Source of the DNA: Cyanidioschyzon merolae
Taxonomy: Eukaryota
Length of the DNA: 64,000 nucleotides
Assembly: GCA_000091205.1 (NCBI GenBank)
Contig: AP006498.2
Direction: 5' to 3' (one strand)
Shown piece by piece: positions 1 to 64,000 of this stretch. The notes below the pieces were generated by a model that made no database searches, was not told the DNA's origin, and saw only the letters and a list, made by a program, of their open reading frames with translations. Numbering within the stretch: the first letter of the stretch is position 1; the number at the start of each line of letters is the position of its first letter. Both the position numbers and the translations under genes were made by a program.

Positions 1-82
1 ATAGCTTTGTACTACCCCTCATGCCACCCTCGTTGCCACGGCACGCGCAGCATCACCGAAGGCACCCCAGGGCATCGCGGCT

Positions 83-1153
83 TTGGCCCGCCTCCAGTCA
101 AGCGCGCGCGCCAATTCGGCAGCGATTCGAAACCGACGCGACGACGCCCGGGCGCTGAGGTGCAATCGTTTTTTCTCGAACGTGAGAAGGCCGTTGCAAG
201 TAACCGCTTCTGTGGGGTGCGCTCGTTCCTCGAACCACATAACGCCTAGACTTGGAATACTTTCAGAAGACAATTTATTCCTAGGAACTGTCTTGCATAT
301 AACATCGTGCTTGTGGAGAGGTTGCGGCGCTACATGGGCGTTTTGTATGGAGCAGCAGAGCCAAAGACCAAGCGACGCCAGCGCCTGGGAGCGAGGAACG
401 CCACAACCTGAAACGAGCCCGCGTGCCGATCTGGCGTCATTGAGGCACGCAGAGGGATATGCAGAAGATCCCTTGTTGTCTACGGAGTTCATCGGTGAGA
501 TCGACGTGGACCAGTTGGTTGCCGAACTGGAGAGCCAGGCGCCACAGCTTCTATCTCAAGGGGGAGGCTTTTTCGCGGAAAGCTCGTTTGGTGAAAGCAC
601 CCGAGGCGCGCCTGAGGCGAGAGAAGTTCCCGGCATACAGCGCGGTACAGTCGCGCCCGCTTATGTGGAAAGGAGCGTTTCTGGTGGCGTCGGTAACGCT
701 GCTGCCTCAACCGGCGCCAGGCGTTACAGCAGTGGCTCCGCAGCAAGCGCCAGCACCAGAGCTGTTGGCCTTGAGACGGCCGAGGTCAGCTCGTTTGAGG
801 TGAGCTCGCTCGGCAAGCGACCTAGTGCGCTGGGCAGCCCATTCTTGCATCGGAGTCGCAGCCTCACGGCAAGTATGGCTGCAGCTGCTGCCGCCGCCGC
901 CGCTGGAGTCGGCTCAAGCGCTGAGTTTCGCCAACAGTTCGAGGAGCGGCTACGCAAGCTTGAGCAAGACTACATGGAACTATGTCGATATGTGAATGAG
1001 ATCCAGGCCAACGTGGCCATAGAAAGACATGTGGAACTCCATCGTTTACAGCGAGATAATGCCGAGCTCGCGGCGCTGAACCGCCGCCTGGCCGAGGAAC
1101 TCGCTCGTATGCAGAAGCGCCTCCAGGAGGGTCACGGCGGAGCCCAGTCGTGA
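83..1153 (+). CDS. hypothetical Ala-rich protein with C-terminal coiled-coil (may start upstream of window or at a later Met)
   Basis: 356-aa ORF; heptad-like C-terminus EERLRKLEQDYMELCRYVNEIQANVAIERHVELHRLQRDNAELAALNRRLAEELARMQKRLQ; poly-Ala tract; no recognisable enzyme family. Confidence 0.3.
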   Translation: MARLQSSARANSAAIRNRRDDARALRCNRFFSNVRRPLQVTASVGCARSSNHITPRLGILSEDNLFLGTVLHITSCLWRGCGATWAFCMEQQSQRPSDASAWERGTPQPETSPRADLASLRHAEGYAEDPLLSTEFIGEIDVDQLVAELESQAPQLLSQGGGFFAESSFGESTRGAPEAREVPGIQRGTVAPAYVERSVSGGVGNAAASTGARRYSSGSAASASTRAVGLETAEVSSFEVSSLGKRPSALGSPFLHRSRSLTASMAAAAAAAAAGVGSSAEFRQQFEERLRKLEQDYMELCRYVNEIQANVAIERHVELHRLQRDNAELAALNRRLAEELARMQKRLQEGHGGAQS

Positions 1154-2119
1154 ACGCGAGCCCCTATTTATACGAACAGGCTGGGATTCCATTGCCGCGG
1201 TTGCCGTCATTGCCATACGTGCACGTGTTTGGGCATGGTAATGCGCTGGAAGGCAAACATGCATTTAAAGAGTGTTTGACAAAACATCACTGCAAAGAAA
1301 GTACTGCCAAAGGCGATTCAGCCAGAGACTCCATGCGCATTGCAGCGTTCGTGTCTTGAGCGGTATGGAGTGCGCTGCCCGCTTTCCAAGACGAACACGC
1401 CTCCGAGTGCGCCGGTGGCTTTCCGCAACTTCAAGCGACACTGTGCTGCCAGAGACGTTGCGCCCAAGATATTAAAAAACAAGGAGCGCAAACGATGTCG
1501 AACGCGCCAACGACCAAGTGCAGTAATCCAGCGTTGAGGCGCTACCCTCTCGAAAAACGGCGACTCGTTGGGAAGCCACCAGCAAAACAACCCTTCTTTG
1601 CGCTCATCCCCGAGGCAATACCTTCTTGCCACGTGACCCGAACGTCGTGCACAGGTCTCAGGTTGCGCTATGCGCCGCTGCAGCTCCTCTACACGGGTAG
1701 CAGCCGTCGTGCACCAGTGTCGCAACCCAGTCCCCTGGGCGACGTTTTCCGCTCTGTCTCACCGCCGTGTCAGCCGCGTGTCAGCTTCGGTGCGCACAGC
1801 TGCTGACCATCACACCCATACATATGCGACTCGAAAGCACTAGGTTGCTTCTATCCCGGGCCCATGAAGCATAACCGCTCTGGCATGCACACCCAGTGCA
1901 CACTGCCGCTCCAGTAGATGCGGCAATTGCATCGATGATGAGCTTGGACTGCTGCTGCAAGGGCGCGCACGACCTCGACGACGACGACGACGACGACAAC
2001 AACCACGCCCGTCGTGGCGTTCGGCTTAGGGCTTTGGGAGCTACCTGTCGTGAGCACGCTACATGCCTAAAGCTTGCAAGGTTTACCGACACTTTTCAGG
2101 TCCTTGATTCGGTGCAACC

Positions 2120-3052
2120 ATGTTCATCTCGTATAGTGTCAGCAGCTTGTGGCGAGTGAGCGATTATGACACGAGCTTCGTGTCATCAACGGGTCCACGC
2201 GCCCCAAATAACGAACGGCAACGGCGGGTAAGCACACGTCCATTTGCGCAGAACTTGCGTCTGGCAGAGGAACCAGTCTGGGATCGCAGACAACTTATGA
2301 AGCAAGCTGGAGTTCTGCTTGAGTTGCTGGCGATAAGCTCTGTTGCATCAGCCAAGGCAGCACAAGTTGCAGACAATCCGCCGACACAGCACACCAGCTG
2401 CCGAGCGGGGACTCCGTTCGCGAAAGTGACCGATAAAGCTCGTTTCGTAGTGCAAATAGGTACAACTAGTGGAAGCGAGCGGCTACCTCTTGTTATAGGG
2501 CTCTTCGGCACCGAGGCGCCTGAAGCGGTCGAGCGTTTCAAGCAACTCGTGGAACAGCGACTGGTGCATCACGGCCGACAACTCGGCTATTCGTATACAA
2601 CGGCGTCGCGCATCATACCTAACCAAAGGATTGAACTGGGTCGTATATCGCAACTGGAGGACTTGGCAACAGCTGATGGTGTCCCACTTCGCCCGAGGAT
2701 GCTGCTCTCCCCGGGGACCCGGGATCGTAACGCACTCCGGCATCGATGTGCTGGGACTGTATCGATTCCGCATGAGCCGGGACGCGGTTTCGAGTTTTGC
2801 ATTCTACCTGTTGATGTATCCGATGAGCATGCATTTGTTCAGGAGCTCGATGCGGAAAATGTTGTCATTGGCTGCGTGATCCAGGGTATGGATACCGTGC
2901 GCCAGCTCAACGAGATTCCAGTGAGTCGACCTACCCCGCGTGACATGCTGCGGCGAGTGGGGCAGGCCCTGGGCGACGTGCGTGCTCGCCAGGATCCAAC
3001 GTGGCGACCGCTGCGTAAAGTACGCATCCTGGAATGCTCCTTAATTCCCTAA
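2120..3052 (+). CDS. divergent cyclophilin-type PPIase-like domain protein (TLP40/CYP38-like pattern)
   Basis: 310-aa ORF; LFGTEAPEAVERFKQLV resembles the cyclophilin ELYG..AP.TVENF segment; GTVSIPHEPGRGFEFCIL resembles G.LSMAN.GPNTNGSQFFIT; VIGCVIQGMDTVRQLNEI resembles VFGRVVEGMDVV; N-terminal extension could be a targeting peptide. Confidence 0.45.
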   Translation: MFISYSVSSLWRVSDYDTSFVSSTGPRAPNNERQRRVSTRPFAQNLRLAEEPVWDRRQLMKQAGVLLELLAISSVASAKAAQVADNPPTQHTSCRAGTPFAKVTDKARFVVQIGTTSGSERLPLVIGLFGTEAPEAVERFKQLVEQRLVHHGRQLGYSYTTASRIIPNQRIELGRISQLEDLATADGVPLRPRMLLSPGTRDRNALRHRCAGTVSIPHEPGRGFEFCILPVDVSDEHAFVQELDAENVVIGCVIQGMDTVRQLNEIPVSRPTPRDMLRRVGQALGDVRARQDPTWRPLRKVRILECSLIP

Positions 3053-4328
3053 GGGATTTGAAGAGATATGGTGATCTCGATTCACAGTGAGCGCGTCCAT
3101 GCATCCTGCTCAGCAAGGCACAGAGGATCTGGGCATTCGAATCTGCGCCAAATGATGGGAGAACAGCTCTTTCGGAGGGAGGACGTCCATGCTCGTGTAT
3201 GCACAGCTTCGATATCTGCTTCCATTTCCCTGAGGAGGGAGGATGCAAATTCAGGAACTTGTCCAAGACGCCGGGTGACGGCTTTATATGAGCGACGGCG
3301 TCGTTGTTTTTGCCTGTGTACATGTTGCGTGGATTCTTCTCCTCTAACGAGTAACAGAGCCTTGGTTGTTCGTCTTCCAAGGTGTTTGTTTAGCAAGCGA
3401 TACGTCTCGCAGAGGAACAGGAACGCAGTCTATATACAAATATGGGGTCAGTGGGAGTCTTCGTGAACCAGCAAGTCGTAAACATGAGACTCGTTTCATG
3501 CTACATGAAACAACGAGTCGATAGTTCGACACAGGGGAAACTTGGATCGTGCATAATTCACTGGAGAACTGAGTGTCAGGAACCGTCCTTTTTCAAGAAC
3601 CGTCTAGGGCAAGGCGGGAAGCGCAAGGGTGCGCTGCGTCCAAGGGCCTCGCGCAACTGGCGGCTGTCCCCCAGTGCCGACGAGGCAGCGATATGCCCCG
3701 ATACCATCTCAAAGTATATTGGAGCTCTGAAAACTCTTGCATATGAAATAGCTCGGGATTCAATCTCTCAACGCCAAGGCGGTATCCAGGTCAACAATGC
3801 ACCCGTCATCCGATCCGTTTATTGCCGGCAAACTGAAACGCGTCGCTTCGCCTGCGAAACGCTACCGCGAAGCTCGCTATGCACTGTCGGCATCCGACGA
3901 GTGACCGACGCGTCAAAAAACGCTCTTCGGGTGACACCTCCTTTTCATGGAACCAACCTGTCCGAGAGAAAGTTTCGGAGTACGGTCGCTTACGGCCTTG
4001 TCCTGGACCGCAGTAGACCCGGTGAAGCGGCACAAGTCAACAGCGCGTACTCCTTGCGCTCATCAGTTCTTGCACTATGTATACTTGGACACAGTGAGCG
4101 CACCCGCTCCGCCAGGGAACCGCAACGAACGTCCATACCTATTTTATGCAGCAGCTGGAAGCCTATGCGTGGGCTCGAACTGAGCCCACACACATCAGCT
4201 GTGAATCCCTCTGGCAGTCGGTCCGCTGACGCTCGTAAGCGGAGACCGCTCCACAGGCACTCAACAGGCCTGATGTCGGCAAATCACAGCCTACCTTTAA
4301 CCGTGCAAGTGACTAGCGCCACGGAACA

Positions 4329-7300
4329 ATGACGTGCAGTTGGGGACAGGTCGCACCCAGCGGCGCTCTTGCCTCAGCGCGAACGTCTAGCAGGTGCACT
4401 CGACTGCCCGTGTTCCAGTGGTGTGCGCAAGAGCCCGCTGCATTGAGCCTAGAGACACCGCCAAAAACCCTCTTTCGTATCACTGGCCCATATCCTGCTT
4501 GGGAGAGAGAGCGCATTCCTCTCGTCTGGCGTACGTGCAGCGGCAGCGGAAAGTGCCTACCCCAAAATACCGCTGCCGCCGTGGTTGCTTCCGCGACTCA
4601 CAACCTCAAGGCCTTCAAACGTTCTGGTTCCCTCGCGCGTCGGCTACGGCTCCTACGACTGTGTCTGCTGACGCAGCCTCTTACGGAAAACGTGCTCTGT
4701 CTTCCGCTCATGTCCGTGGAGGATGTGTCGGACATCGTTTTCGAAGAGGAGAAGCTGAAGTTTGTACAACTCGGCCGCCTCGCTGAACCTTCCATCCGAG
4801 CAGAGGCGGTGCAAAAACCCCGAGGTGTGCTCGATCTCGGAAAGTCTCTGGAAGCAGCTGCGCCAACAGCACCAACAGATGAGCTCTCGGAACGACACTA
4901 CCTCTGGCAGAACCATTGTGTAGTTGCAGCACCGTTGAATGTACTCCTTTTGGCCACTGAGGACCGTCTGGTTCGCCTGCCACTGGCAGAGACGCTTGCT
5001 GCCGCCCAGCAGTACCAGAAACCAGAGCTACTGCGGGAGAACCCGTTTCCCGAATGGGACGAGACCCTACCGGGCAAGAGTGGCCCAGCGAGCACCGTTC
5101 GTTCTGCTCCGTTTGATACGAACACGTTCGGTGCAGTCTGCGACTTGCAGGTAAACGTGGACCTGGCTGTTGTCGCTGTGAATACGACTCGGGGGCGGGT
5201 TCTCCTGTACACGCTCTCCGACTTGCGCTTGGCACGAGTGCTGCCAGATGCGTTTGATCGCTTATGGTGCTGGATACCGGAGACGCCGGCGGGTGCCGTG
5301 CTCACGAGACGAGCGGACCGTTGCGCAGCTGTGGTAGCAGACATCGTCGAAGCATCGACCAAAGCCCAAGTACTCGATGTACCCGCGGTACAGACACTCG
5401 TCATGGTTCCGGGGAGCAATGTTGTGCTGTGCCTCGTGTTCAAGAATCATCAGTGGAGCTGCGTTCGTCTCAGGGTGCGTAGCCAGAGCGTATCAGACGC
5501 TACAAACGTCACAGTGGATTCGCTGGACACGACCGTCTTGCAGACTGCAGGAAAGTTGCAGGCCATCTGCCGAATGACGCCTTTGAATGCCTCCGAGTTC
5601 ATCATCGCGTACACGGAGCAGGACAGTCTACTTGTGTCTCCGGATACGATCCAGTTCGCTCTGGTGCGTCTCGCTGGAGTCGAAACGTCCCTGCGCGGCA
5701 CGCCCGAAGCATCCCAGGTGACATCGTTTCGCGCCCCGCACTGGATCACTTTCGGAGAAGTCTGTCCCATTTTGTTGGATGATGAGGAGGATAGGAGCCG
5801 CTGGTTCACTTTCCTGGTGGCGCTCCCCGGATGGGGTCTTTGTGTGTGCGCGTTGGCACCTAGCGATGAACTGGAGCTTTTGGGAGATAGCCGCTTTCAA
5901 GAATCCGTGCCAGCTTGGCGTATTTTGCGTCCGCCTGACGCGTACCGAGCACAGTTACCCGCTTTCGAGAACAGTGAGTATGTGCGGATTCTCGGCATGG
6001 ATGTGTTCTACCGAAAGAGCAGTGCGAGCGGGGACACACCCAGCGCTGAGGTTTTCGAGCCACTCCTTGTCGTCTTTACGAACAACGGACTTGTACATTG
6101 GTTTTGTCTCCAGGGACGGGAGCGTTGTGCTGAGCGTCCCCCTCGAGAAAAAACATGGGCTCGTGCACCCTTCTCGAAACGCTTGCTTACGTTGCCGCCG
6201 GCCACGACGACGACTTTGGAACTGCGTGAATCTGCATTGGACGATGTTGCGGCATCGCGGCGAGTCCCTGCTGCTGCGGACGTTGCCACGAGTACCGGTA
6301 CGGCCACTAGGGCTCCTAGAGATGTTGCCACTGCCACCGGAACTGAAGGCGCTACTACCCGGACTGGTACGCATGCGACTGCCGCATGGAACCAAGCACC
6401 CCCGCGGATGGAAATGTCGCTATCCGAATCCACGTCAGGAGCGCTCCCTGAGCAAGGCAGACATCAGATAGATCCGGAACGTTCCGTTTTAGGCTCTAGA
6501 CAAGAGACGGAGTACCTGAAGCATTCAGCGGAACACCGCACGCATTTTTCGAGCGAAGCCAGCCGAGCGGAACAGCACCAGCTCGTGAAATCCATCCTGC
6601 AGCTTGGTGTCACGGACACAGAGGCGGTACCAGTTCCCGACGCAGATATCCGTCATGACGATGAACAAAACATATTGAAACAAATTCGTGAACAACAGCG
6701 ATTCATGCTGCGACAGATGTGGGCGACCGTGGATCAGTTCGCACGGCTGGTTGACTTGTTTTCCGATCAAGTCGAGGAACAATCGTCTCGAATGGACGCT
6801 TCGCCACAGCACGCCGCCCAGACGGCGTCGACACGCTCGCTACAGAGCCTCAGTGAACAAATTCATGACATTCTGAAACAGAGCAACGAATGTCTTGATC
6901 AGTGTGCGGCATCCATAGGGCTTGTCTGGAAACAGGTGGCACCGCTCGAGCGTCAAGTTCAGCTGATGCAGCGGGAAGCTACCTTATCGGTTGCGTCCAC
7001 GGACTCGGACCTTGCACTCGATTCCTCGACCAGGCGGTTCCTTCAACACGTGCACCAGATTGAACGTCAGGCGGAACGAGTGCAGGAGATGGTGGACCAC
7101 CTTGAACGCCTCCTGAGGAGTAGGCACGGGGGCGCGAGTTTGTCATCACACCAACGGACTCTGTCATCAACCGGCGTCACGGAAGCGATGGGACAATTAC
7201 GATACCAATACGGGGAACGGCTGCGGCAGCTGTACGAGACGCTCTTCCGATGCAGCGTAGCCACTGCGCAAGCGGAGCAAGCATGGGAAGCCCTTGCAGC

Positions 7301-9521
7301 GCGAGCACAACGCATCTCCGAACTGTTACAGGATGAGAGGTTGCCGGCAGCACGGGCGGCGCTCCAGCGACTACTCTCACAGAACGACGACCAGGAACAG
7401 CAGTTTTACTCGGAGTTGTTCGCAGACAAGTTTCTGGTGCCACCAGGTGCACCCCTGTTGAGGAACGCACCCGACACCAGTTCCGACAGCAGAGCGAGCC
7501 CGACGTTCCCCAGAGCTGAGACGACGCTTCCGTCGTCGCTGCGATGCAGTCGTAGTGCCTTGCAAAACAGAGTGCGGCAAGCACTGCGTCATCAAGCATT
7601 GAAACAAGGTCGTGATGCTATTGGTCTCGCGGGGCTGCAAACAATTCAGCACTACGCGAGGAGCTGGAGTGTCTCATCAACCCCGGATCCGTCACCAGGG
7701 GCTTCCTTGTCACGTTCGTGTCGTCGCAGCGAGCCTCCTAGCAGCCAGACCAGATCACCGTCGCAGCGTCTCGAGTTGCGACAGACAGCAGATGCGAAAA
7801 CTTTCCCCGAGGGAGCGTCCGTCGCTCATGCATCTGCAGCAGCAGTTACCGTCACTGGAACCCAAGCACGCGATCCGGGTATGCATCCTGATCGGAAAGC
7901 AGACGAGATATCTGTGCGAAGGACACTTTCGATCGAGCGACCAGGTGCTGGTGAAATAGGATCGGAGCATCCCAGTGCTTCATCGTCGATCACGGTGCCA
8001 TGGCGTTTGAAAACGCCGTCGCAAGCGTCCGCCAGTCAAGCGCCTGCCTCCAATGATGCTCCTGCTACCTCTAATGACGCCCAACGTGTACGGCCTCAGA
8101 ATGGGATCGCATCGTCGAGAGAGCAAGCGCCGGAGCAGCTCGGTCATGATCTGAACCCTCTGGCGAAAGAGCAACACCGAGGGAAAGCAGCGAACGCTGG
8201 TTTCGAAGATGCGCTGCAAGCGGTATCTAGTCTCGAGATGTCCAGCAAAACAGAAAGCAAGACGCCGCGCGATACCTGCCAGCCATCTGCCGATATTGAA
8301 GCGAAACCAGCAACAGGCACCGGACTCCAGGAAACAGCACAACGGAAATCTGCAGGTTCACCAGTGCAAGTTTCCTGGACCAGAACACCGCAGAGCTCGC
8401 AGCCGCTCGAGGCTTACCCGAGTACGTCGTTTCGAAGCACTGCTGCTGCTGCTGCTGCTGCTGCCGGCAAGTTTGACGCCAATGAACGCAGCGATACGAA
8501 TTTGCCTGTATCTCGTTTACCAGAGGAAACGGAACCTGAACAAGCCAAAAGCGAGACTTGGGCATCGAAACACGCGGAACAAACGCTTGCTTCCGATACC
8601 CAAACCGCAGCGCAGCGTATAGAAACGACCACATCGCTCATGATGCAGCCAGGCGTTGCATCGACAAAGCCAGAGCCGAGGACGAAAGACATCACCGCAA
8701 GCGCCTCCACTGAAGACGACACCAACAGTCGGATAGATCGTGCATCGGACTCGGTAGCGCTGGCATTGTCGCCATCGTCAGCACCGAGCGCAACGCAAGC
8801 GCCAACACCCGTCGTACCCGGGAAGCAGTCCAGTGAAACCGGTGCCGCCAATCTACCAGCGTTACCCGCCTCTACGCCTTTCGAGGGCATACATGCGTCA
8901 GAGAACGTACCACAGGTGCCTGAGGGTGCTCGTGCCGCCATCCAGTTCGGGCTGGTGCATCGTGAGCCTCCAGAGCGCCCCGCAGCACAGCATACCACCT
9001 CGACGACTGGGTTCTTCGCGGGCCCATCGGTGTTCACGAATCAAGCTCCGAAACCAGTATTCGGTGCACCTTCTACCCTGGGGAGTGGGTTTGGGTTCAA
9101 TGCACTGACACCGGGGTTTCCAGCTGCAAGCAGCAGCAGCAGCAGCAGCAGCAGCATCCCAAGTACAGCGAGTTCGGTATTCGCCGCGCCTGCTACGACC
9201 TCACCTGTGACGTTTGGTCAGTCGCTGGGCACGGGTACCGGAACGCCGCTGTCGTTTGGGGCACTCGCACAGGCACCGCAACCTCCGAGTAACCCGTTTG
9301 GAGCACAGCCTGCTACACCAGGTGCGTTCGGAGCCCAGGGGCCAACGAACCCTCGTCCAGTGGGGTTTGGGTTCGCCACTGTTGGCGCCCCGAACGACGC
9401 GGTATCCACTGGGAGCCAGCCGCCCCGTGACAACACCAGTTGGTTCGGTGGCGTATCGGCTGCAGCTGGAACGAATCGCCGTCCGCTGCAGTCACCAGCT
9501 TTCACCCAACGTCGAGCTTGA
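4329..9521 (+). CDS. FG-nucleoporin, Nup214/Nup159-like (N-terminal folded region, central coiled-coil, C-terminal FG repeats); probable true start near 4710 (MSVEDV...)
   Basis: 1730-aa uninterrupted ORF; central region rich in heptad-like Q/E/L/R segments; C-terminal 250 aa dense in FG, GFGF, PFG, SFG, FGA motifs (FGAPSTLGSGFGFNALTPGF ... PLSFGALAQ ... NPFGAQP ... GAFGAQ ... VGFGFATVGAP); Ser/Ala/Thr-rich linker; (CAG)n and (GCT)n tracts encode poly-S and poly-A. Confidence 0.6.
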   Translation: MTCSWGQVAPSGALASARTSSRCTRLPVFQWCAQEPAALSLETPPKTLFRITGPYPAWERERIPLVWRTCSGSGKCLPQNTAAAVVASATHNLKAFKRSGSLARRLRLLRLCLLTQPLTENVLCLPLMSVEDVSDIVFEEEKLKFVQLGRLAEPSIRAEAVQKPRGVLDLGKSLEAAAPTAPTDELSERHYLWQNHCVVAAPLNVLLLATEDRLVRLPLAETLAAAQQYQKPELLRENPFPEWDETLPGKSGPASTVRSAPFDTNTFGAVCDLQVNVDLAVVAVNTTRGRVLLYTLSDLRLARVLPDAFDRLWCWIPETPAGAVLTRRADRCAAVVADIVEASTKAQVLDVPAVQTLVMVPGSNVVLCLVFKNHQWSCVRLRVRSQSVSDATNVTVDSLDTTVLQTAGKLQAICRMTPLNASEFIIAYTEQDSLLVSPDTIQFALVRLAGVETSLRGTPEASQVTSFRAPHWITFGEVCPILLDDEEDRSRWFTFLVALPGWGLCVCALAPSDELELLGDSRFQESVPAWRILRPPDAYRAQLPAFENSEYVRILGMDVFYRKSSASGDTPSAEVFEPLLVVFTNNGLVHWFCLQGRERCAERPPREKTWARAPFSKRLLTLPPATTTTLELRESALDDVAASRRVPAAADVATSTGTATRAPRDVATATGTEGATTRTGTHATAAWNQAPPRMEMSLSESTSGALPEQGRHQIDPERSVLGSRQETEYLKHSAEHRTHFSSEASRAEQHQLVKSILQLGVTDTEAVPVPDADIRHDDEQNILKQIREQQRFMLRQMWATVDQFARLVDLFSDQVEEQSSRMDASPQHAAQTASTRSLQSLSEQIHDILKQSNECLDQCAASIGLVWKQVAPLERQVQLMQREATLSVASTDSDLALDSSTRRFLQHVHQIERQAERVQEMVDHLERLLRSRHGGASLSSHQRTLSSTGVTEAMGQLRYQYGERLRQLYETLFRCSVATAQAEQAWEALAARAQRISELLQDERLPAARAALQRLLSQNDDQEQQFYSELFADKFLVPPGAPLLRNAPDTSSDSRASPTFPRAETTLPSSLRCSRSALQNRVRQALRHQALKQGRDAIGLAGLQTIQHYARSWSVSSTPDPSPGASLSRSCRRSEPPSSQTRSPSQRLELRQTADAKTFPEGASVAHASAAAVTVTGTQARDPGMHPDRKADEISVRRTLSIERPGAGEIGSEHPSASSSITVPWRLKTPSQASASQAPASNDAPATSNDAQRVRPQNGIASSREQAPEQLGHDLNPLAKEQHRGKAANAGFEDALQAVSSLEMSSKTESKTPRDTCQPSADIEAKPATGTGLQETAQRKSAGSPVQVSWTRTPQSSQPLEAYPSTSFRSTAAAAAAAAGKFDANERSDTNLPVSRLPEETEPEQAKSETWASKHAEQTLASDTQTAAQRIETTTSLMMQPGVASTKPEPRTKDITASASTEDDTNSRIDRASDSVALALSPSSAPSATQAPTPVVPGKQSSETGAANLPALPASTPFEGIHASENVPQVPEGARAAIQFGLVHREPPERPAAQHTTSTTGFFAGPSVFTNQAPKPVFGAPSTLGSGFGFNALTPGFPAASSSSSSSSSIPSTASSVFAAPATTSPVTFGQSLGTGTGTPLSFGALAQAPQPPSNPFGAQPATPGAFGAQGPTNPRPVGFGFATVGAPNDAVSTGSQPPRDNTSWFGGVSAAAGTNRRPLQSPAFTQRRA
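9131..9155. repeat. (CAG)8 trinucleotide microsatellite inside nucleoporin CDS (encodes poly-Ser)
   Basis: cagcagcagcagcagcagcagcagc read directly. Confidence 0.9.
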
Positions 9522-10063
9522 GCGGATGCAACGTTTCTTGCTCCTGCTCAGCGGGTACAGCGCACCCCGTCTAGTACGAGGAAACAGTGAGCGCGTCTGT
9601 ATCCCAGACTGCTGCTGCTTCGGATACGTCCAGGGCAGCATCGGTTATGTTCGCGGGCGCACGATACGTTCTACGTTGAACGACTTGCTTAAAGTCATGT
9701 TTCGTTCTCCTCCTTGTTCTGCTTCTTAACCGAGGGCGTGGTGCGTCCGTCCATGTCCGTGCCAAGGGCGGTTCATGCGCCTTCGGCACCGAAATCCAGG
9801 TGCATCACATCGTTCCACGCTTGTGACAGTATGCTTGGACGCAACCAAGGTACCGCTACTGAACGAGACACGGTACTGGAACGTGGTCATTTCCTACAGC
9901 AGGGGCAGCGTGTCACCCACAAAAGGTCCATCCGCGGTTCGTAGCGACCTTTTTTCGCACGCTCAACCGAGCATACATCTCCTAGGTTTGTGCTGTGGGT
10001 GCCTCTGAGGACAAAAGCTCCAAACGTGAGAAGCTTGAGGCGTTGGCAGTGCCGTTCATCGCC

Positions 10064-11197
10064 TTATGAGGACCATCTTCGTTTCGCAGCCTCTTGGTCA
10101 GGCTGCCAATACCAGCTGGGTGCCTGCAAACGCTCTAATGCGGCCGGGTTGTAACGATAGTTCAGAAACAGTTCTTCATCCTGCAAATCGCGCAAAGCGA
10201 TGAGAACGACGCCCGGAATTTCGGTTAGAGACATGTTATCCTGGTGCCCAAGCGAATCGAACCAGTGGCGAAACCGAGACCAGAGCATCGACGTAGGTCC
10301 AAGTATCCCGGATGACAGCTGCCGATACTTCGTAAATAGTCGATTGGGGATAAAGGAAAGCAGGCTCGGTTCCAGACGCTGCAAATCGAAATTCCATGCA
10401 CAAGGCATGACGTTCGCTTCCCGTCCTCGAGGCGGGTGGTTAACGCGGTGACCCAGCGCGTACGGGTTGAGGCCCACCCAACACTCATGGAGCGATTCAG
10501 TTTGCCGCGTATGTCGGACAACGCTCTCAAGTGCATGATCAAGGATCGGTATATTCATGAGCCCACGTGACACTTCGAGGTTCGGATTTGCGTCGACAAT
10601 TACACGATCGTAGCGGGCGAATAGGTACGGATTCTGGGCTGTGATGTACGGGTACCCGGGTATCGAGGTCCAGTGCCGGACCCTGTACGCAATGCCCGGA
10701 TAGAATGCAACAACGGAACCCATGCGGGCGTGCCCGTTCAAGATGACACCATATCCTGCATTGACATTGGATTGGCTCGGGCGCAAACTCAAGGTGAAGG
10801 CTGGCCCGCTCGTAGCCGCAGAGGCGCTAGTTGGCATACTCGCTGCTGCTGCAAGTAGATTGTGTACTTGACGTGCATTGACCCGTTCTATCAAGCGTGA
10901 CTGGGCGCCCTGATCATCAAGTATGTGCTGTGGAGAGTCTGTCTTCATTTCGAGAGAAGCGGAATGCTTCCAAACCGATAAGGCACGGCGAAACATGAGG
11001 AGTGGACTGCTTGCGCGCGTTGCCTGCTCCGCCGACGAAACTATTTCCTGAGCGAGCGCCCGCGCCTGTTCGAAGCCTTTTTCATAAGATACTGCGAGAA
11101 GAAAGAGCTGCATGTTATCGCGTTGGTGTTGTAGCTCGCGCCAGTTCGTCTGGCGCTCGCTCAGCGCGTCGACGAGACGCGTCCATAGCCGTCGCAT
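10064..11197 (-). CDS. SET-domain protein (putative protein lysine methyltransferase, SETD/LSMT-like)
   Basis: 377-aa ORF; GYGVILNGHARMGSVVAFYPG (SET N-region GxG), LGHRVNHPPRGREANV (NHSCxPN-like motif), EELFLNYRYN (ELTxxY-like post-SET motif) in the correct order. Confidence 0.45.
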   Translation of the reverse strand: MRRLWTRLVDALSERQTNWRELQHQRDNMQLFLLAVSYEKGFEQARALAQEIVSSAEQATRASSPLLMFRRALSVWKHSASLEMKTDSPQHILDDQGAQSRLIERVNARQVHNLLAAAASMPTSASAATSGPAFTLSLRPSQSNVNAGYGVILNGHARMGSVVAFYPGIAYRVRHWTSIPGYPYITAQNPYLFARYDRVIVDANPNLEVSRGLMNIPILDHALESVVRHTRQTESLHECWVGLNPYALGHRVNHPPRGREANVMPCAWNFDLQRLEPSLLSFIPNRLFTKYRQLSSGILGPTSMLWSRFRHWFDSLGHQDNMSLTEIPGVVLIALRDLQDEELFLNYRYNPAALERLQAPSWYWQPDQEAAKRRWSS

Positions 11198-11595
11198 GCT
11201 ATCCGGTGTCGTGGCGATTCAAAGGTTTCGACCGCTCTGTGTTAGCCAACGGGTAAAACGTAAACAATCTGAGGGATCAATGGAAAATCCCACTCTAAGG
11301 TTCACGGAGCAGTGACCTGCTCGAACCTCGAACGCCAGGCAGAAGCTACATAAGCACAAGGCCACGGGACGAAGAAGCGCTGCCCAGACCCGCGTGTACT
11401 TCCGACAGCCAGCGCTCGCGTACAGATCCAAGACTTTTTCATAGAACCATACGTCAAACTAGTGTTATTCTAGAGACGTGCCGTTAGCATTGGCAACGCT
11501 TGGTGGAGCGCTAGCGTGCGCTTGTATTGTATGGACGGCAAATGGACTGGAGTGTATTCGGGTGCGGGGTACACGCGCGAACGACGTTGCTTGCG

Positions 11596-11930
11596 CAGAC
11601 AATCAGAATGTCCGTCTCGTTCTATAAACTACTGGTATGAACGTCTCTGCGAGTCGCTTGTCGTCAGGATGTCCGTCTCTTTCCATAAAATACAGGTATG
11701 GCAAGTTTCTACTTGCCGCTTGTCGTCAGAATGTCCGTCTCTTTCCATAAAATACAGGTATGGCAAGTTTCTACTTGCCGCTTGTCGTCAGAATGTCCGT
11801 CTCTTTCCATAAAATACAGGTATGGCAAGTTTCTACTTGCCGCTTGTCGTCAGAATGTCCGTCTCTTTCCATAAAATACAGGTATGGCAAGTTTCTACTT
11901 GCCGCTTGTCGTCAGAATGTCCGTTTATTC
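11596..11930. repeat. tandem minisatellite, 5.3 copies of a 61-62-bp unit GTCCGTCTCTTTCCATAAAATACAGGTATGGCAAGTTTCTACTTGCCGCTTGTCGTCAGAAT; first unit diverged in its middle
   Basis: units start at 11610, 11671, 11733, 11795, 11857 with partial copies at both flanks; copies 2-5 identical; each unit contains a perfect 7-bp stem / 4-nt loop hairpin GGCAAGT-TTCT-ACTTGCC. Confidence 0.9.
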
Positions 11931-12421
11931 AAGCAAATTTCATATATGCATCATTTCGAGGAGTCGGTGAAATCGTCCGTTGTTCGCCGCGCACGCATCC
12001 TGGCGTTCGGGATGCGCGCGGCGTTCGCGCAATCTTCGGACGGCTCATGTTATGATCGAGTTTCCCCGCTGATGTTCCGGAACAAGTAGTCAGATGTTTC
12101 CCATCCCTACCACTGGACCACGTCAAATCAAATGTACTCGTTTATACAGCATAATTTTGATCAAGTTCCATGACATGTGAAACGCAAACTGAGCCGCGTA
12201 CGCTTCTTGGTTCCGAGGCCTCTGGTATCTATCGGTCCGTGCTGAGCAGCTCACAAGCACATGAAGACCAGTTTCGGTTCGTCGACGCTGTACCGCGTCA
12301 TGCGGCGGGGCGCGATAGCGCTTCTAGTTCAGCCCTGCAATGAGGTCGGCCTAGCACTTCACGGTTCTTGGGCGTTCTTGGGCATGATTTAAATATTTAC
12401 GCGACAAATCTAGACGACTCG

Positions 12422-13690
12422 CTAGGCCTGCGCGTTTGCCTGCTTGTCTAGCGGTTTCCGGGCGACAATAAAAAACGAGGGTGTAAAAATTCCCAGCTTT
12501 CCGGCCGCGATAAGGTCTCTAGCTCCATCCATGAGCGTTCGACTCATTTTCGCGCTGCCTCTAGGCGCGATGCGCACCGTCTCCAGTGCGGAGACCAGCG
12601 CGTGCGTCATATAGTGCCCCAAACGCGTGTGGCGAAAGCCGCTCCAATGGAAAGCGTTTTCACCACTCAGTGGCGTGTACCAGGGCTTGATGCTGAGCGT
12701 CGTGGCATCGTAGGCGTCCTCGATTTGAAACCCAACTTGTCGCATAGCGTTGACGATTTCTTCTGTTTTCATCAAATCCGGAATGCCGTTCCCGATCTCG
12801 ATACCAAACTTGAGCCGCTGGTGTTCCGAAGCAGCGGCATCGAAGCGATCCGTAAGCGCCCATTCGTAACCGACAAAACGAGCGCCTGGCTTCAGGACCC
12901 GGAAGACTTCACCGTAGGTTTTCAGCTTGTCGGGACTGTGACAGGTGGCTTCGATCTGATACGCACCGTCTTTTGAATTTTCTTCAAAGGGAAGGTTATT
13001 AAAGTCGGCTTTGATTATCGTGCACTGATCCATGAGACCATCGTCCTCGATATACCGAAGGCCACGAAGAATCTGGTAGTCACAGATATTCACGCCGACA
13101 ATCTGGCAGCGTGCGAAGCGAGCAATATTCCGAAGCGGGCCTCCGACTCCACAGCCAAGGTCAATCACCGCAGCCCCAGGGTCCAGCTTGAGCCGTAGAG
13201 CAATCGTGTACTCGTATCGGCGCGTGGCTTCCCGAAACGTCTCATCTGGCCCGTAGACTGCAAAGTGGAAGCTTGGACCCCAACCCCACTCGTAAAAGTC
13301 TGTTGCAATATCGTACATGCCGTTGCTTAACTCTTTATAGCGGCGTTTGCGCAGCGCGATATCCTCTGCGGAGCCAGAGCCGCGCGCAAACAAGGTCAGG
13401 TACTCTCTAAGCTCCTCCTCAGTAGATTTTCCAGTCGTTTTCGTGTGCCCTCTGCGACCTACAACTGGCAGGAAACGGAACAAGAACTCCCAAAAGTTCG
13501 CCGCAGCGTCCGCGCTCTTCGCCGTAGCCAGCTGCCAAAGGCCGCCGTCCTTTCGAATGGGCACCTTTAGCAACGTGAACCGGCGGTTTCTCGCGCTTTG
13601 GCGAGCACCTGTCCCTTTCCTAATGCTCTCGCGTGCTCCAGGTGTACTGTCCTTTGTTCTCTTGGTCATTTTCGTACGTAGCGCTACCAA
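12422..13690 (-). CDS. SMT1: sterol 24-C-methyltransferase (SMT1/ERG6 family, SAM-dependent)
   Basis: 422-aa ORF; YEYTIALRLKLDPGAAVIDLGCGVGGPLRNIARFARCQIVGVNICDYQI (SAM motif I LDxGCGxGGP), YQIEATCHSPDKLKTYGEVFRVLKPGARFVGYEW and C-terminal sterol-MT region; N-terminal about 60 aa are Arg/Lys-rich and may not be translated. Confidence 0.8.
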   Translation of the reverse strand: MVALRTKMTKRTKDSTPGARESIRKGTGARQSARNRRFTLLKVPIRKDGGLWQLATAKSADAAANFWEFLFRFLPVVGRRGHTKTTGKSTEEELREYLTLFARGSGSAEDIALRKRRYKELSNGMYDIATDFYEWGWGPSFHFAVYGPDETFREATRRYEYTIALRLKLDPGAAVIDLGCGVGGPLRNIARFARCQIVGVNICDYQILRGLRYIEDDGLMDQCTIIKADFNNLPFEENSKDGAYQIEATCHSPDKLKTYGEVFRVLKPGARFVGYEWALTDRFDAAASEHQRLKFGIEIGNGIPDLMKTEEIVNAMRQVGFQIEDAYDATTLSIKPWYTPLSGENAFHWSGFRHTRLGHYMTHALVSALETVRIAPRGSAKMSRTLMDGARDLIAAGKLGIFTPSFFIVARKPLDKQANAQA

Positions 13691-13829
13691 CGCGAAGCCC
13701 TGCAGCGCTGTGGGCCACGCCGCACAGAGCGCCTATTGGTGTGCGCCGCTCGCTCAAATCCTGCTCCGCCGATCGCTCTATCAACGTCTGGCGTACAAGC
13801 AACGTCCCAAGTTGATCCATCCATCTATG

Positions 13830-15300
13830 TATTTATACTCAGCAAAACGGATATCTTTCTAGGACCATAGAGTGTGTATAGAAACCTACTGACAGACGCC
13901 CCGTAGCATCAATGGACCCATGGGCTGCAATCAGCTTAAGTTTATACCTGCACACTTCGTGCATCAAAGGCTGCGTCGCAAAATTCACTCGTGTCTGCTC
14001 CGCGAGTCTCGTCTTCAGCACCGCTTTCCGTCTGACATTGATGGCGGTGTAAAAGTCCCAGTTCACGAATTCCATGCGTTTATCGCCTCTGGTGAAACGG
14101 ACGTATGCAAGGATGCCTCGAAATCATACCCTCCGTGCCACTAGTCTCGTGGATCTCTCCTCTTCTTCCTCACCTACTCTTCTTCGCACGACGGTCGGCG
14201 AGAAAAGGATCTTTTTCGTTATTTTTCCGGGAGCCGGCGACACCGGGCCTCCAGTATCCTCGATTTCCATGTACATAACTTTTCCTTGATTCTTTTATTT
14301 CTTCAAATAAATGCAGTTCTTTGTGCCCGTAGATAAGGAACTTCCCGGAGGGAGTGGGACTTGCGGAAGAGAGCCGAAACGTGTCCCGGTGTGTCATTGT
14401 GTGCCGAACGCTTTCGTGATTCGCCCAGTGGAGTGATCGTCACGTTTCACGATACAAAACGCTCCTTCGATGTGGTTGAGTCAAGTCGCGTACTGAGGAG
14501 TGAAAGGCGGCTCTACTCCGATAGAATCGGCAATAGCTCGAACACATGGGTAATGGTGAAATGCAACGTCGTCGAATGGACGGACGTCACCAGACTTCAG
14601 CGAGAAGTCTTCAATGATTCGACGAACTGTGTTCTGTTGTATATGCCTTCCCCAGGAGCGAAACGGAGACCTCCAAATGAGTCCACATCAGCAAGAACAG
14701 ATGATGTCCTCGTTCTGTTGGGGATCGATCGGACATACGACGATCCGCCCCTCCGCGAATACCCATGTACCATCCGACAGTTTCATCCGAATCAAGTCTC
14801 ATTGACTCAAAAAACAAACCAAAGTCCCTGTGCTTCACATCGATCGTGGCGTTCCAGGAACGCTGTAGGTGCAAATTCTGTGGAAGATGGCGGTGATTGA
14901 ACTAGGACTCTTTTTTGCGATTAGATTCCAGTGATCTCAGGATCCGCACCATCAAGCTGTTGAGAATCAGAGATGCCGGTTGCGGCTACTATGGTCGCTT
15001 TTGTTGCTCGTAAGTAGTTCATGTTGAAACCATTGACCGAAAGCAGTATCTGATATTACCATTTTTTGGCGCGGAGCGCAGATACTTGTTTCACTCAGTA
15101 TTCCTCAAGCATTTGAGTACTGTGTCAAGACTCACCTGAAGGAAGAATGTTGTCCTTCTTGCACGATTCAGTAAAGAATATATCCTGCAAACAAGTCGTC
15201 GACGATGCATACGGCATGTAGCATCATGATGTCGATCTACTGCTACACACTGAGAAGGAGCATTCGATGACACAGACACCAGAGATGGAACGTAACTGAG
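13830..15300 (-). mobile_element. decayed Fanzor (TnpB-like) element copy with multiple frameshifts/stops; 3' tail (right end) at about 13830
   Basis: minus-strand peptides MEFVNWDFYTAINVRRKAVLKTRLAEQTRVNFATQPLM (RuvC-III region and conserved tail), KSYVHGNRGYW (compare [11 protein letters not shown] of the intact copy) and ETVGWYMGIRGG (RuvC-I region); nucleotide homology of about 70-80% with 44160-45600 along about 1.4 kb. Confidence 0.6.
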
Positions 15301-15612
15301 ATGAAAGACGATAACACCGTATTCGATACAGAACTATAACATAAGGGTCAATGTGGACACATTTTCTAAGTGACCTACATGAACTCTGGGGCTGTCGCCT
15401 AACTTTCATAACCGCAAACTCTTCGCGTGGTTTCCAGTGCTCGCTGCTGCGTCTCCACCACACTGCCCTGTAACCTAGTAGTTGCAGTGGAGGCTGCCGG
15501 TGTGGAGAAGCAAACGGGCTGTATACCGTGAACGTGACAGCGAGCGGCGAGTCTTCCTAGAACGTTCCTGTTCGCTGGCCGGGAGTGTAAACCTGCACCG
15601 GGCCTCGCCATC

Positions 15613-17028
15613 ATGTGGTGGAGCGCACTTTCGCGAGCAGCACAGCAGCGAAGCTGTTCGCTGTGGACGCCACTTGCGTGGCATTGGCGTCAGCGCTTCG
15701 ATAAAAAATTGGACCTGAGTTCGCGCTCTGCGAGCACAGACGTCGGGGCCATCATCGGCAACAACGAGAGTATACAACGCAAGCTTGCTGTCGATCCGAC
15801 TCGTCCGCGCGTTCGGAAACGCAAACCAACAACGCCGTCAAACCGTGCTACCGCTTTGATCGACTTTTCAGTGCTTTACCGAGGTCCTCCAGTCAAGCGA
15901 CTTACCGGGGGACTGCGGCGTTCCACCGGGGGGCGGAATAACCAAGGCCGCACGACTGTCTGGCACCGGGGCGGTGGACACCGACGCCTCTACCGGATTC
16001 TCGACTTGCATCGACGTCAGTACGCAGGATTGCCGGGCTGTGTTGAACGTGTAGAGTATGATCCAAACCGCAGTGGCCTCATTGCTCTACTGAGATATAC
16101 GCTGCCCGAGAAGGACGCGTCATCGGATACGACGACGACGACGTCGTCGTCATCAACGACGGTGTTTAGCGATCTGTATCGAAACCTTGCCAACGCACTA
16201 CAAGGAGCGACGACACCGCTGCCAACGTCGCCTTCTCCGGAGCCGAGACTTGTGTATCTTCCTTACGAGGTAGCGAAATCCGGGGCAGGCACGTCAGTAT
16301 CGGAGACTGGTACCAGTGCCCCGGCGACGATCACGGCAAATTCGTCAACGAATGCCTCGACGGCTTTGCCCAGCAGTGACGCCCCTGTGGAGCCATCGCG
16401 ACGCCCTGAACCAACAGTTCACATGGAAACCATTCGATCGAATGTGCGAGTTCTGAAAAGGCGCTCCGGATCCAGCCCCAAAACCCATCTATCGTACATT
16501 CTATGCCCGCAGGGTATTCGAATCGGGGACTTGCTGCTTTCTCGCACAGATGGCCCCGTAGAACCGAAACCGGGGAATGCGTGCCCCCTGCGTTACTTGC
16601 CCATCGGTACCACGGTACACAATATCGAAATGCGACCCCGCTCTGGAGGGCAACTCTGCCGCGCCGCCGGCACCAGTGCTCAGTTGCTCGAAAAGGACGA
16701 AAAGCGCAAACGAGCTTTATTAAGATTGCAGAGTCGTGAGGTGCGCTACATCCACTTGGACTGTATGGCCACAGTAGGCGCGGTGAGTAATCCAGAGCAT
16801 CGCAACCAATCGATTGGCAAAGCAGGTCGAAGTCGCTGGCTAGGCCGTCGACCAGTGACGCGCGGTGTCGCCATGAATCCGGTGGATCACCCGCACGGCG
16901 GCGGCGAGGGCAAGACCAGTGGCGGGCGACCGTCAGTGACCCCGTGGGGAAAACCAACCAAAGGGTATCGGACCGTGCGAAAGCCACGCGGTGCGAATTT
17001 CATCGTACGAAGGCGTTTCAAAGAGTGA
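15613..17028 (+). CDS. organellar (bacterial-type) ribosomal protein uL2, nuclear-encoded, with N-terminal extension and an internal low-complexity insertion of about 120 aa
   Basis: GRNNQGRTTVWHRGGGHRRLYRILD, VEYDPNRSGLIALL, PIGTTVHNIEMRPRSGGQLCRAAGTSAQLL, MNPVDHPHGGGEGKTSGGRPSVTPWGKPTKGYRTVRK and FIVRRR match uL2 signature segments in order; insert TTTTTSSSSTT...PSRRPEP between N- and C-domains. Confidence 0.8.
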   Translation: MWWSALSRAAQQRSCSLWTPLAWHWRQRFDKKLDLSSRSASTDVGAIIGNNESIQRKLAVDPTRPRVRKRKPTTPSNRATALIDFSVLYRGPPVKRLTGGLRRSTGGRNNQGRTTVWHRGGGHRRLYRILDLHRRQYAGLPGCVERVEYDPNRSGLIALLRYTLPEKDASSDTTTTTSSSSTTVFSDLYRNLANALQGATTPLPTSPSPEPRLVYLPYEVAKSGAGTSVSETGTSAPATITANSSTNASTALPSSDAPVEPSRRPEPTVHMETIRSNVRVLKRRSGSSPKTHLSYILCPQGIRIGDLLLSRTDGPVEPKPGNACPLRYLPIGTTVHNIEMRPRSGGQLCRAAGTSAQLLEKDEKRKRALLRLQSREVRYIHLDCMATVGAVSNPEHRNQSIGKAGRSRWLGRRPVTRGVAMNPVDHPHGGGEGKTSGGRPSVTPWGKPTKGYRTVRKPRGANFIVRRRFKE

Positions 17029-17672
17029 CTGTGCACGAGCGGGAAAGCGGCGACGTATCGCGCGTACTGGAGTGGATGGCGACTCCCGGACCCTCGCCGC
17101 AGAGGTGCACCCGCAACGGCTTCCGATACGATGGTCTGGTACGCGCGGGACCGTTCGACATTCTTGGATGCTGCTTGGCGTGGATCGAACGCTCAACCAT
17201 TTGTACCGTACTGAAGCGGTGACACCAGCTTGACGGCACGTATATGAGGCTACGTCTGGCAAGCACGTTATGCTCGGTAAACATCTCGACGCTTTTTCCG
17301 GCTAGACATTACACTGAGCAAAGTGAAACACAACGCTTAGGAGAACAAACTCGTTTAAACGTACTCCACTGGATTACCGCGATGCGTTGGCTGGCATCCA
17401 AGCCGGGTGTTCAGCCTCAAGGGCGCACGCTCGCCTGACACCCGCCTTTGATGCCGGCAGATGGTCGCCGTCGGCTCCCCGGTACGCTGAGGCTCGAACA
17501 CTTCTCCAGTGCCTCTATGCTTCTGATTTTCCTATCCTAAATGCATTAAAAAATGGTCTGTTTGCCTCGACTAGATACGAAGCACGACTGAGAACGGTTT
17601 TGTCGGGCGCACAAGGTTGCTCCCGCGGGCGGAAGCCACGTCAGTCGTAGGCTCGCGCACCTACCTCCACAT

Positions 17673-17999
17673 CTACTGAACCTCCGAGCCAAAGGATGAC
17701 CCTGCTAACGAGTCCACTTTGGCAATGTACTGACGCATGGCATCGTCAGCACTCATGCCTTTCAGGGAGTTCCAGGCTTCCCATTTGGCGCGTTCCTTGG
17801 GGTTAAGTATTCCCGGCTTTCCAGTGTTGCAGTCTCCGACCTTTGCCTGCTTGAAGCGACCATAGAGATACTTTTGATCATCCTGTGAAACAGATGACAG
17901 TGTTTTCACGTGTTCCGCAGCTTTGTCGAATACCTGTTTAAGGTTGCTCATACTCGTCACGAAACGCGAGCACAATACGCACAGCTCCGAGTCGGGCAT
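17673..17999 (-). CDS. ACBP: acyl-CoA-binding protein (ACBP/diazepam-binding-inhibitor family)
   Basis: 108-aa ORF; FDKAAEHVKTL, KYLYGRFKQAKVGDCNTGKPGILNPKERAKWEAWNSLKGMSADDAMRQYI match the ACBP fold signature (KQAxxGD, KWDAW). Confidence 0.8.
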   Translation of the reverse strand: MPDSELCVLCSRFVTSMSNLKQVFDKAAEHVKTLSSVSQDDQKYLYGRFKQAKVGDCNTGKPGILNPKERAKWEAWNSLKGMSADDAMRQYIAKVDSLAGSSFGSEVQ

Positions 18000-18100
18000 C
18001 TGGCAGTGCAGGTGCTCTCGACGGGGGTATCTGGCGCGGCAGTCGCGATCCGCGGCGCTTTCGTTTGTGACGCTCGGCGATCAATTCGTGACAGCACGAC

Positions 18101-18101
18101 G

Positions 18102-18133
<32 letters not shown>
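18101..18133. repeat. (TGCG)8 tetranucleotide microsatellite
   Basis: gtgcgtgcgtgcgtgcgtgcgtgcgtgcgtgcg read directly; lies in the 5' flank of ACBP. Confidence 0.9.
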
Positions 18134-18139
18134 GCAGCG

Positions 18140-18280
18140 GCTGGAATGCGCACCTAATCGGAGAACGCTGGCCCAAGTAAACGTTTTGTCAATGAAAAAA
18201 AAGCTGGAATGCGCACCTAATCGGAGAACGCTGGCCCAAGTAAACGTTTTGTCAATGAAAAAAAAAGCTGGAATGCGCAG
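18140..18280. repeat. direct tandem duplication, 2.2 copies of a 63-64-bp unit GCTGGAATGCGCACCTAATCGGAGAACGCTGGCCCAAGTAAACGTTTTGTCAATGAAAAAAAA
   Basis: unit starts at 18140, 18203, 18267 (third truncated); about 150-300 bp upstream of the ACBP start codon. Confidence 0.85.
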
Positions 18281-19133
18281 GCGCTCTGCATTCGCCAAAT
18301 GCGATCGTGCGGTGCCTGCTTCCGCTGCTGCTTCTCGCGCATTCGGGCCCTGGGCAGTGCCTCGTACATTCGTCGATACTGTACCACACGAGTCGATCCG
18401 GCTGCATCAGAGAGCAGCAGCTTTAGCGGGATACGAGTTTTGGTCGAAGGTAGGTCGTTTAGATTCAAGGAGCTCATGATGTGGAGTTTTGAAGTGAATA
18501 GCGCCCGCGACATCACCCGAGTCGATGCAATCTGCTTTCGCTGATGCGGGAGACGGAGTATTTCCGATCACAAAACGTTTACGTTGACCATGTATCCCAG
18601 ATTGCGGAGTGGTTACTGGTTTTCGGGAAAGCGTTCATTATAACGCAACCTACCTTCAAGTTCTATGGCCTGTTCTCAGATATTCTGGTCGTTTTGTTCG
18701 TTCTATTATGCGCCGAGTTCCTGTCTTACTGCACCCGCCGTGGCGCTTATGCCGTTGAGGCAGATGCTTCACGGAGCTGAATAGCATTGCCATATCACTA
18801 GCGGCTTCGGTTCGAGGCATGATTCATTCGACATGGAGTCGGGCTATATGATTATCCTGGGAGCCTGCAAGCTGCGCAAACAGGCCGACAGTCTGCGACA
18901 GCGTGAAGCGATAAGCTGGGAGTCCATTGCGACCAGGGCGACGCCCAGATGTAGCGTTCCAGTCCCAGTTCCAGAATGAACTGCATTGCGGGCGAGTTGC
19001 TTGGATCTCCCTACAGCTTTAGCTACTGAGGGGTGAATGAAGCACGAGCCTAGGGGACATTCTTGGACATATCAAGGATCCGTACGAGCAGGAATTTCGA
19101 GAGGCCATCAGAAACCGTTTCGCGTCCCACTCC

Positions 19134-21017
19134 ATGAGTATTAAAAAGGCTTCTTCAGAACTAATGCATATGGTGAAGGAGATTTATCGCGACATGACTG
19201 ACATCATAACAGTGGAGGTTCCGGAAGAATTTTGGAACAGGAACTTTATTCGTCACCTGATGCCTGGCACATGGGAAACGTCAAAGAGAGATGAACTCGT
19301 GCGTGCGTTCCACGAGGGTCGCGCCGAATTCCGCTTCAAGGGTACTCGATACAGGGGCGATAGGGATATTTACGACTATGGGGCTATGAAGTATCTCACG
19401 AACCTGAAGAACCATTTGACAACCAACCTCGAACGTTTCATAATAAGAGCCGTATTTGCGCTCTGCCCGGGCATCTCTCGCAAAGGGATATGGGCGATTA
19501 TCAATGACATCACGAACGATCGCAAGCATGAAGATGGGGTCGAATTCGTCGACAAGAAGGAGTCAAACGAGAGCACGAATGAAGCTTCTGTGATCCGTGC
19601 GGTTGTACAAGAGCACCGTGCAGTCGTGGGGCTGGCGAATCCGCCAGAAAAGATATCAGAGTTGAAAAAAGATAAGGAAAGATACGATCGCCTCGTCCTG
19701 CGCTATTTCCTGTTTTTGGACCGAGAACTCGAACGCAAGGCGGAGATGAAACTGAGTGAGGAAAGCAATGAAGAGTGGGAGAGACAGAAGGCTTTCCTAG
19801 TGGGTAAGCGCTTCAATGGCGTTCTGTTGTGCAACATAAAGTCACATTTCGTGAGTATCGACTCCGGAGTCCTCTAAGGCATCATGAAGGAGATCTGTCC
19901 GGAGTTCGATGTCAGCAGGGAGGAATTCACCGGCGAAACCCGTCCGACGTACTGGAAGAGTATCTTCGATTTCAAACGTCTCAAAGTGAGCAGGCAAAAG
20001 TTGTTCACTGGGATAATCGAAACCGATGGAGTAGCCATGTCTGTAAACTATCGGCTGTTGAAGAAAGATCGTCCAGTTCCGCCCTCGGCTTCGCCAGTGA
20101 CGAAGGATGAAGAAAAGGAGGAGGCCGGTCCTGCGACACAGGATGTGCAGGATAACGACCTTGTCGTTGGCGCGGCGAAGGATGAAGATGAGGAGGAGGC
20201 GGGTCCTGCGACGCACAAAGTGCAAGATAACGACTTTGCCGTTGGCGCGGACCCCGGAAACACAAATATCATCACCATGGCAGTACCCAAGCGTGTGGAA
20301 GATGGCGCTGACGGCAACTTACGTCAGAAAGACATGCGTTTGTTGAGATTCTCGAGAGCGAGACACTATCGAGAATCGGGAATCATGAATGCGAGGAAGA
20401 AAATCGAGACTTGGAATGCTGGAATAAAGGACCACTTGGAAGCTATGAGCGAGGTGACGAGCCGAGGAGCGGGCTTTCAAGCTTTCCGGAAATTTATGAA
20501 AGTTCGCGTTGCTCACTGGGATGCGCTGTGGGAAGAATATACAAAGCCTCGGTGGGCTCGTCTGCGTATGAATCTATACTGTGGGAAGCAGCGGGCGTTC
20601 GCGAACTTTTTCAATCAGTTGAGCGCCCTGAAGGAGGATGAAAGTCAGAGGCTCGTCGTAGCATACGGAGCAGGGCGCTGGAAGACCCAAAAAGGGTGTA
20701 CGCCAGCTCCAACTACAAGAACGTACAAGGAGTGTGCACGGCGTTTCGTTACGATACCTGTAGATGAGTTTCGAACATCGTATACACACCACGAGCTGGG
20801 TTGTACACTTCAGAGAGTGGAGATGGAAAAGTGCCAGAGGAGCCCTGAGGAAATCGCAAAGTACGCACCGCTGACGGAGAAGCAAATGGAAAGGATGGCG
20901 AAAGGTCGACGACTACTTGCATTAGTAAGTACAACCAATGATAGCAAGAAACGTATGGAGTTCGTGAACCGAAACTTTAACGCCGCTATCAATATAAGGA
21001 GATGTGTGGCGCTGTAG
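19134..21017 (+). CDS. Fanzor-like RuvC nuclease (TnpB homolog); two track ORFs (19134..19877 and 19884..21017) are in the same frame and separated only by one TAA
   Basis: Ruv[19 protein letters not shown] (GxDPG with catalytic Asp), Cys/His cluster [20 protein letters not shown], Ruv[22 protein letters not shown] at the C-terminus (TnpB/Cas12 RDxNAAxNI class); total about 625-660 aa; in-frame extension upstream to 19041. Confidence 0.7.
20118..20264 (+). repeat. internal tandem duplication (2 x about 72 bp) within the Fanzor ORF immediately N-terminal to and including RuvC-I
   Basis: [24 protein letters not shown] / [24 protein letters not shown]; DNA units gaggaggccggtcctgcgacacaggatgtgcaggataacgaccttgtcgttggcgcgg... 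and gaggaggaggcgggtcctgcgacgcacaaagtgcaagataacgactttgccgttggcgcgg... Confidence 0.75.
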
Positions 21018-21326
21018 AAAAGACCCTCCAGAGTTGAGAGAATTTCGTGGGACAACCTCTCAAAGTGGAACTATATGAGAAAAAGTTGAGAGAAGTAGTA
21101 GGTGGCCGGTCCAAAAAAGGGGAGGCGTCTGCACGTCAGTTGGCGACTTCGTGTCTAGGGCGCATTCGCCGCCACTACTGTACACCGCTGGCGACTGCTT
21201 TCGACTTTTGAAAGGCGTTCGCTGTCGCTGCCATGTGCTTCCGCAAAACCGCCTCCTCTGAACGGCCTCGACATCCGCTTTCGCAATAAAAGGCTCCGCG
21301 GGGTTTCCAATTGCTAAAACACGAGC

Positions 21327-22376
21327 TTAAAGACGGCGGTGTCTTTGAAAGATAAACACCGACTTGTCCCCGAGATCGTCCCGGATATTCTGCACAAATT
21401 TCCGTAAGGAAAATACCGTCATGAAAATGGCGACTACTGTGCTCAACGCGAGTCCCGAGTTTCCGGACGCGGTGCTCCACCAACCCAAGAAGTGTCCACC
21501 AACGAGTACCGGGACCAGCATGGCAAGCACCGACGCTTCTGCGCGTCGGAAACAGAACGCTTCCTTGAAGAACACGCCTGTCAGCGCCGCCGCCACCCAG
21601 CCGGCTCCCGTTAGAACGCCAACTGGATGCTGTATCAACCAGTGCACATACAAGTCGTGCGTGTTTGTCCATACCATCCACTCACTCAGTGCCGAGGTGA
21701 GTATTCCAAAGCCCAGCAAATACTGCAGCGCTCGATGAAGCGGCTTCAAGTAGATGTGGATGTAGTGTAGTGCGATACCCAGCCCGGCGACGCCACTCCA
21801 GTAGAGCGCCTCCACGAACGCAGTCGACCTGAATTGAGCCAAGTCCAGTGGGAGCTCTCCGTTCCCACTCGTTAACCAGGCCGCTCCAACAGCTGTCACA
21901 GCAGCTAAGGTAACCAACGCCATGCCCGCACGGTAAGCGCGCACCTCGCGAACGTCGGCCTCGGTTAGGAACCACTCACCAAAGGCGCCGGCGTACGGAC
22001 CACCGAGAACTTTATCTTCGTTTTGGCTGGACTTGAACGAGTTTGGTGAGAGCGACAGGCGCCAGCAGCGCTCCATACCACCATTACAACGCCGGCGACC
22101 TTGTCGTCGCTGCTGAACGCACCTGCTGTTCCGTGCTCTGAGCAAGGCGCGCATCTCAAATTGACGAGACGCTTGCCGACAGCACGTCTTGCTCCCATGT
22201 GTGCTAGGTAATAAAACCGTTCGAGAAAAAGACGAGTAAACAAAGTTGAAAGTCATGACGAACGGACCGTCGACGAGAGCGAAAAGCGCGTCTCGAAACC
22301 CAAGGAGATTATCGTTCCAGTGTTTCCGCCACTGCACGGCGGCCGATGACGACTTCGAGCTGCATACGCGGCACAA
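21327..22376 (-). CDS. predicted multi-pass membrane protein of unknown function (true start probably an internal Met)
   Basis: 349-aa ORF; at least 5 hydrophobic helices (MALVTLAAVTAVGAAWL, AFVEALYWSGVAGLGIALHYIHIYL, LLGFGILTSALSEWMVW, VGVLTGAGWVAAALTGVFF, VLAMLVPVLVGGHFLGWW). Confidence 0.4.
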   Translation of the reverse strand: MCRVCSSKSSSAAVQWRKHWNDNLLGFRDALFALVDGPFVMTFNFVYSSFSRTVLLPSTHGSKTCCRQASRQFEMRALLRARNSRCVQQRRQGRRRCNGGMERCWRLSLSPNSFKSSQNEDKVLGGPYAGAFGEWFLTEADVREVRAYRAGMALVTLAAVTAVGAAWLTSGNGELPLDLAQFRSTAFVEALYWSGVAGLGIALHYIHIYLKPLHRALQYLLGFGILTSALSEWMVWTNTHDLYVHWLIQHPVGVLTGAGWVAAALTGVFFKEAFCFRRAEASVLAMLVPVLVGGHFLGWWSTASGNSGLALSTVVAIFMTVFSLRKFVQNIRDDLGDKSVFIFQRHRRL

Positions 22377-22514
22377 CGCTGGACTTGGATACGAAACCCG
22401 GTACCTGATTCAAATCGAAGTTTGAACGGGTAGCTGTGTATCTCGAAAATCGAGGCTGTATATATACAAGAACGAAAGAGTGCAACATAGCGAGCTGTTG
22501 TTTGTGGCACTTTA

Positions 22515-22895
22515 CATATTGTGAGTAAACCAGAAAATGTTCCACGGATACTGGGGGTAGATTCATACCCACCAATAGAAACATCCGAGCATTTATGGAC
22601 TGGCCGCCTGCTTTCGGCATCAGCTTCTCCTTATAAAAGCATCAGAGGCTGCATCATGATTTTAGATCGCCTCAGGTCTTCAAGTCTGTTCTTCAGTGCC
22701 GCAAATCGTCTGATATCTATGCTCGCGTTACAGTCTCGTTTCACAAACTCTAGGCGTTTATTGCCACTGGTTGAACTCATGATTGCAAGCATTGCTAGCA
22801 CTGGTGCCGTCAACCACTCTACAGTTTCGTCTGTCGCTCATCTTCTCCTTTTCCCATTTCTTCGTTATTTGCTCTTCTTCGCTCCATGTTCGGCG
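22515..22895 (-). mobile_element. Fanzor 3'-terminal fragment A (C-terminal about 110 codons with frameshift plus conserved tail), inverted relative to fragment B
   Basis: minus-strand peptide AMLAIMSSTSGNKRLEFVKRDCNASIDIRRFAALKNRLEDLRRSKIMMQPLMLL (RDxNAxxNIRR); tail ...GGAACATTTTCTGGTTTACTCACAATA ends about 22515. Confidence 0.65.
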
Positions 22896-23245
22896 AGAAG
22901 AGCTATTTGCCCGACGACACAATGATGAGCCTGTCGTGGCACTGAGGTCGCGAGTTCTAGCAATCCTTGCATATCTGCGTTCAACCAGAGGCAATAAACG
23001 CATGAATTCAGTGAACCGAGGCGTCGACGCCAGCATCAATATCAGACGAGTTGCAGTGCTAAAGACGAGCCCCCAGGAGCTGACGCGAGCCAACGCTGTC
23101 CGGCAACCTCTGATACTCCAGGTATTCCGGGAGAAACGGAAGCCGATAGCATTCGACCGCTCCATAAATGCCACGAGACGTCTCCAAGTGGATATACCAT
23201 GCATCCCCATGATTGGGGAATGTTTTTCGTTTTATCGTTATTGCC
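22895..23245 (+). mobile_element. Fanzor 3'-terminal fragment B, forms a palindrome with fragment A
   Basis: peptide RSRVLAILAYLRSTRGNKRMNSVNRGVDASINIRRVAVLKTSPQELTRANAVRQPLILQ; conserved tail to about 23245; about 70-75% nucleotide identity to the reverse complement of fragment A. Confidence 0.65.
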
Positions 23246-23372
23246 CGCGGCGGCTTCAGAGGCGTTGTCGCTCCGCAGGGTTTCCAGCCAAATAGCTTCA
23301 ACGCACTACGCTGGCACGTTTTCGGCACTACCGCCACCAGCTTGTCTGTGTGTTGGTGTATTTATCTGATCC

Positions 23373-26300
23373 ATGCGTCTTTCCGAGAGGCCGTGGTCAC
23401 CGGTGACGCCTTTCTTGGGCGCCTTTCAGTGTTTGCGGCGATCAGTTGATCCTGAAGCTGCAAGCTCCCGGAAGACGCCTGTCGACGGGGTACGGACGAC
23501 GACTCGAAGTCACTCGGTAACCGCTGTCGGAATAGAACGCGCTAGCTCGCTCGTGTCAAACGTTACTGAGGATGAGCTTCTTGATCAGTCGATACGCCCA
23601 GAACTTGTGCGACTCTTATCGAAAGGCGAGGGTGCACTCAAGTCCGAAAAGGAACCAGCAGCGCCCGTTACGGTACGTCTGCAGCTGAAACGCTGGCGAC
23701 GACGAGAGGCGTCCTCGGTAGAACACTGGAATCCAGCGGTTACGTGCCATGTAAGGCAAGGTCCCGACTGGGAGACCGCCTACGGTTCATGCCCAGCATC
23801 TGTCTACCTTGATGAGTTGGACTCGCTCTGGAGTATTTGTCAACGAAGTGCGCTGGATTCATCGAACACGGAGCAACCACAGCGCGTTGCATTAGCCGAT
23901 CGGTTGTGGTCTCTGTCGCTTCAACTACAAAGCATCGTGCATACTGGACGAATCAACTGGGCCAAACTTGCAGGTGCATGCGAGAGCGGCTGCCTGAATG
24001 CTTCCGGGCCTCGTCACGATACCGTTTCGGACTTGGGCGGTTCATCGACGACGCGTCTCATGACGGATGACGGACAAAACCTCCTGAATCATTCGTCCGA
24101 ATCTCCTTCATGTTACCAAGCGCCCGCTCAGGAGACGCATCATGACGATTCACCATCGTGGGTGTCGTCCAAGACGAGTCAAGGCAGTGCGGAGCTACCA
24201 TCGGTGCCGCTTTCACCTCAGATACGCCCGAAAGCAGCATTCGTATCCGCTGATATGGAACTAGTGGCTATTGCCGATGATCAGGGGCGGGCGGCATCGT
24301 ACGCTGACGGTGAGCATGCCACAGCAGTGTGTGCAAAGCTCGTTTCATGGCCCAGCGACGACGACGACGACGACGACGACTCGCAAGTATGGGATGCCTC
24401 TGCAGACGAGACGATGCGACGCTCACGAAGAAAGCACGTGCTCCGGATCCCGAAAGCAAAGCAGGAATACCTCGTGTCGGTACCTGCGTCATGTCCACAC
24501 TGGGGCATCTGGTGGCTGCCTGGAACCGCAATCCTCGAACCGCTCCTGGAGATACTGGAGAGCCCTACCGCCTCGATCGCCGTTGTTACCGCGACGCTGG
24601 AAACACTAGAGCGCCTCCTGCGGCGAGGAGCTGCTCGTGGCCTTGTGCTCGATGAACAGCGGGATGTTGTTGTCACAGTGGCGACAAGTAGCGTAGCAAC
24701 CGACGCAGGTTGCACCCAGGGATCAGCGACTGCCTCTATAGAAAGCTTTCGCGTACTTGGCCGCCGCTGGCTTGACCTCTACGCCCGGGAACGGGTGCTC
24801 GCGAGACTCGTGGTGGTTGCCCTCACGCGCTGGTATCAGCAGCAAGTTCGCGTAGCCGGCGCCGAGTCCGCTCTACTTTGCTTTCTTCATTTGGTGCAGA
24901 CCATTGTGGACGCTGGCGTTCCCAGTCTCGATGGAGACGCTGTCGCGTCTTCTACCGCTCTGAATAGAGACACCGGTGCCGCCTCGAGTTGCGGAGCATT
25001 GCCAGTCAGCGCGCTCGAGTCGCTCTGCCTGATGTGTCTGCACTGTGCCGCGGGACGTCATCGACTTCGTTCACCGCTGTTACGACGTCGCGGGGAAGAG
25101 GTGCTGGTGAAGATCAGTGAACTGCTCTTCCGTCGTGCGTCTGGAGCAGCAATTCGCAAGTGGATGCTTCGGCTGATTGCAGCGATGATAGACCCCACGG
25201 TTGCGGATGCTGCGCTTGTCATTTGTGGTGAAGACGCAGCGTCGATCACCGCGGAATCGTCATCTCCGGGGGAAACGGTGAACGATGATCACGTTGCAAA
25301 CCCCGTTTCTGAACTCCGTCGCATCCTCTGGGAGGACAAGTCCACTGGACGCGCTGCCACGGAATGGCTCGGCCTCGGCCTGCTGAACAGTTCCGTGGAT
25401 GCCAACCGTCGACGAAAAGAGACACAAGTACTGGGATTACGCATGCTGCATCCAGTTCTGGATGCCCTGATCCAGGCTCAGACGCCCATCTCCGAGCAGG
25501 TGCTGGGCGTGGATGCAACGCTTCGAGCGCTGGTGCTGGGTCCACTCAGCCTGGCCTTGTTGCGCTGTTTAGCCCAGAGCGATGACGCCTTGTGCGCAGA
25601 GGTACATGCGTTAGCGTTTCCACTCGCGCTCAAGCTCGTGGAATGCCTGGGACCGGAGGCGCTCACCTTTTTTCATACCCTGTTGACTGTGATCCTGCCG
25701 AGCGCCCTGGAGGGTGTCCGCGAACCCGCGATGCGCTCGAACGGCTCCGTTGCTCAAGAGCTGTGTTTCCCGCTGCTGCGTCAGCTGCTGTCGCGTCTGG
25801 ATCTACTCTGGAGCGCCTACCTTGCCTATGACTGCAGCCTGCAGTTTGCCGACGCTCTCGGGCCGCTGTTCCAGGTCATCGCGAACGCATCGCACCCGTT
25901 TGCGGTACCGCTCATGGCTACGCTGCTGGAGAGCCTCCAGCAACGCGACTGGGGTCCACGGCCGCTGCGGCTAAAGCCCTGCACTGCCGCGGACTGGGAC
26001 ACTTTGTACCAGCAGCGAGCACAGAAGCAGCGACGTCAACAAGTGCTGGATACATTGGCGGGAAACGGGGCCTCCCAGCGAGACTGGAATGCCACTGACT
26101 TGTGGAAGAGTCTCCAGAAAAGTCAGCTGCTCGGCGAGGGCACTCCACCAGAGCCAGCAGCAACACCATCTGCAGCGTCTTTGCTGGCGCAGTTTCTCCG
26201 CGCTACACCCGAACTTGACAAAGTCCTCATTGGCCAAGTGATCGGCAGTCCAGACCCGTTCAGTCAACAAGTGTTGGCTGCTTACGCGCAGACCTTTGAC

Positions 26301-29300
26301 CTGCACCAGCTTCCCATTGATGCAGCGCTGCGTCTCTTTCTCGAGTCGTTCCGCTTGCCAGGAGAGAGTCAGAAAATCGATCGCATCATGCAGGCATTTG
26401 CCACCCATTACTTTAACCAGAATCAGGGACCATCGTTGCCGCTGGCTTCAGCAGACGCTGCTCATGTACTCAGTTTCGCGATGATTATGTTGAATACGGA
26501 TCAACATCATGGACAGGTGAAGCAGCGCATGACTCTCGCAGATTTTACGCACAACAATCGAGGTATCAATGACGGTGACGATCTCCCTGCGGCCTATTTG
26601 CAGGGCATCTATGAGCGCATTCGTCAACAGGAGATACGACTCAGCGATGATCACGGTGTTGCTGCGCTCGACCGTGTCCACTGGGAGGCACTGCTGCGGA
26701 ACCAGCAGCATGCCCTGCAGGTAGGCAGCGGGCATGCCGAGCAGCTCTGGACGTCCCCAAGACGTGCTGCAGCGTGTTTGCTCGGTTTCATCTGGCCTAC
26801 GCTGCTCGAGGCGTTTGGATCACGACTCGTGCTGTTACTGTTTCCACCGGGAGTCGCCAGTGCAGAGGCCGGTGCCACGACTGCACATTCGTCGTCGACG
26901 ACGACGTCGACGCTGTCCAGCGCCCTGACAGAGCGACCCCAGTCCGCGGAGCACCGGAGCATGCGGCGTGCTGGGCGTTTGCTTAGCCAGGGCACCAGCA
27001 GTGGTAGCGGTAGCGGCTCTGAGCATCCTGCCGAGCCGCTTCTATTACCGGTGCTTGGTGCCGCTGACCCGTCATGGGATCAGGTCGAAGAGGACGCTTT
27101 GCCGTCGGGCGATGAGTCACGTGTCCAGTTGCAGGAACGCTGGCTCACACGTTGGGATCACTGGAGACGTACCATTGTTGAGGATCAAGGCCCGTGGCTC
27201 GTTCGCTATCGAACCCGAGCTGCGCTCCGCGAGGCCGTTCTCCGTCTCTTTTGTCGACTGGGCTGGACTGCGCATCTGCTGGCGATGCCTACGATTCTTG
27301 GACAGGTGCTCGAGCTTCTGACGCTGCTCACGGGTGTCGTCGATGATCGTTGGCCAGAGCCGACTCCGGAAACCGCAAGCCACCGCTGCTCGCTACCAGA
27401 AGCTCCATGTCCGTGTATCCAAGCACCTGAACAAGATGAAGCGGTCTGGGTGTTTCTAAGTCACTGGAAACGCTCCCGCCGGAAGACGCGCTCTGCTACC
27501 TGGCTCGGACGACATCGACCAGCACAGCAGGTTCTGGTTGCAGTCCTCGGGCTAGCAGCTCGGTGTCTACCCGGTTTGGACGCCGCCGCCTGGTGTGCGT
27601 TAACTGCGCTCCAGTTACGGCTGGTGGAGATGCGCCTCACGAGTCCGCTGCTCATCGAACCCGAATTCGTGAACTGGCTGCCGGCACTCTGGGCGCCCGA
27701 CGGGACCCTGTTGCTGCCGGGACGCTTTGCACCGCCCTGGGCGTCTATGCTGCGGGATCTGGCTCTTCGAGAGTGCCCTGAGCTGCAGTTGCTGCGGCCG
27801 TCAGCGGCGGACGTAGCGTCGCCTCAGCCGGAGCCAACCAGTCTGTCGGGGTGCGTGGCGGCCGGTACACCCCAGTCACCACAGCAGCGACACATGCGAA
27901 AGACTCGTTCCGCTGAGGAACGCCTCGAGAGGCGCACCAAACACACTGCTGCCGATGCCGACACCCAGAGCCTCATCGCCTCCAGAGGCATCGGAGGCGA
28001 TGACGGTGATGATGATGAGGATCATGCAACTGCGTCTGCTGCACAGCATACCGTGGATGCCCCTAGACTGGGTGACAGGATGCAGGTGCTACCCCAGGAG
28101 CTCGTGGATATGGCCGACGATTCCTCCGAGGCCAACAGTTACGGTGCGAGCGGAAGCGGGCTCTTGGCTACGCTCCTCAGCGGCATCGGGTTCGGATTCA
28201 GCGGCACCGAGACGAGTACCAGCACCAGTGCAGACTCCGCTGCGGCCAAAGGGCGTCCTCGACACGACAAGACGCAGACCGGCGGCGACAATGACCTTGA
28301 GCGAGCGCGTTCTTGGCGAGCTGTCGAGCGACTCATCGCGGATCCCGAGCCAGACGAGTTGTCGGACCTGGATGCGTATCGCAGTCCAACGGAATGTGCA
28401 CCTTCTACTCGAAACGCAGATGCCTCGCTTTCGCAGCCTGCAACGACGACGACAACCACCGCTGCCGATACAGGCGCTGGGAAGACAACAGCCCCTGAAA
28501 CGGAGCCGTGGCGGCGTCTGGTCGTCGAGGACTCGTGGGACCTCGTGCGAGCGGTTTTCCCGCGGTATCTACGGAAACCTGATATGGACGCGGAACGAAG
28601 GGCGCTTACCCGCCGCTGCCTAGTCTATGCCCTGCAGCAAGCGAACCTCTTTGACCCGGCTCGTTGGATGACGGCTTCCGCCGGACTGCTGGAGGCTCTC
28701 GGCCATGCAGCGCGTTGGGCGTACCAGCTGCCGATGCCCGCGGCAACACGGCCTGTTGCACTGGAAACCCTGCACCCAGACTCGGGGAATCAGCAGCACG
28801 AGCAGCACCAGCAACACCAGCAGAAACAGCAGCAGCCTGAGAGCGCTCTCACATCGACCTGGACTGTGTCAGCATGTCGCTGGTTTCCGCGTAGAGCGCT
28901 GTGGCGGTACGCACACCTCAGCGCCGCAGATACCGCAACCTGGCGCAAAGCCTGGCTCCTGGAACATGTATCACTGGTTGTGCTGAGTGATGTGGGACGA
29001 ATGCTTGCGCACTGGGGCGTGCTCCAGGAGCTCGTGCACATGGAAATGGCCACTGCCGTCGATGACCCGACGCTTTCCCTAGAATGTGCGGTGTTTGCTT
29101 TGGTGCGTTTGGTGCTGCGTGTGCTTGCCGTAGCGGAGCGCAACTTGTCCGATAGAGTCTGTTGGACAATTCTGGCGGCTGTCTACAAGAATCTGCGTCT
29201 GCTGATGCCGTTGGCGACCTCCGCCTTCGACGCGCTTTGTTTACCGGTGTTGGTTGCACTGGGAACGATACTGGAGCGGTATCCACGCTGGATACCCCCT

Positions 29301-30533
29301 GAGGACGGCTGGGAAACGCTGTGTCTTGTATTGGAGCGTGCTCTCCGACAGTCAGAGTCGACGGTGCAGGTAGCTTGGCAGGTGCTCATGCTTCTGCTTG
29401 CGCGGCTAGATCAGCAAATGGAGCATGGAACGCTCCACGAGACCGAGGAGTTTTCGCTCCAATGTCTCGAATTGCTTCTCACGGCGATCGAGCAGCCGTA
29501 TCGTCCAGCAGCTACTACTGCTGCATCCACTGGCACAAATGCCGTCTCTCCATATGGATGCTTTCAGCGCTTGTTTGCACAGCGTGCGGCTCTGTTGACT
29601 GGAGCCGAGCGTTGCTTACCGCTCCTCGGACGTCTCGCACGTGTCGTCGCTACCCACCGGTCCATATCGGTACGCTACGAAGCCCTGGTAACACTGGAAC
29701 GCATCCTGATGGAGCCGCTCTGGCAGAATATCTCGGAATCGTCGCGCGTAGAATTGTTTACCGGTGTGTTGCTGCCGCTCGCTGAAGCGCTGCAATGGGA
29801 GGTGCTCTCCAACGAGAGCACGTTGCACACAGATCCGGTGCTCCGAGAGCGCCTTCTCATCCGCTTGGTCATGGTGCTGAACCGGTTCTGGCTTTTGCAG
29901 CACATGCTGTTGCAGCAAGTACCAGAAACGACCATCAACGACTGGTGGATGCGCCTAGTGCGCATCCTAGGTGACCTGTACGCTGTTGCGGTACGGCGTT
30001 CGCGAGCACAGCGCCTCGCTGGCGTCTCCGACGGCCGCTGGGCATCGGCACCGGTGCCTGTAGCGGCCTCGGAGACGCTCGCGGAGCACATCCATGAGAC
30101 GCTCAAGAATACGCTCCTGGTTATGGTAACGGGTGGTTTTCTGGATCCAACTCTGGAGCTTGCTGGTGCAGAAACGACCGCTGTCACTGAGAATGCGTGC
30201 AGTACAGCTGCTCGACGTTGGTCGGAGACGTTCACGCTTCTGGCTCCGCTGTTTCCCGCGCTCGAGGAGGACCTGTTGGGACTTTTGGCGCAAGCACCGA
30301 TGCATCGCTCTCGCGCTGTTCAGCGAGACACGGACGCCGCCCATACGCTTGCCGAACAAAAAATCAGTCCGACACCCGTGGATGTTCCACAGCGACCGGA
30401 TGATGTCACGACGCATACACTGACCGAGACGAGCGCTCAGACAACGGACGCCAGCACGTCCACCTATGAATCGGCAGCGCCGAGTGCGGTGCTCTGCACC
30501 GACGAGCACTCCTGTACCGAACTGGACAAGTAA
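23373..30533 (+). CDS. Sec7-domain ARF guanine-nucleotide exchange factor, large BIG/GBF1-like
   Basis: 2386-aa uninterrupted ORF; Sec7 catalytic region FRLPGESQKIDRIMQAFATHYFNQN ... AHVLSFAMIMLNTDQHHGQVKQRMTLADFTHNNRGINDGDDLPAAYLQGIYERI (FRLPGE and MLNTD motifs); flanking HUS/HDS-like helical regions; several low-complexity inserts. Confidence 0.8.
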   Translation: MRLSERPWSPVTPFLGAFQCLRRSVDPEAASSRKTPVDGVRTTTRSHSVTAVGIERASSLVSNVTEDELLDQSIRPELVRLLSKGEGALKSEKEPAAPVTVRLQLKRWRRREASSVEHWNPAVTCHVRQGPDWETAYGSCPASVYLDELDSLWSICQRSALDSSNTEQPQRVALADRLWSLSLQLQSIVHTGRINWAKLAGACESGCLNASGPRHDTVSDLGGSSTTRLMTDDGQNLLNHSSESPSCYQAPAQETHHDDSPSWVSSKTSQGSAELPSVPLSPQIRPKAAFVSADMELVAIADDQGRAASYADGEHATAVCAKLVSWPSDDDDDDDDSQVWDASADETMRRSRRKHVLRIPKAKQEYLVSVPASCPHWGIWWLPGTAILEPLLEILESPTASIAVVTATLETLERLLRRGAARGLVLDEQRDVVVTVATSSVATDAGCTQGSATASIESFRVLGRRWLDLYARERVLARLVVVALTRWYQQQVRVAGAESALLCFLHLVQTIVDAGVPSLDGDAVASSTALNRDTGAASSCGALPVSALESLCLMCLHCAAGRHRLRSPLLRRRGEEVLVKISELLFRRASGAAIRKWMLRLIAAMIDPTVADAALVICGEDAASITAESSSPGETVNDDHVANPVSELRRILWEDKSTGRAATEWLGLGLLNSSVDANRRRKETQVLGLRMLHPVLDALIQAQTPISEQVLGVDATLRALVLGPLSLALLRCLAQSDDALCAEVHALAFPLALKLVECLGPEALTFFHTLLTVILPSALEGVREPAMRSNGSVAQELCFPLLRQLLSRLDLLWSAYLAYDCSLQFADALGPLFQVIANASHPFAVPLMATLLESLQQRDWGPRPLRLKPCTAADWDTLYQQRAQKQRRQQVLDTLAGNGASQRDWNATDLWKSLQKSQLLGEGTPPEPAATPSAASLLAQFLRATPELDKVLIGQVIGSPDPFSQQVLAAYAQTFDLHQLPIDAALRLFLESFRLPGESQKIDRIMQAFATHYFNQNQGPSLPLASADAAHVLSFAMIMLNTDQHHGQVKQRMTLADFTHNNRGINDGDDLPAAYLQGIYERIRQQEIRLSDDHGVAALDRVHWEALLRNQQHALQVGSGHAEQLWTSPRRAAACLLGFIWPTLLEAFGSRLVLLLFPPGVASAEAGATTAHSSSTTTSTLSSALTERPQSAEHRSMRRAGRLLSQGTSSGSGSGSEHPAEPLLLPVLGAADPSWDQVEEDALPSGDESRVQLQERWLTRWDHWRRTIVEDQGPWLVRYRTRAALREAVLRLFCRLGWTAHLLAMPTILGQVLELLTLLTGVVDDRWPEPTPETASHRCSLPEAPCPCIQAPEQDEAVWVFLSHWKRSRRKTRSATWLGRHRPAQQVLVAVLGLAARCLPGLDAAAWCALTALQLRLVEMRLTSPLLIEPEFVNWLPALWAPDGTLLLPGRFAPPWASMLRDLALRECPELQLLRPSAADVASPQPEPTSLSGCVAAGTPQSPQQRHMRKTRSAEERLERRTKHTAADADTQSLIASRGIGGDDGDDDEDHATASAAQHTVDAPRLGDRMQVLPQELVDMADDSSEANSYGASGSGLLATLLSGIGFGFSGTETSTSTSADSAAAKGRPRHDKTQTGGDNDLERARSWRAVERLIADPEPDELSDLDAYRSPTECAPSTRNADASLSQPATTTTTTAADTGAGKTTAPETEPWRRLVVEDSWDLVRAVFPRYLRKPDMDAERRALTRRCLVYALQQANLFDPARWMTASAGLLEALGHAARWAYQLPMPAATRPVALETLHPDSGNQQHEQHQQHQQKQQQPESALTSTWTVSACRWFPRRALWRYAHLSAADTATWRKAWLLEHVSLVVLSDVGRMLAHWGVLQELVHMEMATAVDDPTLSLECAVFALVRLVLRVLAVAERNLSDRVCWTILAAVYKNLRLLMPLATSAFDALCLPVLVALGTILERYPRWIPPEDGWETLCLVLERALRQSESTVQVAWQVLMLLLARLDQQMEHGTLHETEEFSLQCLELLLTAIEQPYRPAATTAASTGTNAVSPYGCFQRLFAQRAALLTGAERCLPLLGRLARVVATHRSISVRYEALVTLERILMEPLWQNISESSRVELFTGVLLPLAEALQWEVLSNESTLHTDPVLRERLLIRLVMVLNRFWLLQHMLLQQVPETTINDWWMRLVRILGDLYAVAVRRSRAQRLAGVSDGRWASAPVPVAASETLAEHIHETLKNTLLVMVTGGFLDPTLELAGAETTAVTENACSTAARRWSETFTLLAPLFPALEEDLLGLLAQAPMHRSRAVQRDTDAAHTLAEQKISPTPVDVPQRPDDVTTHTLTETSAQTTDASTSTYESAAPSAVLCTDEHSCTELDK
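24357..24380. repeat. (GAC)8 microsatellite inside Sec7 CDS (poly-Asp)
   Basis: gacgacgacgacgacgacgacgac; protein DDDDDDDD. Confidence 0.9.
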
Positions 30534-30576
30534 AAAAGCAAGACGATGAGGCGCGCATTGCAGTGCATGCTCGATG

Positions 30577-30595
30577 GTGTGTGTGTGTGTGTGTG
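30577..30595. repeat. (GT)9 dinucleotide microsatellite in the 3' flank of the Sec7 gene
   Basis: gtgtgtgtgtgtgtgtgtg read directly. Confidence 0.9.
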
Positions 30596-31577
30596 CATTC
30601 TGAAACCGCTCGCGATTGTGTATGATGGAAAGCAACGTTCACAAATAGGCGTGTAGGTGCGTAAAGGCGTATACGCGTCTGTGTGTGCGTCTGCGTATGC
30701 ATTCGTGCATTCCTCTTTGTTACATCGACCTCTTCGCGGGGAGACGAGTGCAAACGTCGCGAACCGGGTGCATAGAGAGAGGCCAATAGCGCACAGTTCG
30801 CTGCGAAAAAGGACCAAGAAACGAGACAAGGTAGATCGACCGTATCTGCATGGCTACACCTGATCGGAGTGCACCCTTCTGCAAACGATGCGGTTTGGTT
30901 CAGATCGTAGGCACCCAAAGTCATGCGCCTTGGTGAGAGCGTTTCATGGTGCAGAGCAGTCGCGCTCGCCTTGTCCCGTGTCGTCTATTTGTGATCAGGG
31001 CAAGTGCGAGGCGTCCAGCAGCGCACAGAGTTCAACGCTCGACTAGGTCGCTCGGCTCGTACACTCTGTGGTATTGTTGTTGTGACTGCGGTTGCCGTGC
31101 TCTGGGGAATCAGCGACAAGCCGCGAGCATTCCATCTGGGGATGGTTTTACGAAACGTCTTCTCTTTGCTGAACCCCGGCGGGTTGGCACTTGAAAGGAC
31201 TCCACAGGGCAAGTGAACGCGTACGAGCACCAGCGCGTCTTCAATCGTGTGCGGGCACTTGTGGAAAACGCGACGCCGACTGGACTTGCAGGATGCATCA
31301 AGCTGTTCATCGCGAGTTTCGATCGCGCAAGGAATCAAGAACGACACGGTGCTTGCATGACAGCTAGCCTCGAAAGCGATGAACAAAACACCACCGATCG
31401 AGGCCTAACATTGCAGTGACGCAATAACGGATCATGAACGGCATTGTGCTTGCATCAAAAGGTCGTACCTGGTTGGCCTGGAACTTTGGCGCTGCCTCCA
31501 CAACGATAACTCTCGGAGCCACCACCATAAAATGAAATTGCGTGCTTCTTCACTTGATACCCGAGCGCACATGCGCT

Positions 31578-32555
31578 TCAGCATATGTGCTCCGTGGCGA
31601 GCACACAAAGGATGCCACTGACCAAGCCAGTCATTTGCCAGAGCGTGCGCTGCATATGCTTTCGACGTGGACTCGCGAAAGTTTTCGTTGCTCCCTGATG
31701 AACCGGAGCGAAGAACGGTACAGTTTGTTGCATCTGAGATAGCAGATTCGTTGTGGCGAGGTAGAGGAGTCCACCTGCGGCGAACGGGGCTACTCGCCGT
31801 TGGACAGAAGCGAGCATCATCGGAACAGAAGCATCCAAGGATTCGCCTAGTCGATATCCAAGCATCCAGTATCCACAAAAGACGACCAGTGCACCAGCAA
31901 CAGCACTCAGCGAACATACCAGGTTCAGGTAGAGCGCCCGGAACGGGGTAAAACCTGCCTGTACGAGCACCAGGTAGTCACTGATCTCCTGCGGGAGCTC
32001 GTGCAGCCATACCGCAACCGTCGTGATGATCCCGTTTCTTCGTTGTGTCAGAAAGGCAGCTGCAATCGCCAGCCCGTCGACAAAGTTGTGGACACCGTCG
32101 GCGATAAGATTCAACCAACCCACTGGTGCAACAGGTGCCTTGGACGCGCTCGAAGCAGGTCGCTTGCCGTCAGCAGTCGCTTCAACGGTAGCGTTTGGAG
32201 TCGCACTTAGGTGCAGCCACTGTACGAACTTCTCCAGAAGAAAAAACGTGACGAGTCCAGTCAGCATGCCGCCCGCAGTCACGTGATCGTGAGCGTGGTG
32301 GTGCACACTTTCGTGGTGCGCCGCGACCTCGGCCCCCGCAAAGCACCTCGGCAGCAGGTGGAACACGACGTCAGCCAGGAGTGCTCCGGCAGCGAATCCA
32401 CTTCCGATGTCGCTTAGTGGCATCGACCACGGGGAAGCGCGCCGCACGACTCGCTTCCCGAGCGGTAGACATAGCAGTGCTGCAGCTGCGGTAGCCGACG
32501 CCGACACCAACGCCCCCGCCACCGACTCCAGGAACGCACGCCAGACCTGGAGCAT
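31578..32555 (-). CDS. ZIP-family (Zrt/Irt-like, ZupT-type) metal cation transporter
   Basis: 325-aa ORF; HNFVDGLAIAAAF and HELPQEISDYLVL signature helices of the ZIP family, His-rich loop HHESVHHHAHDH, multiple TM helices. Confidence 0.75.
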   Translation of the reverse strand: MLQVWRAFLESVAGALVSASATAAAALLCLPLGKRVVRRASPWSMPLSDIGSGFAAGALLADVVFHLLPRCFAGAEVAAHHESVHHHAHDHVTAGGMLTGLVTFFLLEKFVQWLHLSATPNATVEATADGKRPASSASKAPVAPVGWLNLIADGVHNFVDGLAIAAAFLTQRRNGIITTVAVWLHELPQEISDYLVLVQAGFTPFRALYLNLVCSLSAVAGALVVFCGYWMLGYRLGESLDASVPMMLASVQRRVAPFAAGGLLYLATTNLLSQMQQTVPFFAPVHQGATKTFASPRRKHMQRTLWQMTGLVSGILCVLATEHIC

Positions 32556-34759
32556 GTTGCAGGTAGCGTCTTTTGAAGCGTTCGACGGCTAACGCTCGGG
32601 CACGCAAACTGCACCAGGGACCTAATCAAAGTCTGGAACAACAATACCACCGATAACGGCAGTAGCGCGACCTGGAGGCGCCAGCGTTCCGAGCAGCACG
32701 CTCTGGTGCTGGTCTCCCGTCCATGCCTCTGGGGCGACGCCTGCGGATATGCAGCAAACGGTGTCGGTGCGGCGGGAGTCAGCGCCAGATATTGCACATC
32801 TAGTCACATACTGCACAGCATTCGAACACCCTGTGTCGTGCAGTGATGCCAGGCTCATGGCACATGAAGCAAGGAGGTCGTTCGGGATCATGATCGAGAC
32901 GCGAACCTCGCAATCGAGCGTTTCGCTGGTGGTGTATTCACCATTGCGACGCTTTCGGTTGTCGCAAGACGGCGTTTCCAACGTCGAGGTTACTCATTTC
33001 TATTGCCGTCTGGCTGTTGGTTGCCTGGTTTCACAGTACACAAAAATGAACCTGTGGAGGAAGAACCGTTATGCAGTTTGATTTGTTGGTTTTCACGTCG
33101 CAGGCGGGCCACGCACTGCGGCACGATCACGCGTCGTGCAGCACCGACATGAGGCACTTGATCCTACGCTGACAATACTTGAAGCGTCGTGACTTCAAGG
33201 ATCATCACAAACGATACAGACACGTCCTGGATGCGTCTGCAAACCATTCTTATCGTGCGAGTTCAACGTGTCTGCGCAGGATCTCCCCAGATACGGGATT
33301 GCTGGCGGCGACCGGCGAAGAAAAGCGTACCGTTCTGTTGCGGAAGCTCTCGGGAATCACGAGGTTGCGATCCATGTTCTCGTTGGCAAGAAGGCGGAAA
33401 TGGATCCCGAAGGCCTCTGAATGCCGAACTGACAGCGGATGCTTCGAGCGACACTGGAACGGCTGGATCTGTCGTCGTCCTATGATGACGGGGCAGGCTT
33501 CGCCATGCCTTAACGGGCGTCAATGCGCGCTTCGGAAATCCACAGCGCTTCACCGAGTGTTGATTACTCCACTGCTACGCCGAAATGGTGCGCCTGGCAC
33601 GACAACACAACGCAGACACCGCTGATGCCTTCTCCGGACAGCAGCGAATCCATCGATCACCGACGATGGTAGCCGCGGTTTACGGAGCGTGTTGCAAGCG
33701 GGATGGAATTATCTTGGAAGAGACGCTCTCCGTGAGGCCTCTATACGGGTTCTTCGCTGCATCATCATCGGTTCAATGCGACGAATCGATACGTTCTGGC
33801 GATCGAACGAGGTTCGCATGGGTACTGATTGAAGCCAGGACACGTGAAGAGATGCATGATGTGGAAACGGATCTACCGACTGTGCCCTTGTACGGAATAT
33901 CGCCTTATCGAATGGCATGGATACCAGCAGCGCTCGATGAAAGCAGGTCTCCAGGTAATGGACAGCGACGAGGTCGGTTTCGCCCGAGTCAGCGCTCACT
34001 GGGGGTAGAGGCGGCAGCTGTCGCGAACGAGAACCTGTCTTAAGCTCTCCGTTGCGGTTGCTGAACACGATGGAAGCTCGAATGTTTTGTGCTTATCGAA
34101 ACGCCTATCGCGTACGCTCGTCCAAGTTGGAGTCTGCCTTGCCGATCACGCCGCCAACGCCATTTTTCCTAGCAATGACTCCTGCCTTGACGCTATGAGC
34201 GTCATCGTCGTTTGGCACTGTCAACAGCGTGTTTTGTACAACATCGTATCCGCTCAAGCCCCCAGTGCATACCTGGACGGTTCCTTCTGCAATAACGATC
34301 TTGGTGTGCTGGTCCGGAGACTTGGCTCCACAGGGCGTCTGATCGCCGAGCACGGGCGCACAGCTCGAGCTGCGCTTTCGAGGGCGCCGCCGTCGAGGCA
34401 ATCTTGCTGACGTGTCCGATTGGATCCGTGCACGCGCCGCGATGCCGCCGGATGCGTGAGCGCCACGTGTCGGCAATCAGCCAGGTGGCGCACGCACGAT
34501 GCGCTGTTTTTGGTGCTGCGGACACGTCACGATCTGGAATTCACTGTAACCGTCCATCAATCGCATCGCGGTAGCGATGCTGACGCACGCCGTCTCGATC
34601 GAAAGCATTTGCGCAACGATGCAAATCGTTCAAATCTGAAGTGTTTTCCCTTGAACACTTCCGGTGTAGGGTAAACTGAAGCTTATGGCTAGAGTCGTCG
34701 CGCAACGTTCATGAAAAGGGCGTAAACAATCGCACCTGTTTGCGATATGGCTCGGCGCT

Positions 34760-35554
34760 ATGCTCCGCTTTACCTCAGTACAGTCGTTGACGGCACGTCT
34801 AGCCGCAACGGTCGTGGGTTTACCGCCAACCAAGCCCCTAGTCTTTCCACGGGAGACTGTGAGCGAAACGAGCACAGGCATAGGCGTGGATAGCGACGAA
34901 CTAGGACCAATCGCCCCGGTTCGCGTCGCAACCACCGAGCACCATCGCACCTGGGCGCGTCCAGTGGTGTCGTCGAGGGACCTCGCACCGAACGACACTG
35001 GACCTTGTTTGAAAAAGTCACAGGTCTGCCCCAGGTGTGGCAAGGCGTTATCTGGGCGCGGAAGCGTGCACAGGCATATCCGCGTTGTCCACTTAAACCG
35101 TAGGGATCATATCTGCCAAGTCTGCTGCGCCCAGTTTTCAGAGCGCAATGCCCTACGTCGCCATGTCCGTGCCGTCCACGAGAAGCGCTTCGAGTACATA
35201 TGCAAGGTGTGCAATGCCCAATATCGCTCGGCGAAAGGATTACACGTTCACTATCGTTCCAAACATTTGGGCCTTCGTCCTTTCCAGTGTTTGTTTTGCG
35301 AGAAACGCTTTGTGAGCGCCGTCCACCGTGAAACGCACGTACGCGCCGTGCACATGAACCTGCGCGAGCACGGCTGTCCACACTGCGCCTATCGAACAAC
35401 GACGCGCGTCGGCCTCTTGTCGCACATTCGAAGGATGCATGATGGTGTAGAACGACAGCCATGTCCGGAGTGCATTCGTGAATTCCGTTTCAGTGAATCG
35501 TTAAGGAAACACTTGCGTCAATTTCATCGCTGGCAAGATGACGATTTCTGGTGA
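34760..35554 (+). CDS. C2H2 zinc-finger protein with six tandem fingers
   Basis: CPRCGKALSGRGSVHRHIRVVH, CQVCCAQFSERNALRRHVRAVH, CKVCNAQYRSAKGLHVHYRSKH, CLFCEKRFVSAVHRETHVRAVH, CPHCAYRTTTRVGLLSHIRRMH, CPECIREFRFSESLRKHLRQFH. Confidence 0.7.
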   Translation: MLRFTSVQSLTARLAATVVGLPPTKPLVFPRETVSETSTGIGVDSDELGPIAPVRVATTEHHRTWARPVVSSRDLAPNDTGPCLKKSQVCPRCGKALSGRGSVHRHIRVVHLNRRDHICQVCCAQFSERNALRRHVRAVHEKRFEYICKVCNAQYRSAKGLHVHYRSKHLGLRPFQCLFCEKRFVSAVHRETHVRAVHMNLREHGCPHCAYRTTTRVGLLSHIRRMHDGVERQPCPECIREFRFSESLRKHLRQFHRWQDDDFW

Positions 35555-36262
35555 ACAATTGCAGTGTGATCACGTCCGATGTGCCACGGGGCGGCCGTCC
35601 CCTGCCATGCATTCGTCTGGCTGGACGCTGGGTCGATGCGCTCGTGGCATGTGGCATCCATGGTTTTTGGGTTTTACAGGTGCAAAGTTGATGCTGATGC
35701 CAAGTGGAACACGAGAAGGTATCGAATGAGACTTGCGGTTTTGTGCAAGCGCCGATACTGATGCGTGGGATGCTGTGCTAGGGATGCCGCTGCCGCGGCA
35801 GCAACAGCATCCTCATGTTCGGAGCGATTTTAACGGGCGGCTGTTTGCATTCAACTAGCAGTATCGGCACGGAGAACTGAAGATTCGACTTCGAATGCTC
35901 CGATTGGCAACCATTAAGAGACGCTTTCCCCGAGATCGAGGCAATTCGTGCGTTTACGCCTCATCTGCGATCGACAGGGCAGCACATTCTGGATACCTAT
36001 TGCGCGTCACGTTTCGACAATGACGCTCGAAAGGTCGACCATTCTGTGTGTGCCCCTTCGACGTCGTCCGTGCAACACGAGCGTCCGCGAAGCAACGCAC
36101 ATCACCGGATCCAATACTTGCCTGAACGCAGATACCCATCGTGCTTCCCAGGATCCAAACTAGATTCACTGATCCAACACAATAAAGAAATCCCCCGATC
36201 AAGAGCGTCCGTTGATCGCACCATTCGCTACCGGGTCGCGTGTGAAACGCTCTGAGCAAGAC

Positions 36263-37732
36263 TCAGTGCTGGTCCTTTGAGATCGGTATCCGATCCTGGC
36301 GGCTTTCGCGCTCCTCGTTGGGATCGTCACGTATTTCGAGCCGATACATCCGCACCATTTCCGGATTATCCTTTTCGGTGTACCAGTATTCCACAAAACG
36401 TCCGTCGGGGCTCTCGATTCGCTCGACATCGAGCTCGTCAAGATCGACCTCGCCAGGGCGATTTCGAAGTCGACTGACAAAATCATCGTTTCCGTTCATC
36501 CGAAAGAAGGATTCCTCGTCTTCATCGATGCTTGGTGTGAAGAGGCGGTGATCATTGGCCCTGCGCGATGCTACCGCGAAAGCATTGTTCGCATCTCGGA
36601 TGATCGGTTCTGGATGGTGCGGTTTCGGGTTGAAGCGCTCGTGCTCTTGCCGAATCATGTAACTGCGCAACAGCATTGCGCCACAAAACTGCACAGCTCG
36701 TAGAAACCACGGGTTCCTTATCAGCGCTTGAAGCGGTGAACGAGGATACCGCTCATCTGCTCGAGAGCGGCGCTTGTCATAGATGTAGACCAGCACCTGG
36801 GTATCCTCAGGTCCCGTTTCCATGCCGAATAAATCTGCTTCCAACGGGAAAACGAATCGACGAATCCCATCGTAAAGCTGCGTAATCCATGGCGTATCGT
36901 CTGGTAGCTTTCGCTCGCCGGTTTCCTCTATCACCGGGCATTTGCTGGAATTCTCTGCGACAAAGACGGGAAACCGGACGGCTTTTAGCGGCCCAGTGAG
37001 ACGTTCAATAAGTAAGTACACGTAGTCACGACGACCGCGGACGTATTCGGGGTAGCTCAGCGAGTCAGGCGGCAATGATTGACCATGGGTAAAGACTACC
37101 ATCATGTGGCGAAGCACTTCTGCCCCGAAAAATTCCATCAGAACTTTCCAATTGTGGTAATCAACTAGATCAGGGCGGGTGTCATCGAGACGCATGACGT
37201 AGAGAATAGCGTGGAAGGAACGCAGATAAGGATGCTCATCCGCACCCCGAGCGTCGAGGAGCTTTCGAAGCCGTTGGACCTGCCGTCGACTAGCTTCTAG
37301 GCCGCTGCGTCTACAAGGTGCTATCCCTGGGGTATCAATGAACTCGATCACCACGGAGTCGACTTGTCGAGCACATACTTGCGCGTTTTTCGTTCCCCGC
37401 TCCCACGCAGACACAGAGCACAGGTTCTCGTTCAGGAGCGTGTTGATCAGGGACGACTTGCCAACACCAGGTGCTCCCACGACCAGAAATCGCAGCCGTG
37501 GCACTCCTTGTCGTTCCGCTGCCAGTGCGAGACGCAGAATCGCTTGAGCAGTCGGCTCGGGTACGTCCTCAAGTGCAAGCACTTGCTCTTCGTAAACGTC
37601 AGAGTCTTCTAGAGGATAGGCAAAGGTTCCGTTTTTCCTGAACAGCGAAACAGGCCGCTGGGTAACTTGCCCAGTTCGATCTGGTGAAGCACGCTGTTCC
37701 GCTTCATTCTTGGTAGGCGTCTCCGAGTCCAT
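36263..37732 (-). CDS. Toc34-family (AIG1-type) GTPase, plastid outer-envelope import receptor-like, with about 170-aa C-terminal extension
   Basis: LVVGAPGVGKSSLINTLL (P-loop), IEFIDTPGIA (G3), AILYVMRLDDTRPDLVDYH..VLMEFFGAEVLRHMMVVFTHGQSLPPDSLSYPEYV..PVFVAENSSKCP matches Toc33/34 G-domain pattern (ILYV.RLD, VLTHAQ..PPDGL.Y, ILVENS..C). Confidence 0.65.
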   Translation of the reverse strand: MDSETPTKNEAEQRASPDRTGQVTQRPVSLFRKNGTFAYPLEDSDVYEEQVLALEDVPEPTAQAILRLALAAERQGVPRLRFLVVGAPGVGKSSLINTLLNENLCSVSAWERGTKNAQVCARQVDSVVIEFIDTPGIAPCRRSGLEASRRQVQRLRKLLDARGADEHPYLRSFHAILYVMRLDDTRPDLVDYHNWKVLMEFFGAEVLRHMMVVFTHGQSLPPDSLSYPEYVRGRRDYVYLLIERLTGPLKAVRFPVFVAENSSKCPVIEETGERKLPDDTPWITQLYDGIRRFVFPLEADLFGMETGPEDTQVLVYIYDKRRSRADERYPRSPLQALIRNPWFLRAVQFCGAMLLRSYMIRQEHERFNPKPHHPEPIIRDANNAFAVASRRANDHRLFTPSIDEDEESFFRMNGNDDFVSRLRNRPGEVDLDELDVERIESPDGRFVEYWYTEKDNPEMVRMYRLEIRDDPNEERESRQDRIPISKDQH

Positions 37733-38754
37733 GACCTGATCGGTGGCTAGTCGTATCGATTAGACGCAGTGCGCTCCCGACACATGCAGCCGAGCCATAG
37801 AGCGCAAGCGGTATCGGTGCCGACGCTCTGCCCGGTCCGTGTCAGTCCGTAGACTCTGGTACCGGGGCTATCGCTTGTTATCGGTACACCACCAACGCCC
37901 GGGGATAATCCTAGTGCCAGAGGTCTATATAAGCTTCGCTTGCGGACGCCGCACGCTCCTCGCTGCCGGACTTCTCTGGCAGGCGCAGGCATCTGCGAAT
38001 GGACTGCGTTCGATTGCGTCGGTGCCCAGCAGCGAGGCACTTGTGAAATCGATGGATTCTGGTTGAACAATCGACTCCCATACTGCGAGAATCTGGAGAA
38101 GCGGTGGGTTCCTCACTGGATTACCGAAAATAATTGTGGACTCGGGAGTACCGTGTTCAGATCAAACGATAGATCTTACGCCATGCACTAGAAAACCAGA
38201 TTCGATTGCTAATGGACCGCTGAACTCGTCGCTCTGCTCATGCCTTGCGATCTTTTCCGCAGGTTTTCTAGTTTTCGAGACTGGACCATTGAAATGCTGC
38301 AATTAGAGCTTAAAGGCTCATAGAATTTTTAGGATGCTTGGTCGTCGCGTTTTCGGAGTTGCTTTATCGATTTTTTGTCGCTGGTATTTCGTGAGTTACG
38401 TCCATGAAGATGATTCGTGACATCCTCGAGCAGGGGTTCGTAAATTAACCGATCTCGTTATCAAATGTATGCGAACAAGCCTGTGCTCTTCTCTGCTTGT
38501 GTGTATGATGCTCAAATCGCCTCTTTCTCATGTTTTCGACCAGCTCTTTCTTGGCAACTCGTGTGCGTGGCAACTCGTACACCTGCATCGACAATGGGAA
38601 AAATCAACGTCATCCTTTGACGGCTTGATGACAAGCTCAGACCTAGATCCCACTGCGCCTGTGACGTCAAATCATCGATTCCGTTCGAAACACGAATCCT
38701 GTTCTCTTTGCGGTCAGCGACAAAACGGCATTCCCCAGCAATACGATGCCTTTC

Positions 38755-38843
38755 ACGGGATATGCTCCCAGATGCTCCCGTCTCTTCTGTTTCCTTGGAA
38801 AAGGGACTTGGAGTCCAACGATTGCAACGATCGCCTCGAGTGA
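38755..38843 (+). repeat. copy 1 of a short (about 90-nt) dispersed conserved element; second copy at 57645-57737
   Basis: about 80% identity: CACGGGATATGCTCCCAGATGCTCCCGTCTCTTCTGTTTCCTTGGAAAAGGGACTTGGAGTCCAACGATTGCAACGATCGCC vs AACGGGGTATGCTCTCTGAGGCTGCCGTCTCTTCTGTTTTCTTGGAAAGGGCTTGGATGCGGGTCCAAGTCACCGCTGCGATCGCT. Confidence 0.5.
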
Positions 38844-39754
38844 GGAGGGTGTCACAGCTCTGCGCAGATGCACGTAGACTGAACGAAAACTCGCAACTTG
38901 CACTTCCTCATGTATTCTGCCTCCGGTGCTTGTTCCATAATGGATAGCATCGCGTTCCACAAATTCTCTATCGAGTCAGAGCGCGTGCGCTTGAACGTAT
39001 AGCGGACAGACTGCTCCTCAGGGGTATCGCCTGGTAGGAGCCCGTGATCCTATGGCACGTCATCGGGCCCATGAACAGAGGCGAGCATCGAGTGGAGCCT
39101 TCTGTACCCGCCAAGGTCTTGCACCGAGCGATGAAGCAAGCGTTCTAGCGCCACGCGGCTGCCCTCGGAGCAGACTTGAAAGCCGTCATTGGCGTACAGC
39201 AGCACCTGACCACATCCCAGTCTCACTGCTGCAAACGGCGCGCCGACGCCCTATACGAAGATGCTGTACAATGGCGAGCGAAACGTAGATCGCAACTTCA
39301 GCTTCTGCACGAAATCCGTGAACATCATCGGGAAGCCGCGAAATCCGGACTTGGACGCTCCCATCAACATCCTTCATTTGAGAACACTGGAGCTAGACGG
39401 AAAAATTTAATCGCCGGATTCAAATCCAGAGATGGTACGGAGCAAAAGGAATCAGTCACTGAACTAGCCCCAGATGGCATACGGTGTGCTGGTATCACTA
39501 CGAAACATGCCGCACTTGAGCCTCGGCATCCGTGGTAAACGACCTGTCCATTTGATCTAAATTGACTAGAACGGACACGCCATCGGGAGAAAACTGTATC
39601 CTATCCTTTTTGTACATTTAAATCCATTTATATGCTATAACCTCCCGTTTCTTCAGCGCTCCCTCGTACCAGGGCGCGCTCGAGCGAGCGGCGCGCAGGC
39701 GCGCCCGGAGATCGACGGCCGCCGCACGGGATCGACGCTGTACGCTGCGCCCAC

Positions 39755-41266
39755 ATGACGCGAAGCAAGTTCACGCCTGGTCCGTTCCCGTGTGGCGTCA
39801 TGTTTGTTGCATCGAATAGCATTGGAACGTCGTTATTTGTGACAGGAAAGACCCATGTTCGGCATTTGCAACCTCTAGCAAAAAACGCCGGCAGCTGCAG
39901 TGCAAAGAATACTCGAAGGAAATCGAGGATGCAAGCAGGCGCTACCACGCTCAAAGCGGTTGCCTCGGAGCGCCGTTTGTGCACGCAGCGCTCCGAAGAG
40001 ATCATGCGTGACGCCGTCAACGTTATGCCCGGAGGCGTATCTTCCCCGGTGCGAGCTTTCCGATCTGTTGGCGGGAACCCAATCGTTTTTGAGTCGACGA
40101 AGGGGAGCAAGATAGTTGACGTGGACGGCAACGAGTATATCGACTACGTCCTTTCTTTTGGACCTTCTGTTGTCGGCAGCGCGAATGACGAAGTTATCGA
40201 GGCGGTATCTACGCAGGCTCGTAAAGGGCTATCGTTCGGAGCGCCCTCTTACCTTGAGAATCAACTAGCGCACGCGATTATCGATGCTGTTCCCAGCGCC
40301 GAGATGGTGCGTTTCGTGAGCAGCGGCACCGAGGCATGCATTTCGGCGGCTCGCTTGATGCGAGCCTATACTGGTCGCGAAAAAATCATCAAGATGACGG
40401 GATGTTACCACGGACATGGTGATAGTTTCCTGGTATCAGCTGGTTCAGGTGTGGCGACACTCGGACTGTCGGATTCACCTGGTGTGCTGAAGAGCGTTGC
40501 TTCGGCAACCATCGTTGTCCCGTACAATAACATTGAAGCCATTCGGGAAGTTTTCCGAAAGCACCAGGGAGAGATCGCTGGTGTCTTCCTCGAACCAGTA
40601 GTCGGAAACAGTGGCTTCATCGAACCACTGCCGGGGTATTTGGCGGAGCTCCGGGAGATTACCAAACAGAATGGTGCGCTTTTGCTTTTCGACGAAGTCA
40701 TGACTGGCTTCCGGATTAGCTACGGCGGTGCTCAGAGTCATTTTGATGTCACACCTGATCTGACGACGCTCGGAAAGGTTATTGGCGGGGGCTACCCGGT
40801 GGGTGCGTACGCCGGCCCGCGCCATATCATGGAAACGGTAGCGCCGGCTGGCCCGATGTACCAAGCGGGTACACTGAGTGGCTCTCCAGTCGGCATGGCC
40901 GCTGGCCTGAAAACGCTGGAAATCCTCCGCCGCCCCGGCACCTACGAGTACCTTCAGCGCATCACCCAACGACTTGTCGAGGGGCTCCTCGACGCAGCGC
41001 GCTCCAATGGCCATGAGGCATGTGGTGGGTCGCTTTACTCGATGTTCGGGATGTTCTTTACCAAGGGACCTGTTCACAATTTCGAGGACGCAAAGAAATC
41101 GGACACTGAAAAGTTCAAGAAATTCCATCGTGGAATGTTGGAGGAGGGCGTTTACTTGGCTCCGTCTCAGTTCGAAGCCGGTTTTACGTCGCTTGCGCAC
41201 ACCGAGGACGATATCGAGCGTACTATCGAAGCGGCTCGTCGTGTGCTCGCGCGTATTCCGGCCTGA
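39755..41266 (+). CDS. hemL: glutamate-1-semialdehyde 2,1-aminomutase (C5 pathway of tetrapyrrole synthesis), with N-terminal presequence; likely start at Met 39929
   Basis: [137 protein letters not shown] match GSA-AT (class-III PLP aminotransferase) throughout. Confidence 0.85.
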
Positions 41267-41946
41267 GAACCCGTGAAAAGCGATTTCCACCTAGCCTCTG
41301 CACCGCTGTTCCGGAACCATGTCGTAGACGGCACCTGATTTGCCAAACAGTTGAAACCGTGTGCACAGTGCCGTGCAGTAGACAAGAGCCCAAAACGAAG
41401 CATCGCTCTTGAATGAAAATGAGGCCGCAATGAAATCTGTAAACCGAGGAGCGTTATGTACCCGTGCGTCAAGGGTTCGAAAGGTGGATGAAAAGCGTTG
41501 GCAAACGCGAAAGCTGCCTGTGCACCTCACTGTATCCGTTGTTTCAGCACCGGTGATGTTTGCAGCGTAGGTGTCCCGCTCGCGATCGATGTCAACGCTG
41601 CGATCTGTTATCAATCGAGCGCAGAGCCAGGTCTCGTCAGCCTTTGAAATGGCACCAGACGGCGTATCTCAGAGCGAACAACGCGTCTCTCGAAGCACGA
41701 CTCGAATGATGAAGCGTCGACATCTGCTGTGCACAGTACGGATGCGAGTTCGAGGTGTCTCTGTGTGGCCGTCCGGGCATAGCCGCCCGGTGCGCCCCGA
41801 CTGGTACCGTACCGAAGCCTCGGTACTTGATGGAGCGACTCTTTACAGCTACCACACAAGAGCGATACGCAAGAGTCTCGGCTGGTACTGAGTAGCACCA
41901 CGCTTCGTATCTCCGGGTTGCAATGTCCATGATGCAGAGCGCGTGA

Positions 41947-43560
41947 TTACGCTGTGCTCTGGGCGGCGCCAAGCGCCATGGCTAAGAGCTGCAAAAGCAC
42001 CTCTGCAACGATGAGAATAATGATGATCCACTCTAATCGATGCTCGGTTCGAACGTGAACTTCATCACGGAAAAGCATAAACAGATCCTTGAGGATTTCG
42101 AGCCGTTGGTTCAGGAGTTGACCCCTTTTTTCGGTATCCAACCAGCGAGCTGTTCGCTCATAGAGCGGTTCGACCTCTTCATTCTCCCAAAACCAATCCG
42201 GTGTTCCTAGCAAATCTGTCTGGAGATTAAAGTAGCTTCTGTACAAGTGTACCTCGCCGCTCATGCGCATGACATCGCGAGCACCTAGCCGAAGTTCGCC
42301 GAAACGCACCAGGTCCAGTGGCACATTGCCACAGCGCTCAATCAGAAGATCGACACTGTTCTCGAAGGAGCCCAGCTTGCAAGACTGGGCCAGTGCGTGC
42401 GAGATACCCGCTTGGACCTGAACCAACTCTTCGTCGCTGAGGTCGGCCTCCTCTAGTTGCGTCCATTCGTTTTCCGCTTCAGCGTTTGGATCTAAAATCG
42501 CCGCTGGAGGTGCTGCGATTCGCATGCCAACGAGCTGAGAGCGCTCGACCAACGCCCCCGGGAGCATGATGTTGTCGTTCTTGATTCGGGCCTTATCTGC
42601 CTCGTAACTATAAGTGTAGGTGAAGAATTCTTTCTCCATTTCCGCAGGTGATAACTGACCGTTTTCAAACGCTTGGAGCCAGTCTAAAATGCCCCATTCG
42701 CCAGCTTCGGATAATCCCCAACACACGAGGGTACCATACGAGAAGAAAAAGATAGCAGCGCCAGCGACAACATCTTCCACTTCTTGGTTATCGTCAAGCG
42801 CAAAGCTCGGGTCCAGCGCCTCCTCTGCGTCCATCGTTCTCCACGACGGGTCCATGGTGCGATTCATGCGCTGCCTCGCGAGACCTGCTCGGTTCTGCTG
42901 ATCGTTTGGCGGGGATGCTGTTGTTGGCAACATCTCGGTGTGTTCGTCACCGGATCTATCGTTACCACAAGGGAGCCTGCTCCCTCGAGCGTCTTCCCCG
43001 GATCGGAGAAGTTCTCGAATAGCGCCAATACGGCGTCGACTTGGGCGCCTCTGGAGCAGAAGCAGGTCTCGCGATAGACGCCGTACCGTCAAGTTGGCTT
43101 TCGAAGTTATCTGCTGCAGCGCTGCGTACAGCGCCCGCAAGTCATACGTTGTGCACGTGCAGTATGTGGATAACCGACCAACAAAGCCAAGTGCTGCTTT
43201 CTCGCGCAGAGGTTCCTCCCGCTCGAGACGTGCACGATGTCGGAGGCCGGTTTTGCGAGGCAGCGGCATCGTCGGCGTCGGCGCCGCCCCAGACGGGTTC
43301 CCGACACCACCGCCAGCAGCGCTCGGTGCTACTAGCCCGGAAACATGCGCTGGACCTGTGGTTCCAGCGCCCAGTGCAGCCGGTTGAGAGAGGTCTAACT
43401 TGATCTCATTGGGTGTTGGCAGCGTCCCTGCGGCTGGTGCACCAGAAGCACCAGCCTGGAACGAGGTTTGGCTCGGCGGTAACCGCGTCTCAGGTGTGCC
43501 ACTGCCGATCGCTGAGGCAAACTGTTTCAGAAGCGCCGTTCGCTCACTTGGCGCCGACAT
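41947..43560 (-). CDS. DUF155 / RMD1 (required for meiotic nuclear division 1, YagE)-family protein with long disordered N-terminal region
   Basis: C-terminal 280 aa (FFSYGTLVCWGLSEAGE ... YTYSYEADKARIKNDNIMLP ... ISHALAQSCKLGSFENSVDLLIERC ... LYRSYFNLQTDLLGTPDWFWENEE ... RLEILKDLFMLFRDEVHVRTEHRLEWIIIILIVAEVL) fit the DUF155 pattern including C-terminal TM helix. Confidence 0.65.
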   Translation of the reverse strand: MSAPSERTALLKQFASAIGSGTPETRLPPSQTSFQAGASGAPAAGTLPTPNEIKLDLSQPAALGAGTTGPAHVSGLVAPSAAGGGVGNPSGAAPTPTMPLPRKTGLRHRARLEREEPLREKAALGFVGRLSTYCTCTTYDLRALYAALQQITSKANLTVRRLSRDLLLLQRRPSRRRIGAIRELLRSGEDARGSRLPCGNDRSGDEHTEMLPTTASPPNDQQNRAGLARQRMNRTMDPSWRTMDAEEALDPSFALDDNQEVEDVVAGAAIFFFSYGTLVCWGLSEAGEWGILDWLQAFENGQLSPAEMEKEFFTYTYSYEADKARIKNDNIMLPGALVERSQLVGMRIAAPPAAILDPNAEAENEWTQLEEADLSDEELVQVQAGISHALAQSCKLGSFENSVDLLIERCGNVPLDLVRFGELRLGARDVMRMSGEVHLYRSYFNLQTDLLGTPDWFWENEEVEPLYERTARWLDTEKRGQLLNQRLEILKDLFMLFRDEVHVRTEHRLEWIIIILIVAEVLLQLLAMALGAAQSTA

Positions 43561-44159
43561 AAGCCGCTACCCTGCGCTGAGAAGCGAGGCCTGTGTCCCG
43601 CGACTAGGCGCAGGTACGCCTCAGATCCAGTGCCTGCAGATGACGCCATGGATGTTGTCAGGAAATGTCGCATTTGGCGGGATGCTTGCTTTTTGGTATT
43701 TATGTCCATTATTATCTATACGTTTTCAGATTGCCTTTTGATGATATTTATTGGGCAGGCGGGTTCCTCCTCGCCGGCCAGGGATCCTCGATCGCGCCCT
43801 TGCCACGAGCACGCAGCGGCGTATTCCGCGTACCGCGCCCTATTGCCGAGTACCACCGCGCGCACTTTCCCTCGGAGATATGAATTCGTTTCCAGGTTCT
43901 CATCGGTGTTCGATACTGCCTTGAGCTGCGCTGCACCTTCTACGATGCAGTTTCCAGTGGCGTTGGTAGCAGATGTCGAGTAGACGAGCATCGCTGGACA
44001 CCGGTTACGCCCGACAGAACGCGGATCCGTCTGAGCGTGGCATCATCGTTGACCCTTTTATAGAAAGTGGAGGATCTTTTTCGCACGAACCGGGCCAGTC
44101 TGGACAGCGCGATGCCTAAAGGTATTCGGGAGCCCGTCTGGAATGCGGAATCGCACGAT

Positions 44160-45600
44160 GCTGGTCGACGATTATTGTTCGTGAAACAAAAAATGTCCCA
44201 CGACTATGAAGGGTAAAATGAATACCCGAGTGCAGATGCCTCCCAGCCGTTTCTTGACCAGCCGCCTGCTAACGACATCAGCTTCTCGTTATGATAGCAT
44301 CGGAAGCCGCCGGACGAGGGTCGCTCGCGTGAGCTCCTCGGGTCTCGTCGTCAGCACCTGGCATTGTCCGATATTGATAGCAGCATTCAAGTCTCGGTTC
44401 GCGAACTCCCCGCGTGCATTGGCGCTGGCTGAAGTCATCAATGCAAGGATTCCTCGAACTCGTGTCCTCGGTGCCATTTGGTGCTCGGCCAGCGCTCCGT
44501 ACCATTCTGTCGCCGAAGCGCTGCGCGGCCTTCTCTCCATCTCGACGTTCTGAAGTGACCACCCCAGGTCATCCAATAGATTATGTATTTCTTGCATATA
44601 AATGCTCTTGTTTCTGTCCTTAGGTGAGGACGTTCCCGAAGGGAGACGGATTTGCGGAAGCAAGACCAGATGTACCCTGGTGCCGCCATGTGCTTAGCGC
44701 TTTAGCGATTCAACTAGTGGAGCGATCATTACGTTTCATGGTAATAACACTCCTTCGATGGGGTTCAGCTGCAGGTTGTACTGATGCATGAAAACCAGCT
44801 CTTCCCCGATAGAATCAGCAAATGCTCGGACGCGAGGGATGTGCTCAAATGCCTCGTGGTACAATAGAAGCAAGTCGCGAAACGTTACACGAAAAGTCTT
44901 TTATTTATCGACAAAGTGGTTGCTGCTGATATATGAGCGTTTTCTACGTGCGAAACTAAGACAGCCAAATGAATTCTCTATAGCTAATACAGCTGATGTC
45001 GTCGTTCTCTTCGGGATCGTTGATATAGTCAGCCGGCTCCCTGATCCGCGAATACCCACAAACGTTCCGACAGTTTCATTCGAAGCAATTCTCATCAACT
45101 AGAGAAAAAAACCAACGTCCCTTGGCTTCGTATCGATTCCGACGTTCCAGAAACGCTGTAGGTGCAATTTCTGTGGAAGGTGGCCGTGCGTGATCTACGA
45201 CTCTTTTTTGCGACTGAATCCTAGTGTTTACGGGACCGCACGAACGAGCTGTTGCGAAACAGAGAAGCCTGTGGCGGTTACGATCGCCGCTTTTGCTATT
45301 TGCGTAAGATGCTCAACCGGTCCTTTTCTACCATTGACCACAAGCACGCTTTAAGAATACAATTCTCTGCCCAAGGCGCGTATACTTGTTTCGTTCTGTG
45401 TTCCTCAACCATCTGAGTACTGTGGTATAACTGTGCTTATGGAGGAATGCAGACCTCTTCGCACTGCTCAGTAACGAATGCATCCTACAGGCAAGTCACC
45501 CACGATCTGTTCAAAACATAACATCATGACTTCGATCACCTGCGATAACCTGCAAAAAGAGCATTCGGTAACACGCAGGCGTGGTTGAGTAAAATTGAGT
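44160..45600 (-). mobile_element. decayed Fanzor (TnpB-like) element copy 2; RuvC-I Asp replaced; conserved 3' tail ends about 44180
   Basis: minus-strand peptides LQNVEMERRPRSASATEWYGALAEHQMAPRTRVRGILALMTSASANARGEFANRDLNAAINIGQC (RuvC-III), ETVGTFVGIRGSGSRLTISTIPKR (RuvC-I with D to I); tail GAGAAGCTGATG..GGCGGCTGGTCAAGAAACGG..GGGACATTTTTTGTTTCACGAACAATAATC. Confidence 0.65.
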
Positions 45601-46377
45601 TTCCAGAATATGACTAGTGCTGAGCATGCGATAACCGCCCCAGTGCATCCCTGAACCTTCAGCGGCATCTGCAAGGTGGTGTTTCTCTTTGGATGTCAGA
45701 TCTGACTCAGCGCCGGTCAAATGTGCAGCATTGATATGGACGCCGTGTCGAGTCCCCGCAGCTGGATGGATGAACTGAATGATCTCATGACGAGAACTTG
45801 CCATGTCTTTCAAAATTCGACGAGAGGACACATTTTTGCGACTTTGGGTCCTGTCACGCTCCTGGGCACTTCTACGAGCCGTCATCGTCACTGACATTGC
45901 ACCGTAAACATCACAGAGACATACGCTGTGCTTGTGGCGCTGGTCAATTCCACCGATGGTACGGGGGCCGAAGACCAAAGCTCCTCGCTTGCAGCGGATC
46001 TTTGGGAAATCGGTAGGACGATGAGGGTCTCTGTGTTTTCGCGATAATATGATGAACGCTGCGATATCAAAAAGCAGCGCACTGTAGTCGTCAACCAGTT
46101 GCCCGGGAAAGTCGTTTCTGGTGTATGCATGCGGCTTCCCAGGCTCGCTGTATCGCTGATTGATCCAGACGAGTGGCTTGTTCCCGGCAGCGACGAAGAG
46201 AGGCACAGCATCGATCTCAGCTGCGTAGTCTTCGAACGCTTTTGAGCGATGAAAAACGATACTGTCTACGATCAGGACAGAATAATTTACGAAGCAGTAC
46301 CCACGACCTGCTTCGACGGAATGATGGCATGTTGAAGGAGCTTGGCCATTCAGTGATTTGCAGGCGACCACACACAA
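45511..46377 (-). CDS. endonuclease/exonuclease/phosphatase (EEP, ExoIII/APE-like fold) family protein
   Basis: 288-aa ORF; C-terminal motif order and spacing typical of EEP: GVHINAAH (GDxN-like) about 85 aa from the end, WGGYRMLSTSHIL (RxDYxL-like) about 45 aa from the end, AGDRSHDVMF (SDHxP-like) at the end; CKSLNGQ near N-terminus; N-terminal motifs weak. Confidence 0.4.
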   Translation of the reverse strand: MCVVACKSLNGQAPSTCHHSVEAGRGYCFVNYSVLIVDSIVFHRSKAFEDYAAEIDAVPLFVAAGNKPLVWINQRYSEPGKPHAYTRNDFPGQLVDDYSALLFDIAAFIILSRKHRDPHRPTDFPKIRCKRGALVFGPRTIGGIDQRHKHSVCLCDVYGAMSVTMTARRSAQERDRTQSRKNVSSRRILKDMASSRHEIIQFIHPAAGTRHGVHINAAHLTGAESDLTSKEKHHLADAAEGSGMHWGGYRMLSTSHILETQFYSTTPACYRMLFLQVIAGDRSHDVMF

Positions 46378-46833
46378 CTGAATCGTCGCTAGGGCGGATT
46401 TCGTCGGAATGCTCGCTTGTCTCCTCTATACCAAAAACCGTATTCGGGTAATGTTTTTCAACACGGCCAGATCTGTTTCCAATGCACAACGTTCAGGGCG
46501 AGGACTATGTTATGAGTGGTTCATCCACCTGCTCACCATAAAACGACTGAGTTTTACAAGCGGCGCCGTTTTCCCGCACGCTCGCCGTGATAGCCTCAAG
46601 CCGATTCGTCACCTCCCTCCAGTCTACAGCACACATTCCCACCATTGAATACTTGTGAGAAACACGAATCAAATCATCAAGAGCGTGCTGGTCCAGGTAC
46701 TCCAGGATTCAGTGCTCGCAGCGTAACAATACTAAGGCCAGGCGAGGGAATCTCGAGCCGAGCACTCTTACGAGCACTCAGCGGTTCAGGTTTCCAGCGT
46801 GTCGTCGGCGGTTGTTTTCAACCCAGATACCAT

Positions 46834-47850
46834 CTATACGTCTTCACCCTGCGAAACTGGTGCCCCTCGAGCTCTCTTCGCACCAACTGTTCGTTTCCTC
46901 TTCGGTTCAGGAGCTTCGGAGCCTTCGAGTCCTTGCTCTGTAGTCGAGGCATCAGCACATAACCAGTTCTCCTTGTCTTGCGTGATTCGATGTTGGACGC
47001 GCTGGACGGCGTCACACATGCACTCTAGCTGCTGCTGATACGCACGCCAATCCTCAGCTGACATTTGTCGCCTTTCTGCAAATCCTGGCAGCACGATATG
47101 ACCTAAACTTTCAAGTTGAACCCAGTGACGCGTTGTTGATGGCGAAGTTGCGGCTTGCAACTGGAGCCACTCTCCGGCAAGGAGCTGGTGCAGTCGTTGC
47201 TGCTGGACCTCAGGAAGAGATTGCAGCAGAGTATGAACGTCTTGCCACTGCTGCTCACGAGACAAAAGACGTAGTTCGAACTCTGCTTCACGAACACGCG
47301 TTTCAGGGAGGGCGAATCGTTCGCGATTTTCGCGCAGGCGTGCAACGACCACTTCTCGAGAGGGATTCGGACCCTCGTTGATTACTAAACCCATCTTCGT
47401 CTTCGCCCCGGCCTTGATTTTTTCCCTGTTCACTAAGAAAACCTCAGCCGGATCAATCTGAAGCCCAGTAAACTCTGCGAGCGATTGCTGTCCCAGGAGT
47501 TTTTGCGTTTGCAGGTTCAGTTGGGAGATCGTCTTGCCGACAAGGTACCCGCTCTGTACTATCTGGGACCAGCGCCCAACACCGTGCACCATCAAACACA
47601 GACGCAAGCGGTGAACCTCGTCTCCAGTCCATCCAGGCGACAAACTAAAGTTCCAAAGAGACAAAGCGTGAGGTGCAGCGGGCCCTGGCTTCATGTCTCC
47701 CTGCAGGAGCACAAGCCCAGCGTCTCCAAAGCGTTGACCGGAATTTTGGCGCCAGCATGCGTCGACTGTTGCTGGCGTTTTGCGCGCCAAACTCGGGCGT
47801 TGAACTTTTGTTGTGCGCTTGAGAGCCTCGCCGGCATCTTCGTGACGCAT
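46834..47850 (-). CDS. Myb/SANT-domain protein with coiled-coil region
   Basis: WTGDEVHRLRLCLMVHGVGRWSQIVQSGYLVGKTISQLNLQTQKLL fits the Myb/SANT repeat (W..EE..L....G.G.W..I......GRT..QC); Q/L/E-rich C-terminal half. Confidence 0.4.
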   Translation of the reverse strand: MRHEDAGEALKRTTKVQRPSLARKTPATVDACWRQNSGQRFGDAGLVLLQGDMKPGPAAPHALSLWNFSLSPGWTGDEVHRLRLCLMVHGVGRWSQIVQSGYLVGKTISQLNLQTQKLLGQQSLAEFTGLQIDPAEVFLVNREKIKAGAKTKMGLVINEGPNPSREVVVARLRENRERFALPETRVREAEFELRLLSREQQWQDVHTLLQSLPEVQQQRLHQLLAGEWLQLQAATSPSTTRHWVQLESLGHIVLPGFAERRQMSAEDWRAYQQQLECMCDAVQRVQHRITQDKENWLCADASTTEQGLEGSEAPEPKRKRTVGAKRARGAPVSQGEDV

Positions 47851-48681
47851 ATAAACATTAGGATTCAGCGAGCTTTCTTCGCGAACAGGCCCAGACGCGT
47901 AGATTCAACTTTGTACTATTGAGCATACGTTTGACTGCGCTCGGTGGGGGTTTGTGTACGAGCGGGTGTTGCCAGGTTGTCACTTCAACTTGAAGCAGCA
48001 CGAGTCTCGCGTGTTGGCACTCGGGTCCACGTTGGTGTTCACGAGACCGCTGTACGTACCCGTACTGTGGCAGGAAGGTGCATTATTTGCGCCTCTCGTT
48101 CTGAAACTGCGTAGAGTGTGTCCGCGTGGTGCGAGCTGGCCCGAAGCAGCCTTCGCTTGCGCATCGCCTCAAGCGAGTGTGCTGGTGCACTTGACTCGAA
48201 GAAGCTCTGAGCGGGACGATCCGGATTTTTCGGTGCGTTCTACGTAGTGTTCACTTGTGGTGAACGATAACACCAGTGTGAACGGTTGGGTGGTACCGTG
48301 CGAAACGTTTCGCAAGAGGGCACAAACAGACGCGCTCATTGCCTTGTGCAGCAGCCGAGTTTGAACCGAGGCCGTTCCGGAATAGGTCTCGCTTCCTGTC
48401 TGTTCGCAATCTTCAGGCAAGTACAGTGTTGTTCAGCAGCAAAGCGCACACCGGAAACTACGCACCTTTTGTCAGTACGAAGTTATCATACCCAGTGCTG
48501 TGCTTGCGCCGGCGGTCTCATCGGTGACACCCGAATTCCCCGCTCGGACGTATTCGTGAGTTTCGCTCTGCAGAGTCACGCGCGGCAGCGTGGATTCCTT
48601 AGAGGGAACCACTCTGAAAGATTGGCGAGCTTCTCAAAAATCACTCGCGCGTACAGGGCGTAGCTCGAGCTATTTGAATAA

Positions 48682-50274
48682 ATGACGAAGCAGGTCTCCG
48701 CTTCGAATGCATTCGATACTGTATTGACGGCAGCACGTTCTGCAAAGAAGGAATCACCGCAAACTGACTCGTCAGCTTTGCAAGAGAAACACCGTAGAAA
48801 GCCTCGTGCTGACAAACGCTCTATCAAGCAGGAGCACACCCCTCTGGATACGGTTTCGTCATCTGATTCCGCGGCTCCCTACTGTTTGGAAAGTGTACCG
48901 CGGAATTCGAGCGATGGCGCACCGGGTTTGCAGCCAAACGGTTTATGTAATGTTGCGTCCTGGAAGAACATACAACCGCTTCGAACGTACGTGCACCAGG
49001 GCGCAGTCCACTGCCTTGTCATGAGCCCGTCGGGGAGCGTGCTGCTCTCGGCGTCGACTCGTGGCTCACTCTGCCTCTGGGATGCGCAAGTTGGCGACCA
49101 CATTCAGCTTCGGGAACTGCGCGATACCCGAGAACATGTCTTTAATCGATATATCGAAGAATATCTGACAGCTCGCTTTACCCCCGATGAACGGTATGTG
49201 GTCGCCGCCGGAACCCGACGAGATCGCCACCTTTGGGACTTTGACGAGTCTGATTGCAAGGTGGTGCCGCCTGCAATCAAAATATTCGATGTTGTGAGTG
49301 GCGAGGTCCTAGCCGACCTAGAGGGTCACCTAGAAGAAGTCTTCTGTGTCCAAATATATCGCGAGTTGGGCGATCATGGACCCTGGATGATGATGAGTTG
49401 CTCCCAGGACGGCACAGTCATACTCTGGCGGTTTGCCGCCAACGGTACCGCTTTCAACACTGCCACCAAAGAGCGTGTCATTTCGCTGGAAGCACTGGAC
49501 GTCGAGCAGCTTGATCCAAACTATGTCTCTGGTATCTCTTTGAGCGAGCCGACTGCACGAGATGCGATTCAAGCGCTGGCACGCCAAGTAGGTGTCGCGC
49601 CCAACGAGTTGAATGGCGAGTCCTACATCGCCACCTGGTGTGCGTTGCTGCCGGCTACCGCTGCGCGCTATGCGTTGGTATCCGTCGACACTGGACTGTG
49701 TGTACTCGACCTGAAAGCCGGTCGGGTGATTGCCAAGTTCCCAGCCCTATTCACGGCGATTTGCGATTCCTTTCTCGTGCTGGATGACGTCGACGAGGCT
49801 GGTACGCGTTACTTTTCGCTAGCGGTCCATGGCGTAGAAGCGCTCTCCGGCGACGGGCGCAATGCCGAACAGATTCGCCCCGATCGATGTTTGCTCTGTC
49901 GTCTGTACGTTCCAATGAAAGACGGTGATCAGTGGCGTCTGATCACGGAGCAAGAGCTCAGTCATTCAACGAAATACGTTTCCAATGTCTGGCCCTCTCG
50001 AATCAGTGCAGCTGCGGGGCAATGGGTTGCAGCGGGAACAGAGCACGGCACGGTTTGTGTTTGGGATCTCACAAACCGTGGCCAACATCTGCTGACCCTC
50101 GTGGGCTCGCACGACAATCAAAGCTGTGTGCGGGACCTTATCGTTCATCCAACACGGCCATGGCTCTATAGCGCTGCTGATGACGGTACCATTCAGGTTT
50201 GGGCGGTGCCTTCTCCGGCGGACGCCGGGGACCCGCATGCGCCTACCTCGAATGGCATGTGTGGAAGCATATAG
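48682..50274 (+). CDS. WD40-repeat protein
   Basis: 530-aa ORF; repeated WD-like blades (LSASTRGSLCLWDAQ, VVAAGTRRDRHLWDF, MMSCSQDGTVILWRF, AAGTEHGTVCVWDL, SAADDGTIQVWAV). Confidence 0.6.
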   Translation: MTKQVSASNAFDTVLTAARSAKKESPQTDSSALQEKHRRKPRADKRSIKQEHTPLDTVSSSDSAAPYCLESVPRNSSDGAPGLQPNGLCNVASWKNIQPLRTYVHQGAVHCLVMSPSGSVLLSASTRGSLCLWDAQVGDHIQLRELRDTREHVFNRYIEEYLTARFTPDERYVVAAGTRRDRHLWDFDESDCKVVPPAIKIFDVVSGEVLADLEGHLEEVFCVQIYRELGDHGPWMMMSCSQDGTVILWRFAANGTAFNTATKERVISLEALDVEQLDPNYVSGISLSEPTARDAIQALARQVGVAPNELNGESYIATWCALLPATAARYALVSVDTGLCVLDLKAGRVIAKFPALFTAICDSFLVLDDVDEAGTRYFSLAVHGVEALSGDGRNAEQIRPDRCLLCRLYVPMKDGDQWRLITEQELSHSTKYVSNVWPSRISAAAGQWVAAGTEHGTVCVWDLTNRGQHLLTLVGSHDNQSCVRDLIVHPTRPWLYSAADDGTIQVWAVPSPADAGDPHAPTSNGMCGSI

Positions 50275-51107
50275 TGCCGTTCGCTGATGACGAGTGCTCG
50301 TTGTTCGTCTATCGACACGATCATGGCGGCGCCCGAGCGTTTCGACTCGATGGTATCGTGGACCGGGTCGCCACCTGGATCGGACAGCTGTAGACAGTCC
50401 CGATTCCAGACAAGAGGCATGGAAACGGCCGACGTTACGGAAGCAGCTCCCGGGCGGGCAATGTCACGCTAAATTCGGGCTAGACGAGGTCGCTGCTTCC
50501 GATGCTAGGCTTGCGCGTCTTGGAAGGAAACGTATTGATCATCACACAAACATGCGGTTCGTACTGGAGTCCGTAGCTGTGATTCCCAAACTGAGGTAAC
50601 GGATCATTCCCGCACAGCCAGTGCATCGACGAACGCATCAGATACCTCAGGGTACGTTTGCGTGCCTGGAATATAAACGATAGCCCGCATTGGCTAGGCA
50701 GCTCTTTACTGGCCGCGTTGCAGCTTTGGTACCGCATCCGCAGTGTCCAGCATGCTCGCGGTGGGCGTTACTGGCTCGACGCGGCTCCCGCACCGTCCAC
50801 GCTTGTGTATCGAGCAGCGTCAGGTGCGCGCCCTGCGACGTAGACGCCGCTGCAAGAGACAACTCCTTCTTTTGCTCAGCTCGACGCTGGCGTCATGATG
50901 CAGGCTCGAGCGAGCGGGTGCGTGCTCACGCTTGAGCAACGAAAACGCGGCCAAGACGTTCCAGATGGCAGCATGCGCTTCTCCAGGTACGCGTGTCGCG
51001 TACGGTGTATCCGGCTTTGCGTCCAACAGCCAGCAGTTGCCCGCGTGTTCTTGTATGGATCTGGTGCTGCATTTGCTTCACGTATTCATTCCGAAGCATC
51101 CGAAGAG

Positions 51108-51305
51108 CATCGATAGATGCTGGCACTCGGGTGCAACAACAACAACAACAGCAGCGATCTATGCGCAAAGCAATATCCTCGTGTTACGGTAGCCGGGCAC
51201 TGTAGTCATCGATAGATGCTCGCACTAGGGTGCATCAACAACAACAACAGCAGCGATCTATGCGCAAAGCAATATCCTCGTGTTACGGTAACCGGGCACT
51301 GTGTT
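51108..51305. repeat. direct tandem duplication, 2 x 99 bp (about 93% identity) containing a (CAA)5-(CAG)2 tract
   Basis: CATCGATAGATGCTGGCACTCGGGTGCAACAACAACAACAACAGCAGCGATCTATGCGCAAAGCAATATCCTCGTGTTACGGTAGCCGGGCACTGTAGT at 51108 and near-identical copy at 51207. Confidence 0.85.
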
Positions 51306-51575
51306 CCGTGTGCCGTGCGAACTACAAGTCGTACGACATGCTCGACTCGCGTGCAAACTCCCAGTTCAGTACCAGGAAGCTCGACATCCTCGCCATGCGA
51401 TCTCTCTCAACACCGTTACGTCCCAGCGCGATAATCTCGAGGCACCAGCGGGTACCCGTGTCTCGTGTGTCCTCCTATCAGCGGTGACAGCAGTTGTCGC
51501 TCTCTGCTGATCAAGGCACCTATCCAATACTTTGCAATCGCAGTCAATCGTCGTCTAGTGCCTCCAGTGCACGGT

Positions 51576-53222
51576 TCAAAGCATTTCTCTGAGCCGCCGC
51601 ATACGACGCGCCAGCACCACGTGCGGTTCATCTGGTTCCACCGGAAGCACCGGAAATGGCTGGCCTCGAGCACGATCCACAATCAGTGCGTTTGCCGCCT
51701 CAAGACCCGTCACATAGGCCTTCTCCTGCGAAAATGAACCGTGCCTGGTATCGATCCAGTCGCCCGCAAAGTAGACATTATTTTGAAGGCCTGCATCCGT
51801 GGCGCGAACTTGTGGAAAGTGTCTGTAAGAGCCCGGCCGAAAGTGCGTCACAGCTCTGGGTGCACGAACCACAGTCGAGTCTATGACGCGAGCTTCGTTC
51901 ATGGCAGAAGCAATGCACTTGCGCAGAATCCGGTCACAGTGCTCCACAATCGAGTCATTATCCCAGACCAAGAGCGACGATGCGCCGTACAAATCCATTT
52001 CAATGACCTCACCAGGTGCATCACCAAATGACTCATCGTGAAGCGCATTCAGATCGAAAAAGGTGCCACCGATATCAGCATCAAAGCCGAAAAATGCATT
52101 ACTCGGACGGTGGAGACGCATTCGGCGATCATAGTACAAGCGTACTGCAAGAACATCTACACTTCCCAAATGCATGAAGCGGCGAAACTGACTCGAGTGT
52201 TTCGCGAGCGCTGCCGACTGCCGTACGAGCGCCTGGGCCCCGGAGATACCCACTGCGAAGATGACGGCATCAACGGGCAGGCGTTCTGGACTATTGCCCC
52301 CGTCCTGCAGCATGAGAGCGTCAACATGGCCTCTGGTTGGATGCAGATCAACGTCGACTACGCGGGTGCCTAGGCGCAGGTCGAGGCCGCGCTGTTGCGT
52401 CATGACTTGTAGCCAGGGTTCGAATACGCGCTCTGCTGTGGTGCCACGGACCCATTTCACGTCAAAGTCACTTTGGTGCGCGAGAATGAAATAATAGAGC
52501 ATACCCAGCGCACCGCTCGCAGAGCACAGCTCACTCGGCGCAAACAAGCCTACCAGTAGCATCGGTTCGAACGCGTTTGTGATGAGACGTTCACTACAGC
52601 CGTAGCGGGTGAAAAGCTCTCGTGCCGTCATCTGGTCATATTTTCTCCATGCTTCTGGCGAGTTGTCAAAGTCTGCCACGGCGTCGAAGAGCGCGAACGC
52701 TGAAAGTCGATCCATCCACGGCAAGCGATAGAAGCGCGGATATATCATGGTGCCGAGTGGGCTCGGTAGTCGTGGCAGCTCGCTAAAGAGCGGCGACTCT
52801 GCTTCCAAACCGGCTGGCGAGTACTGGGCGCTACGGGTGAATCGCGTGAAAGGGTCTGCGTCTCCTGCTAGCCTCAACTGACGATAGACCAGGTCGAAGA
52901 TATTTACATAAGGCTTCCAGAAACCGTGGACGCCAACCTCTACCGGCCTGTTTTCACGCTGAACCCAGCCAGCGGCAAGGCCCCCGATGGATTCACGGCT
53001 CTCGATGAGCGTCACGTGGAAAGCCTCGCGGTTCCGTGGAGAGCTCGTAAGCGCATGGGCAGCGCCGAGTCCAGCCCAGCCCCCGCCGACGATCGCGACC
53101 CGCAGCGGTCTTGTTCTCGATTCAGGGTCCGCGCTTGCAATGCAAGTTCGAAGGCAACGCTGGCGACTGAGGTTCTTGCAGTGACGCGACTGTCGCCTGG
53201 TTGGAAGCGCGCTCTGAAACAT
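51576..53222 (-). CDS. FAD-dependent oxidoreductase of the amine-oxidase / phytoene-desaturase family (carotenoid desaturase/isomerase-like), with N-terminal presequence
   Basis: VAIVGGGWAGLGAAHAL (Rossmann GxGxxG), GGLAAGWVQRENRPVEVGVHGFWKPYVNIFDLV (PDS-like GG..W....E.G.H.F...Y.N), C-terminal FAGDWIDTRHGSFSQEKAYVTGLEAANALI (PDS-family FAD tail); about 40-aa Arg/Ser-rich N-terminus. Confidence 0.6.
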   Translation of the reverse strand: MFQSALPTRRQSRHCKNLSRQRCLRTCIASADPESRTRPLRVAIVGGGWAGLGAAHALTSSPRNREAFHVTLIESRESIGGLAAGWVQRENRPVEVGVHGFWKPYVNIFDLVYRQLRLAGDADPFTRFTRSAQYSPAGLEAESPLFSELPRLPSPLGTMIYPRFYRLPWMDRLSAFALFDAVADFDNSPEAWRKYDQMTARELFTRYGCSERLITNAFEPMLLVGLFAPSELCSASGALGMLYYFILAHQSDFDVKWVRGTTAERVFEPWLQVMTQQRGLDLRLGTRVVDVDLHPTRGHVDALMLQDGGNSPERLPVDAVIFAVGISGAQALVRQSAALAKHSSQFRRFMHLGSVDVLAVRLYYDRRMRLHRPSNAFFGFDADIGGTFFDLNALHDESFGDAPGEVIEMDLYGASSLLVWDNDSIVEHCDRILRKCIASAMNEARVIDSTVVRAPRAVTHFRPGSYRHFPQVRATDAGLQNNVYFAGDWIDTRHGSFSQEKAYVTGLEAANALIVDRARGQPFPVLPVEPDEPHVVLARRMRRLREML

Positions 53223-53260
53223 GGTAAGCTGCGCGAGTGTCTTCGAACGAAAAAAGGAAA

Positions 53261-53371
53261 GCTCCGCGGCGGGGAGTCGAACCCCGGTCTCGACGGCGTT
53301 GTGAACTGCAACTGCGTCGACAACGTCGTATTCTGGCAGTTACACGAAAACCGTTCGTTAAACTACCGCGG
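53261..53371 (-). tRNA. tRNA-Asp(GTC)-like gene, 111 nt: perfect acceptor stem and T-arm (B box), predicted canonical 21-nt intron after position 37 and about 17 extra nt in the D-arm
   Basis: minus strand TCCGCGG-TA-...-CGACG-TTGTCG[ACGCAGTTGCAGTTCACAACG]C-CGTCG-AGAC-CGGGGTTCGACTCCCCG-CCGCGGA-G; 7/7 acceptor pairing, T-stem CGGGG/CCCCG with loop TTCGACT, anticodon stem CGACG/CGTCG, mature loop TTGTCGC (U33, anticodon GTC, purine 37), G73; D-arm not resolved. Confidence 0.5.
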
Positions 53372-55088
53372 ATGGAGGAATATGATGATGTGAATGACCG
53401 ATCACAATTGATATATAAATGCATTGGCGGGTGATGCGCGTTGGCGACATCGCGGCAGCCGAGGCAGCTGGCACCGACCGCGTTGTGACGCAGGCGTTCG
53501 TGATCGCGCTGCGCAGCGGTCTAGTGCGGGCGACTTCCTGAAGTCGTGCTTCCGGTCTCCCGGGTACGACACTGCACCCATCGGGCCGGTTTGCTGTGAG
53601 AGCGCAGCTCTGGACACGGTGGACCGTGGAAATCATCCGAGAAATGGGTACGTTTGAAACCTAAGTGACTGAGAGTGCTCGCAATCGCACGAAATCCCTG
53701 TTAGATCCATCGATCATGTGGGGAGGAATTCCCTCAGTCATTCGAGACTGGGCGGCATCCGCGGTGCGTTCCACCAGCGCAGCGCTATCGGGCTTTCGCA
53801 CGAGTCGACGCGCTCAGCTTCTGCATAACCGGTTTTTCTTGGAGTTGAATCACTTGAACGAACTGGGATTCCCCGGGTATGCCATTTGTGTTGGAAACCT
53901 GTGAAGAGACCGGGTTGCCTTTGAGGCATCTCAACGTTCCGCAGGTCGCATACCAGTGCATCCATCGGGATCTGCGCCTAGACTGATCTAGCGCTTTCCC
54001 TCGTATGCTGAGTCTGTATCCGAAACTGGCTGTGGCGCCAGCATTTTTCTTTTTTGTTTCACAGAAAGCTAACTTAGAGCAGATATGCCTGCGATGACGC
54101 TATCTCATACCCGCACCCAGAAAAGCGTCCGCCACGTATCCAAGCACCGCTTCCCATATTTGCCCGCGAAGATACACATCATTTCCTCCGTTCCACTCTG
54201 TGGCGAGTCTGTCGTGATCCCCATCAATGACACCTATCGCGCCGGTGTGCATGCAGCAAGGATACGAGACGCGTTTACCGTAACACTACGAGCGTCTGCT
54301 CGAGATCTCCGCTCCATAACGAATCATGATAATGATGATATATGTCAGTCAAACGAAAGCGTTTCACGACCGTTGCTAACGAATATATCCCCAAACGCGC
54401 AAACGGCTCCCAGCCTTTTTCGCCCGATCGACTGGTATCGTTTTCAGATTTTATCCCTGCAGAGTTCGAGCCTGAAAGACCGCCCTATAAAGTTCGCTCG
54501 CCTCAGCTCCCCAGGTCTGATCATTAGCACCACACATCGTCTGATGCTGTGTGAAGTCTTGGTTCGGGAACTCCATGCGTATATTCCCGCATGTTGAACT
54601 CATGTTTGCAAGAATTGCTCGAACACGTACCCTCTGTGTCACAAGAATCTTGTCATCGCCCCGTGGGGCAAATACCTTCTATCGTCTATCTCTCCATATT
54701 TTTTTATTCTGATTCTTCGTTCGAAAGTCGGCGAGATGAGGGTTTTTTTTCGTTTTTCCGGCAGCTGGTGATCACGTCCCCGCAGGATCCTCGCCTTTTC
54801 CGTCCATACATTTCCCTCGGATTTTTATTTCTTCGAATCAGCGCACGTCATACATACTTCCTATGAAAAGTAAAAAAGCATTTGATGACACTTACCTGGT
54901 TATGGAACACCCTTTAGTTGAGGCATTACCATCATGGTACACTTGTCAGGAAACAATGCCCCTGTCTCATGCAAATGCAGACGCCTATTGCGCGTCGAAT
55001 CTGCGTCTGCGACTGCTGCGTCGATTGCGCAGTTTTCGAACACGAGCGCTCGCCCCCAGTGCCTCTATTCGAGCGTTAAACTCGGGTT

Positions 55089-56864
55089 ATGACCGAAACA
55101 AACCATAATAGTTTAGGGACGGGAGGGAGACCAGACTCGCCTCCACCCTACGTACCACAGCACATATACTCGCGAGAAGACTTTTTGCTGGTGCGTACCG
55201 CGGCGGCTGACACGGCGGTGAGTCTGGCGCCGTCGTTGCCGGTGGCAAGTCCTCGGGCGAAGGAGCGCTGGACGCTGCGCCTCGTGCACAACGACTGGGG
55301 TGCTGCAGCTGCTTTGCCCTCCTCAGGGTCACACCTTGAACGTACAGGACGTGCAGCGCGCCCGGAGGCTAGTGGACGGCGCCAACGACGCAGTGCACCA
55401 GGTGCTCCTGGAGCAGCGACCTCCGAGCACGCTGTGGTACCGGTTCAGCTGCCTGAGCTTGTCCCTGTGAGTGAAGACTGGCTGAAGCCGCATCCTTTGT
55501 TAGACCTTACTCAAGACATTCCCTTAGAGGAGACCGGCAAGGAAACCAAAGATGGCGACGAGTTCGTGGACGGCTTCCTCGAGCACGCCCGCAAGGGGGA
55601 AGACCTCCTCGTGCTGGACTTTGAAGCACAAGATCAGTCGCAAGGGTCTAGTCTTTTGCCGAGTGTTCAACCGGGCAAGCCACGCAGCACCATCGGCGCT
55701 CGTTCGGCACCCGATGATGCCGAGCTGATCGCACCGCTTCATGATATGCGACTGAGCGGAACAGTGAGCGGATTCTCCGTGGATACAGCTGAGCCGCCCA
55801 AGCATCATGCCCAGTTTGCTGATTCGGAGACACCTGGTGGAAAGACAGGTCCGTGGGCGGGCTCACAGCGACCTGTTGCACAGAGCTGGCATGCCGCACC
55901 AAGCATCGGCACTGCGACCAATGTCTCGAACCAGCGGGAGACGTTCGCTGGAAAACCTCCAGCGGAGACGACTCCTGCCAACCCCCATCCGGCATCTTTT
56001 GGGGATATTGGTATGCTTGAGAGTCGACTTGGTCGGTGGACGCATCGACAGGCCGATGTTGCACCAACTGGTCCCGGCGACCGGAGCGCTCAGGAGTACA
56101 TCCCTGACCGGGGCGCACCAGTTGCAGGCGGCGCCACAAGACGGGAGCAAGACCCCCGTGCAGAGACGCTCTCGCCAAGTGTCCTGGCGTTCTTTAACCA
56201 GGTACGGGCACAGGCTGCAGTTTCGAATCCACCGTCTCGTGTGATGGAGACGACGTCTGATCAGCAGTACGCAGCAGTGACAACGCATCCGAGACCGGAG
56301 TCTGGAACGCGTTTCCCCGCAGATGCAGACCCCAGTCTCTACGCATTATTCGGTAGATATCCTGTGCCGCCACTGAGTCAGCTGGGTCCACCGCCGGGAT
56401 TCGGGTTTCCACCGCACCTGGAACAAAGCGGTGTTATGGACATGCAGTCAAATTTTGAACAGCAACGGCAACGACCGCAGCACGTTGCACGAGGACTGCA
56501 TATCCCGCAGCCGCAGCCGCAGCCGCAACAGCCGCCACAGTCGCAACTCCCCACGCTCAATGTTCCGTATCAAGAAGCGTTCCCAGTGCGAGGCGGGCCC
56601 CCGTCGGGATCCACGTTGGGTGCTTTAGTCCCAAACTCGGAACTAGATCCATCGCGAACAGGTCATATTCCGCAACCAGTCTTCATCCAAACGAGTTCGT
56701 GGATATCAGGGCCCGCTCAGAACGGTCCATTCGGTCCACTGGATACGTTCCCGAATGGTCCTGTTCCGTTTGACGCGCAAGCACCCTATGCACAAAGCAC
56801 CGACCCGGCCAATCGACATTTTCGTGATCAGAAATGGCCACCGAATCTGTCTTATCAGCCATAG
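55089..56864 (+). CDS. hypothetical Pro/Gln/Ala-rich low-complexity protein
   Basis: 591-aa ORF; PQPQPQQPPQSQLP, Pro-rich throughout, no recognisable domain; codon-level periodicity consistent with coding. Confidence 0.35.
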   Translation: MTETNHNSLGTGGRPDSPPPYVPQHIYSREDFLLVRTAAADTAVSLAPSLPVASPRAKERWTLRLVHNDWGAAAALPSSGSHLERTGRAARPEASGRRQRRSAPGAPGAATSEHAVVPVQLPELVPVSEDWLKPHPLLDLTQDIPLEETGKETKDGDEFVDGFLEHARKGEDLLVLDFEAQDQSQGSSLLPSVQPGKPRSTIGARSAPDDAELIAPLHDMRLSGTVSGFSVDTAEPPKHHAQFADSETPGGKTGPWAGSQRPVAQSWHAAPSIGTATNVSNQRETFAGKPPAETTPANPHPASFGDIGMLESRLGRWTHRQADVAPTGPGDRSAQEYIPDRGAPVAGGATRREQDPRAETLSPSVLAFFNQVRAQAAVSNPPSRVMETTSDQQYAAVTTHPRPESGTRFPADADPSLYALFGRYPVPPLSQLGPPPGFGFPPHLEQSGVMDMQSNFEQQRQRPQHVARGLHIPQPQPQPQQPPQSQLPTLNVPYQEAFPVRGGPPSGSTLGALVPNSELDPSRTGHIPQPVFIQTSSWISGPAQNGPFGPLDTFPNGPVPFDAQAPYAQSTDPANRHFRDQKWPPNLSYQP

Positions 56865-57644
56865 CGCGATGATTGATTTGGATTACGAAGGAACCTTGCT
56901 TCCAGCGAACTGCACCCGCGCTTTCTAGGTTCCTTGTAAAAAATCTCTGGGACTACTCCTCCGAGCGCTATCATGTTTGAATCATACGAGAAGCGGGCGC
57001 TAGCTGGTTGTTGCGCTCATTCCGGAGCGCGAGGCGCACCCGATCACTACGACCTGTTGATAGGGGGTACAATCCGCGAATACCCCAGCGGGTACCGTGT
57101 CATCTATCATGGTAGGATTCCAAGCGGGACGCTGAACGAATCGCTGTGTTCCTGCCTTTCGACTTTATTCCGAAAGCTTTTTAGGTGATACTTAGTTTCG
57201 ACATCCGAGGAGCAGCACAAAGGGCGTGCGCGTTCATACGGACTTTCAGGCATGTAGAATGCGTTTTCATTGAGAATCCTTCGACTCCTTACCGCTGGCA
57301 TTCGTTAGGATACAGGAACCGAGATGGTTCACGGCGCCAACGACCGTGGGTTTGTCAAATAATCGATATCGTTATCCTGCTCATGCGCAGGGGTCCCCAT
57401 GCGTCTCGATCCCGTTGGTCAGGCATACTGGAATCACGCATTCTTCAAATATTCGATCGTACTGGTTCAAAGCAACTCGTGGGCACAGCTATTCATGCCT
57501 CAGGACTGACGAAGAAAACGATTCGACGACGTTTCTCGACGACTTGTTCACACGCTCGTGCAGAAAGTTCACTGAGCCTGTCACGTCTATTTATAGATTC
57601 CTTTTGAAAGACAGATCCCCCGTGACCTAATGGCCATCTAAAAA

Positions 57645-57737
57645 ACGGGGTATGCTCTCTGAGGCTGCCGTCTCTTCTGTTTTCTTGGAAAGGGCTTGGA
57701 TGCGGGTCCAAGTCACCGCTGCGATCGCTTCCAGTGG
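57645..57737 (+). repeat. copy 2 of the short dispersed conserved element (see 38755-38843)
   Basis: about 80% identity to 38755-38843; hairpin CTTGGA-TGCGGG-TCCAAG (copy 1 has TTGGA-G-TCCAA, i.e. stem preserved with a different loop). Confidence 0.5.
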
Positions 57738-59571
57738 AGCGTGCTTCAGCGTTGTGTAGCTAGGGTATGTAAAAGGATCGACATTGTTCGAATGGGTACC
57801 AAGCTCAGATTTTCCTTCCGGTACCTGCCTCGTTATGGACAATATCGTGTTCCGCAAATCCGATTGTTTTAGGGAAAACGGCATAGAGTGGATTATGGGT
57901 TATCTTGGTGACTACGAGTTATTCTCAATGGCCCGACTCGAATCGGAACATGCTCAGGGCCGTCAGGAACGAACCTGGAGTCAACATATGCGTATCTCAG
58001 CAACTCTGGGCCTCCTCTTCGATCCGAGCTGGTGCCTCGTGCTCGTACCGCCACGGCTATGCGCACTGGGCTCATCGGAGTGTGCTTTCCGCCATTCGAT
58101 CGTATTTTCGGATCGAAGAGTTCCGTAGAAGCATGAAGATCAGTGTTGAACGGGGCACAAAAAGTATGTATTGCACGGTTGGCAGTGGCGGTGCAACACC
58201 CATGCGTACCAGGCACCTCAGTAGAACAATTCAGTGCGAGCAAGAAAGATTTCCGGGGGTGTTTCGGAAACAGCTGCATAGCATCTTCAAAGAACATCGC
58301 CACTCCCGGAGAAAACGCGTTTGCTGCGAAATGCTTATCGCCTGGTCGTCCGTATTTGAGTGTCAACATGAGCAATTGGGCAAAAACGCGTAAACGAAAC
58401 ATGTCGAGATTTTTCTCCTCGTCAATTCGGAGACGTGCGCTGCTCCGTCCACGAGTTGCCCATACAAAGAAAGGTCGAAATTTTTGTACAATGCGTGATT
58501 TTATCATGCTCCTCATCAGGCAATAAGAATAGTGGAGGTTAGTCCTTAAGGCTTGGATGATTACATAGGTTATGGTACGAGCTCGTGTTCGACGGCATCG
58601 CAAACCATCTTTACGTCGTTGAGGATATGAATTCCAGGGCCAAAAGCGCCGAGGAAGCCACTCGAAAAAATGAACCGAAAAGTCTACACCTATGGGTGAG
58701 TTTGTAAACCTTTATTGCTGCATTTCGAATTCCGAGCCTGCATATCTCAAAAAGTTTCGAAAATGTCGACATGCAGGAATAGCATGCATAGGACAGTGTC
58801 GCATTTTACTCTGCATTGATCCTAGTTCGCGGTCGATGCTTTCGTACTGCACTCTCCCAGTGTAGGATACCGGCAACGAGTGGCATTGCAGCAACATGCA
58901 AACTGTTCGACACCCGACCACGTTACAGTATGCACGAGCTTCGACAGTTCCGGGAATGTGGTGTACCTTCGATCACGAAATGCGCTCGCTCTAGCGATAC
59001 AAGGTCAAAGCGCCAGTTAATGATCGACTTGTTCTCGACTTGTCTTGCCCAGCGATGCATCTCGGTGCCAAAGCGGCCCGTAATGTACATGATACTGTAG
59101 ATCAACAACCGGAGCTCCCAATGCTGCGAATCCACGTGGTCGCTCTTTTCGGAATACGGCGGCAGTCGAGCTTCCTCTCATTGCGATTTCGATCACCTCG
59201 AAGGCGCTCGCTCACGAGACACGTCATACCGGTCGGTCCTCGCGGTGCCGAGACCACGCTTTCGACAGATCGTATAACATCCCGCAAGATGCTCCGTTCG
59301 TGCGACAGATGTTATCCCGTTCACCATCTTTGCGAGCAGACTGTGCGCTACCGCTCGATCTAACGCAGTCTCGCGAGACGCTGTGTTCGTGTGACGGACG
59401 CTGTCGTGTTCGCGATCACAGCGCCGGAGCACCGCGTTTCCAAAGGCCGCATTGCAGCGTCAATGCACCTTCGTAGGCAACGATCGGTGCCCCGTAGAAG
59501 CTGTCCAACGCGCTGATGTTCTCCAGGACACCGTCAAATGCACAGACGTCCGCCCAAGCATCGTCATTTGT

Positions 59572-60105
59572 TTAGGGCGCCGTTTTCGGGCCTGCTCCAG
59601 ACGGCAACTCCCAGCGAATGATTGTACGTAACGCCTGGTTCAGGTCTCCGTTTGCTTCGCGTAACAGCTGCTCAGCCTCAGCTTTGGATACGTATACGGC
59701 ATTGGCTAGCTCTGCAATATCCGCATCCGAGACGCGCACGGCAGCGAGTTGCTTGCGCCGAAGCGCTTGTGACTCCAGTTGTCTCAGTGTCTTGTCGCTC
59801 AGGCGGAGTTTTGGCAAGTCGTCGGAGGCCGCTCGAAGCAGGCGTGCTACTTGAGCCTCATCAGCGGACTCGTCTCCCTCAGGCCCAGTCTCCGTGAGTT
59901 GTGCGATGTCCCGCTCCGTTTGACTTCGTTCACTGCGTGCTGTCGACTTTTGCGTAGCTTCCCGAGCGGCAGCATCACGCTCTTCGCTGCTTACTGGTGG
60001 AAGCTTTGTTTCCGCACTCATGACGACGCGACGCTCCCGTGCTTGCGTTCGACGACGTGCAGCTCTTGAAACGCTGTAGCACCACGTCAATCCCAGGAGC
60101 GTCAA
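59572..60105 (-). CDS. HYPK-like / NAC-alpha-type UBA-domain protein (huntingtin-interacting protein K family)
   Basis: C-terminal VRVSDADIAELANAVYVSKAEAEQLLREANGDLNQALRTII matches the HYPK/NACA UBA-like helix bundle (ISQ.DI.LV..E..VS...A...L.E..G.V..AL..L); acidic, charged N-terminal region; likely start MSAETKLPP. Confidence 0.45.
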   Translation of the reverse strand: MTLLGLTWCYSVSRAARRRTQARERRVVMSAETKLPPVSSEERDAAAREATQKSTARSERSQTERDIAQLTETGPEGDESADEAQVARLLRAASDDLPKLRLSDKTLRQLESQALRRKQLAAVRVSDADIAELANAVYVSKAEAEQLLREANGDLNQALRTIIRWELPSGAGPKTAP

Positions 60106-60961
60106 CGAAACTTTGCACGATTCGTTATACCGCGTTCAATGAATCGTAAGTACACTGTGATACAAAGATTCGAGATATTGATCGACAAAAACTCACCAGG
60201 TTTACACCAAACACATAGCTATGTACGTCGCCGTACGCTGTGAAAGGTCGTTAGCAATCACTCATCAACATTGCTCGCTTTGCAGCGTCGCTTGCGGACG
60301 TGTTCTCGGACGTTGCTACGCACCGTAACGGAGGATCGTGTTGATACGCGTTCATCCTGCCGATTTCGGCAGGACGAGACGCTTGAAGGCAATAGAGCGA
60401 GTGGACACGAGTTGCTGACGCGAAACTGGCGCACGAAAAGGTTCTAAGCGGTGCGTTGTTTGGTAAAAGACGCCAAGCGGGTGCCATAGATTTTGCATCC
60501 GCTTTGCAGAGACGAAACTGGCAAACAAAACGATTTAGAGGTTTACTTTCCGCAAAGAAGAACGCCTGGTACCGGTGGTAGTAGTTCATAAACTGTATCC
60601 AGCGGAGAGGCAGGATTTCTAGGAAAACAGAGTAACGATACGGCTGGAAAAGGTGGCGCTCTTTGCACGAGTTCCACCGGCCTTGGAAGCGTTGCAAGAG
60701 TGCGCATCCATCAGCACAACGCGCGGTGTGTGTAAGGTGTTCATGGATGGCCATGAGTACTCGCAGCTCGCTTCCAAAATCCCTTGCTTTCTCACGAACA
60801 TGCATGGCTTTCTGTCGATCCATGACCTTCCTCAACAACAGCTCCGGTTCACAAGACAACGTGAAAGACAATGGCGACTCGCTGCCGCAGCTTGCCGCAC
60901 GTGCACCCGTCTGACCTGGCCACCACGGTACGCTACGCAACGAACGCGCACTGCAACACTC

Positions 60962-61783
60962 ATGGCAACGTTCGATGTTCCGACGAGAAGCTTTCCTGTA
61001 CCTGAGAAGACGCGTACGTACCTCCGGAGGCAGCCGCTCATTGTCTGCATTCGGCTCAAGAGCTTCATCCTGGACCAGTATGCAGGCGCTCGAGATGCAC
61101 TTGAGGCGCAACGCAAGAGGTTGCTGACGCTTGCCGCGGGCCATGGTGTTGAACTAACCGACCAGGAGAGCCAAACTGCCGCAATGATCATTCAGATCGT
61201 TGAAACTCTTCAGAATGCGGGTCTACACAACTTCGAAATCACCATGGACATGCCAGGAGTGGAATGGGCACTCCGCTACCTTCACGAAACGAGAGGCACA
61301 AGCATCCTCCTGGGTGCAGGCACTGTGCTCCACGCGAGTCAGCTGGAAAGGGCGATCGCCTGCGGCTGCCGCTTTACCATGTCGCCTGTGTTCCTACCCG
61401 GACGATCTGAGCAACTCATTGCTTATGCTCGCGAGCACAATGTCCTGTTCATACCGGGTGCTGCAACTCCTTCGGAGTGCGTTCAGGCCTCGCTAGCTCT
61501 TGGGGAATATCAGCCTGTGAAGGTGTTCCCCGCTGATGTCGTCGGTGGCCTGCGATTTATTCGGGCACTGGCAGGCCCCTTGAGTCATATTCCCCTGATC
61601 CCAACCTCGGGCGTAACCTTTGACGTCGTTGAAGACTACCTATCTGCAGACAATGTGTACGCAGTTGGTGTGTCACAGCAGATCCTTCCGACCTCACGTC
61701 TACTGGCTGGCGACTGGCCTCAGATTCACCGTCTGGCCTGCGTTTGGCGGAAAGCCGTGGAGTCTGCCGCCCCGAGTCCATGA
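60962..61783 (+). CDS. eda: 2-keto-3-deoxy-6-phosphogluconate / 4-hydroxy-2-oxoglutarate aldolase (Eda family); track ORF starts at 60653 but homology begins near Met 60962
   Basis: LIVCIRLKS, FEITMDMPGVEWALRYL, ILLGAGTVLHASQLERAIACGCRFTMSPVFLP, NVLFIPGAATPSECVQASLALGEYQPVKVFPADVVGGLRFIRALAGP, IPLIPTSGVTFD follow the Eda pattern (GAGTV, F.VSP, .PG..TP.E...A...GA...K.FPA...GG..Y.+AL.GP, PTGGV). Confidence 0.75.
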   Translation: MATFDVPTRSFPVPEKTRTYLRRQPLIVCIRLKSFILDQYAGARDALEAQRKRLLTLAAGHGVELTDQESQTAAMIIQIVETLQNAGLHNFEITMDMPGVEWALRYLHETRGTSILLGAGTVLHASQLERAIACGCRFTMSPVFLPGRSEQLIAYAREHNVLFIPGAATPSECVQASLALGEYQPVKVFPADVVGGLRFIRALAGPLSHIPLIPTSGVTFDVVEDYLSADNVYAVGVSQQILPTSRLLAGDWPQIHRLACVWRKAVESAAPSP

Positions 61784-62426
61784 TTACGGAACACTGCCGC
61801 ACCGGCGACTGCAGGCAGAAGCGACGACACGTTCTCCTGGTGACTGACCAGGTGCAAAGGTAAAGCGGACACTGCTGCTCCATATCCATTTCCCTAAATG
61901 GCGAAAGAGCGCCCGTCGTCCGCAGAAAAATGCCCCGTATTCCGCAAAGAGGTCGATGCAGATTTTGAGAGGGATTTCCATTGCGGCCACTGGCAGTGCG
62001 AGTTGCATGCACCACAGAACCCAGTGACGCTCGCACCAGCGAGCTCGATTACGGTGAACAAGCAGTCCCGCAGCAGCACCCAGCTTAGATGAACACAACA
62101 CGAGCCTGTCTCAAATCGAAACGATCTGGTCGCAAGACAACCATCTGAGAGGCGTTCGTTGGCCTCCGCCTAACCTCAAGCCAATGCTCAGCGGCAACCG
62201 TTCCGGTCGTATCCCGAGTGCACCCAGACGTATCAATGGGCGCTTGCTAGCGCACGATGTTCGAGATGTCTTCGACCAAGCGGATAAGTGCCTTTTCGCC
62301 GCTGAAACACCTAGTGCAGTCTATGCACTTCCGGGCTCTGCAAGTGTTGTTGTTGGCACACACACACATCCCCGGAAACTAGCACGCAATCCAATGCTGC
62401 GGCTCTATCGCCATTGCCCACAGGAC

Positions 62427-63002
62427 TCATCGGAAAAGTCGCAGTTTAGGAAAGTACCCTCGAAGCCGAGACCGCGGCCCCGGTGCGGTTGCCAACGCAG
62501 TGGAAACGGCTTCGGGTTGCTCGGTCCAGACAACGTGCTCGATTCCATCGACCTCAAGCGCCTGCGCAATATCCTGTATCGCCTTCTCGTCAGGTGCTTC
62601 TAATACCAATGTCCGCATCTGTGTACCTTGAGCTTCCTCACAGTAAAGCTGAACATGAGGGCTCTGTTCCCGAAAACGCCACACTGCAGCAACCGCAGCG
62701 TGAACGCCTTGCGCTATAACAGCTCCAGTCGGCCAGTTGAACGGTGCCTGTAATAGATCACGTCGGACGACAACGTACTGCACCAGTGGATCCGTAGATT
62801 GGCTCATCATCGTCAGGTTGCCCGCAAAAACGTTTCTTCGACGGGAGCAGATGCACTTTTTCGGCGGGGATAGCCAATGCGTCGTCCAAGGAACGATCCA
62901 GCCACAGCTCCGCCAAGGTGCGCTCCTGACCATGCACGAGCAGCTGGAGTAGCAGCAGTGAGCAGCGAGCGAAGAAGCACTAGGAGAGGTAGTCGCAAGC
63001 AA
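62427..63002 (-). CDS. PTRHD1-like peptidyl-tRNA hydrolase (PTH2-fold) domain protein
   Basis: LVQYVVVRRDLLQAPFNWPTGAVIAQGVHAAVAAVW ... QGTQMRTLVLEAPDEKAIQDIAQALEVDGIEHVVWTEQPEAVSTALATAPGP ... YFPKLRLFR colinear with PTRHD1 (VQYVVLRRDL..WPLGAVVAQACHA..KVVLEAPDE..EQPENI..ALRP..YLKKFRLFK). Confidence 0.6.
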   Translation of the reverse strand: MLATTSPSASSLAAHCCYSSCSCMVRSAPWRSCGWIVPWTTHWLSPPKKCICSRRRNVFAGNLTMMSQSTDPLVQYVVVRRDLLQAPFNWPTGAVIAQGVHAAVAAVWRFREQSPHVQLYCEEAQGTQMRTLVLEAPDEKAIQDIAQALEVDGIEHVVWTEQPEAVSTALATAPGPRSRLRGYFPKLRLFR

Positions 63003-63366
63003 CAGCTTCGGCTGCTAAAGCCAGCAGGGCGCTTTCGCTATCACACCCTGCGAACGCTTTTTAGCGTGTATCAGAGACAGTTGTTTCTCAAAAATCAAAA
63101 AAAAGCTTGCCTCAACAAGAAGCTCTATCTTAATGTAGAGGCTGCTGCTGAAATGACGAATGTTCATGCAATCGTCTCGTCGGGTGCACTGGCGTTTGAG
63201 GCACTCGCGCCCGACTGGCCACCGACTTGGCTTCTGGGGCGGTATCGCTACCTCGTTTCAACCGCGCAAGACGACGCTTACGAGACCTCGGGAGCGTTGA
63301 ACGCTACCTCCAAATCTTGCCAACAATTCACGACGTTTTCTGTGAGGATATTTCGCCGCCCCCTCA

Positions 63367-64000
63367 ATGGAGCGAGGAATCCCGGAGGAGATACTGCGAG
63401 AGTCGACAGACGCCATCGCACAGCGTGCACGTCTCATTGAAAACGAGGTGCGTGAACTCCGGCGTGAGGAAGAACGGCTTCGTCGCGAAATCCAATCCCT
63501 AAACGAGAGAGTGAAAGAGAATGAGGAGAAGATCAAGCTCAACGCTCAGTTACCGTTCTTAGTCGCGCATGTTGTGGAAGTGCTCACGCCGGCCGCTTTG
63601 AAGCGAGCGCCCCCGTCGCTCACCGGGCCAGGAACGCAGAGTGCGCCACACGCTGAGACGGCCTTAGCAACGCAGCCGAATGGTAGTGTTTCGGAAACTC
63701 AAGGCGAAGCAAGGAACCAGCGTTTGGGCTCGGGTGCACGCGGAGGGAGCGACCTCATCAACCGGAGCTCCGGTATCACCAGCGAGACCCAGACCCCGGG
63801 CGCTGCCGATCACGAAGACGACCTTGACGACGCTGAGGAGGATGAAGGCGCTGCTCAAGAGTCGGATGCCAATCAGCAGTCACCTGCGGTCGTTGTGAAG
63901 ACTTCCACCCGACAAACAGTGTTTTTGCCCATCCCTGGACTGGTTGATGTCTCCGAGCTCCGCCCTGGTGACCTCGTCGGGGTCAACAAGGACAGCTATT
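63367..64000 (+). CDS. RPT5: 26S proteasome regulatory ATPase subunit Rpt5 (PSMC3/TBP1), 5' part; continues beyond window; contains about 100-aa low-complexity insertion
   Basis: [67 protein letters not shown] and [37 protein letters not shown] match Rpt5 N-terminal coiled-coil and OB segments ([21 protein letters not shown] ... [37 protein letters not shown]); open to the end of the window, hence absent from the ORF track. Confidence 0.75.

Follow-up and report, generated by a model that had tools for sequence, protein, structure and literature searches.

The spacer between two divergently transcribed genes of Cyanidioschyzon merolae, encoding a sterol 24-C-methyltransferase (SMT) and an organellar-type ribosomal protein L2 (rpL2), holds a repeat that an earlier note had described as a decayed Fanzor copy abutting the 5' flank of the SMT gene. 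The locus raises the question of whether this repeat (here referred to as copy A) is a Fanzor gene that decayed in place or a derivative of another kind, and whether it could serve the genes beside it. The window analyzed here, a 64,000-nucleotide stretch of contig AP006498.2, is gene dense and essentially intron free, with a G+C content of ~55%; its DUF155 protein and its acyl-CoA-binding protein (ACBP) are identical to BAM81887.1 and BAM81880.1, respectively, of C. merolae 10D. The features of the 1943-bp spacer and its flanks, together with a second copy (copy B) elsewhere in the window, are as follows.

12425-13669, minus strand: SMT open reading frame (ORF), 415 amino acids from the ATG at 13669.
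13670-13834, minus strand: spacer of ~165 nt from the 3' end of copy A to the SMT ATG, host DNA, presumptive SMT core promoter and 5' UTR.
13835-15267, minus strand: copy A, a ~1.43-kb relic of the CMe-1 Fanzor1 family.
13835-13880, minus strand: 3' noncoding tail and approximate 3' terminus (+/-10 nt) of copy A, from six aligned 3' ends.
13881-14141, minus strand: remnant of CMe-1 Fanzor1 amino acids 643 to 730, a degenerate RuvC-III motif and then the C-terminal tail (HMM, tblastn, and blastn).
14124-14126, minus strand: TGA, the sole in-frame stop in the fused mini-ORF (three-frame translation).
14130-14276, minus strand: remnant of CMe-1 Fanzor1 amino acids 1 to 48, MYMEIEDTGGPVSPAPGKITKKILFSPTVVRRRVGEEEEERSTRLVARR (tblastn).
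14212-14307, minus strand: end of the CMe-1 5' UTR, ATG (14276-14274), and first codons (blastn to the CMe-1A consensus).
14308-15267, minus strand: module X, ~960 to 970 bp, with a counterpart in copy B (44586-45568) only.
From 15613, plus strand: rpL2.
44200-45568, minus strand: copy B, the sole X paralogue, with X joined directly to consensus positions 2737-2971 (amino acids 612 to 698).

Fanzor1 and Fanzor2 were defined by Bao and Jurka (2013, Mob DNA 4:12; PMC3627910), who list one Fanzor1 family for C. merolae, CMe-1A, with a 3169-bp consensus and a 734-amino-acid ORF. The family comprises ~150 old copies, each ~80% identical to the consensus; it has no terminal inverted repeats (TIRs), its target site duplications (TSDs) were not determinable, no transposase gene is associated with CMe-1, and CMe-1A opens with 635 bp identical to another repeat, TE-N2_CMe (PMC3627910). 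We used the translation of the published consensus (supplementary file 2, PMC3627910) as the CMe-1 protein query. Its signature, D431 ... T606-S607 ... H610/H611/C615/C625 ... R671-D672, fits the Fanzor1/TnpB motif given in the same paper, D-X(125,275)-[TS][TS]-X-X-[C4 Zn finger]-X(5,50)-RD. A family HMM was also used, built from 36 metagenome sequences homologous to the ORF in a larger copy of the element near 19 kb in the window.

Copy A matched the CMe-1A consensus by blastn at two places only. Consensus positions 881-969 aligned with 14307-14212 (83.3% over 96 nt, E=4.9e-21), and positions 2833-2997 aligned with 14140-13979 (70.9%, E=1e-16); consensus positions 1-880 and about 1050-2800 are missing. 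At the protein level, tblastn likewise returned the two ends of the ORF: amino acids 1 to 48 at 14276-14130 (45% identity, E=0.001 in the whole window and 4e-07 in the region alone) and amino acids 643 to 730 at 14141-13881 (48% identity, E=1.4e-13). The family HMM matched 14123-13881 with E=2.9e-17, so that the RuvC-III region and tail peptide reported in the earlier note held up; the peptide MEFVNWDFYTAINV... is a genuine Fanzor homology by this HMM, and MEFVNWDFYTAINVRRKAVLKTRLAEQTRVNFATQPLM, encoded at 14075-13962 on the minus strand, is homologous to the Fanzor1 C terminus. Read in the correct frame, the start-codon region gives MYMEIEDTGGPVSPAPGK, compared with MEKEVEDPGGPVSPAAGKK in CMe-1 amino acids 1 to 48, a remnant of the basic N-terminal tail, NLS-like by our reading. 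The RuvC-III motif of copy A reads FVNWDFYTAINV, compared with FVNRDFNAAINI (R671-D672) in the consensus; the D is kept, and R and N are replaced by W and Y, respectively.

Between these two ends, CMe-1 amino acids 49 to 642 have no counterpart in copy A by either tblastn or the family HMM. The missing codons carry WED/REC, the RuvC-I aspartate (D431 in CMe-1, VGADPGNT), for which neither search found a counterpart in copy A, the VDEFRTS motif, and the His/Cys zinc-finger-like region; T606-S607 and the H610/H611/C615/C625 region are therefore among what copy A lacks, and RuvC-III is the only catalytic or structural motif of the nuclease that lies outside the lost codons. Because codons 49 to 642 are gone, copy A cannot encode the nuclease, and by its sequence it has no enzymatic role. 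The Fanzor-element share of copy A amounts to about 470 of ~1430 bp. As judged from these alignments, this part is an internal-deletion product that runs from ~30 nt of 5' UTR through the ATG and 48 codons to the final ~90 codons and ~45 nt of 3' noncoding sequence. The earlier description of a decayed Fanzor copy thus stands as to its origin in a Fanzor1 element but not as to the manner of its decay, since only amino acids 1 to 48 and 643 to 730 are left of the protein.

The arrangement of these remnants also differs from what had been proposed. The earlier note distributed them over three stop-containing frames, yet the Fanzor-derived part (14276-13842) occupies one frame (-3), interrupted once, by the TGA at 14126-14124, and both protein remnants, on the ATG side and on the C-terminal side, lie in it. 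The peptide KSYVHGNRGYW, previously offered as a remnant of the Cys/His region, proved by blastn and tblastn to be a +1-frame reading of AAAGTTATGTACATGGAAATCGAGGATACTGG, in the start-codon region. The supposed RuvC-I remnant ETVGWYMGIRGG (about 14783-14750) lies ~480 nt upstream of the ATG, has R in place of D, and found no support in the HMM or tblastn searches. As a separate observation, the mini-ORF contains no frameshift across 435 nt despite ~30% divergence, which could hint at past selection rather than pure decay.

Upstream of the Fanzor-derived part, copy A consists of module X, which aligns with copy B at 70.6% over 1000 nt (14296-15273 with 44586-45574, E=8e-123 by blastn). A second block, 13985-14140 with 44321-44476, aligns at 72% (E=3e-15). 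The ~1.4 kb of homology to 44160-45600 that had been noted from the sequence was thereby borne out: in a global MAFFT alignment it starts sharply at 15267 in copy A and 45568 in copy B and fades near 13840 and 44200, and the Smith-Waterman score for the two copies is 374, compared with a shuffle mean of 12.7 (z=316). By the same method, no part of CMe-1A, in either orientation, was locally similar to X (z of -0.5 to 1.7 relative to shuffles). Against consensus positions 1-900, the values were 1.2 for copy A and 0.1 for copy B, with no blastn match, and against positions 901-2800 they were 1.7 and -0.5, with no nucleotide similarity. Since X does not resemble the 5' region of the consensus, copy A does not belong to the CMe-1A subfamily in its 5' two-thirds.

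Searches for coding content in X were negative throughout. The CMe-1 protein matched nothing in 14300-15270 by tblastn, and the family HMM, with all filters off and frameshift-corrected translations included, matched nothing upstream of 14123 in copy A or further upstream in copy B. X had no Rfam match, ORFs on both of its strands had no informative Pfam match, and the frameshift-corrected translations of copies A and B had no homologue at E<=1e-3 in a collection of 5.8 billion proteins. No ungapped block of X shows codon periodicity, the substitutions between copies A and B falling evenly on the three phases (p=0.19-0.85); as a positive control, mismatches between the 19-kb copy and the consensus numbered 60, 58, and 105 at codon positions 1, 2, and 3 (p=7.5e-5). 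As far as it can be tested in this way, X appears to be noncoding. A candidate interpretation of X as a divergent N-terminal half of Fanzor, with SSVLADVDSFGGLRFA as RuvC-I and RVRAFADSIGEEL likened to a Fanzor segment, was dropped after the HMM search, the consensus comparison, and the periodicity test.

X has the same 3' boundary (+/-10 nt) in copies A and B, but different CMe-1 segments follow it, and the X/CMe-1 junction overlaps the consensus homology by only ~12 to 20 A/T-rich nt. In copy B, X is followed by sequence matching consensus positions 2737-2971 at 73.2% over 235 nt (E=4.6e-34 by blastn; E=1.7e-21 with the CMe-1 protein by tblastn). Copy B is without the N-terminal piece present in copy A and keeps part of the zinc-finger-like region (amino acid 612 onward). 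Each copy therefore holds sequence that is missing from the other, and neither derives from the other. We also scanned metagenome contigs with a conserved 23-base word from X and recovered six, all of them orthologues of locus A or locus B (98.8 to 99.7% identical). None of the six placed X in a new context; X did not occur alone in them or in the window, and neither the contigs nor the window yielded a full-length Fanzor element that carries X.

Several other copies in the window share the 3' part of the element. Weaker blastn matches of the 13.9- to 14.3-kb part fell at 22936-23183, 22639-22792, 54450-54838, and 20949-20993, and the family HMM also matched four 3'-end fragments, at 22643-22831 (minus strand), 22942-23193 (plus strand), 44313-44573 (minus strand), and 54450-54639 (minus strand). 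Like copy A, the 54-kb copy (54394-54898) joins an N-terminal to a C-terminal piece, but it is without X, and the two have a sequence in common just after the ATG that is distinct from the CMe-1A consensus. At 18565-21217, the 19-kb copy belongs to CMe-1A and matches consensus positions 1-492 at 78% and positions 1081-3169 at 87 to 89%; positions 493-1080, and with them the start codon, are missing from it, stops occur at 19875 and 21015, and RuvC-III carries a D-to-N change. The alignment of copy A with this copy that the earlier note had suggested succeeded over the last ~45 to 250 nt of coding sequence but not over the rest of its length.

To place the end of copy A, we aligned the six 3' ends in the window and one metagenome copy, which are conserved for ~230 nt past the RuvC-III motif. 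Five short copies (A, B, and those near 22.7, 22.9, and 54.5 kb) have a common tail, ...ATGGTCGTGGAACATTTTCGTTTTACT..., unlike that of CMe-1A, and on this basis the 3' end of copy A was placed at ~13835 (+/-10 nt). The adjoining spacer (13670-13834) showed no homology to other element copies in the alignment of 3' ends. The right end had been put at about 140 nt from the SMT start codon, taken as position 13690. Copy A does lie in the SMT 5' flank, ~144 nt from 13690, but the codon there is an upstream in-frame TTG from an ORF finder listing, and the SMT ATG is at 13669, ~165 nt away. Starting from this ATG, the ORF encodes 415 amino acids, as many as the annotated C. merolae 10D protein BAM81878.1, and it is ~100% identical to P0121. 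A repeat search detected no terminal inverted repeats or flanking direct repeats in copy A or B. RNAalifold applied to the decayed 3' tails gave 5 pairs with no compensatory change (-0.81 kcal/mol), and thus no supported structure, and Rfam had no match in the copy A region. Pfam searches of the Fanzor ORFs and their metagenome homologues returned no informative match, with PF26935/DUF8286 as a weak precomputed label only; a PDB sequence search with a single Fanzor ORF and with a 30-sequence profile found no match; and AlphaFold2 run on the family alignment, which was too shallow, gave a mean pLDDT of 38.6.

We compared the locus with syntenic loci found through SMT homologues in Cyanidiococcus yangmingshanensis (79% SMT identity) and in two metagenome or assembly contigs (87% and 76%). 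All three related Cyanidiales loci retain the order Sec7-DUF2301-(ACBP)-rpL2-SMT; in one of them (L011), an RPL44 gene lies between rpL2 and SMT, with a 343-bp spacer separating SMT from the divergently oriented RPL44. No CMe-1 or X DNA was detected at any of the three loci by blastn or six-frame HMM search, indicating that copy A, the 19-kb copy, and the fragments at 22.7 and 22.9 kb were inserted in the C. merolae lineage only. Insertion A is fixed in environmental populations that are ~99% identical. With these metagenome contigs as the reference for divergence, and with small numbers of differences in each class, we found the following proportions of differing positions.

Flanking coding sequences: 0.2 to 0.4%.
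SMT-side spacer: 0.6% (1/165).
Fanzor-derived part of copy A: 0.4 to 0.85%.
Module X: 0.9 to 1.25%.
19-kb copy: 1.4 to 2.0%.
rpL2-side spacer: 2.3 to 2.6%.

Codon-position counts in the Fanzor-derived parts showed no significant bias. Within these small numbers, copy A appears to evolve like unconstrained noncoding DNA.

Taken together, these data make it probable, in our judgment with good confidence, that copy A is a dead, nonautonomous relic of the CMe-1 Fanzor1 transposon family, composed of X, a CMe-1 N-terminal piece, a C-terminal piece, and the 3' end. A full-length Fanzor ORF that decayed in place, leaving collinear RuvC-I, Cys/His, and RuvC-III remnants in three frames over 1.4 kb, is highly improbable by comparison. 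The three peptides cited for it follow one another at roughly the spacing that RuvC-I, TS/Zn, and RuvC-III have in the 19-kb copy, and copy B shares the conserved upstream 1 kb. However, neither the unfiltered HMM search upstream of 14123 nor tblastn in 14300-15270 recovered anything, the stretch read as the "Cys/His" peptide coincides with the start-codon homology but is out of frame with it, and X has no similarity to consensus positions 901-2800, no codon periodicity, and no database protein match. That copies A and B are segmental duplicates of a piece of host DNA, and not transposed elements, seems to us extremely improbable. Such an origin would suit a module known from two copies, without any TSD or TIR found, but the homology ends sharply, the flanks are not shared, the two copies differ in internal CMe-1 content, and both ends coincide with CMe-1-type 3' termini common to four other copies. 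A composite of two unrelated repeats, in which X is an independent short element adjoined by CMe-1 "ghost" fragments through site-preferential insertion or capture, has more in its favor, although we still regard it as unlikely. X ends at an equal position in copies A and B before different CMe-1 segments, the 54-kb mini copy has the CMe-1 parts of copy A without X, and TE-N2_CMe within CMe-1A (Bao and Jurka) shows that modular chimeras occur in this genome. Against it, a shared ancestor is more parsimonious than having X and CMe-1 fragments come together twice, independently, at one position of X and in one orientation, and X was never found alone in the window or in the six metagenome contigs. 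Because only two copies of X are available, its assignment to the element, as a putative integral 5' module, rests on the X/CMe-1 junction that they share.

Exaptation, in which the relic gives a promoter, an enhancer, or a transcription start to SMT (or rpL2), would fit the tandem orientation of copy A and SMT, both on the minus strand, with the 3' end of the relic ~165 nt from the ATG; the relic also makes up about 74% of the 1943-bp intergenic region, and the insertion is fixed in the environmental populations. We nonetheless consider exaptation very unlikely. The relatives without the insertion retain the same rpL2-SMT pair, and the 343-bp SMT-RPL44 spacer at L011 indicates that host spacers of 165 nt and 345 nt may suffice; the SMT promoter may well lie in the host spacer that is left. 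In addition, the element diverges about three times faster than the coding sequences, and the absence of codon-position bias in X and in the Fanzor-derived parts fits drift. It is also doubtful, though somewhat less so, that the short copies (A, the 54-kb copy, and the 22.9-kb fragment) represent a once trans-mobilized "mini-Fanzor" lineage that carried an in-frame fusion of the N-terminal tail to the RuvC-III tail and a 3' guide-RNA region, with X as an alternative 5' module; in a related reading, the 3' end of the relic would contribute the SMT promoter or 5' UTR.

Under the preferred reading, that of an internal-deletion relic, a longer CMe-1-type ancestor would have borne X as its 5' module, as CMe-1A bears TE-N2_CMe, and distinct internal deletions in this ancestor would have produced two or more derivatives, among them A and B. 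Once the C. merolae lineage had split from other Cyanidiales, copy A would have entered the spacer between the divergent rpL2 and SMT genes and, from then on, drifted neutrally. The intact CMe-1 ancestor may have been an omegaRNA-guided nuclease like SpuFz1, a RuvC endonuclease with catalytic residues D383, E541, and D606 whose guide RNA is transcribed from the end region of the element (Saito et al. 2023, PMC10432273). The closest analogue to copy A is found among the "ghost" elements of Spu-1 in Spizellomyces punctatus, which have lost the Fz ORF and, at 134 loci, outnumber intact copies (Saito et al. 2023, Nature 620:660; PMC10432273). Like these, copy A is a Fanzor1 derivative that keeps element ends, having lost most of the Fz ORF. 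Unlike them, it has an in-frame fusion of N and C termini and an extra, unrelated module, and the C. merolae copies have none of the 30-nt inverted repeats that bound the ghosts. Internal-deletion nonautonomous DNA transposons (MITE-like) also keep their ends and lose the central coding region, as copy A does, and families of such derivatives have several independent breakpoints, here represented by copy A and the 54-kb copy on the one hand and copy B on the other. That the CMe-1 copies were mobilized in trans is something that we infer. The resemblance to CMe-1A itself, a family of the same genome and likewise without TIRs or TSDs, is confined to the start-codon region (83%) and the 3' end (71% at the nucleotide level); copy A has the unrelated ~970-bp X where CMe-1A has a 5' region with TE-N2_CMe, and its 3' noncoding tail groups with four other short copies and not with the consensus.

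The paper that defined Fanzor already described this family in C. merolae, including how old and how abundant it is and that it has neither TIRs nor TSDs. Copy A itself is ordinary genomic debris and matters little. What is new is that many old CMe-1 copies are internal-deletion "ghosts" with different breakpoints, that the family has at least one alternative 5' module (X), as the junctions suggest, and that this syntenic block gained its insertions in the C. merolae lineage alone. A start of SMT transcription within the relic, if shown, would make the locus a small case of a transposon-derived promoter in an extremely compact eukaryotic genome.

The CMe-1-related pieces in the 64-kb window number six, and every one of them lies in an intergenic spacer. 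Copy A (the dead Fanzor1 relic 5' of the sterol methyltransferase gene, SMT), the fragment pair at 22.7/22.9 kb and the 54-kb copy are located between divergently transcribed genes. In addition to copy A and copy B, the other carrier of the non-coding module X, we annotated the following pieces.

18565-21217, plus strand: near-complete CMe-1A Fanzor1 copy with 87-89% identity to the published consensus
22637-22834, minus strand: CMe-1-type 3'-end fragment (aa ~640-728)
22927-23193, plus strand: CMe-1-type 3'-end fragment (aa ~640-728)
54394-54898, minus strand: mini copy with the N-terminus-plus-C-terminus deletion architecture of copy A

The near-complete copy is missing consensus positions 493-1080 and therefore has no start codon. 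Its reading frame is interrupted by in-frame stops at positions 19875 and 21015, and its RuvC-III region (a 12-residue segment) carries a D-to-N change. Substitutions relative to the consensus favor the third codon position (p = 7.5e-5), and this bias suggests that the lineage of the copy remained under selection for some time. The two short 3'-end fragments are arranged head to head with ~100 nt between them, forming an imperfect inverted repeat with arms of roughly 200-260 nt each. They occupy the spacer that separates a DUF2301 gene from a large Sec7-like gene, which is only 278 bp long at the syntenic locus of a related Cyanidiales alga (L011). Unlike copy A, the mini copy does not contain module X, and it is positioned ~190 bp 5' of a plus-strand gene starting at 55089.

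Three tandem repeats were found in the window.

11603-11924: array of 62-bp units (5.2 copies, 94% matches) on the 3' side of the SMT gene
18140-18279: 63-bp repeat, 2.2 copies, just upstream of the near-complete CMe-1A copy
20101-20250: 75-bp repeat, 2 copies, within the Fanzor ORF of that copy

The 75-bp repeat encodes a 24-residue acidic stretch immediately before RuvC-I, and the number of units appears to differ, with one in the CMe-1A consensus and several in metagenome homologues. At the 62-bp array, megablast aligns the window to metagenome contigs L005-L007 (~99% identical) with matches shifted by 62 bp, which suggests that array copy number differs between the window and these contigs.

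One further ORF adjoins copy B.

45511-46377, minus strand: 288-aa ORF immediately 5' of copy B

This ORF has no Pfam match, and its final ~57 nt extend into the 5' edge of module X. It may represent a genuine gene, a segment of a longer element, or an ORF that arose by chance.

Two features were identified outside the window.

L001:814-2710: intact-looking CMe-1-type Fanzor gene on a metagenome contig
L011:5209-5658: gene for ribosomal protein L44 (eL42), located between the rpL2 and SMT genes of one relative

On the metagenome contig, RVT_1 (reverse-transcriptase domain) genes are encoded on the strand opposite to the Fanzor ORF, ~1 kb upstream of it, possibly representing another mobile element adjoining it. 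In the window the L44 gene is absent between rpL2 and SMT and from the 64 kb as a whole; its placement is therefore a local gene-order difference among Cyanidiales.

The C. merolae genome is ~16.5 Mb in size. Bao and Jurka (PMC3627910) counted ~150 genome copies of CMe-1. These two figures predict a density of about 0.6 per 64 kb, compared to the 6 found here. Either this region is strongly enriched in CMe-1, or many old fragments of 65-72% identity were not included in the published count.

Follow-up and report, generated by a model that had tools for sequence, protein, structure and literature searches.

The locus and its neighbours

The window analysed here is a stretch of 64,000 nucleotides from Cyanidioschyzon merolae contig AP006498.2 (assembly GCA_000091205.1), in which a repeated element, CMe-1A, occupies positions 18565-21217, within the intergenic DNA that separates an ACBP gene from a gene for a DUF2301 membrane protein. 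The latter has its stop at 21327, as reported in a first-pass annotation made from the sequence alone; that annotation also had the 3' end of the element abutting this gene, whereas 110 bp lie between the two. Upstream, an ORF at 15613-17025 is identical to the mitochondrial ribosomal protein L2 of C. merolae 10D (BAM81879.1), and the protein collection that contains this annotated L2 protein lacks the two ORFs of the Fanzor1 locus carried by the element.

There are six CMe-related loci within the window, including short fragments at 14, 22-23, 44 and 54 kb, and a search for terminal inverted repeats (TIRs) around all six returned none. That these fragments might derive from a separate intact subfamily is unsupported, their best protein matches being of CMe-1A type and reaching only 45-52% identity. 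The genome of C. merolae has a reputation for a near absence of transposons. The locus amounts to an unannotated 2.65-kb repeat with five smaller relatives, all intergenic, and is useful in the first instance as annotation.

A decayed copy of CMe-1A

CMe-1A and its 734-aa protein, CMe-1, were catalogued in the paper that named the Fanzor proteins (Bao & Jurka 2013, Mobile DNA 4:12, PMC3627910), where the element is described as having a 3169-bp consensus, about 150 copies of approximately 80% identity to that consensus and no TIRs. The family is thus already known, and the novelty that the first-pass annotation implied does not survive. Consensus DNA and protein were taken from the supplements of PMC3627910 and compared with the window by blastn, MAFFT and tblastn, which yielded the following layout of the element:

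18565-21217, + strand: CMe-1A copy, complete-ended and internally deleted (blastn and MAFFT against the 3169-bp consensus)
18565-19051, + strand: 5' non-coding region of the element, equivalent to consensus bases 1-492; the left end starts CGATCACAAAACGTTTAC
19052-19059, + strand: deletion junction, about 590 bp of internal sequence (consensus ~493-1080) having been lost, from alignment to the consensus
20101-20250, + strand: two tandem 75-bp units of 25 codons each, in frame, encoding an acidic disordered linker directly before RuvC-I

We consider it about 95% probable, from the alignment, that 18565-21217 is a decayed copy of CMe-1A, a multi-copy, TIR-less C. merolae DNA element whose sole gene encodes a Fanzor1 protein. 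Internal deletion apart, the copy matches the consensus from base 1 through base 3169 at 78-89% DNA identity, with consensus 1-492 corresponding to 18565-19051 (78%), 1081-2196 to 19060-20175 (87%) and 2117-3169 to 20171-21217 (89%). Both published termini are present, and they recur in many metagenomic copies; the element is therefore larger than the span of 19041-21190 originally assigned to it. The 5' part of the consensus that contains its first 492 bp is 95% identical to TE-N2_CMe (Bao & Jurka, PMC3627910).

The 75-bp unit varies in number between copies, with one in the consensus, two in the window copy and about four in the homologue P0010, and the coverage by copies doubles across this repeat region, at consensus 2101-2200. 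No evidence contradicting the CMe-1A / Fanzor1 identification came to light.

Fanzor1 membership of the family

The family is supported, by sequence profile and modelled fold, as a Fanzor1-type homologue of TnpB borne on a repeated mobile element. Searches returned 223 database homologues of 60-85% identity, a similarity far beyond chance, and 1200 cluster representatives. General domain collections are silent: the window ORFs have no match in Pfam or NCBIfam even at E<=10, the OrfB_IS605 and OrfB_Zn_ribbon profiles with which the first-pass annotation had proposed to check the translation included, and five homologues likewise drew no meaningful match from Pfam. The sole family tag is a weak precomputed DUF8286, and so membership rests on profile and fold comparison.

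Searched as a single sequence with phmmer against the PDB, the protein found no match; only a profile of 34 family members succeeded, matching Parasitella Fz1 (PpFz1, 9cf0; E=2.2e-20), SpuFz1 (8gkh; 1.8e-12) and GtFz1 (9cer; 3e-4). The fold was modelled on an intact homologue, P0005, which is 78% identical to the window copy, and not on the window protein itself. The AlphaFold2 model of P0005 has a pLDDT of 79, falling below 50 in the acidic linker, and a pTM of 0.71. In a Foldseek search of the PDB its best seven matches were all Fanzor1 structures (TM up to 0.61), with Fanzor2, TnpB and Cas12f far behind. These profile and fold matches, together with 77% identity to the published CMe-1, bear out the Fanzor1-like identity first proposed for the gene. 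Superposition, which had been suggested as a way of locating the second acidic residue of the active site, fits the P0005 model to SpuFz1 (TM ~0.6); in the alignment, the Glu of VDEFRTS corresponds to SpuFz1 E541.

Active-site motifs and the zinc-finger region

The protein strings quoted in the first-pass annotation, SYTHHELGC...EMEKC among them, are all found, and in the order given there. Their alignment to the family and to SpuFz1 places the active-site features as follows:

20250-20252, + strand: RuvC-I catalytic Asp (GAC in GADPG), intact; aligns to SpuFz1 D383
20667-20669, + strand: Gly (VAYGAG) where the canonical RuvC-II residue would be, the 'rearranged' state, from alignment
20766-20768, + strand: alternative RuvC-II catalytic Glu (GAG in VDEFRTS), intact; aligns to SpuFz1 E541
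20784-20840, + strand: THHELGC...MEKC segment, where other Fanzor/TnpB proteins have their zinc finger, from alignment
20973-20975, + strand: RuvC-III position, Asn (AAC) in place of the consensus Asp (GAC); aligns to SpuFz1 D606

The RuvC-I Asp had been placed correctly, its column in the alignment (D318 in alignment A1) being invariant among 34 relatives. Equally sound was the remark that the canonical RuvC-II Glu is missing and the site rearranged: an inert canonical residue paired with a conserved Glu further downstream is typical of Fanzors (Jiang et al. 2023, PMC10530073), and here a Gly is followed 33 residues later by the VDEFRTS Glu, whose column (E490 in A1) is again invariant. The idea that RuvC-II had simply been mislocated was accordingly rejected, the canonical Glu being truly absent and the VDEFRTS Glu being the relocated one (PMC10530073). 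RuvC-III fared differently, since what had been read as an RDxNAA-class motif is RNFNAA in this copy. The catalytic Asp is kept in the consensus and in 32 of the 34 aligned relatives; its presence in the family and loss here are as expected of a pseudogene.

Bao & Jurka (2013, PMC3627910) include in the Fanzor/TnpB motif a C4 zinc finger that falls after [TS][TS] and before RD. The Cys/His cluster first taken for this zinc finger does sit at the expected position, but two Cys and two His are all that it contains, CxxC pairs are lacking, and the wider family does not conserve it. A C4 zinc finger or conserved Cys pairs were found in none of the 34 aligned clade members, CMe-type copies having only HH...C...C. 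CMe-1 was classed as Fanzor1 by Bao & Jurka (PMC3627910), and is so counted although its clade lacks the C4 zinc finger.

Element ends and a candidate omegaRNA

The right end of the element combines a short conserved block with a terminal structure:

21158-21217, + strand: 3' untranslated right end of the element; it ends in a hairpin and includes the conserved block CCACTACTGTACACC

The hairpin, at 21197-21217, is degraded in the window copy; in the family, 19 of 20 distinct termini have it ending on the element's very last base. It is approximately twice as stable as sense RNA (-6.9 kcal/mol) as in antisense (-3.5 kcal/mol), an asymmetry that stems from G-U pairs. In the flanks, a T-rich TTTTTY immediately precedes the left end at 18 independent insertions, and the right flank is semi-conserved, beginning TT.

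Folding of the 3' region gives a mixed picture. The last 226 nt of the consensus fold better than shuffled sequences (z=-2.3, 1/200), and the corresponding RNA region of the window copy folds like shuffled sequence (z=0.07). Across two hand-drawn structures the proposed helices have paired bases in 83% of cells, slid controls giving 31-57%, with no covariation in either structure beyond that of shuffles. RNAalifold on 24 right ends produced a weak consensus of -5.3 kcal/mol in which compensatory pairs are absent. The ORF shows, at its 3' end, none of the additional synonymous-site constraint that might have signalled an overlapping omegaRNA, and an Rfam gathering search of the whole window had no match. 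For the family, then, the evidence for an omegaRNA is suggestive only, and we regard the right end (21158-21217) as a candidate omegaRNA scaffold or transposition signal.

The second of these roles is central to an alternative account of how the family moves. On it, CMe-1A would be either a Helitron2-like, non-autonomous rolling-circle element or a single-strand element of the IS200/605 kind; the Fanzor gene would be cargo, and the terminal hairpin, by which the element is recognised, would be a signal for a transposase and no part of an omegaRNA. The lack of TIRs, noted also in PMC3627910, fits such an element, as do the hairpin on the last base, the T-rich sequence before the left end and the TT that opens the right flank. 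There is moreover a precedent in the Fanzor1 elements of Chlamydomonas, which are Helitron2 non-autonomous elements with 5' target-site duplications (TSDs) that follow TTTT (PMC3627910), and in the consensus a 10-nt stretch at left-end positions 5-14, GACAAAACGT, finds an inverted match in ACGTTTTGTC, which lies some 62 nt short of the right end. This match is, however, lost in individual copies, that in the window included, and the element starts with C where Helitron2 prefers T. No transposase ORF lies within 18565-21217, and neither a RepHel nor a TnpA gene was noticed in the DNA analysed. The sense/antisense asymmetry of the hairpin would also suit a role as RNA. We hold this alternative to be unlikely.

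A different reading of the same ends, concerning the CMe-1A family and not the dead copy in the window, is offered tentatively. The conserved 3' end with its long-range helix (CAGUAGUGG/CCACUACUG), the last-base hairpin and the left-end TTTTTY may define the omegaRNA scaffold and T-rich transposon-adjacent motif (TAM) of a zinc-finger-less Fanzor1 lineage in a thermoacidophilic red alga, with master copies under purifying selection and perhaps still active in Cyanidioschyzon populations; this is possible, if some way short of probable. By analogy with characterised Fanzors, the 734-aa protein of a functional copy would bind an omegaRNA encoded by the 3' end of its gene together with the element's right end, and would cut DNA beside the TAM using a single RuvC site to which GxDPG and NRDxNAA each contribute their Asp and VDEFRTS its relocated Glu. 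Cleavage that is omegaRNA-guided and TAM-dependent has been demonstrated for SpuFz1, GtFz1 and others (Saito et al. 2023; Jiang et al. 2023, PMC10530073), and for the CMe-1 family we only infer RNA-guided cleavage from that analogy; our search of the literature found no report of it for a C. merolae Fanzor. Were the scaffold and TAM reading true, the family would be a candidate source of a heat- and acid-adapted, compact RNA-guided nuclease.

The window copy is a pseudogene

Alignment to the consensus identifies the coding remnant and its two nonsense codons:

19060-21146, + strand: Fanzor1 pseudogene, remnants of codons 59-731 of the 734-aa CMe-1 (tblastn, 77% identity)
19875-19877, + strand: nonsense TAA in place of a conserved His/Tyr codon
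21015-21017, + strand: premature TAG where the consensus has GAG

The single frame of some 650 codons between 19041 and 21017 described in the first-pass annotation is real, comprising 659 codons of frame 1 with the TAA at 19875-19877 as sole internal stop; at that site the consensus has CAC, with Tyr (..VLYGI..) in other copies and in the family at large. What does not hold is the description of the gene as near full-length. The deletion of about 590 bp has taken the A/T-rich leader, the ATG (consensus 906) and codons 1-58 with their basic, NLS-like N-terminus. At the other end, the TAG costs the last 49 codons, the conserved RPxxLxR tail among them, and downstream of it lie frameshifting indels of +1, -5 and -2 nt. 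With the Asp-to-Asn change in RuvC-III, this makes at least five independent disabling lesions (deletion, TAA, RuvC-III substitution, TAG and indels), which are at odds with a copy that is very recently inactivated, spliced or read through, and which together render it incapable of Fanzor1 activity. Judged by its sequence, the copy is a dead pseudogene, the residue of a past transposition.

Could part of it have been put to another use? The ORF at 19884-21017 (377 aa) begins at an ATG and spans the entire RuvC half, and its Asp-to-Asn change is the classic 'dead nuclease' substitution, so that one might picture a domesticated Fanzor fragment, co-opted as a catalytically dead RuvC-fold protein that binds RNA or DNA. 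We find this highly improbable: binding of omegaRNA and TAM in solved Fanzor1 structures falls to the WED/REC half (Saito et al. 2023), which the ORF does not include, the ORF has no leader of its own upstream, its sequence is absent from the protein collection with the C. merolae annotation, other copies show similar random decay, and the 3' RNA region of the window copy, as given above, is no better folded than shuffles. A still-functional gene, its TAA bypassed by splicing or read-through to give a nuclease of ~650 aa, could appeal to just one in-frame stop in 19041-21017 and to the intact RuvC-I Asp and alternative Glu, but is effectively refuted by the lesions at the start codon and leader, in RuvC-III and over the conserved C-terminal 49 codons, and by a copy that aligns colinearly with the consensus across the TAA, with nothing inserted and hence no intron.

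Decay of this kind extends beyond the window. An ORF of at least 650 aa occurs in none of 42 other dereplicated copies on related metagenomic contigs, no homologue exceeds 593 aa among the 120 best matches, and these other copies are, on their sequences, likewise decayed. According to Bao & Jurka (PMC3627910), some copies do retain an unbroken 734-codon ORF with a complete D/E/D triad. The CMe-1A family carries a codon-position signature of past purifying selection.

The window copy deserves little weight as a discovery, given that its family was catalogued before and that it is itself non-functional. The T-rich left flank, the semi-conserved right flank, the last-base hairpin, the clade-wide loss of the zinc finger and the signature of purifying selection are, as features of the family, unsettled in the 2013 description (PMC3627910) and unmentioned for C. 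merolae in Saito et al. (2023) and Jiang et al. (2023, PMC10530073), and they may guide biochemical testing of a Cyanidioschyzon Fanzor1.

Comparison with known systems

The closest comparison is with the CMe-1A consensus itself (PMC3627910), which comes from the same organism and family, has the same termini, likewise lacks TIRs and specifies a 734-aa protein to which the window translation is 77% identical. The window copy departs from it in the 590-bp deletion, the extra 75-bp unit, the two nonsense codons, the Asp-to-Asn substitution and the frameshifts.

SpuFz1 of Spizellomyces punctatus (PDB 8GKH) has the same overall fold as the CMe family (TM ~0.6, Foldseek E ~1e-11) at only ~15% sequence identity, and its D383, E541 and D606 align to the GxDPG, DEFRTS and NRD motifs. 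Both families leave many ORF-less or partial 'ghost' derivatives in their genomes. SpuFz1 differs in having Cys pairs (CPRC...C..NC), of which the CMe family has none, and its element, Spu-1, has 30-nt inverted repeats, the left one preceded by two conserved nucleotides, CA (Saito et al. 2023), and putative TSDs of sequence TA (Bao & Jurka, PMC3627910), whereas CMe-1A has no TIRs. The activity, omegaRNA and CATA TAM of SpuFz1 were shown by experiment; their CMe-1 counterparts are proposed by analogy.

With the prokaryotic TnpB of ISDra2 (IS200/IS605, PDB 8H1J) the CMe family shares a RuvC-based architecture and, presumably, an omegaRNA-guided mechanism, the match to the P0005 model being a weak one (E=0.03). 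Against prokaryotic TnpB more generally, the CMe family is eukaryotic and without a TnpA neighbour, has neither an OrfB_IS605 or OrfB_Zn_ribbon match nor a zinc ribbon, and carries Gly in place of the canonical RuvC-II Glu, which is relocated; its protein has roughly double the length and an N-terminal half that is large and helical. Finally, Helitron2 non-autonomous elements, such as those that carry Fanzor1 in Chlamydomonas (CRe-1/2/3), are characterised by a hairpin at the 3' terminus, asymmetric terminal inverted repeats, a 5' hairpin and a 5'-T start. CMe-1A ends in a 3' hairpin and starts with C, and its 10-nt asymmetric inverted match is found in the consensus only.

Identity and condition of the window copy

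The locus at 18565-21217 (+) is, as read from its sequence, a copy of CMe-1A, a family already published in 2013, and one that bears multiple disabling lesions. CMe-1A was described by Bao & Jurka (2013, PMC3627910), in the paper that named Fanzor, as an element of ~150 copies, each ~80% identical to a 3169-bp consensus, with no TIRs, undetermined TSDs and a coding capacity of one 734-aa Fanzor1 ORF; its 5' 635 bp share 95% identity with another repeat, TE-N2_CMe (PMC3627910). The consensus DNA and protein were taken from the supplements of that paper and aligned to the window, and the identification rests on an alignment that runs end to end with the two published termini present. The consensus overlap 2117-2196, found in both of the last two segments, is the second 75-bp repeat unit.

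Alignment of the CMe-1A consensus with the window copy
Consensus 1-492: window 18565-19051, 78% identity
Consensus ~493-1080: missing from the window copy
Consensus 1081-2196: window 19060-20175, 87% identity
Consensus 2117-3169: window 20171-21217, 89% identity

Translation of 19041-21190 in frame 1 reproduces every motif string quoted in the first-pass annotation, with a single internal stop (TAA, 19875-19877) ahead of the TAG at 21015-21017; the region is slightly richer in AT and purine than its surroundings. The gene had been called near full-length, which overstates it: the start codon, codons 1-58 and the last 49 codons are gone.

Open reading frames and catalytic codons of the window copy
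19134-19877: ORF piece 1, 247 aa
19884-21017: ORF piece 2, 377 aa
20250-20252: RuvC-I Asp, retained
20766-20768: DEFRTS Glu (alternative RuvC-II), retained
20973-20975: RuvC-III Asp codon GAC of the consensus, here AAC (Asn)

The ~590 bp deleted relative to the consensus comprise an A/T-rich leader, the ATG (consensus 906) and codons 1-58, and with them a basic segment, GKKRKT...KKQKREARRQR, which we infer to be an NLS. The TAA at 19875 stands for a consensus CAC (His), a position at which Tyr is found both in other copies and across the wider family. One additional 75-bp unit, in frame (20101-20250), extends an acidic linker that is disordered in the structural model, and the catalytic RuvC-III Asp, read earlier as intact (RD class), is replaced by Asn. 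A GAG to TAG change at 21015 cuts off 49 codons, among them an RPxxLxR tail conserved even in the Fanzor1 proteins of Spizellomyces punctatus (SpuFz1) and Parasitella parasitica (PpFz1), and is followed 3' by indels of +1, -5 and -2 nt. Splicing had been offered as an explanation for the TAA, but the alignment with the consensus is colinear through it, and therefore no rescue by splicing occurs; very recent inactivation fares no better given the multiple lesions, by which the window copy is judged an old pseudogene.

Other copies of the family

One metagenome scan returned 80 related loci (L002-L081), which appear to derive from Cyanidioschyzon-like algae; the cluster of the neighbouring L2 protein likewise has many metagenomic members. 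Dereplication left 43 copies, 42 in addition to that of the window, and no ORF among them reaches 650 aa. Conservation in the RuvC half is 0.90-0.96 at codon positions 1 and 2 versus 0.81-0.86 at position 3, and part of the family's divergence therefore took place under protein selection, in agreement with the remark of Bao & Jurka on its long-lasting coding capacity (PMC3627910). The 75-bp unit (window 20101-20250 and the homologues P0010 and P0011) varies from 1 to ~4 copies by family member, and the beta-strand residues leading up to the catalytic GxDPG recur in each unit.

Many metagenomic copies begin at consensus base 1 and finish at base 3169. After dereplication, strong T enrichment marks positions -7 to -1 of the 18 left-end flanks (TTTTTY; T at -2 in 17), the 23 right-end flanks start TTYGKTG, and the window copy agrees with both (...GTATTTC / element / TTCGCTG...). 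At least 7 nt past the published end are semi-conserved between independent insertions (TTYGKTG), several right-end flanks of L002-L081 being TTTGTTGTCGCTGCC or TTTGTTTYCAGGGG. Either the 2013 consensus stops short of the true right terminus, or a specific target is favoured in insertion or homing.

A candidate omegaRNA at the 3' end

Of 20 distinct termini, 19 carry a hairpin of the terminal 20-23 nt that reaches the last base of the element; G-U pairs make its sense RNA form about twice as stable as the antisense one (-6.9 versus -3.5 kcal/mol). The hairpin occurs as type 1, CGTTTTTC-TTTT-GAAAGRCG, and type 2, CGTCGTTCGA-CTT-TCGAACGGCG, which on our reading, registered by hand from the stem base, would be distinguished by a single U-A to G-C exchange. 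Against shuffled sequences, the 3' 226 nt of the consensus have the better fold (z=-2.3); the window copy shows no such advantage (z=0.07). Pair counting over 24 right ends aligned with MAFFT gave 83% pairing versus 31-57% in slid controls; on the same alignment, RNAalifold and pair counting detected no covariation above shuffles. The family codon-position comparison revealed no excess synonymous conservation at the ORF 3' end, and a search of Rfam returned no match. A family omegaRNA is a plausible candidate, decayed in the window copy.

Neighbouring genes and other remnants

The four flanking host genes are ORFs without introns, and the window holds six Fanzor-related remnants, all intergenic.

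Host genes and further remnants in the window
13886-14328 (-): CMe-1A relative, short, internally deleted; ~65-83% DNA identity, old
15613-17028 (+): mitochondrial ribosomal protein L2 precursor; ORF 15613-17025 matches C. merolae 10D BAM81879.1 exactly
17673-17999 (-): acyl-CoA-binding protein (Pfam ACBP)
21327-22376 (-): DUF2301 integral membrane protein
22577-22811 (-): 3'-terminal Fanzor1 gene fragment; ~45-55% aa identity to CMe-1, the CMe-1A protein
22937-23186 (+): 3'-terminal Fanzor1 gene fragment; ~45-55% aa identity to CMe-1
23373-30533 (+): Sec7-domain ARF-GEF, 2386 aa
44229-44572 (-): 3'-terminal Fanzor1 gene fragment; ~45-55% aa identity to CMe-1
54392-54921 (-): CMe-1A relative, short, internally deleted; ~65-83% DNA identity, old

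In both short relatives the leader and first ~45 codons (consensus ~820-969) are fused to the last ~90 (~2835-3090), a common architecture that suggests a non-autonomous 'ghost' subfamily rather than two independent deletions. The fragments at 22-23 kb lie head-to-head, 126 bp apart, directly upstream of the Sec7-domain gene. Those at 14, 22-23, 44 and 54 kb have in common a 3' tail, ..GTCGTGGRACATTTTYYGTTTYAC.., unlike the CMe-1A right end. Some 300 bp upstream of the element, and adjoining a (CGTG)8 microsatellite (18100-18133), is a tandem repeat (18140-18279; 63-bp unit, 2.2 copies, 98% match) in each unit of which the minus strand carries a nine-T run and then CATTGACAAAACGTTTAC; this is the 16-nt motif of the CMe-1A left end, with 3 window matches at up to 3 mismatches versus 0.43 expected.

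Relationship to characterized Fanzor1 proteins

The window ORFs had zero matches in the Pfam or NCBIfam HMM libraries, five homologues had none in Pfam, and a single-sequence search against PDB sequences found nothing. A full HMMER scan found 1200 related cluster representatives; the 223 relatives at 60-85% identity are all metagenomic. A profile of a 34-member family alignment (A1) matches the Fanzor1 structures of P. parasitica (9cf0, E=2.2e-20), S. punctatus (8gkh, E=1.8e-12) and Guillardia theta (9cer, E=3e-4). Modelling with AlphaFold2 used P0005, an intact homologue that shares 78% identity with the window copy; the best seven Foldseek matches of the model (pLDDT 79, pTM 0.71) are Fanzor1 structures (TM up to 0.61), with Fanzor2, Cas12 variants and TnpB weaker by several orders of magnitude. 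Profile and model uphold the core of the original interpretation, a Fanzor1 protein.

The SpuFz1 active site comprises D383, N385, E541 and D606 (Saito et al. 2023). In chain 8gkh_P, numbered with an MBP-fusion offset of 394, they are D777, N779, E935 and D1000, and the A1 profile alignment pairs them with the Asp of GxDPG, the Glu of DEFRTS and the Asp of NRD in the family. The canonical RuvC-II strand was correctly noted to lack Glu, the position being Gly in all 34 relatives. In Fanzors this Glu is replaced by Pro or Gly, with an alternative Glu ~45 residues downstream (Jiang et al. 2023), and the rearranged site proposed for the window matches that description, its Glu having relocated to VDEFRTS, 33 residues downstream of the canonical position. 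The proposed zinc finger does not stand: CMe-type copies carry HH..C..C only, and across A1 the Cys pairs retained by SpuFz1 and PpFz1 are absent from the CMe clade.

Follow-up and report, generated by a model that had tools for sequence, protein, structure and literature searches.

The 3′ end of a decayed CMe-1A Fanzor1 copy in Cyanidioschyzon merolae: a former coding tail followed by a short right end with predicted stem-loops

A Fanzor ωRNA starts at the 3′ end of its gene and continues across the right end of the transposon. In Fanzor1 (Fz1) systems the first stem-loop (SL1) is always 7 bp, and SpuFz1 and PpFz1 have SL1 and SL2 only before the guide (Xu et al. 2024, PMC11423790). In ISDra2 TnpB and in GtFz1 the ωRNA reaches into the 3′ part of the ORF, covering 17 codons in the latter, and “ghost” elements of S. 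punctatus retain their ends while the ORF is missing (Saito et al. 2023, PMC10432273). Cyanidioschyzon merolae carries a catalogued Fanzor1 element, CMe-1A, with ~150 copies that are each ~80% identical to a 3169-bp consensus; it is without TIRs, its TSDs and class were left undetermined, and its 5′ 635 bp correspond to another element, TE-N2_CMe (Bao & Jurka 2013, PMC3627910). Some intact copies are reported in that paper, which describes neither an RNA nor a hairpin for CMe-1A and gives no classification; no RNA partner of CMe-1A was found in the papers searched.

The window analysed here is a stretch of 64,000 nucleotides. Exact protein matches of ten long ORFs place it on the 908-kb chromosome 16 of C. 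merolae 10D, from CMP273C to CMP290C, and the neighbours of the Fanzor locus are ordinary host genes, namely those for a sterol methyltransferase, mitochondrial L2 and a DUF2301 protein. An earlier note on this DNA had counted five Fanzor copies in the window; all five loci could be recovered, and the actual count is six, the additional one being c6 (Table 1). All six are pseudogenes, fragments or relics, and they fall into two families, with copy 1 representing family A and c2 to c6 a diverged family B, whose five fragments are absent from PMC3627910.

By homology, copy 1 is a dead member of CMe-1A, the Fanzor1 transposon introduced above. In the alignment, the first base of the Repbase CMe-1A consensus (taken from Additional file 2 of PMC3627910) falls on window position 18565 and the last on 21217. 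The two ends of copy 1 were aligned to this consensus, giving 90% identity over the 3′ 275 nt and 83% over the 5′ 140 nt, and homology in the stretch between them was examined with the help of metagenome copies of the family. When the 377-aa ORF served as a protein query, 223 relatives were retrieved from JGI/ENA metagenomes, with ~50-90% identity (mostly 60-85%), and a scan of metagenome contigs supplied 79 loci, with which the homology of copy 1 begins at 18559-18565 and stops at ~21219. Like CMe-1A, copy 1 has a single Fanzor1 ORF, the same stop codon and no TIRs, but it differs in being a deletion derivative with nonsense and frameshift mutations. Since Pfam gave no useful match for the copy-1 ORFs, the metagenome homologs or the transposase-like remnant discussed below, and a PDB sequence search with a 593-aa homolog returned no match, membership in the Fanzor1 family is taken from the published assignment and the motifs.

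The element is mostly ordinary and has been catalogued since 2013; the new part is a candidate ωRNA partner, which is plausible and undescribed. The best overall explanation, to which we assign a probability of about 0.6, is that the interval singled out by the earlier note belongs to the 3′ end of a dead CMe-1A with predicted right-end stem-loops, which would constitute a minimal ωRNA in intact members of the family.

Table 1. Positions of the features of the six Fanzor copies in the 64,000-nucleotide window
Feature	Position	Strand	Basis
Copy 1 (c1), decayed CMe-1A, family A	18565..21219	+	Repbase consensus and metagenome homology
Internal deletion of ~580 nt, start codon and N-terminus lost	19058/19060	+	Comparison with full-length copies and consensus
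In-frame TAA splitting the Fanzor frame; Tyr in relatives (GVLYGIM)	19875..19877	+	Homolog comparison
RuvC-III motif, catalytic Asp to Asn (NRNF; family NRDFNAAINI)	20967..20996	+	
Premature TAG; family consensus GAG (Glu) in VLEKRPPE	21015..21017	+	
Former coding C-terminal tail of Fanzor1 (…KRPPELTRENFVGQPLKVELYEKKLEAVVGGRSKKTGRRLHVSWRRFV), last ~47 codons, frameshifted here	21018..21155	+	One frame in relatives
Ancestral CMe-1A Fanzor1 stop codon (TAG)	21156..21158	+	Metagenome and Repbase consensus
Predicted first stem-loop, UAG·CUA + GGCG·CGCC, 7 bp, 1-nt bulge, variable interior	21156..21177	+	RNAfold
True non-coding right end of CMe-1A copy 1	21159..21219	+	Ancestral stop to homology break
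Terminal hairpin adjoining the right end, decayed to ~7 bp in copy 1	21197..21216	+	RNAfold and comparison
Right-end boundary; Repbase consensus end at 21217	21217..21219	+	BLAST ends, alignments, flank statistics
Candidate guide flank if an ωRNA is made (cgctgtcgctgccatgtgct), unrelated among copies	21220..21239	+	Putative guide role
c2, RuvC-III through tail to right end; decayed terminal hairpin 13841-13860	13829..14063	-	
c3, hairpins 22555-22570 and 22525-22545, head-to-head with c4	22512..22741	-	
c4, terminal hairpin 23215-23235	23014..23245	+	
c5, best preserved, hairpins 44211-44227 and 44181-44201	44169..44399	-	
c6, missed by the earlier note, terminal hairpin 54348-54367	54336..54576	-	

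Copy 1 had been regarded as the intact Fanzor copy of the window, a description that does not hold, given its internal deletion, two premature stops, altered RuvC-III motif and frameshifts. Fanzor1 and TnpB proteins are recognized by a RuvC D…E…D triad together with the motif [TS][TS]-x-x-Zn finger-x(5,50)-RD. Copy 1 keeps the D (ADPGNTN) and the E (VDEFRTS), while RD has become RN (NRNF); NRDF is present in the family consensus and in the metagenome homologs. The TAG that the earlier note placed at 21015-17 is present. Beyond it lie a 1-nt insertion and a 5-nt deletion near 21024-21036, amounting to a net 4-nt deletion, and two 1-nt deletions near 21113.

Homology downstream of RuvC-III was confirmed by MAFFT and by self-BLAST of the window, with ~250 nt shared at all five loci named previously. 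The earlier note had read the whole ~170-nt tail as non-coding and as a candidate ωRNA scaffold that is conserved independently of frame, with a guide from ~21186. However, of the 173 bases flagged there, 141 (21018-21158) once encoded protein. In the relatives and in the Repbase consensus the protein continues for ~49 further codons in a single frame (…EKRPPELTRENFVGQPLKVELYEKKLEAVVGGRSKKTGRRLHVSWRRFV*); homologs P0002, P0004, P0009, P0012 and P0021 run on past …NAAINIRKCAVL in one frame, reading EKRPPELTRENFVGQPLKVELYEKKLEAVVGGRSKKAGRRLHVSWRLLG, and tblastn on the loci recovered the single-frame tail in almost all copies. The stop follows …SWRRFV* in the Repbase consensus as well as in a majority consensus derived from 41 copies, and it corresponds to the ancestral stop of Table 1. 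Within the window, c2 and c4 contain ~45 homologous residues, gap-free and in the RuvC-III frame. Copies c3 and c5 have in common a 5-nt deletion that leads to an early stop, and the DNA 3′ of the deletion is homologous to coding sequence, out of frame. The peptides quoted as evidence of shifted frames share one frame: c3 and c5 leave it past their 5-nt deletion, and independent indels shift copy 1. As for the sequence blocks listed as common to all tails, they do exist, mainly between c3 and c5, but the terminal GGRACATTTT…ACAATA block is found in family B only, the terminus of copy 1 having a different sequence.

Codon-position statistics from 41 copies are consistent with this coding origin. 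The ratio of third-position diversity to that at positions one and two is 3.38 in the RuvC-III motif, 2.25 in the upstream RuvC domain (95% CI 1.89-2.66), 1.35 in the tail (CI 1.04-1.75) and 1.13 in the segment after the stop (95% CI 0.76-1.57). The coding tail has a mean MFE z of -0.27, that is, no signal of thermodynamic structure. From these sequence comparisons, the tail is best described as coding sequence under relaxed constraint, and its similarity among the loci reflects inherited protein-coding similarity. The step from conservation across frames to an RNA, which was the main argument of the earlier note, is not supported for 82% of the interval and amounts to a misread decayed coding tail, since a single-frame ancestral coding sequence explains the similarity; this sequence has the third-position excess and the z of -0.27 given above. 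Similarity arising from one consistent coding frame, which that note itself had set against its proposal, is what this 82% shows.

Some observations still speak for a scaffold that spans the whole tail. Overlap of the ωRNA with the ORF 3′ end has precedents in ISDra2 TnpB and GtFz1 (PMC10432273), the third-position excess is weaker in the tail than upstream (1.35 against 2.25) and third-position diversity slightly lower (0.233 in the tail, 0.272 in upstream coding sequence), the mean z is -1.30 for a fold window that covers RuvC-III together with the tail's first half, and c3 and c5 keep an 84%-identical block downstream of their common deletion. Against these stand the one-frame tail in the relatives and in two window copies, the mean z of the tail, and the candidate stems within the coding tail, which are no better than shuffles (282-308 of 500). 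Moreover, homology extends 28 nt past 21190, and the proposed guide start at ~21186 lies within a highly conserved spacer, CCACTACTGTACAC, and not in a variable guide, so that a boundary there would cut off the terminal hairpin. A frame-independent scaffold over the whole tail is largely refuted by these results, and we regard it as very improbable. Several specific folds were considered and rejected. The stems CCGGUC/GACGGG and CGUCU/AGACG and the alternative AGAC/GUCU, proposed by hand in the coding tail, did not beat shuffles; the global RNAalifold fold of the 298-column tail alignment, which scores -8.3 kcal/mol and includes a covariation contribution of -0.7, is weak and mostly long-range and was not believed; and the alternative helix UGCCGCCA/UGGCGGCA in the fold of the Repbase consensus is broken without compensation in about five copies, as judged by eye.

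The flagged interval does lie just inside the right end of CMe-1A, as the earlier note had supposed, but the end itself is ~28 nt further on, at 21217-21219. BLAST ends of copy 1 against the loci cluster at 21219, and in alignments of 45-59 de-duplicated copies the similarity vanishes a few bases past …GAAAGGCGTT. The TT that follows the Repbase end is conserved (+1 in 33 and +2 in 38 of 42 flanks), conservation is weaker over +3 to +7, and the right flanks look random from about +8, with a nucleotide diversity of 0.54 compared with 0.235 within the non-coding right end. A variable flank is a property of any transposon end and so does not discriminate in favour of an ωRNA. If guides are taken from the flank, the positions predicted for the other copies are right within a few nucleotides, but the guide of copy 1 would start at 21220 rather than at ~21186, the homology break being at 21217-21219. 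At the other end of the element, the left end of CMe-1A is at 18565 and is immediately preceded by the four bases TTTC in 11 of the 13 independent copies, a motif that could be regarded as a candidate TAM. No consistent TIRs were found in either family, and comparison of left and right flanks copy by copy revealed no TSDs. It is nearly certain that the 3′ end comprises, in this order, a coding tail, an ancestral stop and a short non-coding right end, and the conserved 62-nt non-coding segment that leads from the ancestral stop to the right end occupies the position in which an ωRNA scaffold is expected.

Two recurrent structural elements were predicted by RNAfold in 21156-21219 among 45 copies. 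The sequence of the first stem is conserved, and its pairing is without covariation support; departures from its consensus pairs are A·C in 10 cases and G·U in 4, largely owing to TAG to TAA changes, which break the stem. The terminal hairpin was found in nearly all 45 copies and reaches 10-12 bp in the well-kept ones. Mean MFE z is -1.61 for the 65 nt after the stop and -2.01 for the last 135 nt. In one well-kept copy (L042) no other of the 3134 windows of 30 nt is as stable as that of the terminal hairpin, in a second (L060) the two most stable of 1682 windows are both located at it, and in L013, c5 and L035B it is among the top two or three most stable places of the element. The hairpin of copy 1, at -7.7 kcal/mol, does not stand out, since 22 places in the element are equally stable. 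The hairpin occurs in two variants with different pairing registers, CGUCGUUCGA-CUU-UCGAACGGCG and AACGUUUUUC-UUUU-GAAAGGCGUU, which differ at 7 of 24 aligned positions and both give 10-bp stems; random sets of seven substitutions matched the stability of the second variant in 2% of trials (p ~0.02). Departures from the consensus pair in this hairpin are G·U in 24 cases and A·C in 4, an excess indicating that the sense strand is the one that pairs. In family A the two post-stop stems taken together are 86% paired, and five double-change pairs were counted against 2.5 expected, a level attained in 22 of 500 shuffles, which is marginal and not phylogeny-aware. Among the stems compared across copies, the terminal hairpin has comparative support, whereas the first stem has none and the coding-tail stems do no better than shuffles.

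A purely neutral account would hold that nothing here is functional, the tails being alike by descent from one decaying transposon lineage and the hairpins incidental. It could draw on the state of the six window copies, all of them pseudogenes or fragments, on the marginal within-family covariation, and on the primary sequence, whose constraint appears weak because the post-stop diversity of 0.235 is close to the 0.27 of third codon positions, a level near that of synonymous-like sites. Nevertheless, incidental hairpins would hardly rank first among ~3100 windows in well-kept copies, survive a variant switch of seven substitutions and be retained in the diverged family B, and neutral decay, which affects both strands alike, would not be expected to leave G·U and A·C departures in a ratio of 24 to 4. 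Taken together, the terminal hairpin is likely a selected feature, and the neutral account is improbable. No Rfam family matched the window at gathering thresholds, nor 20700-21400 at E values up to 10. The sense-strand hairpin may serve as a guide-RNA scaffold, as a transposition signal, or as both.

Family B extends this picture. Its terminal hairpin is at the same relative place as that of family A, although the two are non-alignable; in c5 it reads GUGGGACA-UUUUU-UGUUUCAC, and the fold of this copy has an MFE of -19.2 with a z of -4.47. Between family B copies A-U/G-C and C-G/U-A swaps occur in the terminal hairpin, which is preceded by a second small hairpin. In c2, c3 and c6 the Fanzor N-terminus (MEKEVEDPGGPVSP…-like) continues immediately into the final ~70 codons, which are followed by the right end, and c5 has a different internal deletion, so the idea that the fragments start at RuvC-II proved wrong. 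The family B fragments are internal-deletion derivatives that have kept both termini. The “solo” right-end modules seen upstream of some copies turned out to be one locus in five related genomes and not five events. Furthermore, c2, c5 and the metagenome copy L035B share ~1 kb of upstream DNA with a degenerate transposase-like sequence carrying an LNPIE motif, for which Pfam gave no match. In Fanzor1 elements borne by Tc1/mariner transposons (e.g. PUl-1), TIRs, a TA target-site duplication and a DDE transposase upstream of Fanzor are present; here these three copies lie 3′ of the transposase-like sequence, and no TIRs were found.

The terminal hairpin, or the whole right end, could alternatively act only as a DNA-level cis signal for an unknown transposase, perhaps a single-strand one as in IS200/IS605, IS91, Helitrons or Replitrons, with no ωRNA involved. 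Much of the evidence would fit: no TIRs or TSDs were found, in agreement with PMC3627910, the hairpin sits exactly at the element boundary, the right end is slightly fuzzy (homology stops between 21219 and 21232), and neither terminus has been lost from the internal-deletion derivatives. Direct terminal repeats and a right-end hairpin are features of Replitrons (PMC10288648), and a short direct-repeat-like T-rich motif is present at both ends here, while the left-end region also has a strong palindrome. The excess of G·U over A·C shows only that one strand matters, and a sense hairpin is equally expected for a single-strand DNA signal. The likeness to Helitron2 and Replitrons (PMC3627910, PMC10288648) includes a subterminal 3′ hairpin with compensatory changes, the fuzzy right end and the motif at both ends; however, 5′-TC and CTRR-3′ termini are lacking here, as is any Rep/Hel or Rep gene, and Replitrons were not found in red algae (PMC10288648). 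A Helitron (1 or 2), defined by 5′-TC (or T), CTRR-3′, a 3′ hairpin 10-30 nt from the end and, for Helitron2, ATIRs, was rejected, because the right end reads …GGCGTT despite the presence of a hairpin. Three further points weigh against a role confined to DNA. The element has no associated transposase, HUH or other; by eye, no similarity to the right end of CMe-1A was seen in positions ~550-635 of the consensus, which were treated as the right end of TE-N2_CMe; and the right end is transcribed into ωRNA in all characterised TnpB/Fanzor systems, so that a cis role would not exclude an RNA role. We consider a signal acting at the DNA level only to be unlikely, though less so than the neutral account.

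Returning to the ωRNA, the proposal of the earlier note could be kept in a reduced form: most of the ~170-nt tail is former coding sequence without a structure signal, but a scaffold is plausible for the ~62 nt of 21156-21219 with two predicted stem-loops. In intact family members, this right end would be transcribed together with ~15 nt of flanking DNA, and the transcript would form a minimal ωRNA of two stem-loops and a guide (SL1 + SL2 + guide); the same terminal hairpin might also be a cis signal that marks the end for transposition. By analogy with described systems, that the non-coding right end is a true ωRNA scaffold is possible, at slightly less than even odds. The layout of SpuFz1 and PpFz1 is similar, with a scaffold between the Fanzor1 stop and the right end, a comparable size (75 nt in SpuFz1, 62 nt here), two stem-loops, a first stem of 7 bp like the one predicted here and a variable flank directly after; the ORF-less fragments that keep their ends also recall the “ghost” loci of Spu-1. 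On the other hand, SpuFz1 elements have 30-nt inverted repeats whereas none are present here, there is no sequence similarity, and the SL1-like stem of what is a predicted ωRNA is without covariation support. The right end of CMe-1A thus resembles the SpuFz1/PpFz1 layout, a resemblance and not a demonstration. With the ωRNA of ISDra2 TnpB (IS200/IS605) it has in common a subterminal right-end hairpin in or beside the scaffold, the lack of TIRs and TSDs, and a short conserved motif 5′ of the left end, here TTTC in 11 of 13, comparable to a TAM or target site. The ISDra2 ωRNA, however, overlaps more than 100 nt of the ORF, whereas the ORF-overlapping part here has no structure signal, and no Y1 TnpA is found here.

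More tentatively, and with somewhat lower confidence than in the scaffold itself, a fuller scheme could be drawn in which the 62-nt right end is the minimal scaffold, the ~150 copies and the ORF-less family B derivatives each supply a different guide derived from their flanks, a few intact Fanzor1 genes use these guides in trans next to a T-rich, TTTC-like TAM, and the hairpin also signals where the transposon ends, in an element that lacks TIRs and TSDs and is unclassified.

As originally stated, the finding adds little, because both the element and the rule for ωRNA location were already known. CMe-1A has nevertheless been unclassified since 2013, and its probable scaffold is now narrowed to ~62 nt with a well-supported terminal hairpin and a candidate TAM, TTTC. 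C. merolae is a genetically tractable, thermoacidophilic model alga with a small genome, which grows at low pH and ~42 °C. If active, a compact pair of Fanzor1 and ωRNA from this alga would be of interest for genome editing, and would make it possible to test directly, in a eukaryote, whether transposition and guide-RNA function depend on one and the same hairpin.

Concerning the left end, a 9-nt inverted match between it and the sequence just before the stop codon (GACAAAACG / CGTTTTGTC) was discarded, since it exists at the consensus level only and two copies inspected by eye have no matching changes. The left end has the motif TGACAAAACGTTTAC, and the strong palindrome mentioned above lies in the left-end region.

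The CMe-1A/TE-N2-type left ends (CMe-1A being the known C. merolae Fanzor1 transposon and TE-N2_CMe an element sharing its left 635 bp; PMC3627910) were preceded by TTTC as the four 5′ bases in 11 of 13 independent copies, drawn from the window and from metagenome loci carrying relatives of these elements, and the 5′ flank beyond these four bases is T-rich. TTTC may represent a target motif or a TAM, the motif beside the target of Fanzor/TnpB cleavage. The left-end region also contains a nested palindrome, GATGGA…GCTTTC-GGG-GAAAGC…TCCATC, which is kept in most copies and decayed in the window.

Features of the window and of related metagenome loci
Feature	Position	Strand	Description
Tandem repeat	11603-11952		62-nt units, ~6 copies
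Shared ~1-kb stretch	14296-15273	-	
Shared ~1-kb stretch	44586-45574	-	
Shared ~1-kb stretch	L035:5873-6669	-	
Probable left-end module	18140-18265		perfect tandem duplication, 63-nt unit
Bases 5′ of left end	18561-18564		
Nested palindrome	~18606-18642		CMe-1A consensus ~42-78
Acidic repeat, Fanzor ORF	20101-20250		75-nt unit
Variable codon	~21036		RPPE[LWS*]TR
Head-to-head remnant pair	22512-23245		inner ends ~34 nt apart
Tandem repeat	51108-51302		99-nt units, 2 copies, 96% identity
Sixth tail remnant	54336-54576	-	RuvC-III motif partly deleted
Right-end module	L007:2234-2329		5′ of a CMe-1A copy
Right-end module	L048:1960-2071		5′ of a CMe-1A copy
Tandem right end	L024:~700-800		final ~50 nt

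The CMe-1A left-end motif TGACAAAACGTTTAC was matched three times in the window against 0.11 expected. Each 63-nt unit of the perfect duplication carries this motif in exact inverted form and then an A-run; the module recurs in many metagenome loci at 87-92% identity, and in two of them (L048 and L039) it stands in place of the CMe-1A right end, from …ACGTTTTGTC on. The module probably represents a related element's left end, lying in reverse orientation. The tandem repeats of 62-nt and 99-nt units in the window are unrelated.

In L007 and L048, another CMe-1A copy has a right-end module immediately on its 5′ side, and the 5′ region of that copy is unlike the one in copy 1, the decayed CMe-1A copy in the window; the arrangement suggests that 5′ ends here are tandem or mosaic. 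The L007 module is orthologous in L018, L019, L027 and L061, and these five "solo" right-end modules were rejected as separate cases, being a single locus in five related genomes. In L024, the end of the element is itself in tandem, with CCGCCACTACTGTACAC…GGCGTTT occurring twice.

Within the Fanzor ORF, the 75-nt unit encodes an acidic peptide, and its number is unstable within the family, since homologs vary from 2 to 6 units. Further downstream, the middle position of one codon in the family A (CMe-1A-type) alignment takes all four bases (TTG/TGG/TCG/TAG), so that many copies have an in-frame stop, despite which the frame beyond it is still conserved.

The second family comprises diverged Fanzor remnants. 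Upstream of two of them is the shared ~1-kb stretch (70% identity), holding a degenerate Tc1/mariner-like transposase remnant with …LNPIE…, which suggests that the family once travelled with a DDE transposase. A Pfam search of the transposase-like remnant gave no match, and no TIRs were found. The earlier note had counted five Fanzor copies, a number now exceeded by a sixth tail remnant. The head-to-head pair of second-family remnants is flanked by a DUF2301 gene and a 2386-aa GEF-like gene.

Follow-up and report, generated by a model that had tools for sequence, protein, structure and literature searches.

A palindromic pair of decayed Fanzor1 3' ends between two divergent genes of Cyanidioschyzon merolae, probably two insertions joined at an 11-nt microhomology

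The spacer between a DUF2301 membrane-protein gene and a Sec7 gene of Cyanidioschyzon merolae contains two decayed 3' ends of a Fanzor1 element, placed head-to-head so that they form a 730-bp palindrome. This arrangement probably arose from two independent insertions of a short, internally deleted form of the element, here called a mini, followed by a microhomology-mediated deletion in the centre. The pair lies in a stretch of 64,000 nt (contig AP006498.2 of assembly GCA_000091205.1), called the window below, and all positions refer to this stretch unless another sequence is named. The features discussed are the following.

13805-15311, transposase plus mini unit, copy D
18565-21217, plus strand, copy F, a neighbouring young Fanzor1 copy (blastn to the CMe-1A consensus)
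21327-22376, minus strand, DUF2301 integral membrane protein gene (Pfam PF10063, E=9.3e-38)
22517-22902, minus strand, arm A, a 5'-truncated, decayed CMe-1-like Fanzor1 mini remnant (HMM, nucleotide model and alignment)
22712-22741, minus strand, RuvC-III motif remnant of arm A, KRDCNASIDI (ORF translation, alignment)
22871-22903, minus strand, short palindrome GCTCTTCTTCGCTCCATGTTCGGCGAGAAGAGC, 33 nt (stem CTCTTCT/AGAAGAG plus CGC/GCG, 10-nt loop)
22892-22902, no strand assigned, junction of 11 nt, GGCGAGAAGAG (per-copy L and R segments, alignment)
22892-23245, plus strand, arm B, a 5'-truncated mini remnant (HMM match 22891-23259; nucleotide model 22925-23244; alignment)
23014-23043, plus strand, RuvC-III motif remnant of arm B, NRGVDASINI, with the catalytic D replaced (ORF translation, alignment)
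23373-30533, plus strand, Sec7-domain ARF-GEF gene, 2386 aa (Pfam PF01369, E=2.2e-58)
44144-45609, transposase plus mini unit, copy C

An inverted repeat had been reported here from the letters alone, and a blastn self-comparison recovers it: when 22450-22895 is compared with 22895-23300, positions 22589-22802 align with 23171-22953 at 70.5% identity over 220 bp (E=1.4e-23). The Smith-Waterman score of arm A against arm B is 116 (shuffles 18.5 +/- 2.4), and as single-stranded DNA the segment 22517-23245 folds into one long imperfect hairpin at -142.5 kcal/mol (shuffles -90 +/- 6, z = -8.6). The arm identity, given as 70-75% in the earlier note, is 70% only locally; it drops to 64% over 306 model positions and to 59% when the arms are aligned globally. 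In the orientations claimed for them, as 3' ends set head-to-head with their termini outward, both arms match Fanzor-family HMMs: arm A at 22643-22828 on the minus strand (HMM positions 543-604 of 636) and arm B at 22945-23193 on the plus strand (548-631). The nucleotide model places the outer ends of the pair at 22517 and 23244, with the exact 3' termini blurred by decay. The arms are asymmetric about the palindrome, arm A being ~21 codons longer than arm B. The flanking genes identified with Pfam are indeed divergent, as had been described, and the pair occupies ~65% of the spacer of ~1 kb between them.

The Fanzor origin proposed for the arms is borne out, since the profile and the fold of the parent family both match Fanzor1. 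Pfam has no family for the Fanzor ORFs of the window or for five close homologues (one of the relatives gives a weak TNB-domain match), and phmmer and a shallow profile returned chance matches only from the PDB; the identity was settled by a deep profile. A search of 1.8 billion representative proteins supplied 1200 relatives, and a profile of 78 full-length ones matches the solved Fanzor1 chains PpFz1 (3.6e-20), SpuFz1 (3.9e-13) and GtFz1 (2.9e-8). An AF2 model of the parent ORF family on the deep alignment (pLDDT 86, pTM 0.81) was compared with the PDB using Foldseek; the top 7 matches are all Fanzor1 (E=1e-13 to 3e-9, TM up to 0.59), followed by Cas12 and TnpB. The family consensus and its homologues carry the RuvC motifs DPGNTN, DEFRTS and NRDFNAAINI, with the catalytic triad D...E...D in place. 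Profile and predicted fold together identify the parent ORF family as Fanzor1.

By blastn to the consensus, the element can be assigned to the published CMe-1A family of C. merolae, a Fanzor1 family with a consensus of 3169 bp, ~150 copies that are old and ~80% identical to the consensus, and no known terminal inverted repeats (TIRs) or target-site duplications (TSDs) (Bao & Jurka 2013, PMC3627910). The consensus was taken from the supplement of that paper. Copy F, which had been listed as 'the Fanzor ORF', matches consensus positions 1-492 at 78% (18565-19051) and 1081-3169 at 87-89% (19060-21217), and its ORFs run from 19134 to 19877 and from 19884 to 21017. It is a pseudogene, with an internal deletion at the ORF start, an in-frame stop at 19878, frameshifts in the 3' part and a D to N change in RuvC-III. 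A full-length CMe-1A copy is present on another contig (L001); like copy F it matches the consensus, whereas the arms represent a sub-lineage that is older and has an internal deletion. Identity to the consensus is 82-89% for copies F, L001, L002 and L103a; arm B, copies C, D and E and other minis show 66-73% over the 3' ~170-250 bp and, where present, over ~790-969.

The window holds five short Fanzor 3'-end fragments (D, A, B, C and E), and many more are found on further contigs of the same genome. Alignment of the copies with the consensus shows how the mini is built: CMe-1A ~790-1060, which is the region just upstream of the ATG plus ~55 N-terminal codons (basic, rich in K, E and R), is joined in frame to ~2833-3117+, which covers the last ~95 codons, including RuvC-III, and the tail. 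The whole is roughly 600 bp long. In the unit model, position ~1003 looks like the 5' terminus of solo minis; this is an artefact of the model's boundary between transposase and mini, and the solos reach ~790 of CMe-1A. The K/E-rich segment is not mid-ORF sequence, as the CMe-1A consensus shows it to be the N-terminal basic region. In five solo minis the 5' boundary falls near position 790 and the DNA upstream of it is unrelated, which makes the lineage a genuine derivative that is both non-autonomous and non-palindromic. A MITE-like, non-autonomous Fanzor derivative, as the earlier note had envisaged, thus does exist in this genome, in the form of the minis; the palindromic design does not hold, as a mini has a distinct 5' end and one 3' end. 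Eight minis lie directly 3' of a decayed DDE_3 (IS630/Tc1-mariner) transposase ORF in the same orientation (Pfam E=1.6e-18), and transposase ORF and mini together make a repeated unit of 1.5 kb, represented in the window by copies C and D. No TIRs were found at the ends of this unit, and arms A and B lack the transposase part. The published description of CMe-1A mentions TE-N2_CMe only, the 5' 635 bp of the element, and the mini sub-lineage is absent from it (PMC3627910).

The alignment shows that arms A and B come from this old sub-lineage with the in-frame internal deletion. Both carry the mini deletion junction and the basic region, and both lack the mini 5' end (~190 bp are missing in A and ~250 bp in B). 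Arm A starts with the hairpin of the mini lineage (codons SSSRRTWSEEE...) and continues through the deletion junction (DETVEW/LTAPVLAMLAI) and the RuvC-III remnant to the 3' tail; it is damaged by a premature stop, a deletion of 25 nt and one or more frameshifts. Arm B begins ~21 codons deeper into the unit (RREELFARRHNDEPVVALRSRVLAILAYL...) and has an open frame across 123 homologous codons. Its similarity to CMe-1A can be detected with blastn (22944-23111 against 2840-3010, at 71%), while that of arm A is detectable through the family HMMs only. The nucleotide model match for arm A spans 22977-22517, with high posteriors only from ~22904; an extension of arm A to 22977, over arm B, was rejected, the posteriors there being low and the same bases showing strong coding homology in the orientation of B. 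Since the arms come from an internally deleted form, the ~110 last Fanzor codons per arm that had been counted are in fact ~95 C-terminal codons plus 15-45 codons from the N-terminus of the ORF.

As read from their sequences, neither arm could encode a nuclease, the last RuvC motif alone being retained. An RNAalifold prediction on 14 decayed tails gave -0.36 kcal/mol and 0 covarying pairs, and the tails have no Rfam match. With nuclease coding capacity lost from both arms and no conserved RNA structure detected in the tails, we infer that the A/B remnant has no activity of its own. The window copies F, A and B are all dead or incomplete, because the third RuvC motif is altered in F and B (D lost) and A and B lack the rest.

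The centre of the pair can be read in detail with the help of two segments of the mini. Segment L is CTCTTCTCGCC (codons SSRR), followed 10 nt later by a near-complement, GCGAAGAAGAG. Segment R, ~70 nt further on in the mini, is GGCGAGAAAAG (codons RREK) and is complementary to L, and the two form an inverted repeat inside most minis. The junction GGCGAGAAGAG can be read both ways: its reverse complement, CTCTTCTCGCC, is segment L of arm A (11/11 against the lineage consensus), and read forward it is segment R of arm B (10/11 against the consensus GGCGAGAAAAG). To the left of these 11 nt, 9 nt match only the hairpin loop of arm A, and to the right, 10 nt match only arm B (CTATTTGCCC, where other minis have GTATTTGCCC or GTGTTTGCCC). 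With A-only sequence on one side and B-only sequence on the other, the 11 nt between them fit both, and it is through this overlap that the stumps are joined. What remains of arm A includes L, the K/E stretch and a degenerate R; arm B begins at R.

A short palindrome at the junction had been reported with its centre at about 22893. It is present, 33 nt long, and its centre is at ~22887. On its own it folds at -9.9 kcal/mol (z = -3.4). The same hairpin recurs in 10 mini copies, in what was once the N-terminal basic region of the Fanzor ORF. Across these copies 86% of cells are paired, with two compensatory pairs (T:A to G:C in L097b and C:G to A:T in L099) and a covariation of 0.164 against 0.107 in shuffled alignments (8/500). 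Given its presence in 10 copies and the two compensatory changes, the hairpin is a feature that the lineage has independently of the A/B junction; what had been seen as a palindrome made by the junction is instead the mini-lineage hairpin, and it belongs to arm A.

The relatedness of the arms was assessed in a neighbour-joining tree of 20 copies over 318 model positions, which is star-like. Arms A and B are 64.1% identical, while the best match of A is copy C (65.9%) and that of B is L094b (67.9%); a clade of A and B has a bootstrap value of 12%. By these comparisons neither arm is nearer to the other than to further members of the family. With ~300 sites and a star-like tree, the data would also be compatible with a sisterhood of A and B as old as the family radiation. 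Differences between A and B at codon positions 1, 2 and 3 are 0.25, 0.18 and 0.47 (55 codons), a skew which suggests that the two diverged partly as coding genes before the copies died; decay of GC3 could account for part of the third-position excess. On both sides the inverted similarity ends at the normal 3' ends of the family, and the flanks score below the shuffle mean. Further copies of the 730-bp palindrome, which the earlier note had suggested looking for, do not occur in the 207 kb of contigs from the same genome. Among 5.8 billion proteins, a profile search recovers arm B itself (P0194, 99%) and yields no paralogue above 59% amino acid identity to B or above 57% to A, and no protein among these 5.8 billion matches the junction-spanning ORF.

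Other head-to-head arrangements occur on the same-genome contigs, which carry ~25 copies in 207 kb. On contig L103, two truncated copies abut head-to-head at ~1567-1573 of that contig, with breakpoints at CMe-1A 2400 and 2692 and a microhomology that is ambiguous, between 1 and 7 nt. One of them, L103a, is 85% identical to copy F and 66% to its partner L103b, and the bootstrap value of the pair is 0%; judged by these identities, the pair clearly combines two different lineages. On L094, two separate copies lie head-to-head ~600 bp apart, plausibly a precursor state. Doubly occupied spacers number 3, and we estimate that roughly 3-4 would be expected by chance if there is one intergenic spacer per ~3 kb and copies are placed at random. 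All three adjacent pairs are head-to-head (p ~0.016 if orientations are random), which gives a hint of a cause more systematic than co-insertion by chance. The 3' ends point toward gene starts in 11/15 copies. Roughly six copies are 5'-truncated, and 4 of them are in abutting pairs (A, B, L103a and L103b); a fifth, L094a, is head-to-head with a complete mini.

The surroundings of the pair can be compared between strains and with a related alga. The range 21327-22376 is the maximal ORF of the DUF2301 gene, with the first in-frame ATG ~120 nt inside, and the end of the arm A tail is 140-260 bp upstream of the gene start; the end of the arm B tail is 128 bp upstream of the Sec7 ATG. The CMe-1A match and the gene content point to a Cyanidioschyzon-like red alga as the host, and so do a GC content of ~55%, long intronless ORFs, a CpeS gene on a linked contig and a partial match of DUF2301 to Cyanidiococcus. 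The four strains sampled are each represented by a metagenome contig of the same species, with 98-99.5% identity; the pair is colinear in all of them, its divergence of 0.3-1.2% in the arms is similar to that of the neighbouring genes, and a polymorphic strain with an intermediate state was not found among the four. A metagenome scan with the DUF2301 protein returned same-species contigs and distant cyanobacterial-type homologues only.

The related alga was found by a protein search, through its DUF2301 orthologue (63% amino acid identity). Its gene order is that of the window, namely SMT, ribosomal L2, ACBP, DUF2301 and then a divergent Sec7, and its coding regions are 66-76% identical. None of the models finds a Fanzor-like sequence in the 21 kb of its syntenic locus, so the insertions are either younger than the split or were lost there. 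Its DUF2301-Sec7 spacer is of similar length (987 bp) and cannot be aligned with that of the window, which leaves only a loose bound on when the insertions occurred; they are not deeply conserved.

The earlier note had offered two independent insertions as its alternative reading, and this is the better fit, with the addition that both copies lost their 5' parts and that what was left of them was fused at the 11-nt microhomology. We infer the order of events and the mechanism of the deletion as follows. In a genome whose intergenic regions are littered with remnants of the CMe-1A Fanzor1 family, two minis from different family members would have landed head-to-head in the 1-kb spacer between DUF2301 and Sec7. 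In such an arrangement, the reverse complement of L in one copy and R in the other would be direct repeats of 11 nt. Through microhomology-mediated end joining or replication slippage, both 5' ends and any spacer between them would be deleted together with one of the repeats, so that a single 11-mer is left, at 22892-22902.

Taken alone, the junction fits a fold-back within one copy as well as a deletion between copies, because L and R also form an inverted repeat inside each mini, and this counts against the two-insertion reading. In a fold-back, a single mini would be duplicated in inverted form by hairpin priming: after a break 5' of the element, resection would leave a 3' strand whose end is the complement of L, and this strand would fold onto the complement of R in the same copy and prime synthesis, so that the C-terminal region and tail are copied again in the opposite direction. 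With L and R forming an inverted repeat inside most minis, this would predict exactly the asymmetry seen (L, the K/E-rich segment and R in arm A; a start from R in arm B) together with the 11-nt junction, and a four-taxon check by hand on global-alignment distances weakly favours A plus B, with a very short internal branch. The arms should then be each other's closest relatives, however, which they are not, and neutral decay after a duplication should not concentrate the differences at third codon positions. Synthesis would also have had to stop exactly at the natural 3' end, since the flanks have no inverted similarity, and the analogous L103 pair demonstrably consists of two lineages. We thus consider the fold-back unlikely and favour two insertions with a deletion, which is the probable course of events. 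The earlier note had preferred a mobile, MITE-like element made of two right ends, which would have entered the divergent promoter region in one piece. Both outer ends are the natural 3' terminus of the family, as the insertion of such a unit would give, and head-to-head 3'-end pairs recur (L103, L094); but those pairs differ in breakpoints and lineages and so are not one family, and neither the junction nor either arm has a second copy in the 207 kb of contigs or the 5.8 billion proteins. Moreover, A and B have diverged as far as random family members, and the real non-autonomous form of the lineage is non-palindromic, with distinct 5' and 3' ends. CMe-1A has no known TIRs or TSDs (PMC3627910), and therefore no known transposase would act on paired right ends. 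With a single junction copy and arms that are not sisters, this reading is extremely improbable.

Head-to-head pairs of right ends might also be produced by a systematic process at insertion, for example if both ends of a double-strand break (perhaps Fanzor-induced) were copied inward from the 3' end of whatever donors were available and then joined by microhomology. The orientation of all three adjacent pairs, the truncated copies concentrated in abutting pairs with a fifth facing a complete mini, the mixed lineages of the L103 pair and the microhomology at the A/B junction are in line with such a process. Against it, the sample of 207 kb is tiny, doubly occupied spacers are as many as estimated for chance, the bias of 3' ends toward gene starts already raises the head-to-head expectation, and a single central deletion accounts for the joint truncation; we also know of no experimental precedent for systematic inward copying. 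We regard it as very unlikely for this pair. The broader idea that head-to-head, 5'-truncated Fanzor1 3' ends are a recurrent product of the movement or repair of TIR-less elements is unlikely; it could work by fold-back at the conserved hairpin, or by copying that starts at the 3' end and runs inward on either side of a break. If it held, such pairs would be a footprint of the Fanzor1 mobility mechanism and not chance neighbours. A different proposal is that the DUF2301 and Sec7 genes have co-opted the pair as part of their bidirectional promoter or 5' regulatory sequence. This proposal draws on the position of the pair, as it fills most of the spacer with its tails close to both start codons, and on its fixation in all four strains at a divergence like that of the neighbouring genes. 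The strain differences are, however, too few to show constraint, the tails have no detected conserved structure, and the related alga has a spacer of the same length with neither Fanzor sequence nor similarity. Co-option is highly improbable; judging from its position, a passive influence of the pair on the promoters is possible.

Several known systems can be set beside two insertions with a central deletion and beside the minis. The Fanzor1 nucleases SpuFz1 (8GKH), PpFz1 (9CF0) and GtFz1 (9CER) resemble the parent ORF family in profile and predicted fold and share its RuvC motifs (DPG..., DEFRTS and NRDxNAAxNI), whereas the arms keep the last of these only, and no conserved structure resembling an omega RNA was detected in the decayed tails. 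Internally deleted non-autonomous DNA transposons, such as the P-element KP, Ds and mariner-derived MITEs, arise by interrupted gap repair. The mini likewise retains both ends around an internal in-frame deletion; the A/B structure differs from these, with two 3' ends and no 5' end. The palindrome-associated elements (PATEs) of IS200/IS605, to which the pair had been compared, are also short, non-coding TnpB-family derivatives with hairpins. However, PATEs form multi-copy families in which the LE and RE hairpins both stem from one element, whereas the A/B palindrome consists of two diverged right ends and is unique; and the small hairpin of the mini is in former coding sequence and not at a terminus. 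Finally, in the Mariner/Tc1-Fanzor1 composites PUl-1 and PGv-1 (PMC3627910), the gene order of PUl-1 is the same as the transposase-then-mini order of eight minis; here, by comparison, no TIRs were detected on the 1.5-kb unit, and arms A and B are without the transposase part.

The pair is debris of a family published in 2013 and has little bearing on the flanking genes or on Fanzor biology. It is a worked example of how a seemingly 'designed' palindrome can come from two dead copies joined at an 11-nt microhomology, with a central hairpin that belongs to the family and not to the junction. What novelty is left comes from the recurring head-to-head pairs of right ends and from the mini lineage, which had not been described, and these raise the questions of whether the minis, often attached to a transposase, are a true non-autonomous family, what mobilises them, and whether head-to-head pairs are over-represented. 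Their over-representation would bear on how TIR-less Fanzor1 elements transpose.

Several Fanzor 3′-end copies in the window and in metagenome contigs of the same genome or species belong to a ‘mini’ lineage, roughly 600 bp long, of an element like the published CMe-1A of C. merolae (Fanzor1, 3169-bp consensus); the lineage is absent from the 2013 description of that family (PMC3627910). Minis are in-frame internal deletions, in which about 55 N-terminal codons are fused to the last about 95 codons; members share a 5′ boundary near CMe-1A position 790, and open frames of 120-180 codons remain in several copies (e.g. P0208 and P0160). Copies include the following.

Mini copies
Window 54336-54930, minus strand: copy E
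L094:9835-10442: mini
L102:5547-6101: mini
L103:8185-8749: mini
L105:about 500-1088: mini

In the former N-terminal coding sequence lies a 10-bp hairpin, found at 22871-22903 and at the equivalent site in nine other minis. Pairing is kept in 86% of cells, and L097b and L099 each carry an independent double change that is compensatory. Its retention could reflect selection, or it could arise by templated correction of a quasi-palindrome.

Mini remnants also occur in a repeated 1.5-kb unit whose copies are about 70% identical pairwise. Here a decayed transposase ORF of the DDE_3 (IS630/Tc1-mariner) type with an HTH domain is followed directly, in the same orientation, by a mini-Fanzor remnant. 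The arrangement resembles the Mariner-Fanzor1 composites PUl-1 and PGv-1; a search of the unit for TIRs detected none.

Copies of the 1.5-kb unit
Window 13805-15311, minus strand: copy D
Window 44144-45609, minus strand: copy C
L084:8849-10427: unit copy
L094:16467-17901: unit copy
L097:8989-10539: unit copy
L099:1630-3127: unit copy
L101:4160-5543: unit copy

The opposite end of CMe-1A, its 5′ 635 bp, is present as a solo copy (75% identical) at L084:5852-6482 on the minus strand, corresponding to TE-N2_CMe, which was reported as a separate repeat in 2013 (PMC3627910).

The young CMe-1A-like copy F (19060-21222) diverges by 3.3-3.5% between the window and metagenome contigs L004, L005 and L007, whereas the genes adjoining F and arms A and B diverge by only 0.3-0.5% in the same comparison. 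Ectopic gene conversion among young copies is a possible source of the excess, as is chimeric assembly of repeats in the metagenomes. Within the Fanzor ORF, a 75-bp tandem duplication (20101-20175 and 20176-20250, 86.7% identical) encodes an acidic repeat; some homologues (e.g. P0010 and P0011) have more such repeats, and so the acidic linker differs in copy number.

In a related alga, syntenic contig L112 keeps the SMT-to-Sec7 gene order across its whole 20.9 kb, in which no trace of the window's four Fanzor-derived insertions (D, F, A and B) was detected. Between ACBP and DUF2301 the contig has a 760-bp spacer, versus 3.4 kb in the window, but its DUF2301-Sec7 and SMT-L2 spacers are nevertheless roughly as long as the window's.

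Besides arms A and B, the remnants in the DUF2301-Sec7 spacer, two further pairs of Fanzor 3′ ends lie head-to-head.

Head-to-head pairs
L103:807-1573, minus strand, and 1567-2021, plus strand: abutting truncated pair from two different lineages
L094:8738-9255, minus strand, and 9844-10442, plus strand: spaced pair, copies about 600 bp apart

Counting A and B, each of the three neighbouring pairs in the 207 kb surveyed has the head-to-head layout (p about 0.016 under random orientation). Of 15 copies, 11 have their 3′ end facing the 5′ end of the following gene (window A, B, C, D and E; L001, L002, L084a, L094a, L094c and L097b; p about 0.06 in a one-sided binomial test), and that gene's start codon often lies within 50-260 bp. 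Either preferential insertion or the selective survival of copies in a compact genome could explain this bias.

Follow-up and report, generated by a model that had tools for sequence, protein, structure and literature searches.

A decayed DDE_3 transposase gene joined to a Fanzor1 (CMe-1) remnant in the nuclear genome of Cyanidioschyzon merolae

The minus-strand repeat analysed here, hereafter copy B, is very probably what remains of a composite DNA transposon of the cut-and-paste type, no longer functional, in the C. merolae 10D nuclear genome; in it, a decayed DDE_3 transposase gene of the IS630/Tc1-mariner type is followed by the C-terminal stub of a Fanzor1 protein, CMe-1. It is an ordinary relic of a known kind, i.e., a Mariner-type transposon with Fanzor1. 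Both genes can be identified, their order and the deletion junctions are directly observed and recur at independent loci, and the lesions can be listed one by one (Table 1). The limits of the repeat, approximately 44172 (3') and 45605 (5') in the window (the whole stretch of 64,000 nucleotides that was analysed), were set by multi-copy alignments and agree with those given by an earlier, sequence-only reading, which described the locus as a decayed Fanzor copy. Over its length, copy B is colinear with a second copy in the window (copy A) and with the independent loci L004, L009, L012, and L013, at 68-71% identity. Two host ORFs in the window match the C. merolae 10D proteins BAM81887.1 and BAM81879.1 at every residue. 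The surroundings of copy B are a compact, intron-poor nuclear region with sterol methyltransferase, mitochondrial L2, Sec7 GEF, and RMND1-like genes. Copy B itself is flanked by the RMND1-like gene (41947-43560) and an ORF at 46834-47850. For the orphan ORF adjoining copy B (45511-46377), a homologue search returned only its own near-identical copy.

Table 1. Features of copy B and of the related copies, with positions in the window
Feature	Position	Strand	Remarks
Copy B, whole repeat unit	44172-45605	minus	decayed composite transposon: DDE_3 transposase pseudogene and Fanzor1 (CMe-1) C-terminal stub
IS630/Tc1-mariner-type DDE_3 transposase pseudogene	44748-45519	minus	profile positions 1-257 of 298
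First catalytic Asp motif VDENCF	45082-45099	minus	kept; aligns to profile iDEtsF and P0121 VDETSF
Supposed RuvC-I peptide ETVGTFVGIRGSGSRLTISTIPKR	45006-45077	minus	transposase: GIRGSGSRLTISTIPKRTTTSAVLAI matches profile GYskkGkrlkvkkkkprvttvsvlaav
Second catalytic Asp site	44847-44870	minus	destroyed: LLLYHEAF vs relatives' LpLDNvaFHH
Third catalytic motif LNPIEGV	44748-44768	minus	Glu kept
C-terminal end of transposase frame	44573-44747	minus	stop-free into Fanzor stub; aligned to L003 conceptual protein
Fanzor1 CMe-1 aa ~611-705	44289-44572	minus	in frame, stop-free, TAA at end
RuvC-III motif NRDLNAAINI	44370-44399	minus	Asp kept
Fanzor C-terminus, frame-shifted continuation YHNEKLMSLAGGWSRNGWEASALG	44225-44296	minus	matches LYEKKLEAVVGGRSKKTGRRLHV; past TAA at 44289
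Composite-specific 3' terminus ...CATAGTCGTGGGACATTTTTTGTTTCACGAACAATA	44172-44228	minus	departs from CMe-1A 3' end past consensus ~3092
Copy A of composite	13820-15273	minus	DDE_3 pseudogene, CMe-1A 881-969 (Fanzor start), 2833-2997, composite 3' end ('mini' deletion type)
CMe-1A element, formerly read as intact	18565-21217	plus	pseudogene; consensus 1-492 and 1081-3169
CMe-1 part, L012			full length, aa 1-734
CMe-1 part, L007			consensus 871-2162
CMe-1 part, B, L009, L013			from consensus 2737, junction identical in all three
CMe-1 part, A, L004			'mini' form, first ~20-50 codons joined to last ~95

The Fanzor part of copy B comprises only CMe-1 residues 611-729 of 734, i.e., the last ~120 codons. 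In a blastn comparison of the published CMe-1A consensus with the window, 44572-44341 corresponded to consensus 2737-2971 at 73% identity, with no match further upstream, and nhmmer carried the match on to approximately consensus 3090, i.e., to approximately residue 729 of CMe-1. The stub lies in a minus-strand ORF (44289-44663) of 124 codons without a stop, which holds LQNVEMERR...NRDLNAAINIGQC and whose translation contains DDLGWSLQNVEMERRPRSASATEWYGALAEHQMAPRTRVRGILALMTSASANARGEFANRDLNAAINIGQC. It matches the C-terminus of the long copy in the window (tblastn E 2e-11, 45% over 74 aa) and positions 468-556 of 590 of a Fanzor family profile built from 36 long database relatives (E 2.4e-22). 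The minus-strand D..NAAINI region that had been assigned to RuvC-III is therefore real, as the motif NRDLNAAINI, the Fanzor HMM (E 2e-22), tblastn, and the CMe-1A match agree, and D672 of CMe-1 is present. Upstream of 44572, the same profile gave no match at E<=10 with all filters off. The RuvC-I Asp (D431 of CMe-1, in GADPG) is absent from copy B, in which Fanzor homology begins at residue 611; also absent is DEFRTS, the [TS][TS] motif at CMe-1 residues 602-607, and the deletion junction lies just 3' of this TS motif. Both remaining zinc-finger cysteines have been replaced (ELGC...EKCQ by DLGW...ERRP, i.e., C to W and C to R). Approximately 83% of the Fanzor gene has been deleted rather than frameshifted, leaving 17% of the protein. 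Thus, the description of copy B as Fanzor-derived stands, whereas that of a decayed full-length Fanzor does not, because only residues ~611-729 are present and the rest corresponds to one internal deletion.

The sequence upstream of the stub, approximately 930 nt in all (44575-45519), is a transposase pseudogene. It opens with ATG TTT TGA at 45519, is interrupted by five or more in-frame stops, and shifts frame once, at GYSR/RGSGS. Pfam and NCBIfam produced no matches on the raw or stitched frames of 44560-45700 or on the Fanzor ORFs, and the DDE_3 identity emerged only via a database relative and a custom profile. The stitched translation led to a single relative, P0121 (E 1.3e-16), whose Pfam DDE_3 score of 35 bits exceeds the cut-off (28.6); P0121 itself stems from a frame-shifted copy. 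An exhaustive HMMER search with P0121 returned 179 relatives, many of them ~300 aa long. Ten of these were scanned against DDE_3: nine reached 79-95 bits, the 228-aa P0148 remained under the cut-off with 21 bits, and several carried an N-terminal HTH (HTH_23, HTH_Tnp_Tc3_2, or HTH_33). A profile of 50 independent full-length ~300-aa transposases, none from the window, matched copy B (hmmsearch) at 44986-45519 (profile 1-179, E 5.9e-13) and 44748-45320 (profile 71-257, E 5.1e-12). The N-terminal profile positions 1-120 align to 45160-45519, and HTH models gave no match on copy B itself. Of the catalytic residues, the first Asp and the Glu have been kept, and the second Asp is now Tyr (LYH vs LDN).

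The sequence-only reading placed a RuvC-I strand within this transposase, in which GADPG appeared as GIRGSG and the catalytic Asp was considered lost. The Fanzor profile has no match there. The peptide GIRGSGSRLTISTIPKR(TTTSAVLAI) aligns to the DDE_3 profile segment GYskkGkrlkvkkkkpr-vttvsvlaav, directly after the first catalytic Asp, and the homologous place of copy A reads GYSRRGGSSYVRSIPNRTRTSSVLA. Furthermore, GIRGSGSRLTISTIPKR sits in the authentic transposase frame as defined by the DDE_3 profile; the out-of-frame portion is confined to ETVGTFVG, where the correct reading is DENCFE-stop-NCRNVCGY. Against the RuvC-I 20-mer of the long copy, the supposed RuvC-I peptide reaches an ungapped BLOSUM62 score of 21 with 5/20 identities, and eight unrelated 20-mers from the six-frame translation of the window score at least as high, which places the similarity at chance level. 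Because the peptide is DDE_3 transposase sequence, the D-to-I change is an artefact of aligning unrelated proteins, a possibility that the sequence-only reading had itself named as counting against its claim. Likewise, frameshifts do not separate the parts, as had been assumed; from 45077 down to 44289, there is one frame with three stop codons instead.

These observations make it extremely improbable that a full-length Fanzor has decayed in place at this locus. Such a reading is helped by the genuine RuvC-III region and by a peptide ending in ...IPKR ~430 nt upstream of it on the same strand. However, not only does the profile search remain empty upstream of 44572, but the spacing is also wrong, with ~145 codons between the supposed Asp (Ile, 45051-45053) and the RuvC-III Asp (44391-44393) vs 241 aa between D431 and D672 in CMe-1. 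The copy that had served as the intact standard (19884-21017) is itself part of a pseudogene, which is 87-89% identical to the CMe-1A consensus. It is devoid of consensus 493-1080, hence of the ATG (position 906) and the first 58 codons, and contains TAA at 19875-19877 (consensus His) and TAG at 21015-21017 (consensus Glu), after which it is frame-shifted. It also bears a 75-bp tandem duplication at 20101-20250, and its RuvC-III Asp has become Asn (20967-20996; consensus NRDFNAAINI). A lost start, two stop codons, frameshifts, and this substitution are not compatible with an intact gene.

The association of the two genes is not confined to copy B. When JGI metagenome contigs were scanned with the transposase alignment, 18 loci were obtained, seven of which are independent after removal of loci that correspond to the places of copies A or B (99.1-99.7% over 6-9 kb) and of other near-identical sets. 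As a 3.25-kb segment that ends exactly at the transposase/Fanzor junction is 97% identical between L007 and L009, which may reflect metagenome assembly chimeras or a segmental duplication, the number of independent loci could be six instead of seven. At every locus with downstream sequence, a CMe-1 piece lies 3' of the transposase, on the same strand and within ~50-350 nt, and the Logan contig L003 has the same layout as copies A and B. The colinear part of copy A (13979-15273) is 70.6% identical to copy B over 1000 nt plus the tail. The composite copies all start at the same 5' edge, which lies near 45605 in B, and share a 3' terminus, unlike that of CMe-1A past consensus ~3092. In copy B, the C-terminus of the transposase runs in frame into Fanzor residue 611, reading ...IYMQEIH/NLLDDLGWSLQNVEMER (near ...IYMQEIH/NLLDDLGWSLQ).

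The sequence-only reading had also considered that the locus might be assembled from unrelated pieces. In one sense this is correct, as copy B does consist of two unrelated genes; however, they belong to one composite transposon and are not a product of misassembly. An unrelated mariner-type insertion that came to lie beside a Fanzor fragment by chance, or an assembly error, would likewise yield two unrelated halves. The probability of such an origin is close to nil, given that order, strand, and junctions recur in copy A and at other independent loci and that independently assembled metagenome contigs match the window across the junction, with 99.6% identity over 9 kb.

The termini of the composite were also searched for the hallmarks of a cut-and-paste element. 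Inverted repeats between the ends of copies A or B scored 15-16 vs a shuffle mean of 16.7, none being significant, and the multi-copy consensus ends contain no significant TIR (at most 14/25 ungapped positions in common, as read by eye). As neither TIRs nor TA target duplications can be demonstrated, we infer DDE_3-driven transposition from the architecture only. Two candidate end structures were rejected. The Fanzor tail does not appear to form part of a long transposase TIR, the 5' ends of copies A and B having no inverted tail copy, and the palindrome CTCTTCTCGCCG...GCGAAGAAGAG, which marks the short copies' 5' edge and was considered as a transposon-end hairpin, aligns to the Fanzor N-terminal coding region (PSPEEQEK). 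No intact copy of the transposase or of Fanzor was seen among the loci examined.

It remains to be considered whether the stub was retained for some function. The dN/dS ratio of the copy B stub is 0.99 vs L009 and 0.88 vs L013; these are rough values, derived from 100-120 codons near saturation (dS 0.6) that were mapped via protein similarity. A ratio of 0.59 was obtained vs the CMe-1 consensus, which is expected if the divergence partly accrued while the parent genes were functional. The junction is in frame in B and L009 and out of frame in L013, and the transposase is broken in all copies. Sibling ratios of ~0.9-1.0, together with the out-of-frame sibling and the broken transposases, indicate neutral decay. 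Thus, the simple pseudogenization that the sequence-only reading had favoured over exaptation is borne out by the comparison between copies that it had itself proposed. In principle, the in-frame fusion in two copies and the 124 stop-free codons of the ORF could be taken as signs of an exapted, catalytically dead Fanzor/TnpB derivative, similar to the bacterial TldR repressors, or of a functional transposase-Fanzor fusion. We regard either as extremely unlikely. Copy B is without RuvC-I, RuvC-II, WED/REC, and an intact reading frame and therefore can act neither as a nuclease nor as a regulator derived from a dead nuclease; moreover, the transposase part of the fusion carries the stops and the frameshift described above, and the stub is cut short by a premature stop, beyond which lies a further frameshift. 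The likeness to TldR and other exapted TnpB-Fanzor relatives exists only as an idea, that of a TnpB-family remnant without a catalytic residue: those proteins are full-length, conserved, and expressed and have guide RNAs, whereas copy B is a 120-codon stub under neutral evolution. A false lead is removed: there is no Fanzor with a substituted RuvC-I Asp here and no candidate exapted dead nuclease.

The tail of the locus merits separate consideration. In TnpB/Fanzor systems, the omegaRNA shares sequence with the ORF's 3' end as well as with the element's right end. Every deletion derivative seen, namely A, B, L004, L009, L013, the copy at 54383-54898, and each arm of the palindrome at 22571-23262, retains the final ~260-350 nt of the Fanzor ORF together with the 3' terminus. 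This would be consistent with the tail being a functional non-coding module, i.e., an omegaRNA scaffold plus right end, kept for a Fanzor acting in trans. Nevertheless, such a role is unlikely. Most of the tail is the conserved Fanzor C-terminus in a shifted frame, so that there is no obviously separate RNA gene. RNAalifold on nine independent tails (a weak test, as these are decayed copies) gave -4.05 kcal/mol, an unfavourable covariation term of +1.63, a few short helices, and no conserved structure, and Rfam and ARAGORN found nothing in the whole window. Furthermore, the tails show no less divergence (60-67% pairwise) than the transposase part (68-71%), no intact Fanzor able to use such an RNA was seen, and the need for a transposon end explains the retention of the tail equally well. 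The proposal of the sequence-only reading that the tail is a candidate omegaRNA thus finds no support.

Within the context of known elements, the Fanzor family concerned has already been described in C. merolae. CMe-1A has a 3169-bp consensus and ~150 copies, each ~80% identical to the consensus; it has no TIRs, its TE classification is unknown, and no transposase partner is mentioned for C. merolae (Bao and Jurka 2013, Mob DNA 4:12, PMC3627910). The same work defines the Fanzor1 motif as D-X(125,275)-[TS][TS]-X-X-[zinc finger]-X(5,50)-RD (PMC3627910). The long copy of the window and its 36 relatives match the published CMe-1 (consensus in PMC3627910 Additional file 2), and the family profile detects the published Fanzor1 proteins VCa-1 (27 bits), CVu-1, and CRe-4 (PMC3627910 Additional file 3). 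The family has no match in Pfam or NCBIfam, and hmmsearch of its alignment against all PDB sequences gave nothing meaningful. An AlphaFold2 model of P0026 based on 69 aligned sequences (mean pLDDT 45, pTM 0.27) was too poor for a fold search. Copy B and CMe-1A share the same host genome and the homology of the stub to CMe-1 residues 611-729 at 73% nucleotide identity. However, copy B is devoid of the 5' part of CMe-1A (TE-N2_CMe, 1-635) and of its 3' end (consensus 3093-3169) and instead has an upstream DDE_3 transposase gene and another 3' terminus. That CMe-1 is linked to a DDE_3 transposase is mildly new, being absent from the 2013 description.

The closest parallels are PUl-1 of Pythium ultimum and PGv-1 of Phaeocystis globosa virus, both Mariner elements (PMC3627910) with the same layout, i.e., a ~300-aa Mariner/DDE_3 transposase followed by Fanzor1 on the same strand within ~3.5 kb. 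In a BLASTP comparison, P0121 matched the PUl-1 transposase at E 7e-4 and the three DDE residues were in register, although the sequence identity of the PUl-1 transposase to the C. merolae relative is only ~21%. PUl-1 has 24-bp TIRs, TA duplications, and intact ORFs, whereas in the C. merolae composite TIRs and TSDs are not demonstrable and all copies are pseudogenes. Copy B also resembles internally deleted non-autonomous DNA transposons in its large internal deletion, a junction common to several copies, and the preserved element end; here, however, most of the transposase has been kept, the passenger gene has been lost, and no TIRs are recognisable.

These features are best explained by the following history. 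The ancestral element would have been ~3.5 kb long, with the gene for a ~300-aa IS630/Tc1-mariner-type DDE_3 transposase first, the 734-aa Fanzor1 CMe-1 ~170 nt 3' of it on the same strand, and a short, element-specific 3' terminus at the end. The DDE_3 enzyme may once have mobilised this composite. One internal deletion, which may have arisen by abortive gap repair, eliminated the stop codon of the transposase together with the spacer and Fanzor codons 1-610 and so fused the C-terminus of the transposase in frame with Fanzor residues 611-734. This derivative then spread or was duplicated to at least three loci and decayed neutrally, acquiring at least five stops, the frameshift, and the change of the second Asp to Tyr in the transposase as well as the stop and the frameshift in the Fanzor stub. 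The 3' ~330 nt may have been kept in every derivative because the right end of the transposon lies within them.

A broader proposal, tentative as a whole, is that CMe-1 was first a passenger of an IS630/Tc1-mariner-type element and was later recombined onto other termini, giving CMe-1A, and that its last ~330 nt were kept in all surviving deletion derivatives as a cis-acting module comprising the right end and, perhaps, a scaffold for an omegaRNA. Its parts differ in strength: CMe-1 as the original passenger of such an element, later recombined to CMe-1A, is well supported, whereas an omegaRNA scaffold within the cis-acting module is speculative.

Thus, at several independent loci, the only known Fanzor1 family of the red alga C. 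merolae lies 3' of a gene for a mariner-type transposase. That CMe-1, a Fanzor whose transposon class was given as unknown in 2013, has a mariner-type carrier is a modest new point, and the transposase-then-Fanzor layout suggests how CMe-1 was once moved.

The long Fanzor copy at 18565-21217 (+), which the sequence-only reading had taken to be intact, is in fact a pseudogene of CMe-1A, the published Fanzor1 element. Its start codon has been lost within a 588-bp deletion, the reading frame is interrupted by two stops (TAA at 19875 and TAG at 21015) and by frameshifts at the terminal end, and Asn has replaced the RuvC-III Asp (motif at 20967-20996). This copy also contains a 75-bp tandem duplication (20101-20250).

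The window carries further relics of CMe-1, the Fanzor1 gene, and of DDE_3 transposases, as well as intergenic tandem duplications (see table). The 'mini' copy, a deletion form in which the Fanzor start is joined to the Fanzor end, lies immediately before ORF 55089-56864, and the transposase upstream of it has been reduced to the last few codons. Downstream of the third transposase relic, a Fanzor piece was not detected. The only database match of the orphan ORF is its own 98% copy; because a motif resembling the second-Asp site of DDE_3 enzymes occurs in this ORF (LIVDSIVFHRSKAFEDYAAEIDAVPLFV; E 0.004 with the profile), it may not be a host gene but what is left of a further transposase copy.

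Additional relics and tandem duplications in the window (profile, 50 independent DDE_3 transposases of ~300 aa; copy B, transposase pseudogene with a CMe-1 C-terminal stub)
Feature	Position	Strand	Details
Further 'mini' CMe-1 copy	54383-54898	-	Consensus 819-969 joined to 2850-3088
Third DDE_3 transposase relic	57194-57870	+	More divergent; profile 3-121, E 2e-7; profile 174-230, E 1e-4
Orphan ORF, 288 aa	45511-46377	-	Abuts and overlaps 5' end of copy B
63-bp tandem pair	18140-18265		Perfect; intergenic
96-nt tandem pair	51108-51302		96% identity; intergenic
~62-bp tandem array	about 11600-11925		Intergenic; copy number differs between window and metagenome contigs

A separate arrangement is the ~690-bp palindrome at 22571-23262, which consists of two head-to-head Fanzor tails within the divergent intergenic region between a DUF2301 gene and a Sec7 gene. 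Each tail comprises CMe-1A ~2840-3090 followed by the 3' end of the composite, a mariner-type element in which a DDE_3 transposase precedes a piece of CMe-1. Identity between the two arms is only ~66%, and a short inverted repeat (CTCTTCTCGCCGAACATGGAGCGAAGAAGAG, 22872-22902) occupies the centre; fold-back at this small central palindrome is one possible origin.

Two metagenome contigs with composite loci share a 3.25-kb segment (L007 2476-5731 and L009 2478-5731, 97% identical), the end of which coincides exactly with the transposase/Fanzor junction. Past this point, L007 continues with Fanzor 871-2162, whereas L009 continues with 2737-3084. The shared segment is either genuine, having arisen through recent segmental duplication or through recombination of one copy with another, or the product of chimeric assembly at the repeat.

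The same Fanzor gene is found within two different sets of termini. In CMe-1A, it is flanked by TE-N2_CMe at the 5' side and by the element's own 77-nt end at the 3' side, whereas in the composite (e.g., 44172-44228) these positions are taken by the transposase and a different ~60-nt end. The two arrangements switch just 5' of the ATG and ~20 nt ahead of the stop codon (CMe-1A consensus 3092). The location of the switch points near the ATG and the stop codon indicates that the Fanzor gene has been transferred between carriers via recombination.
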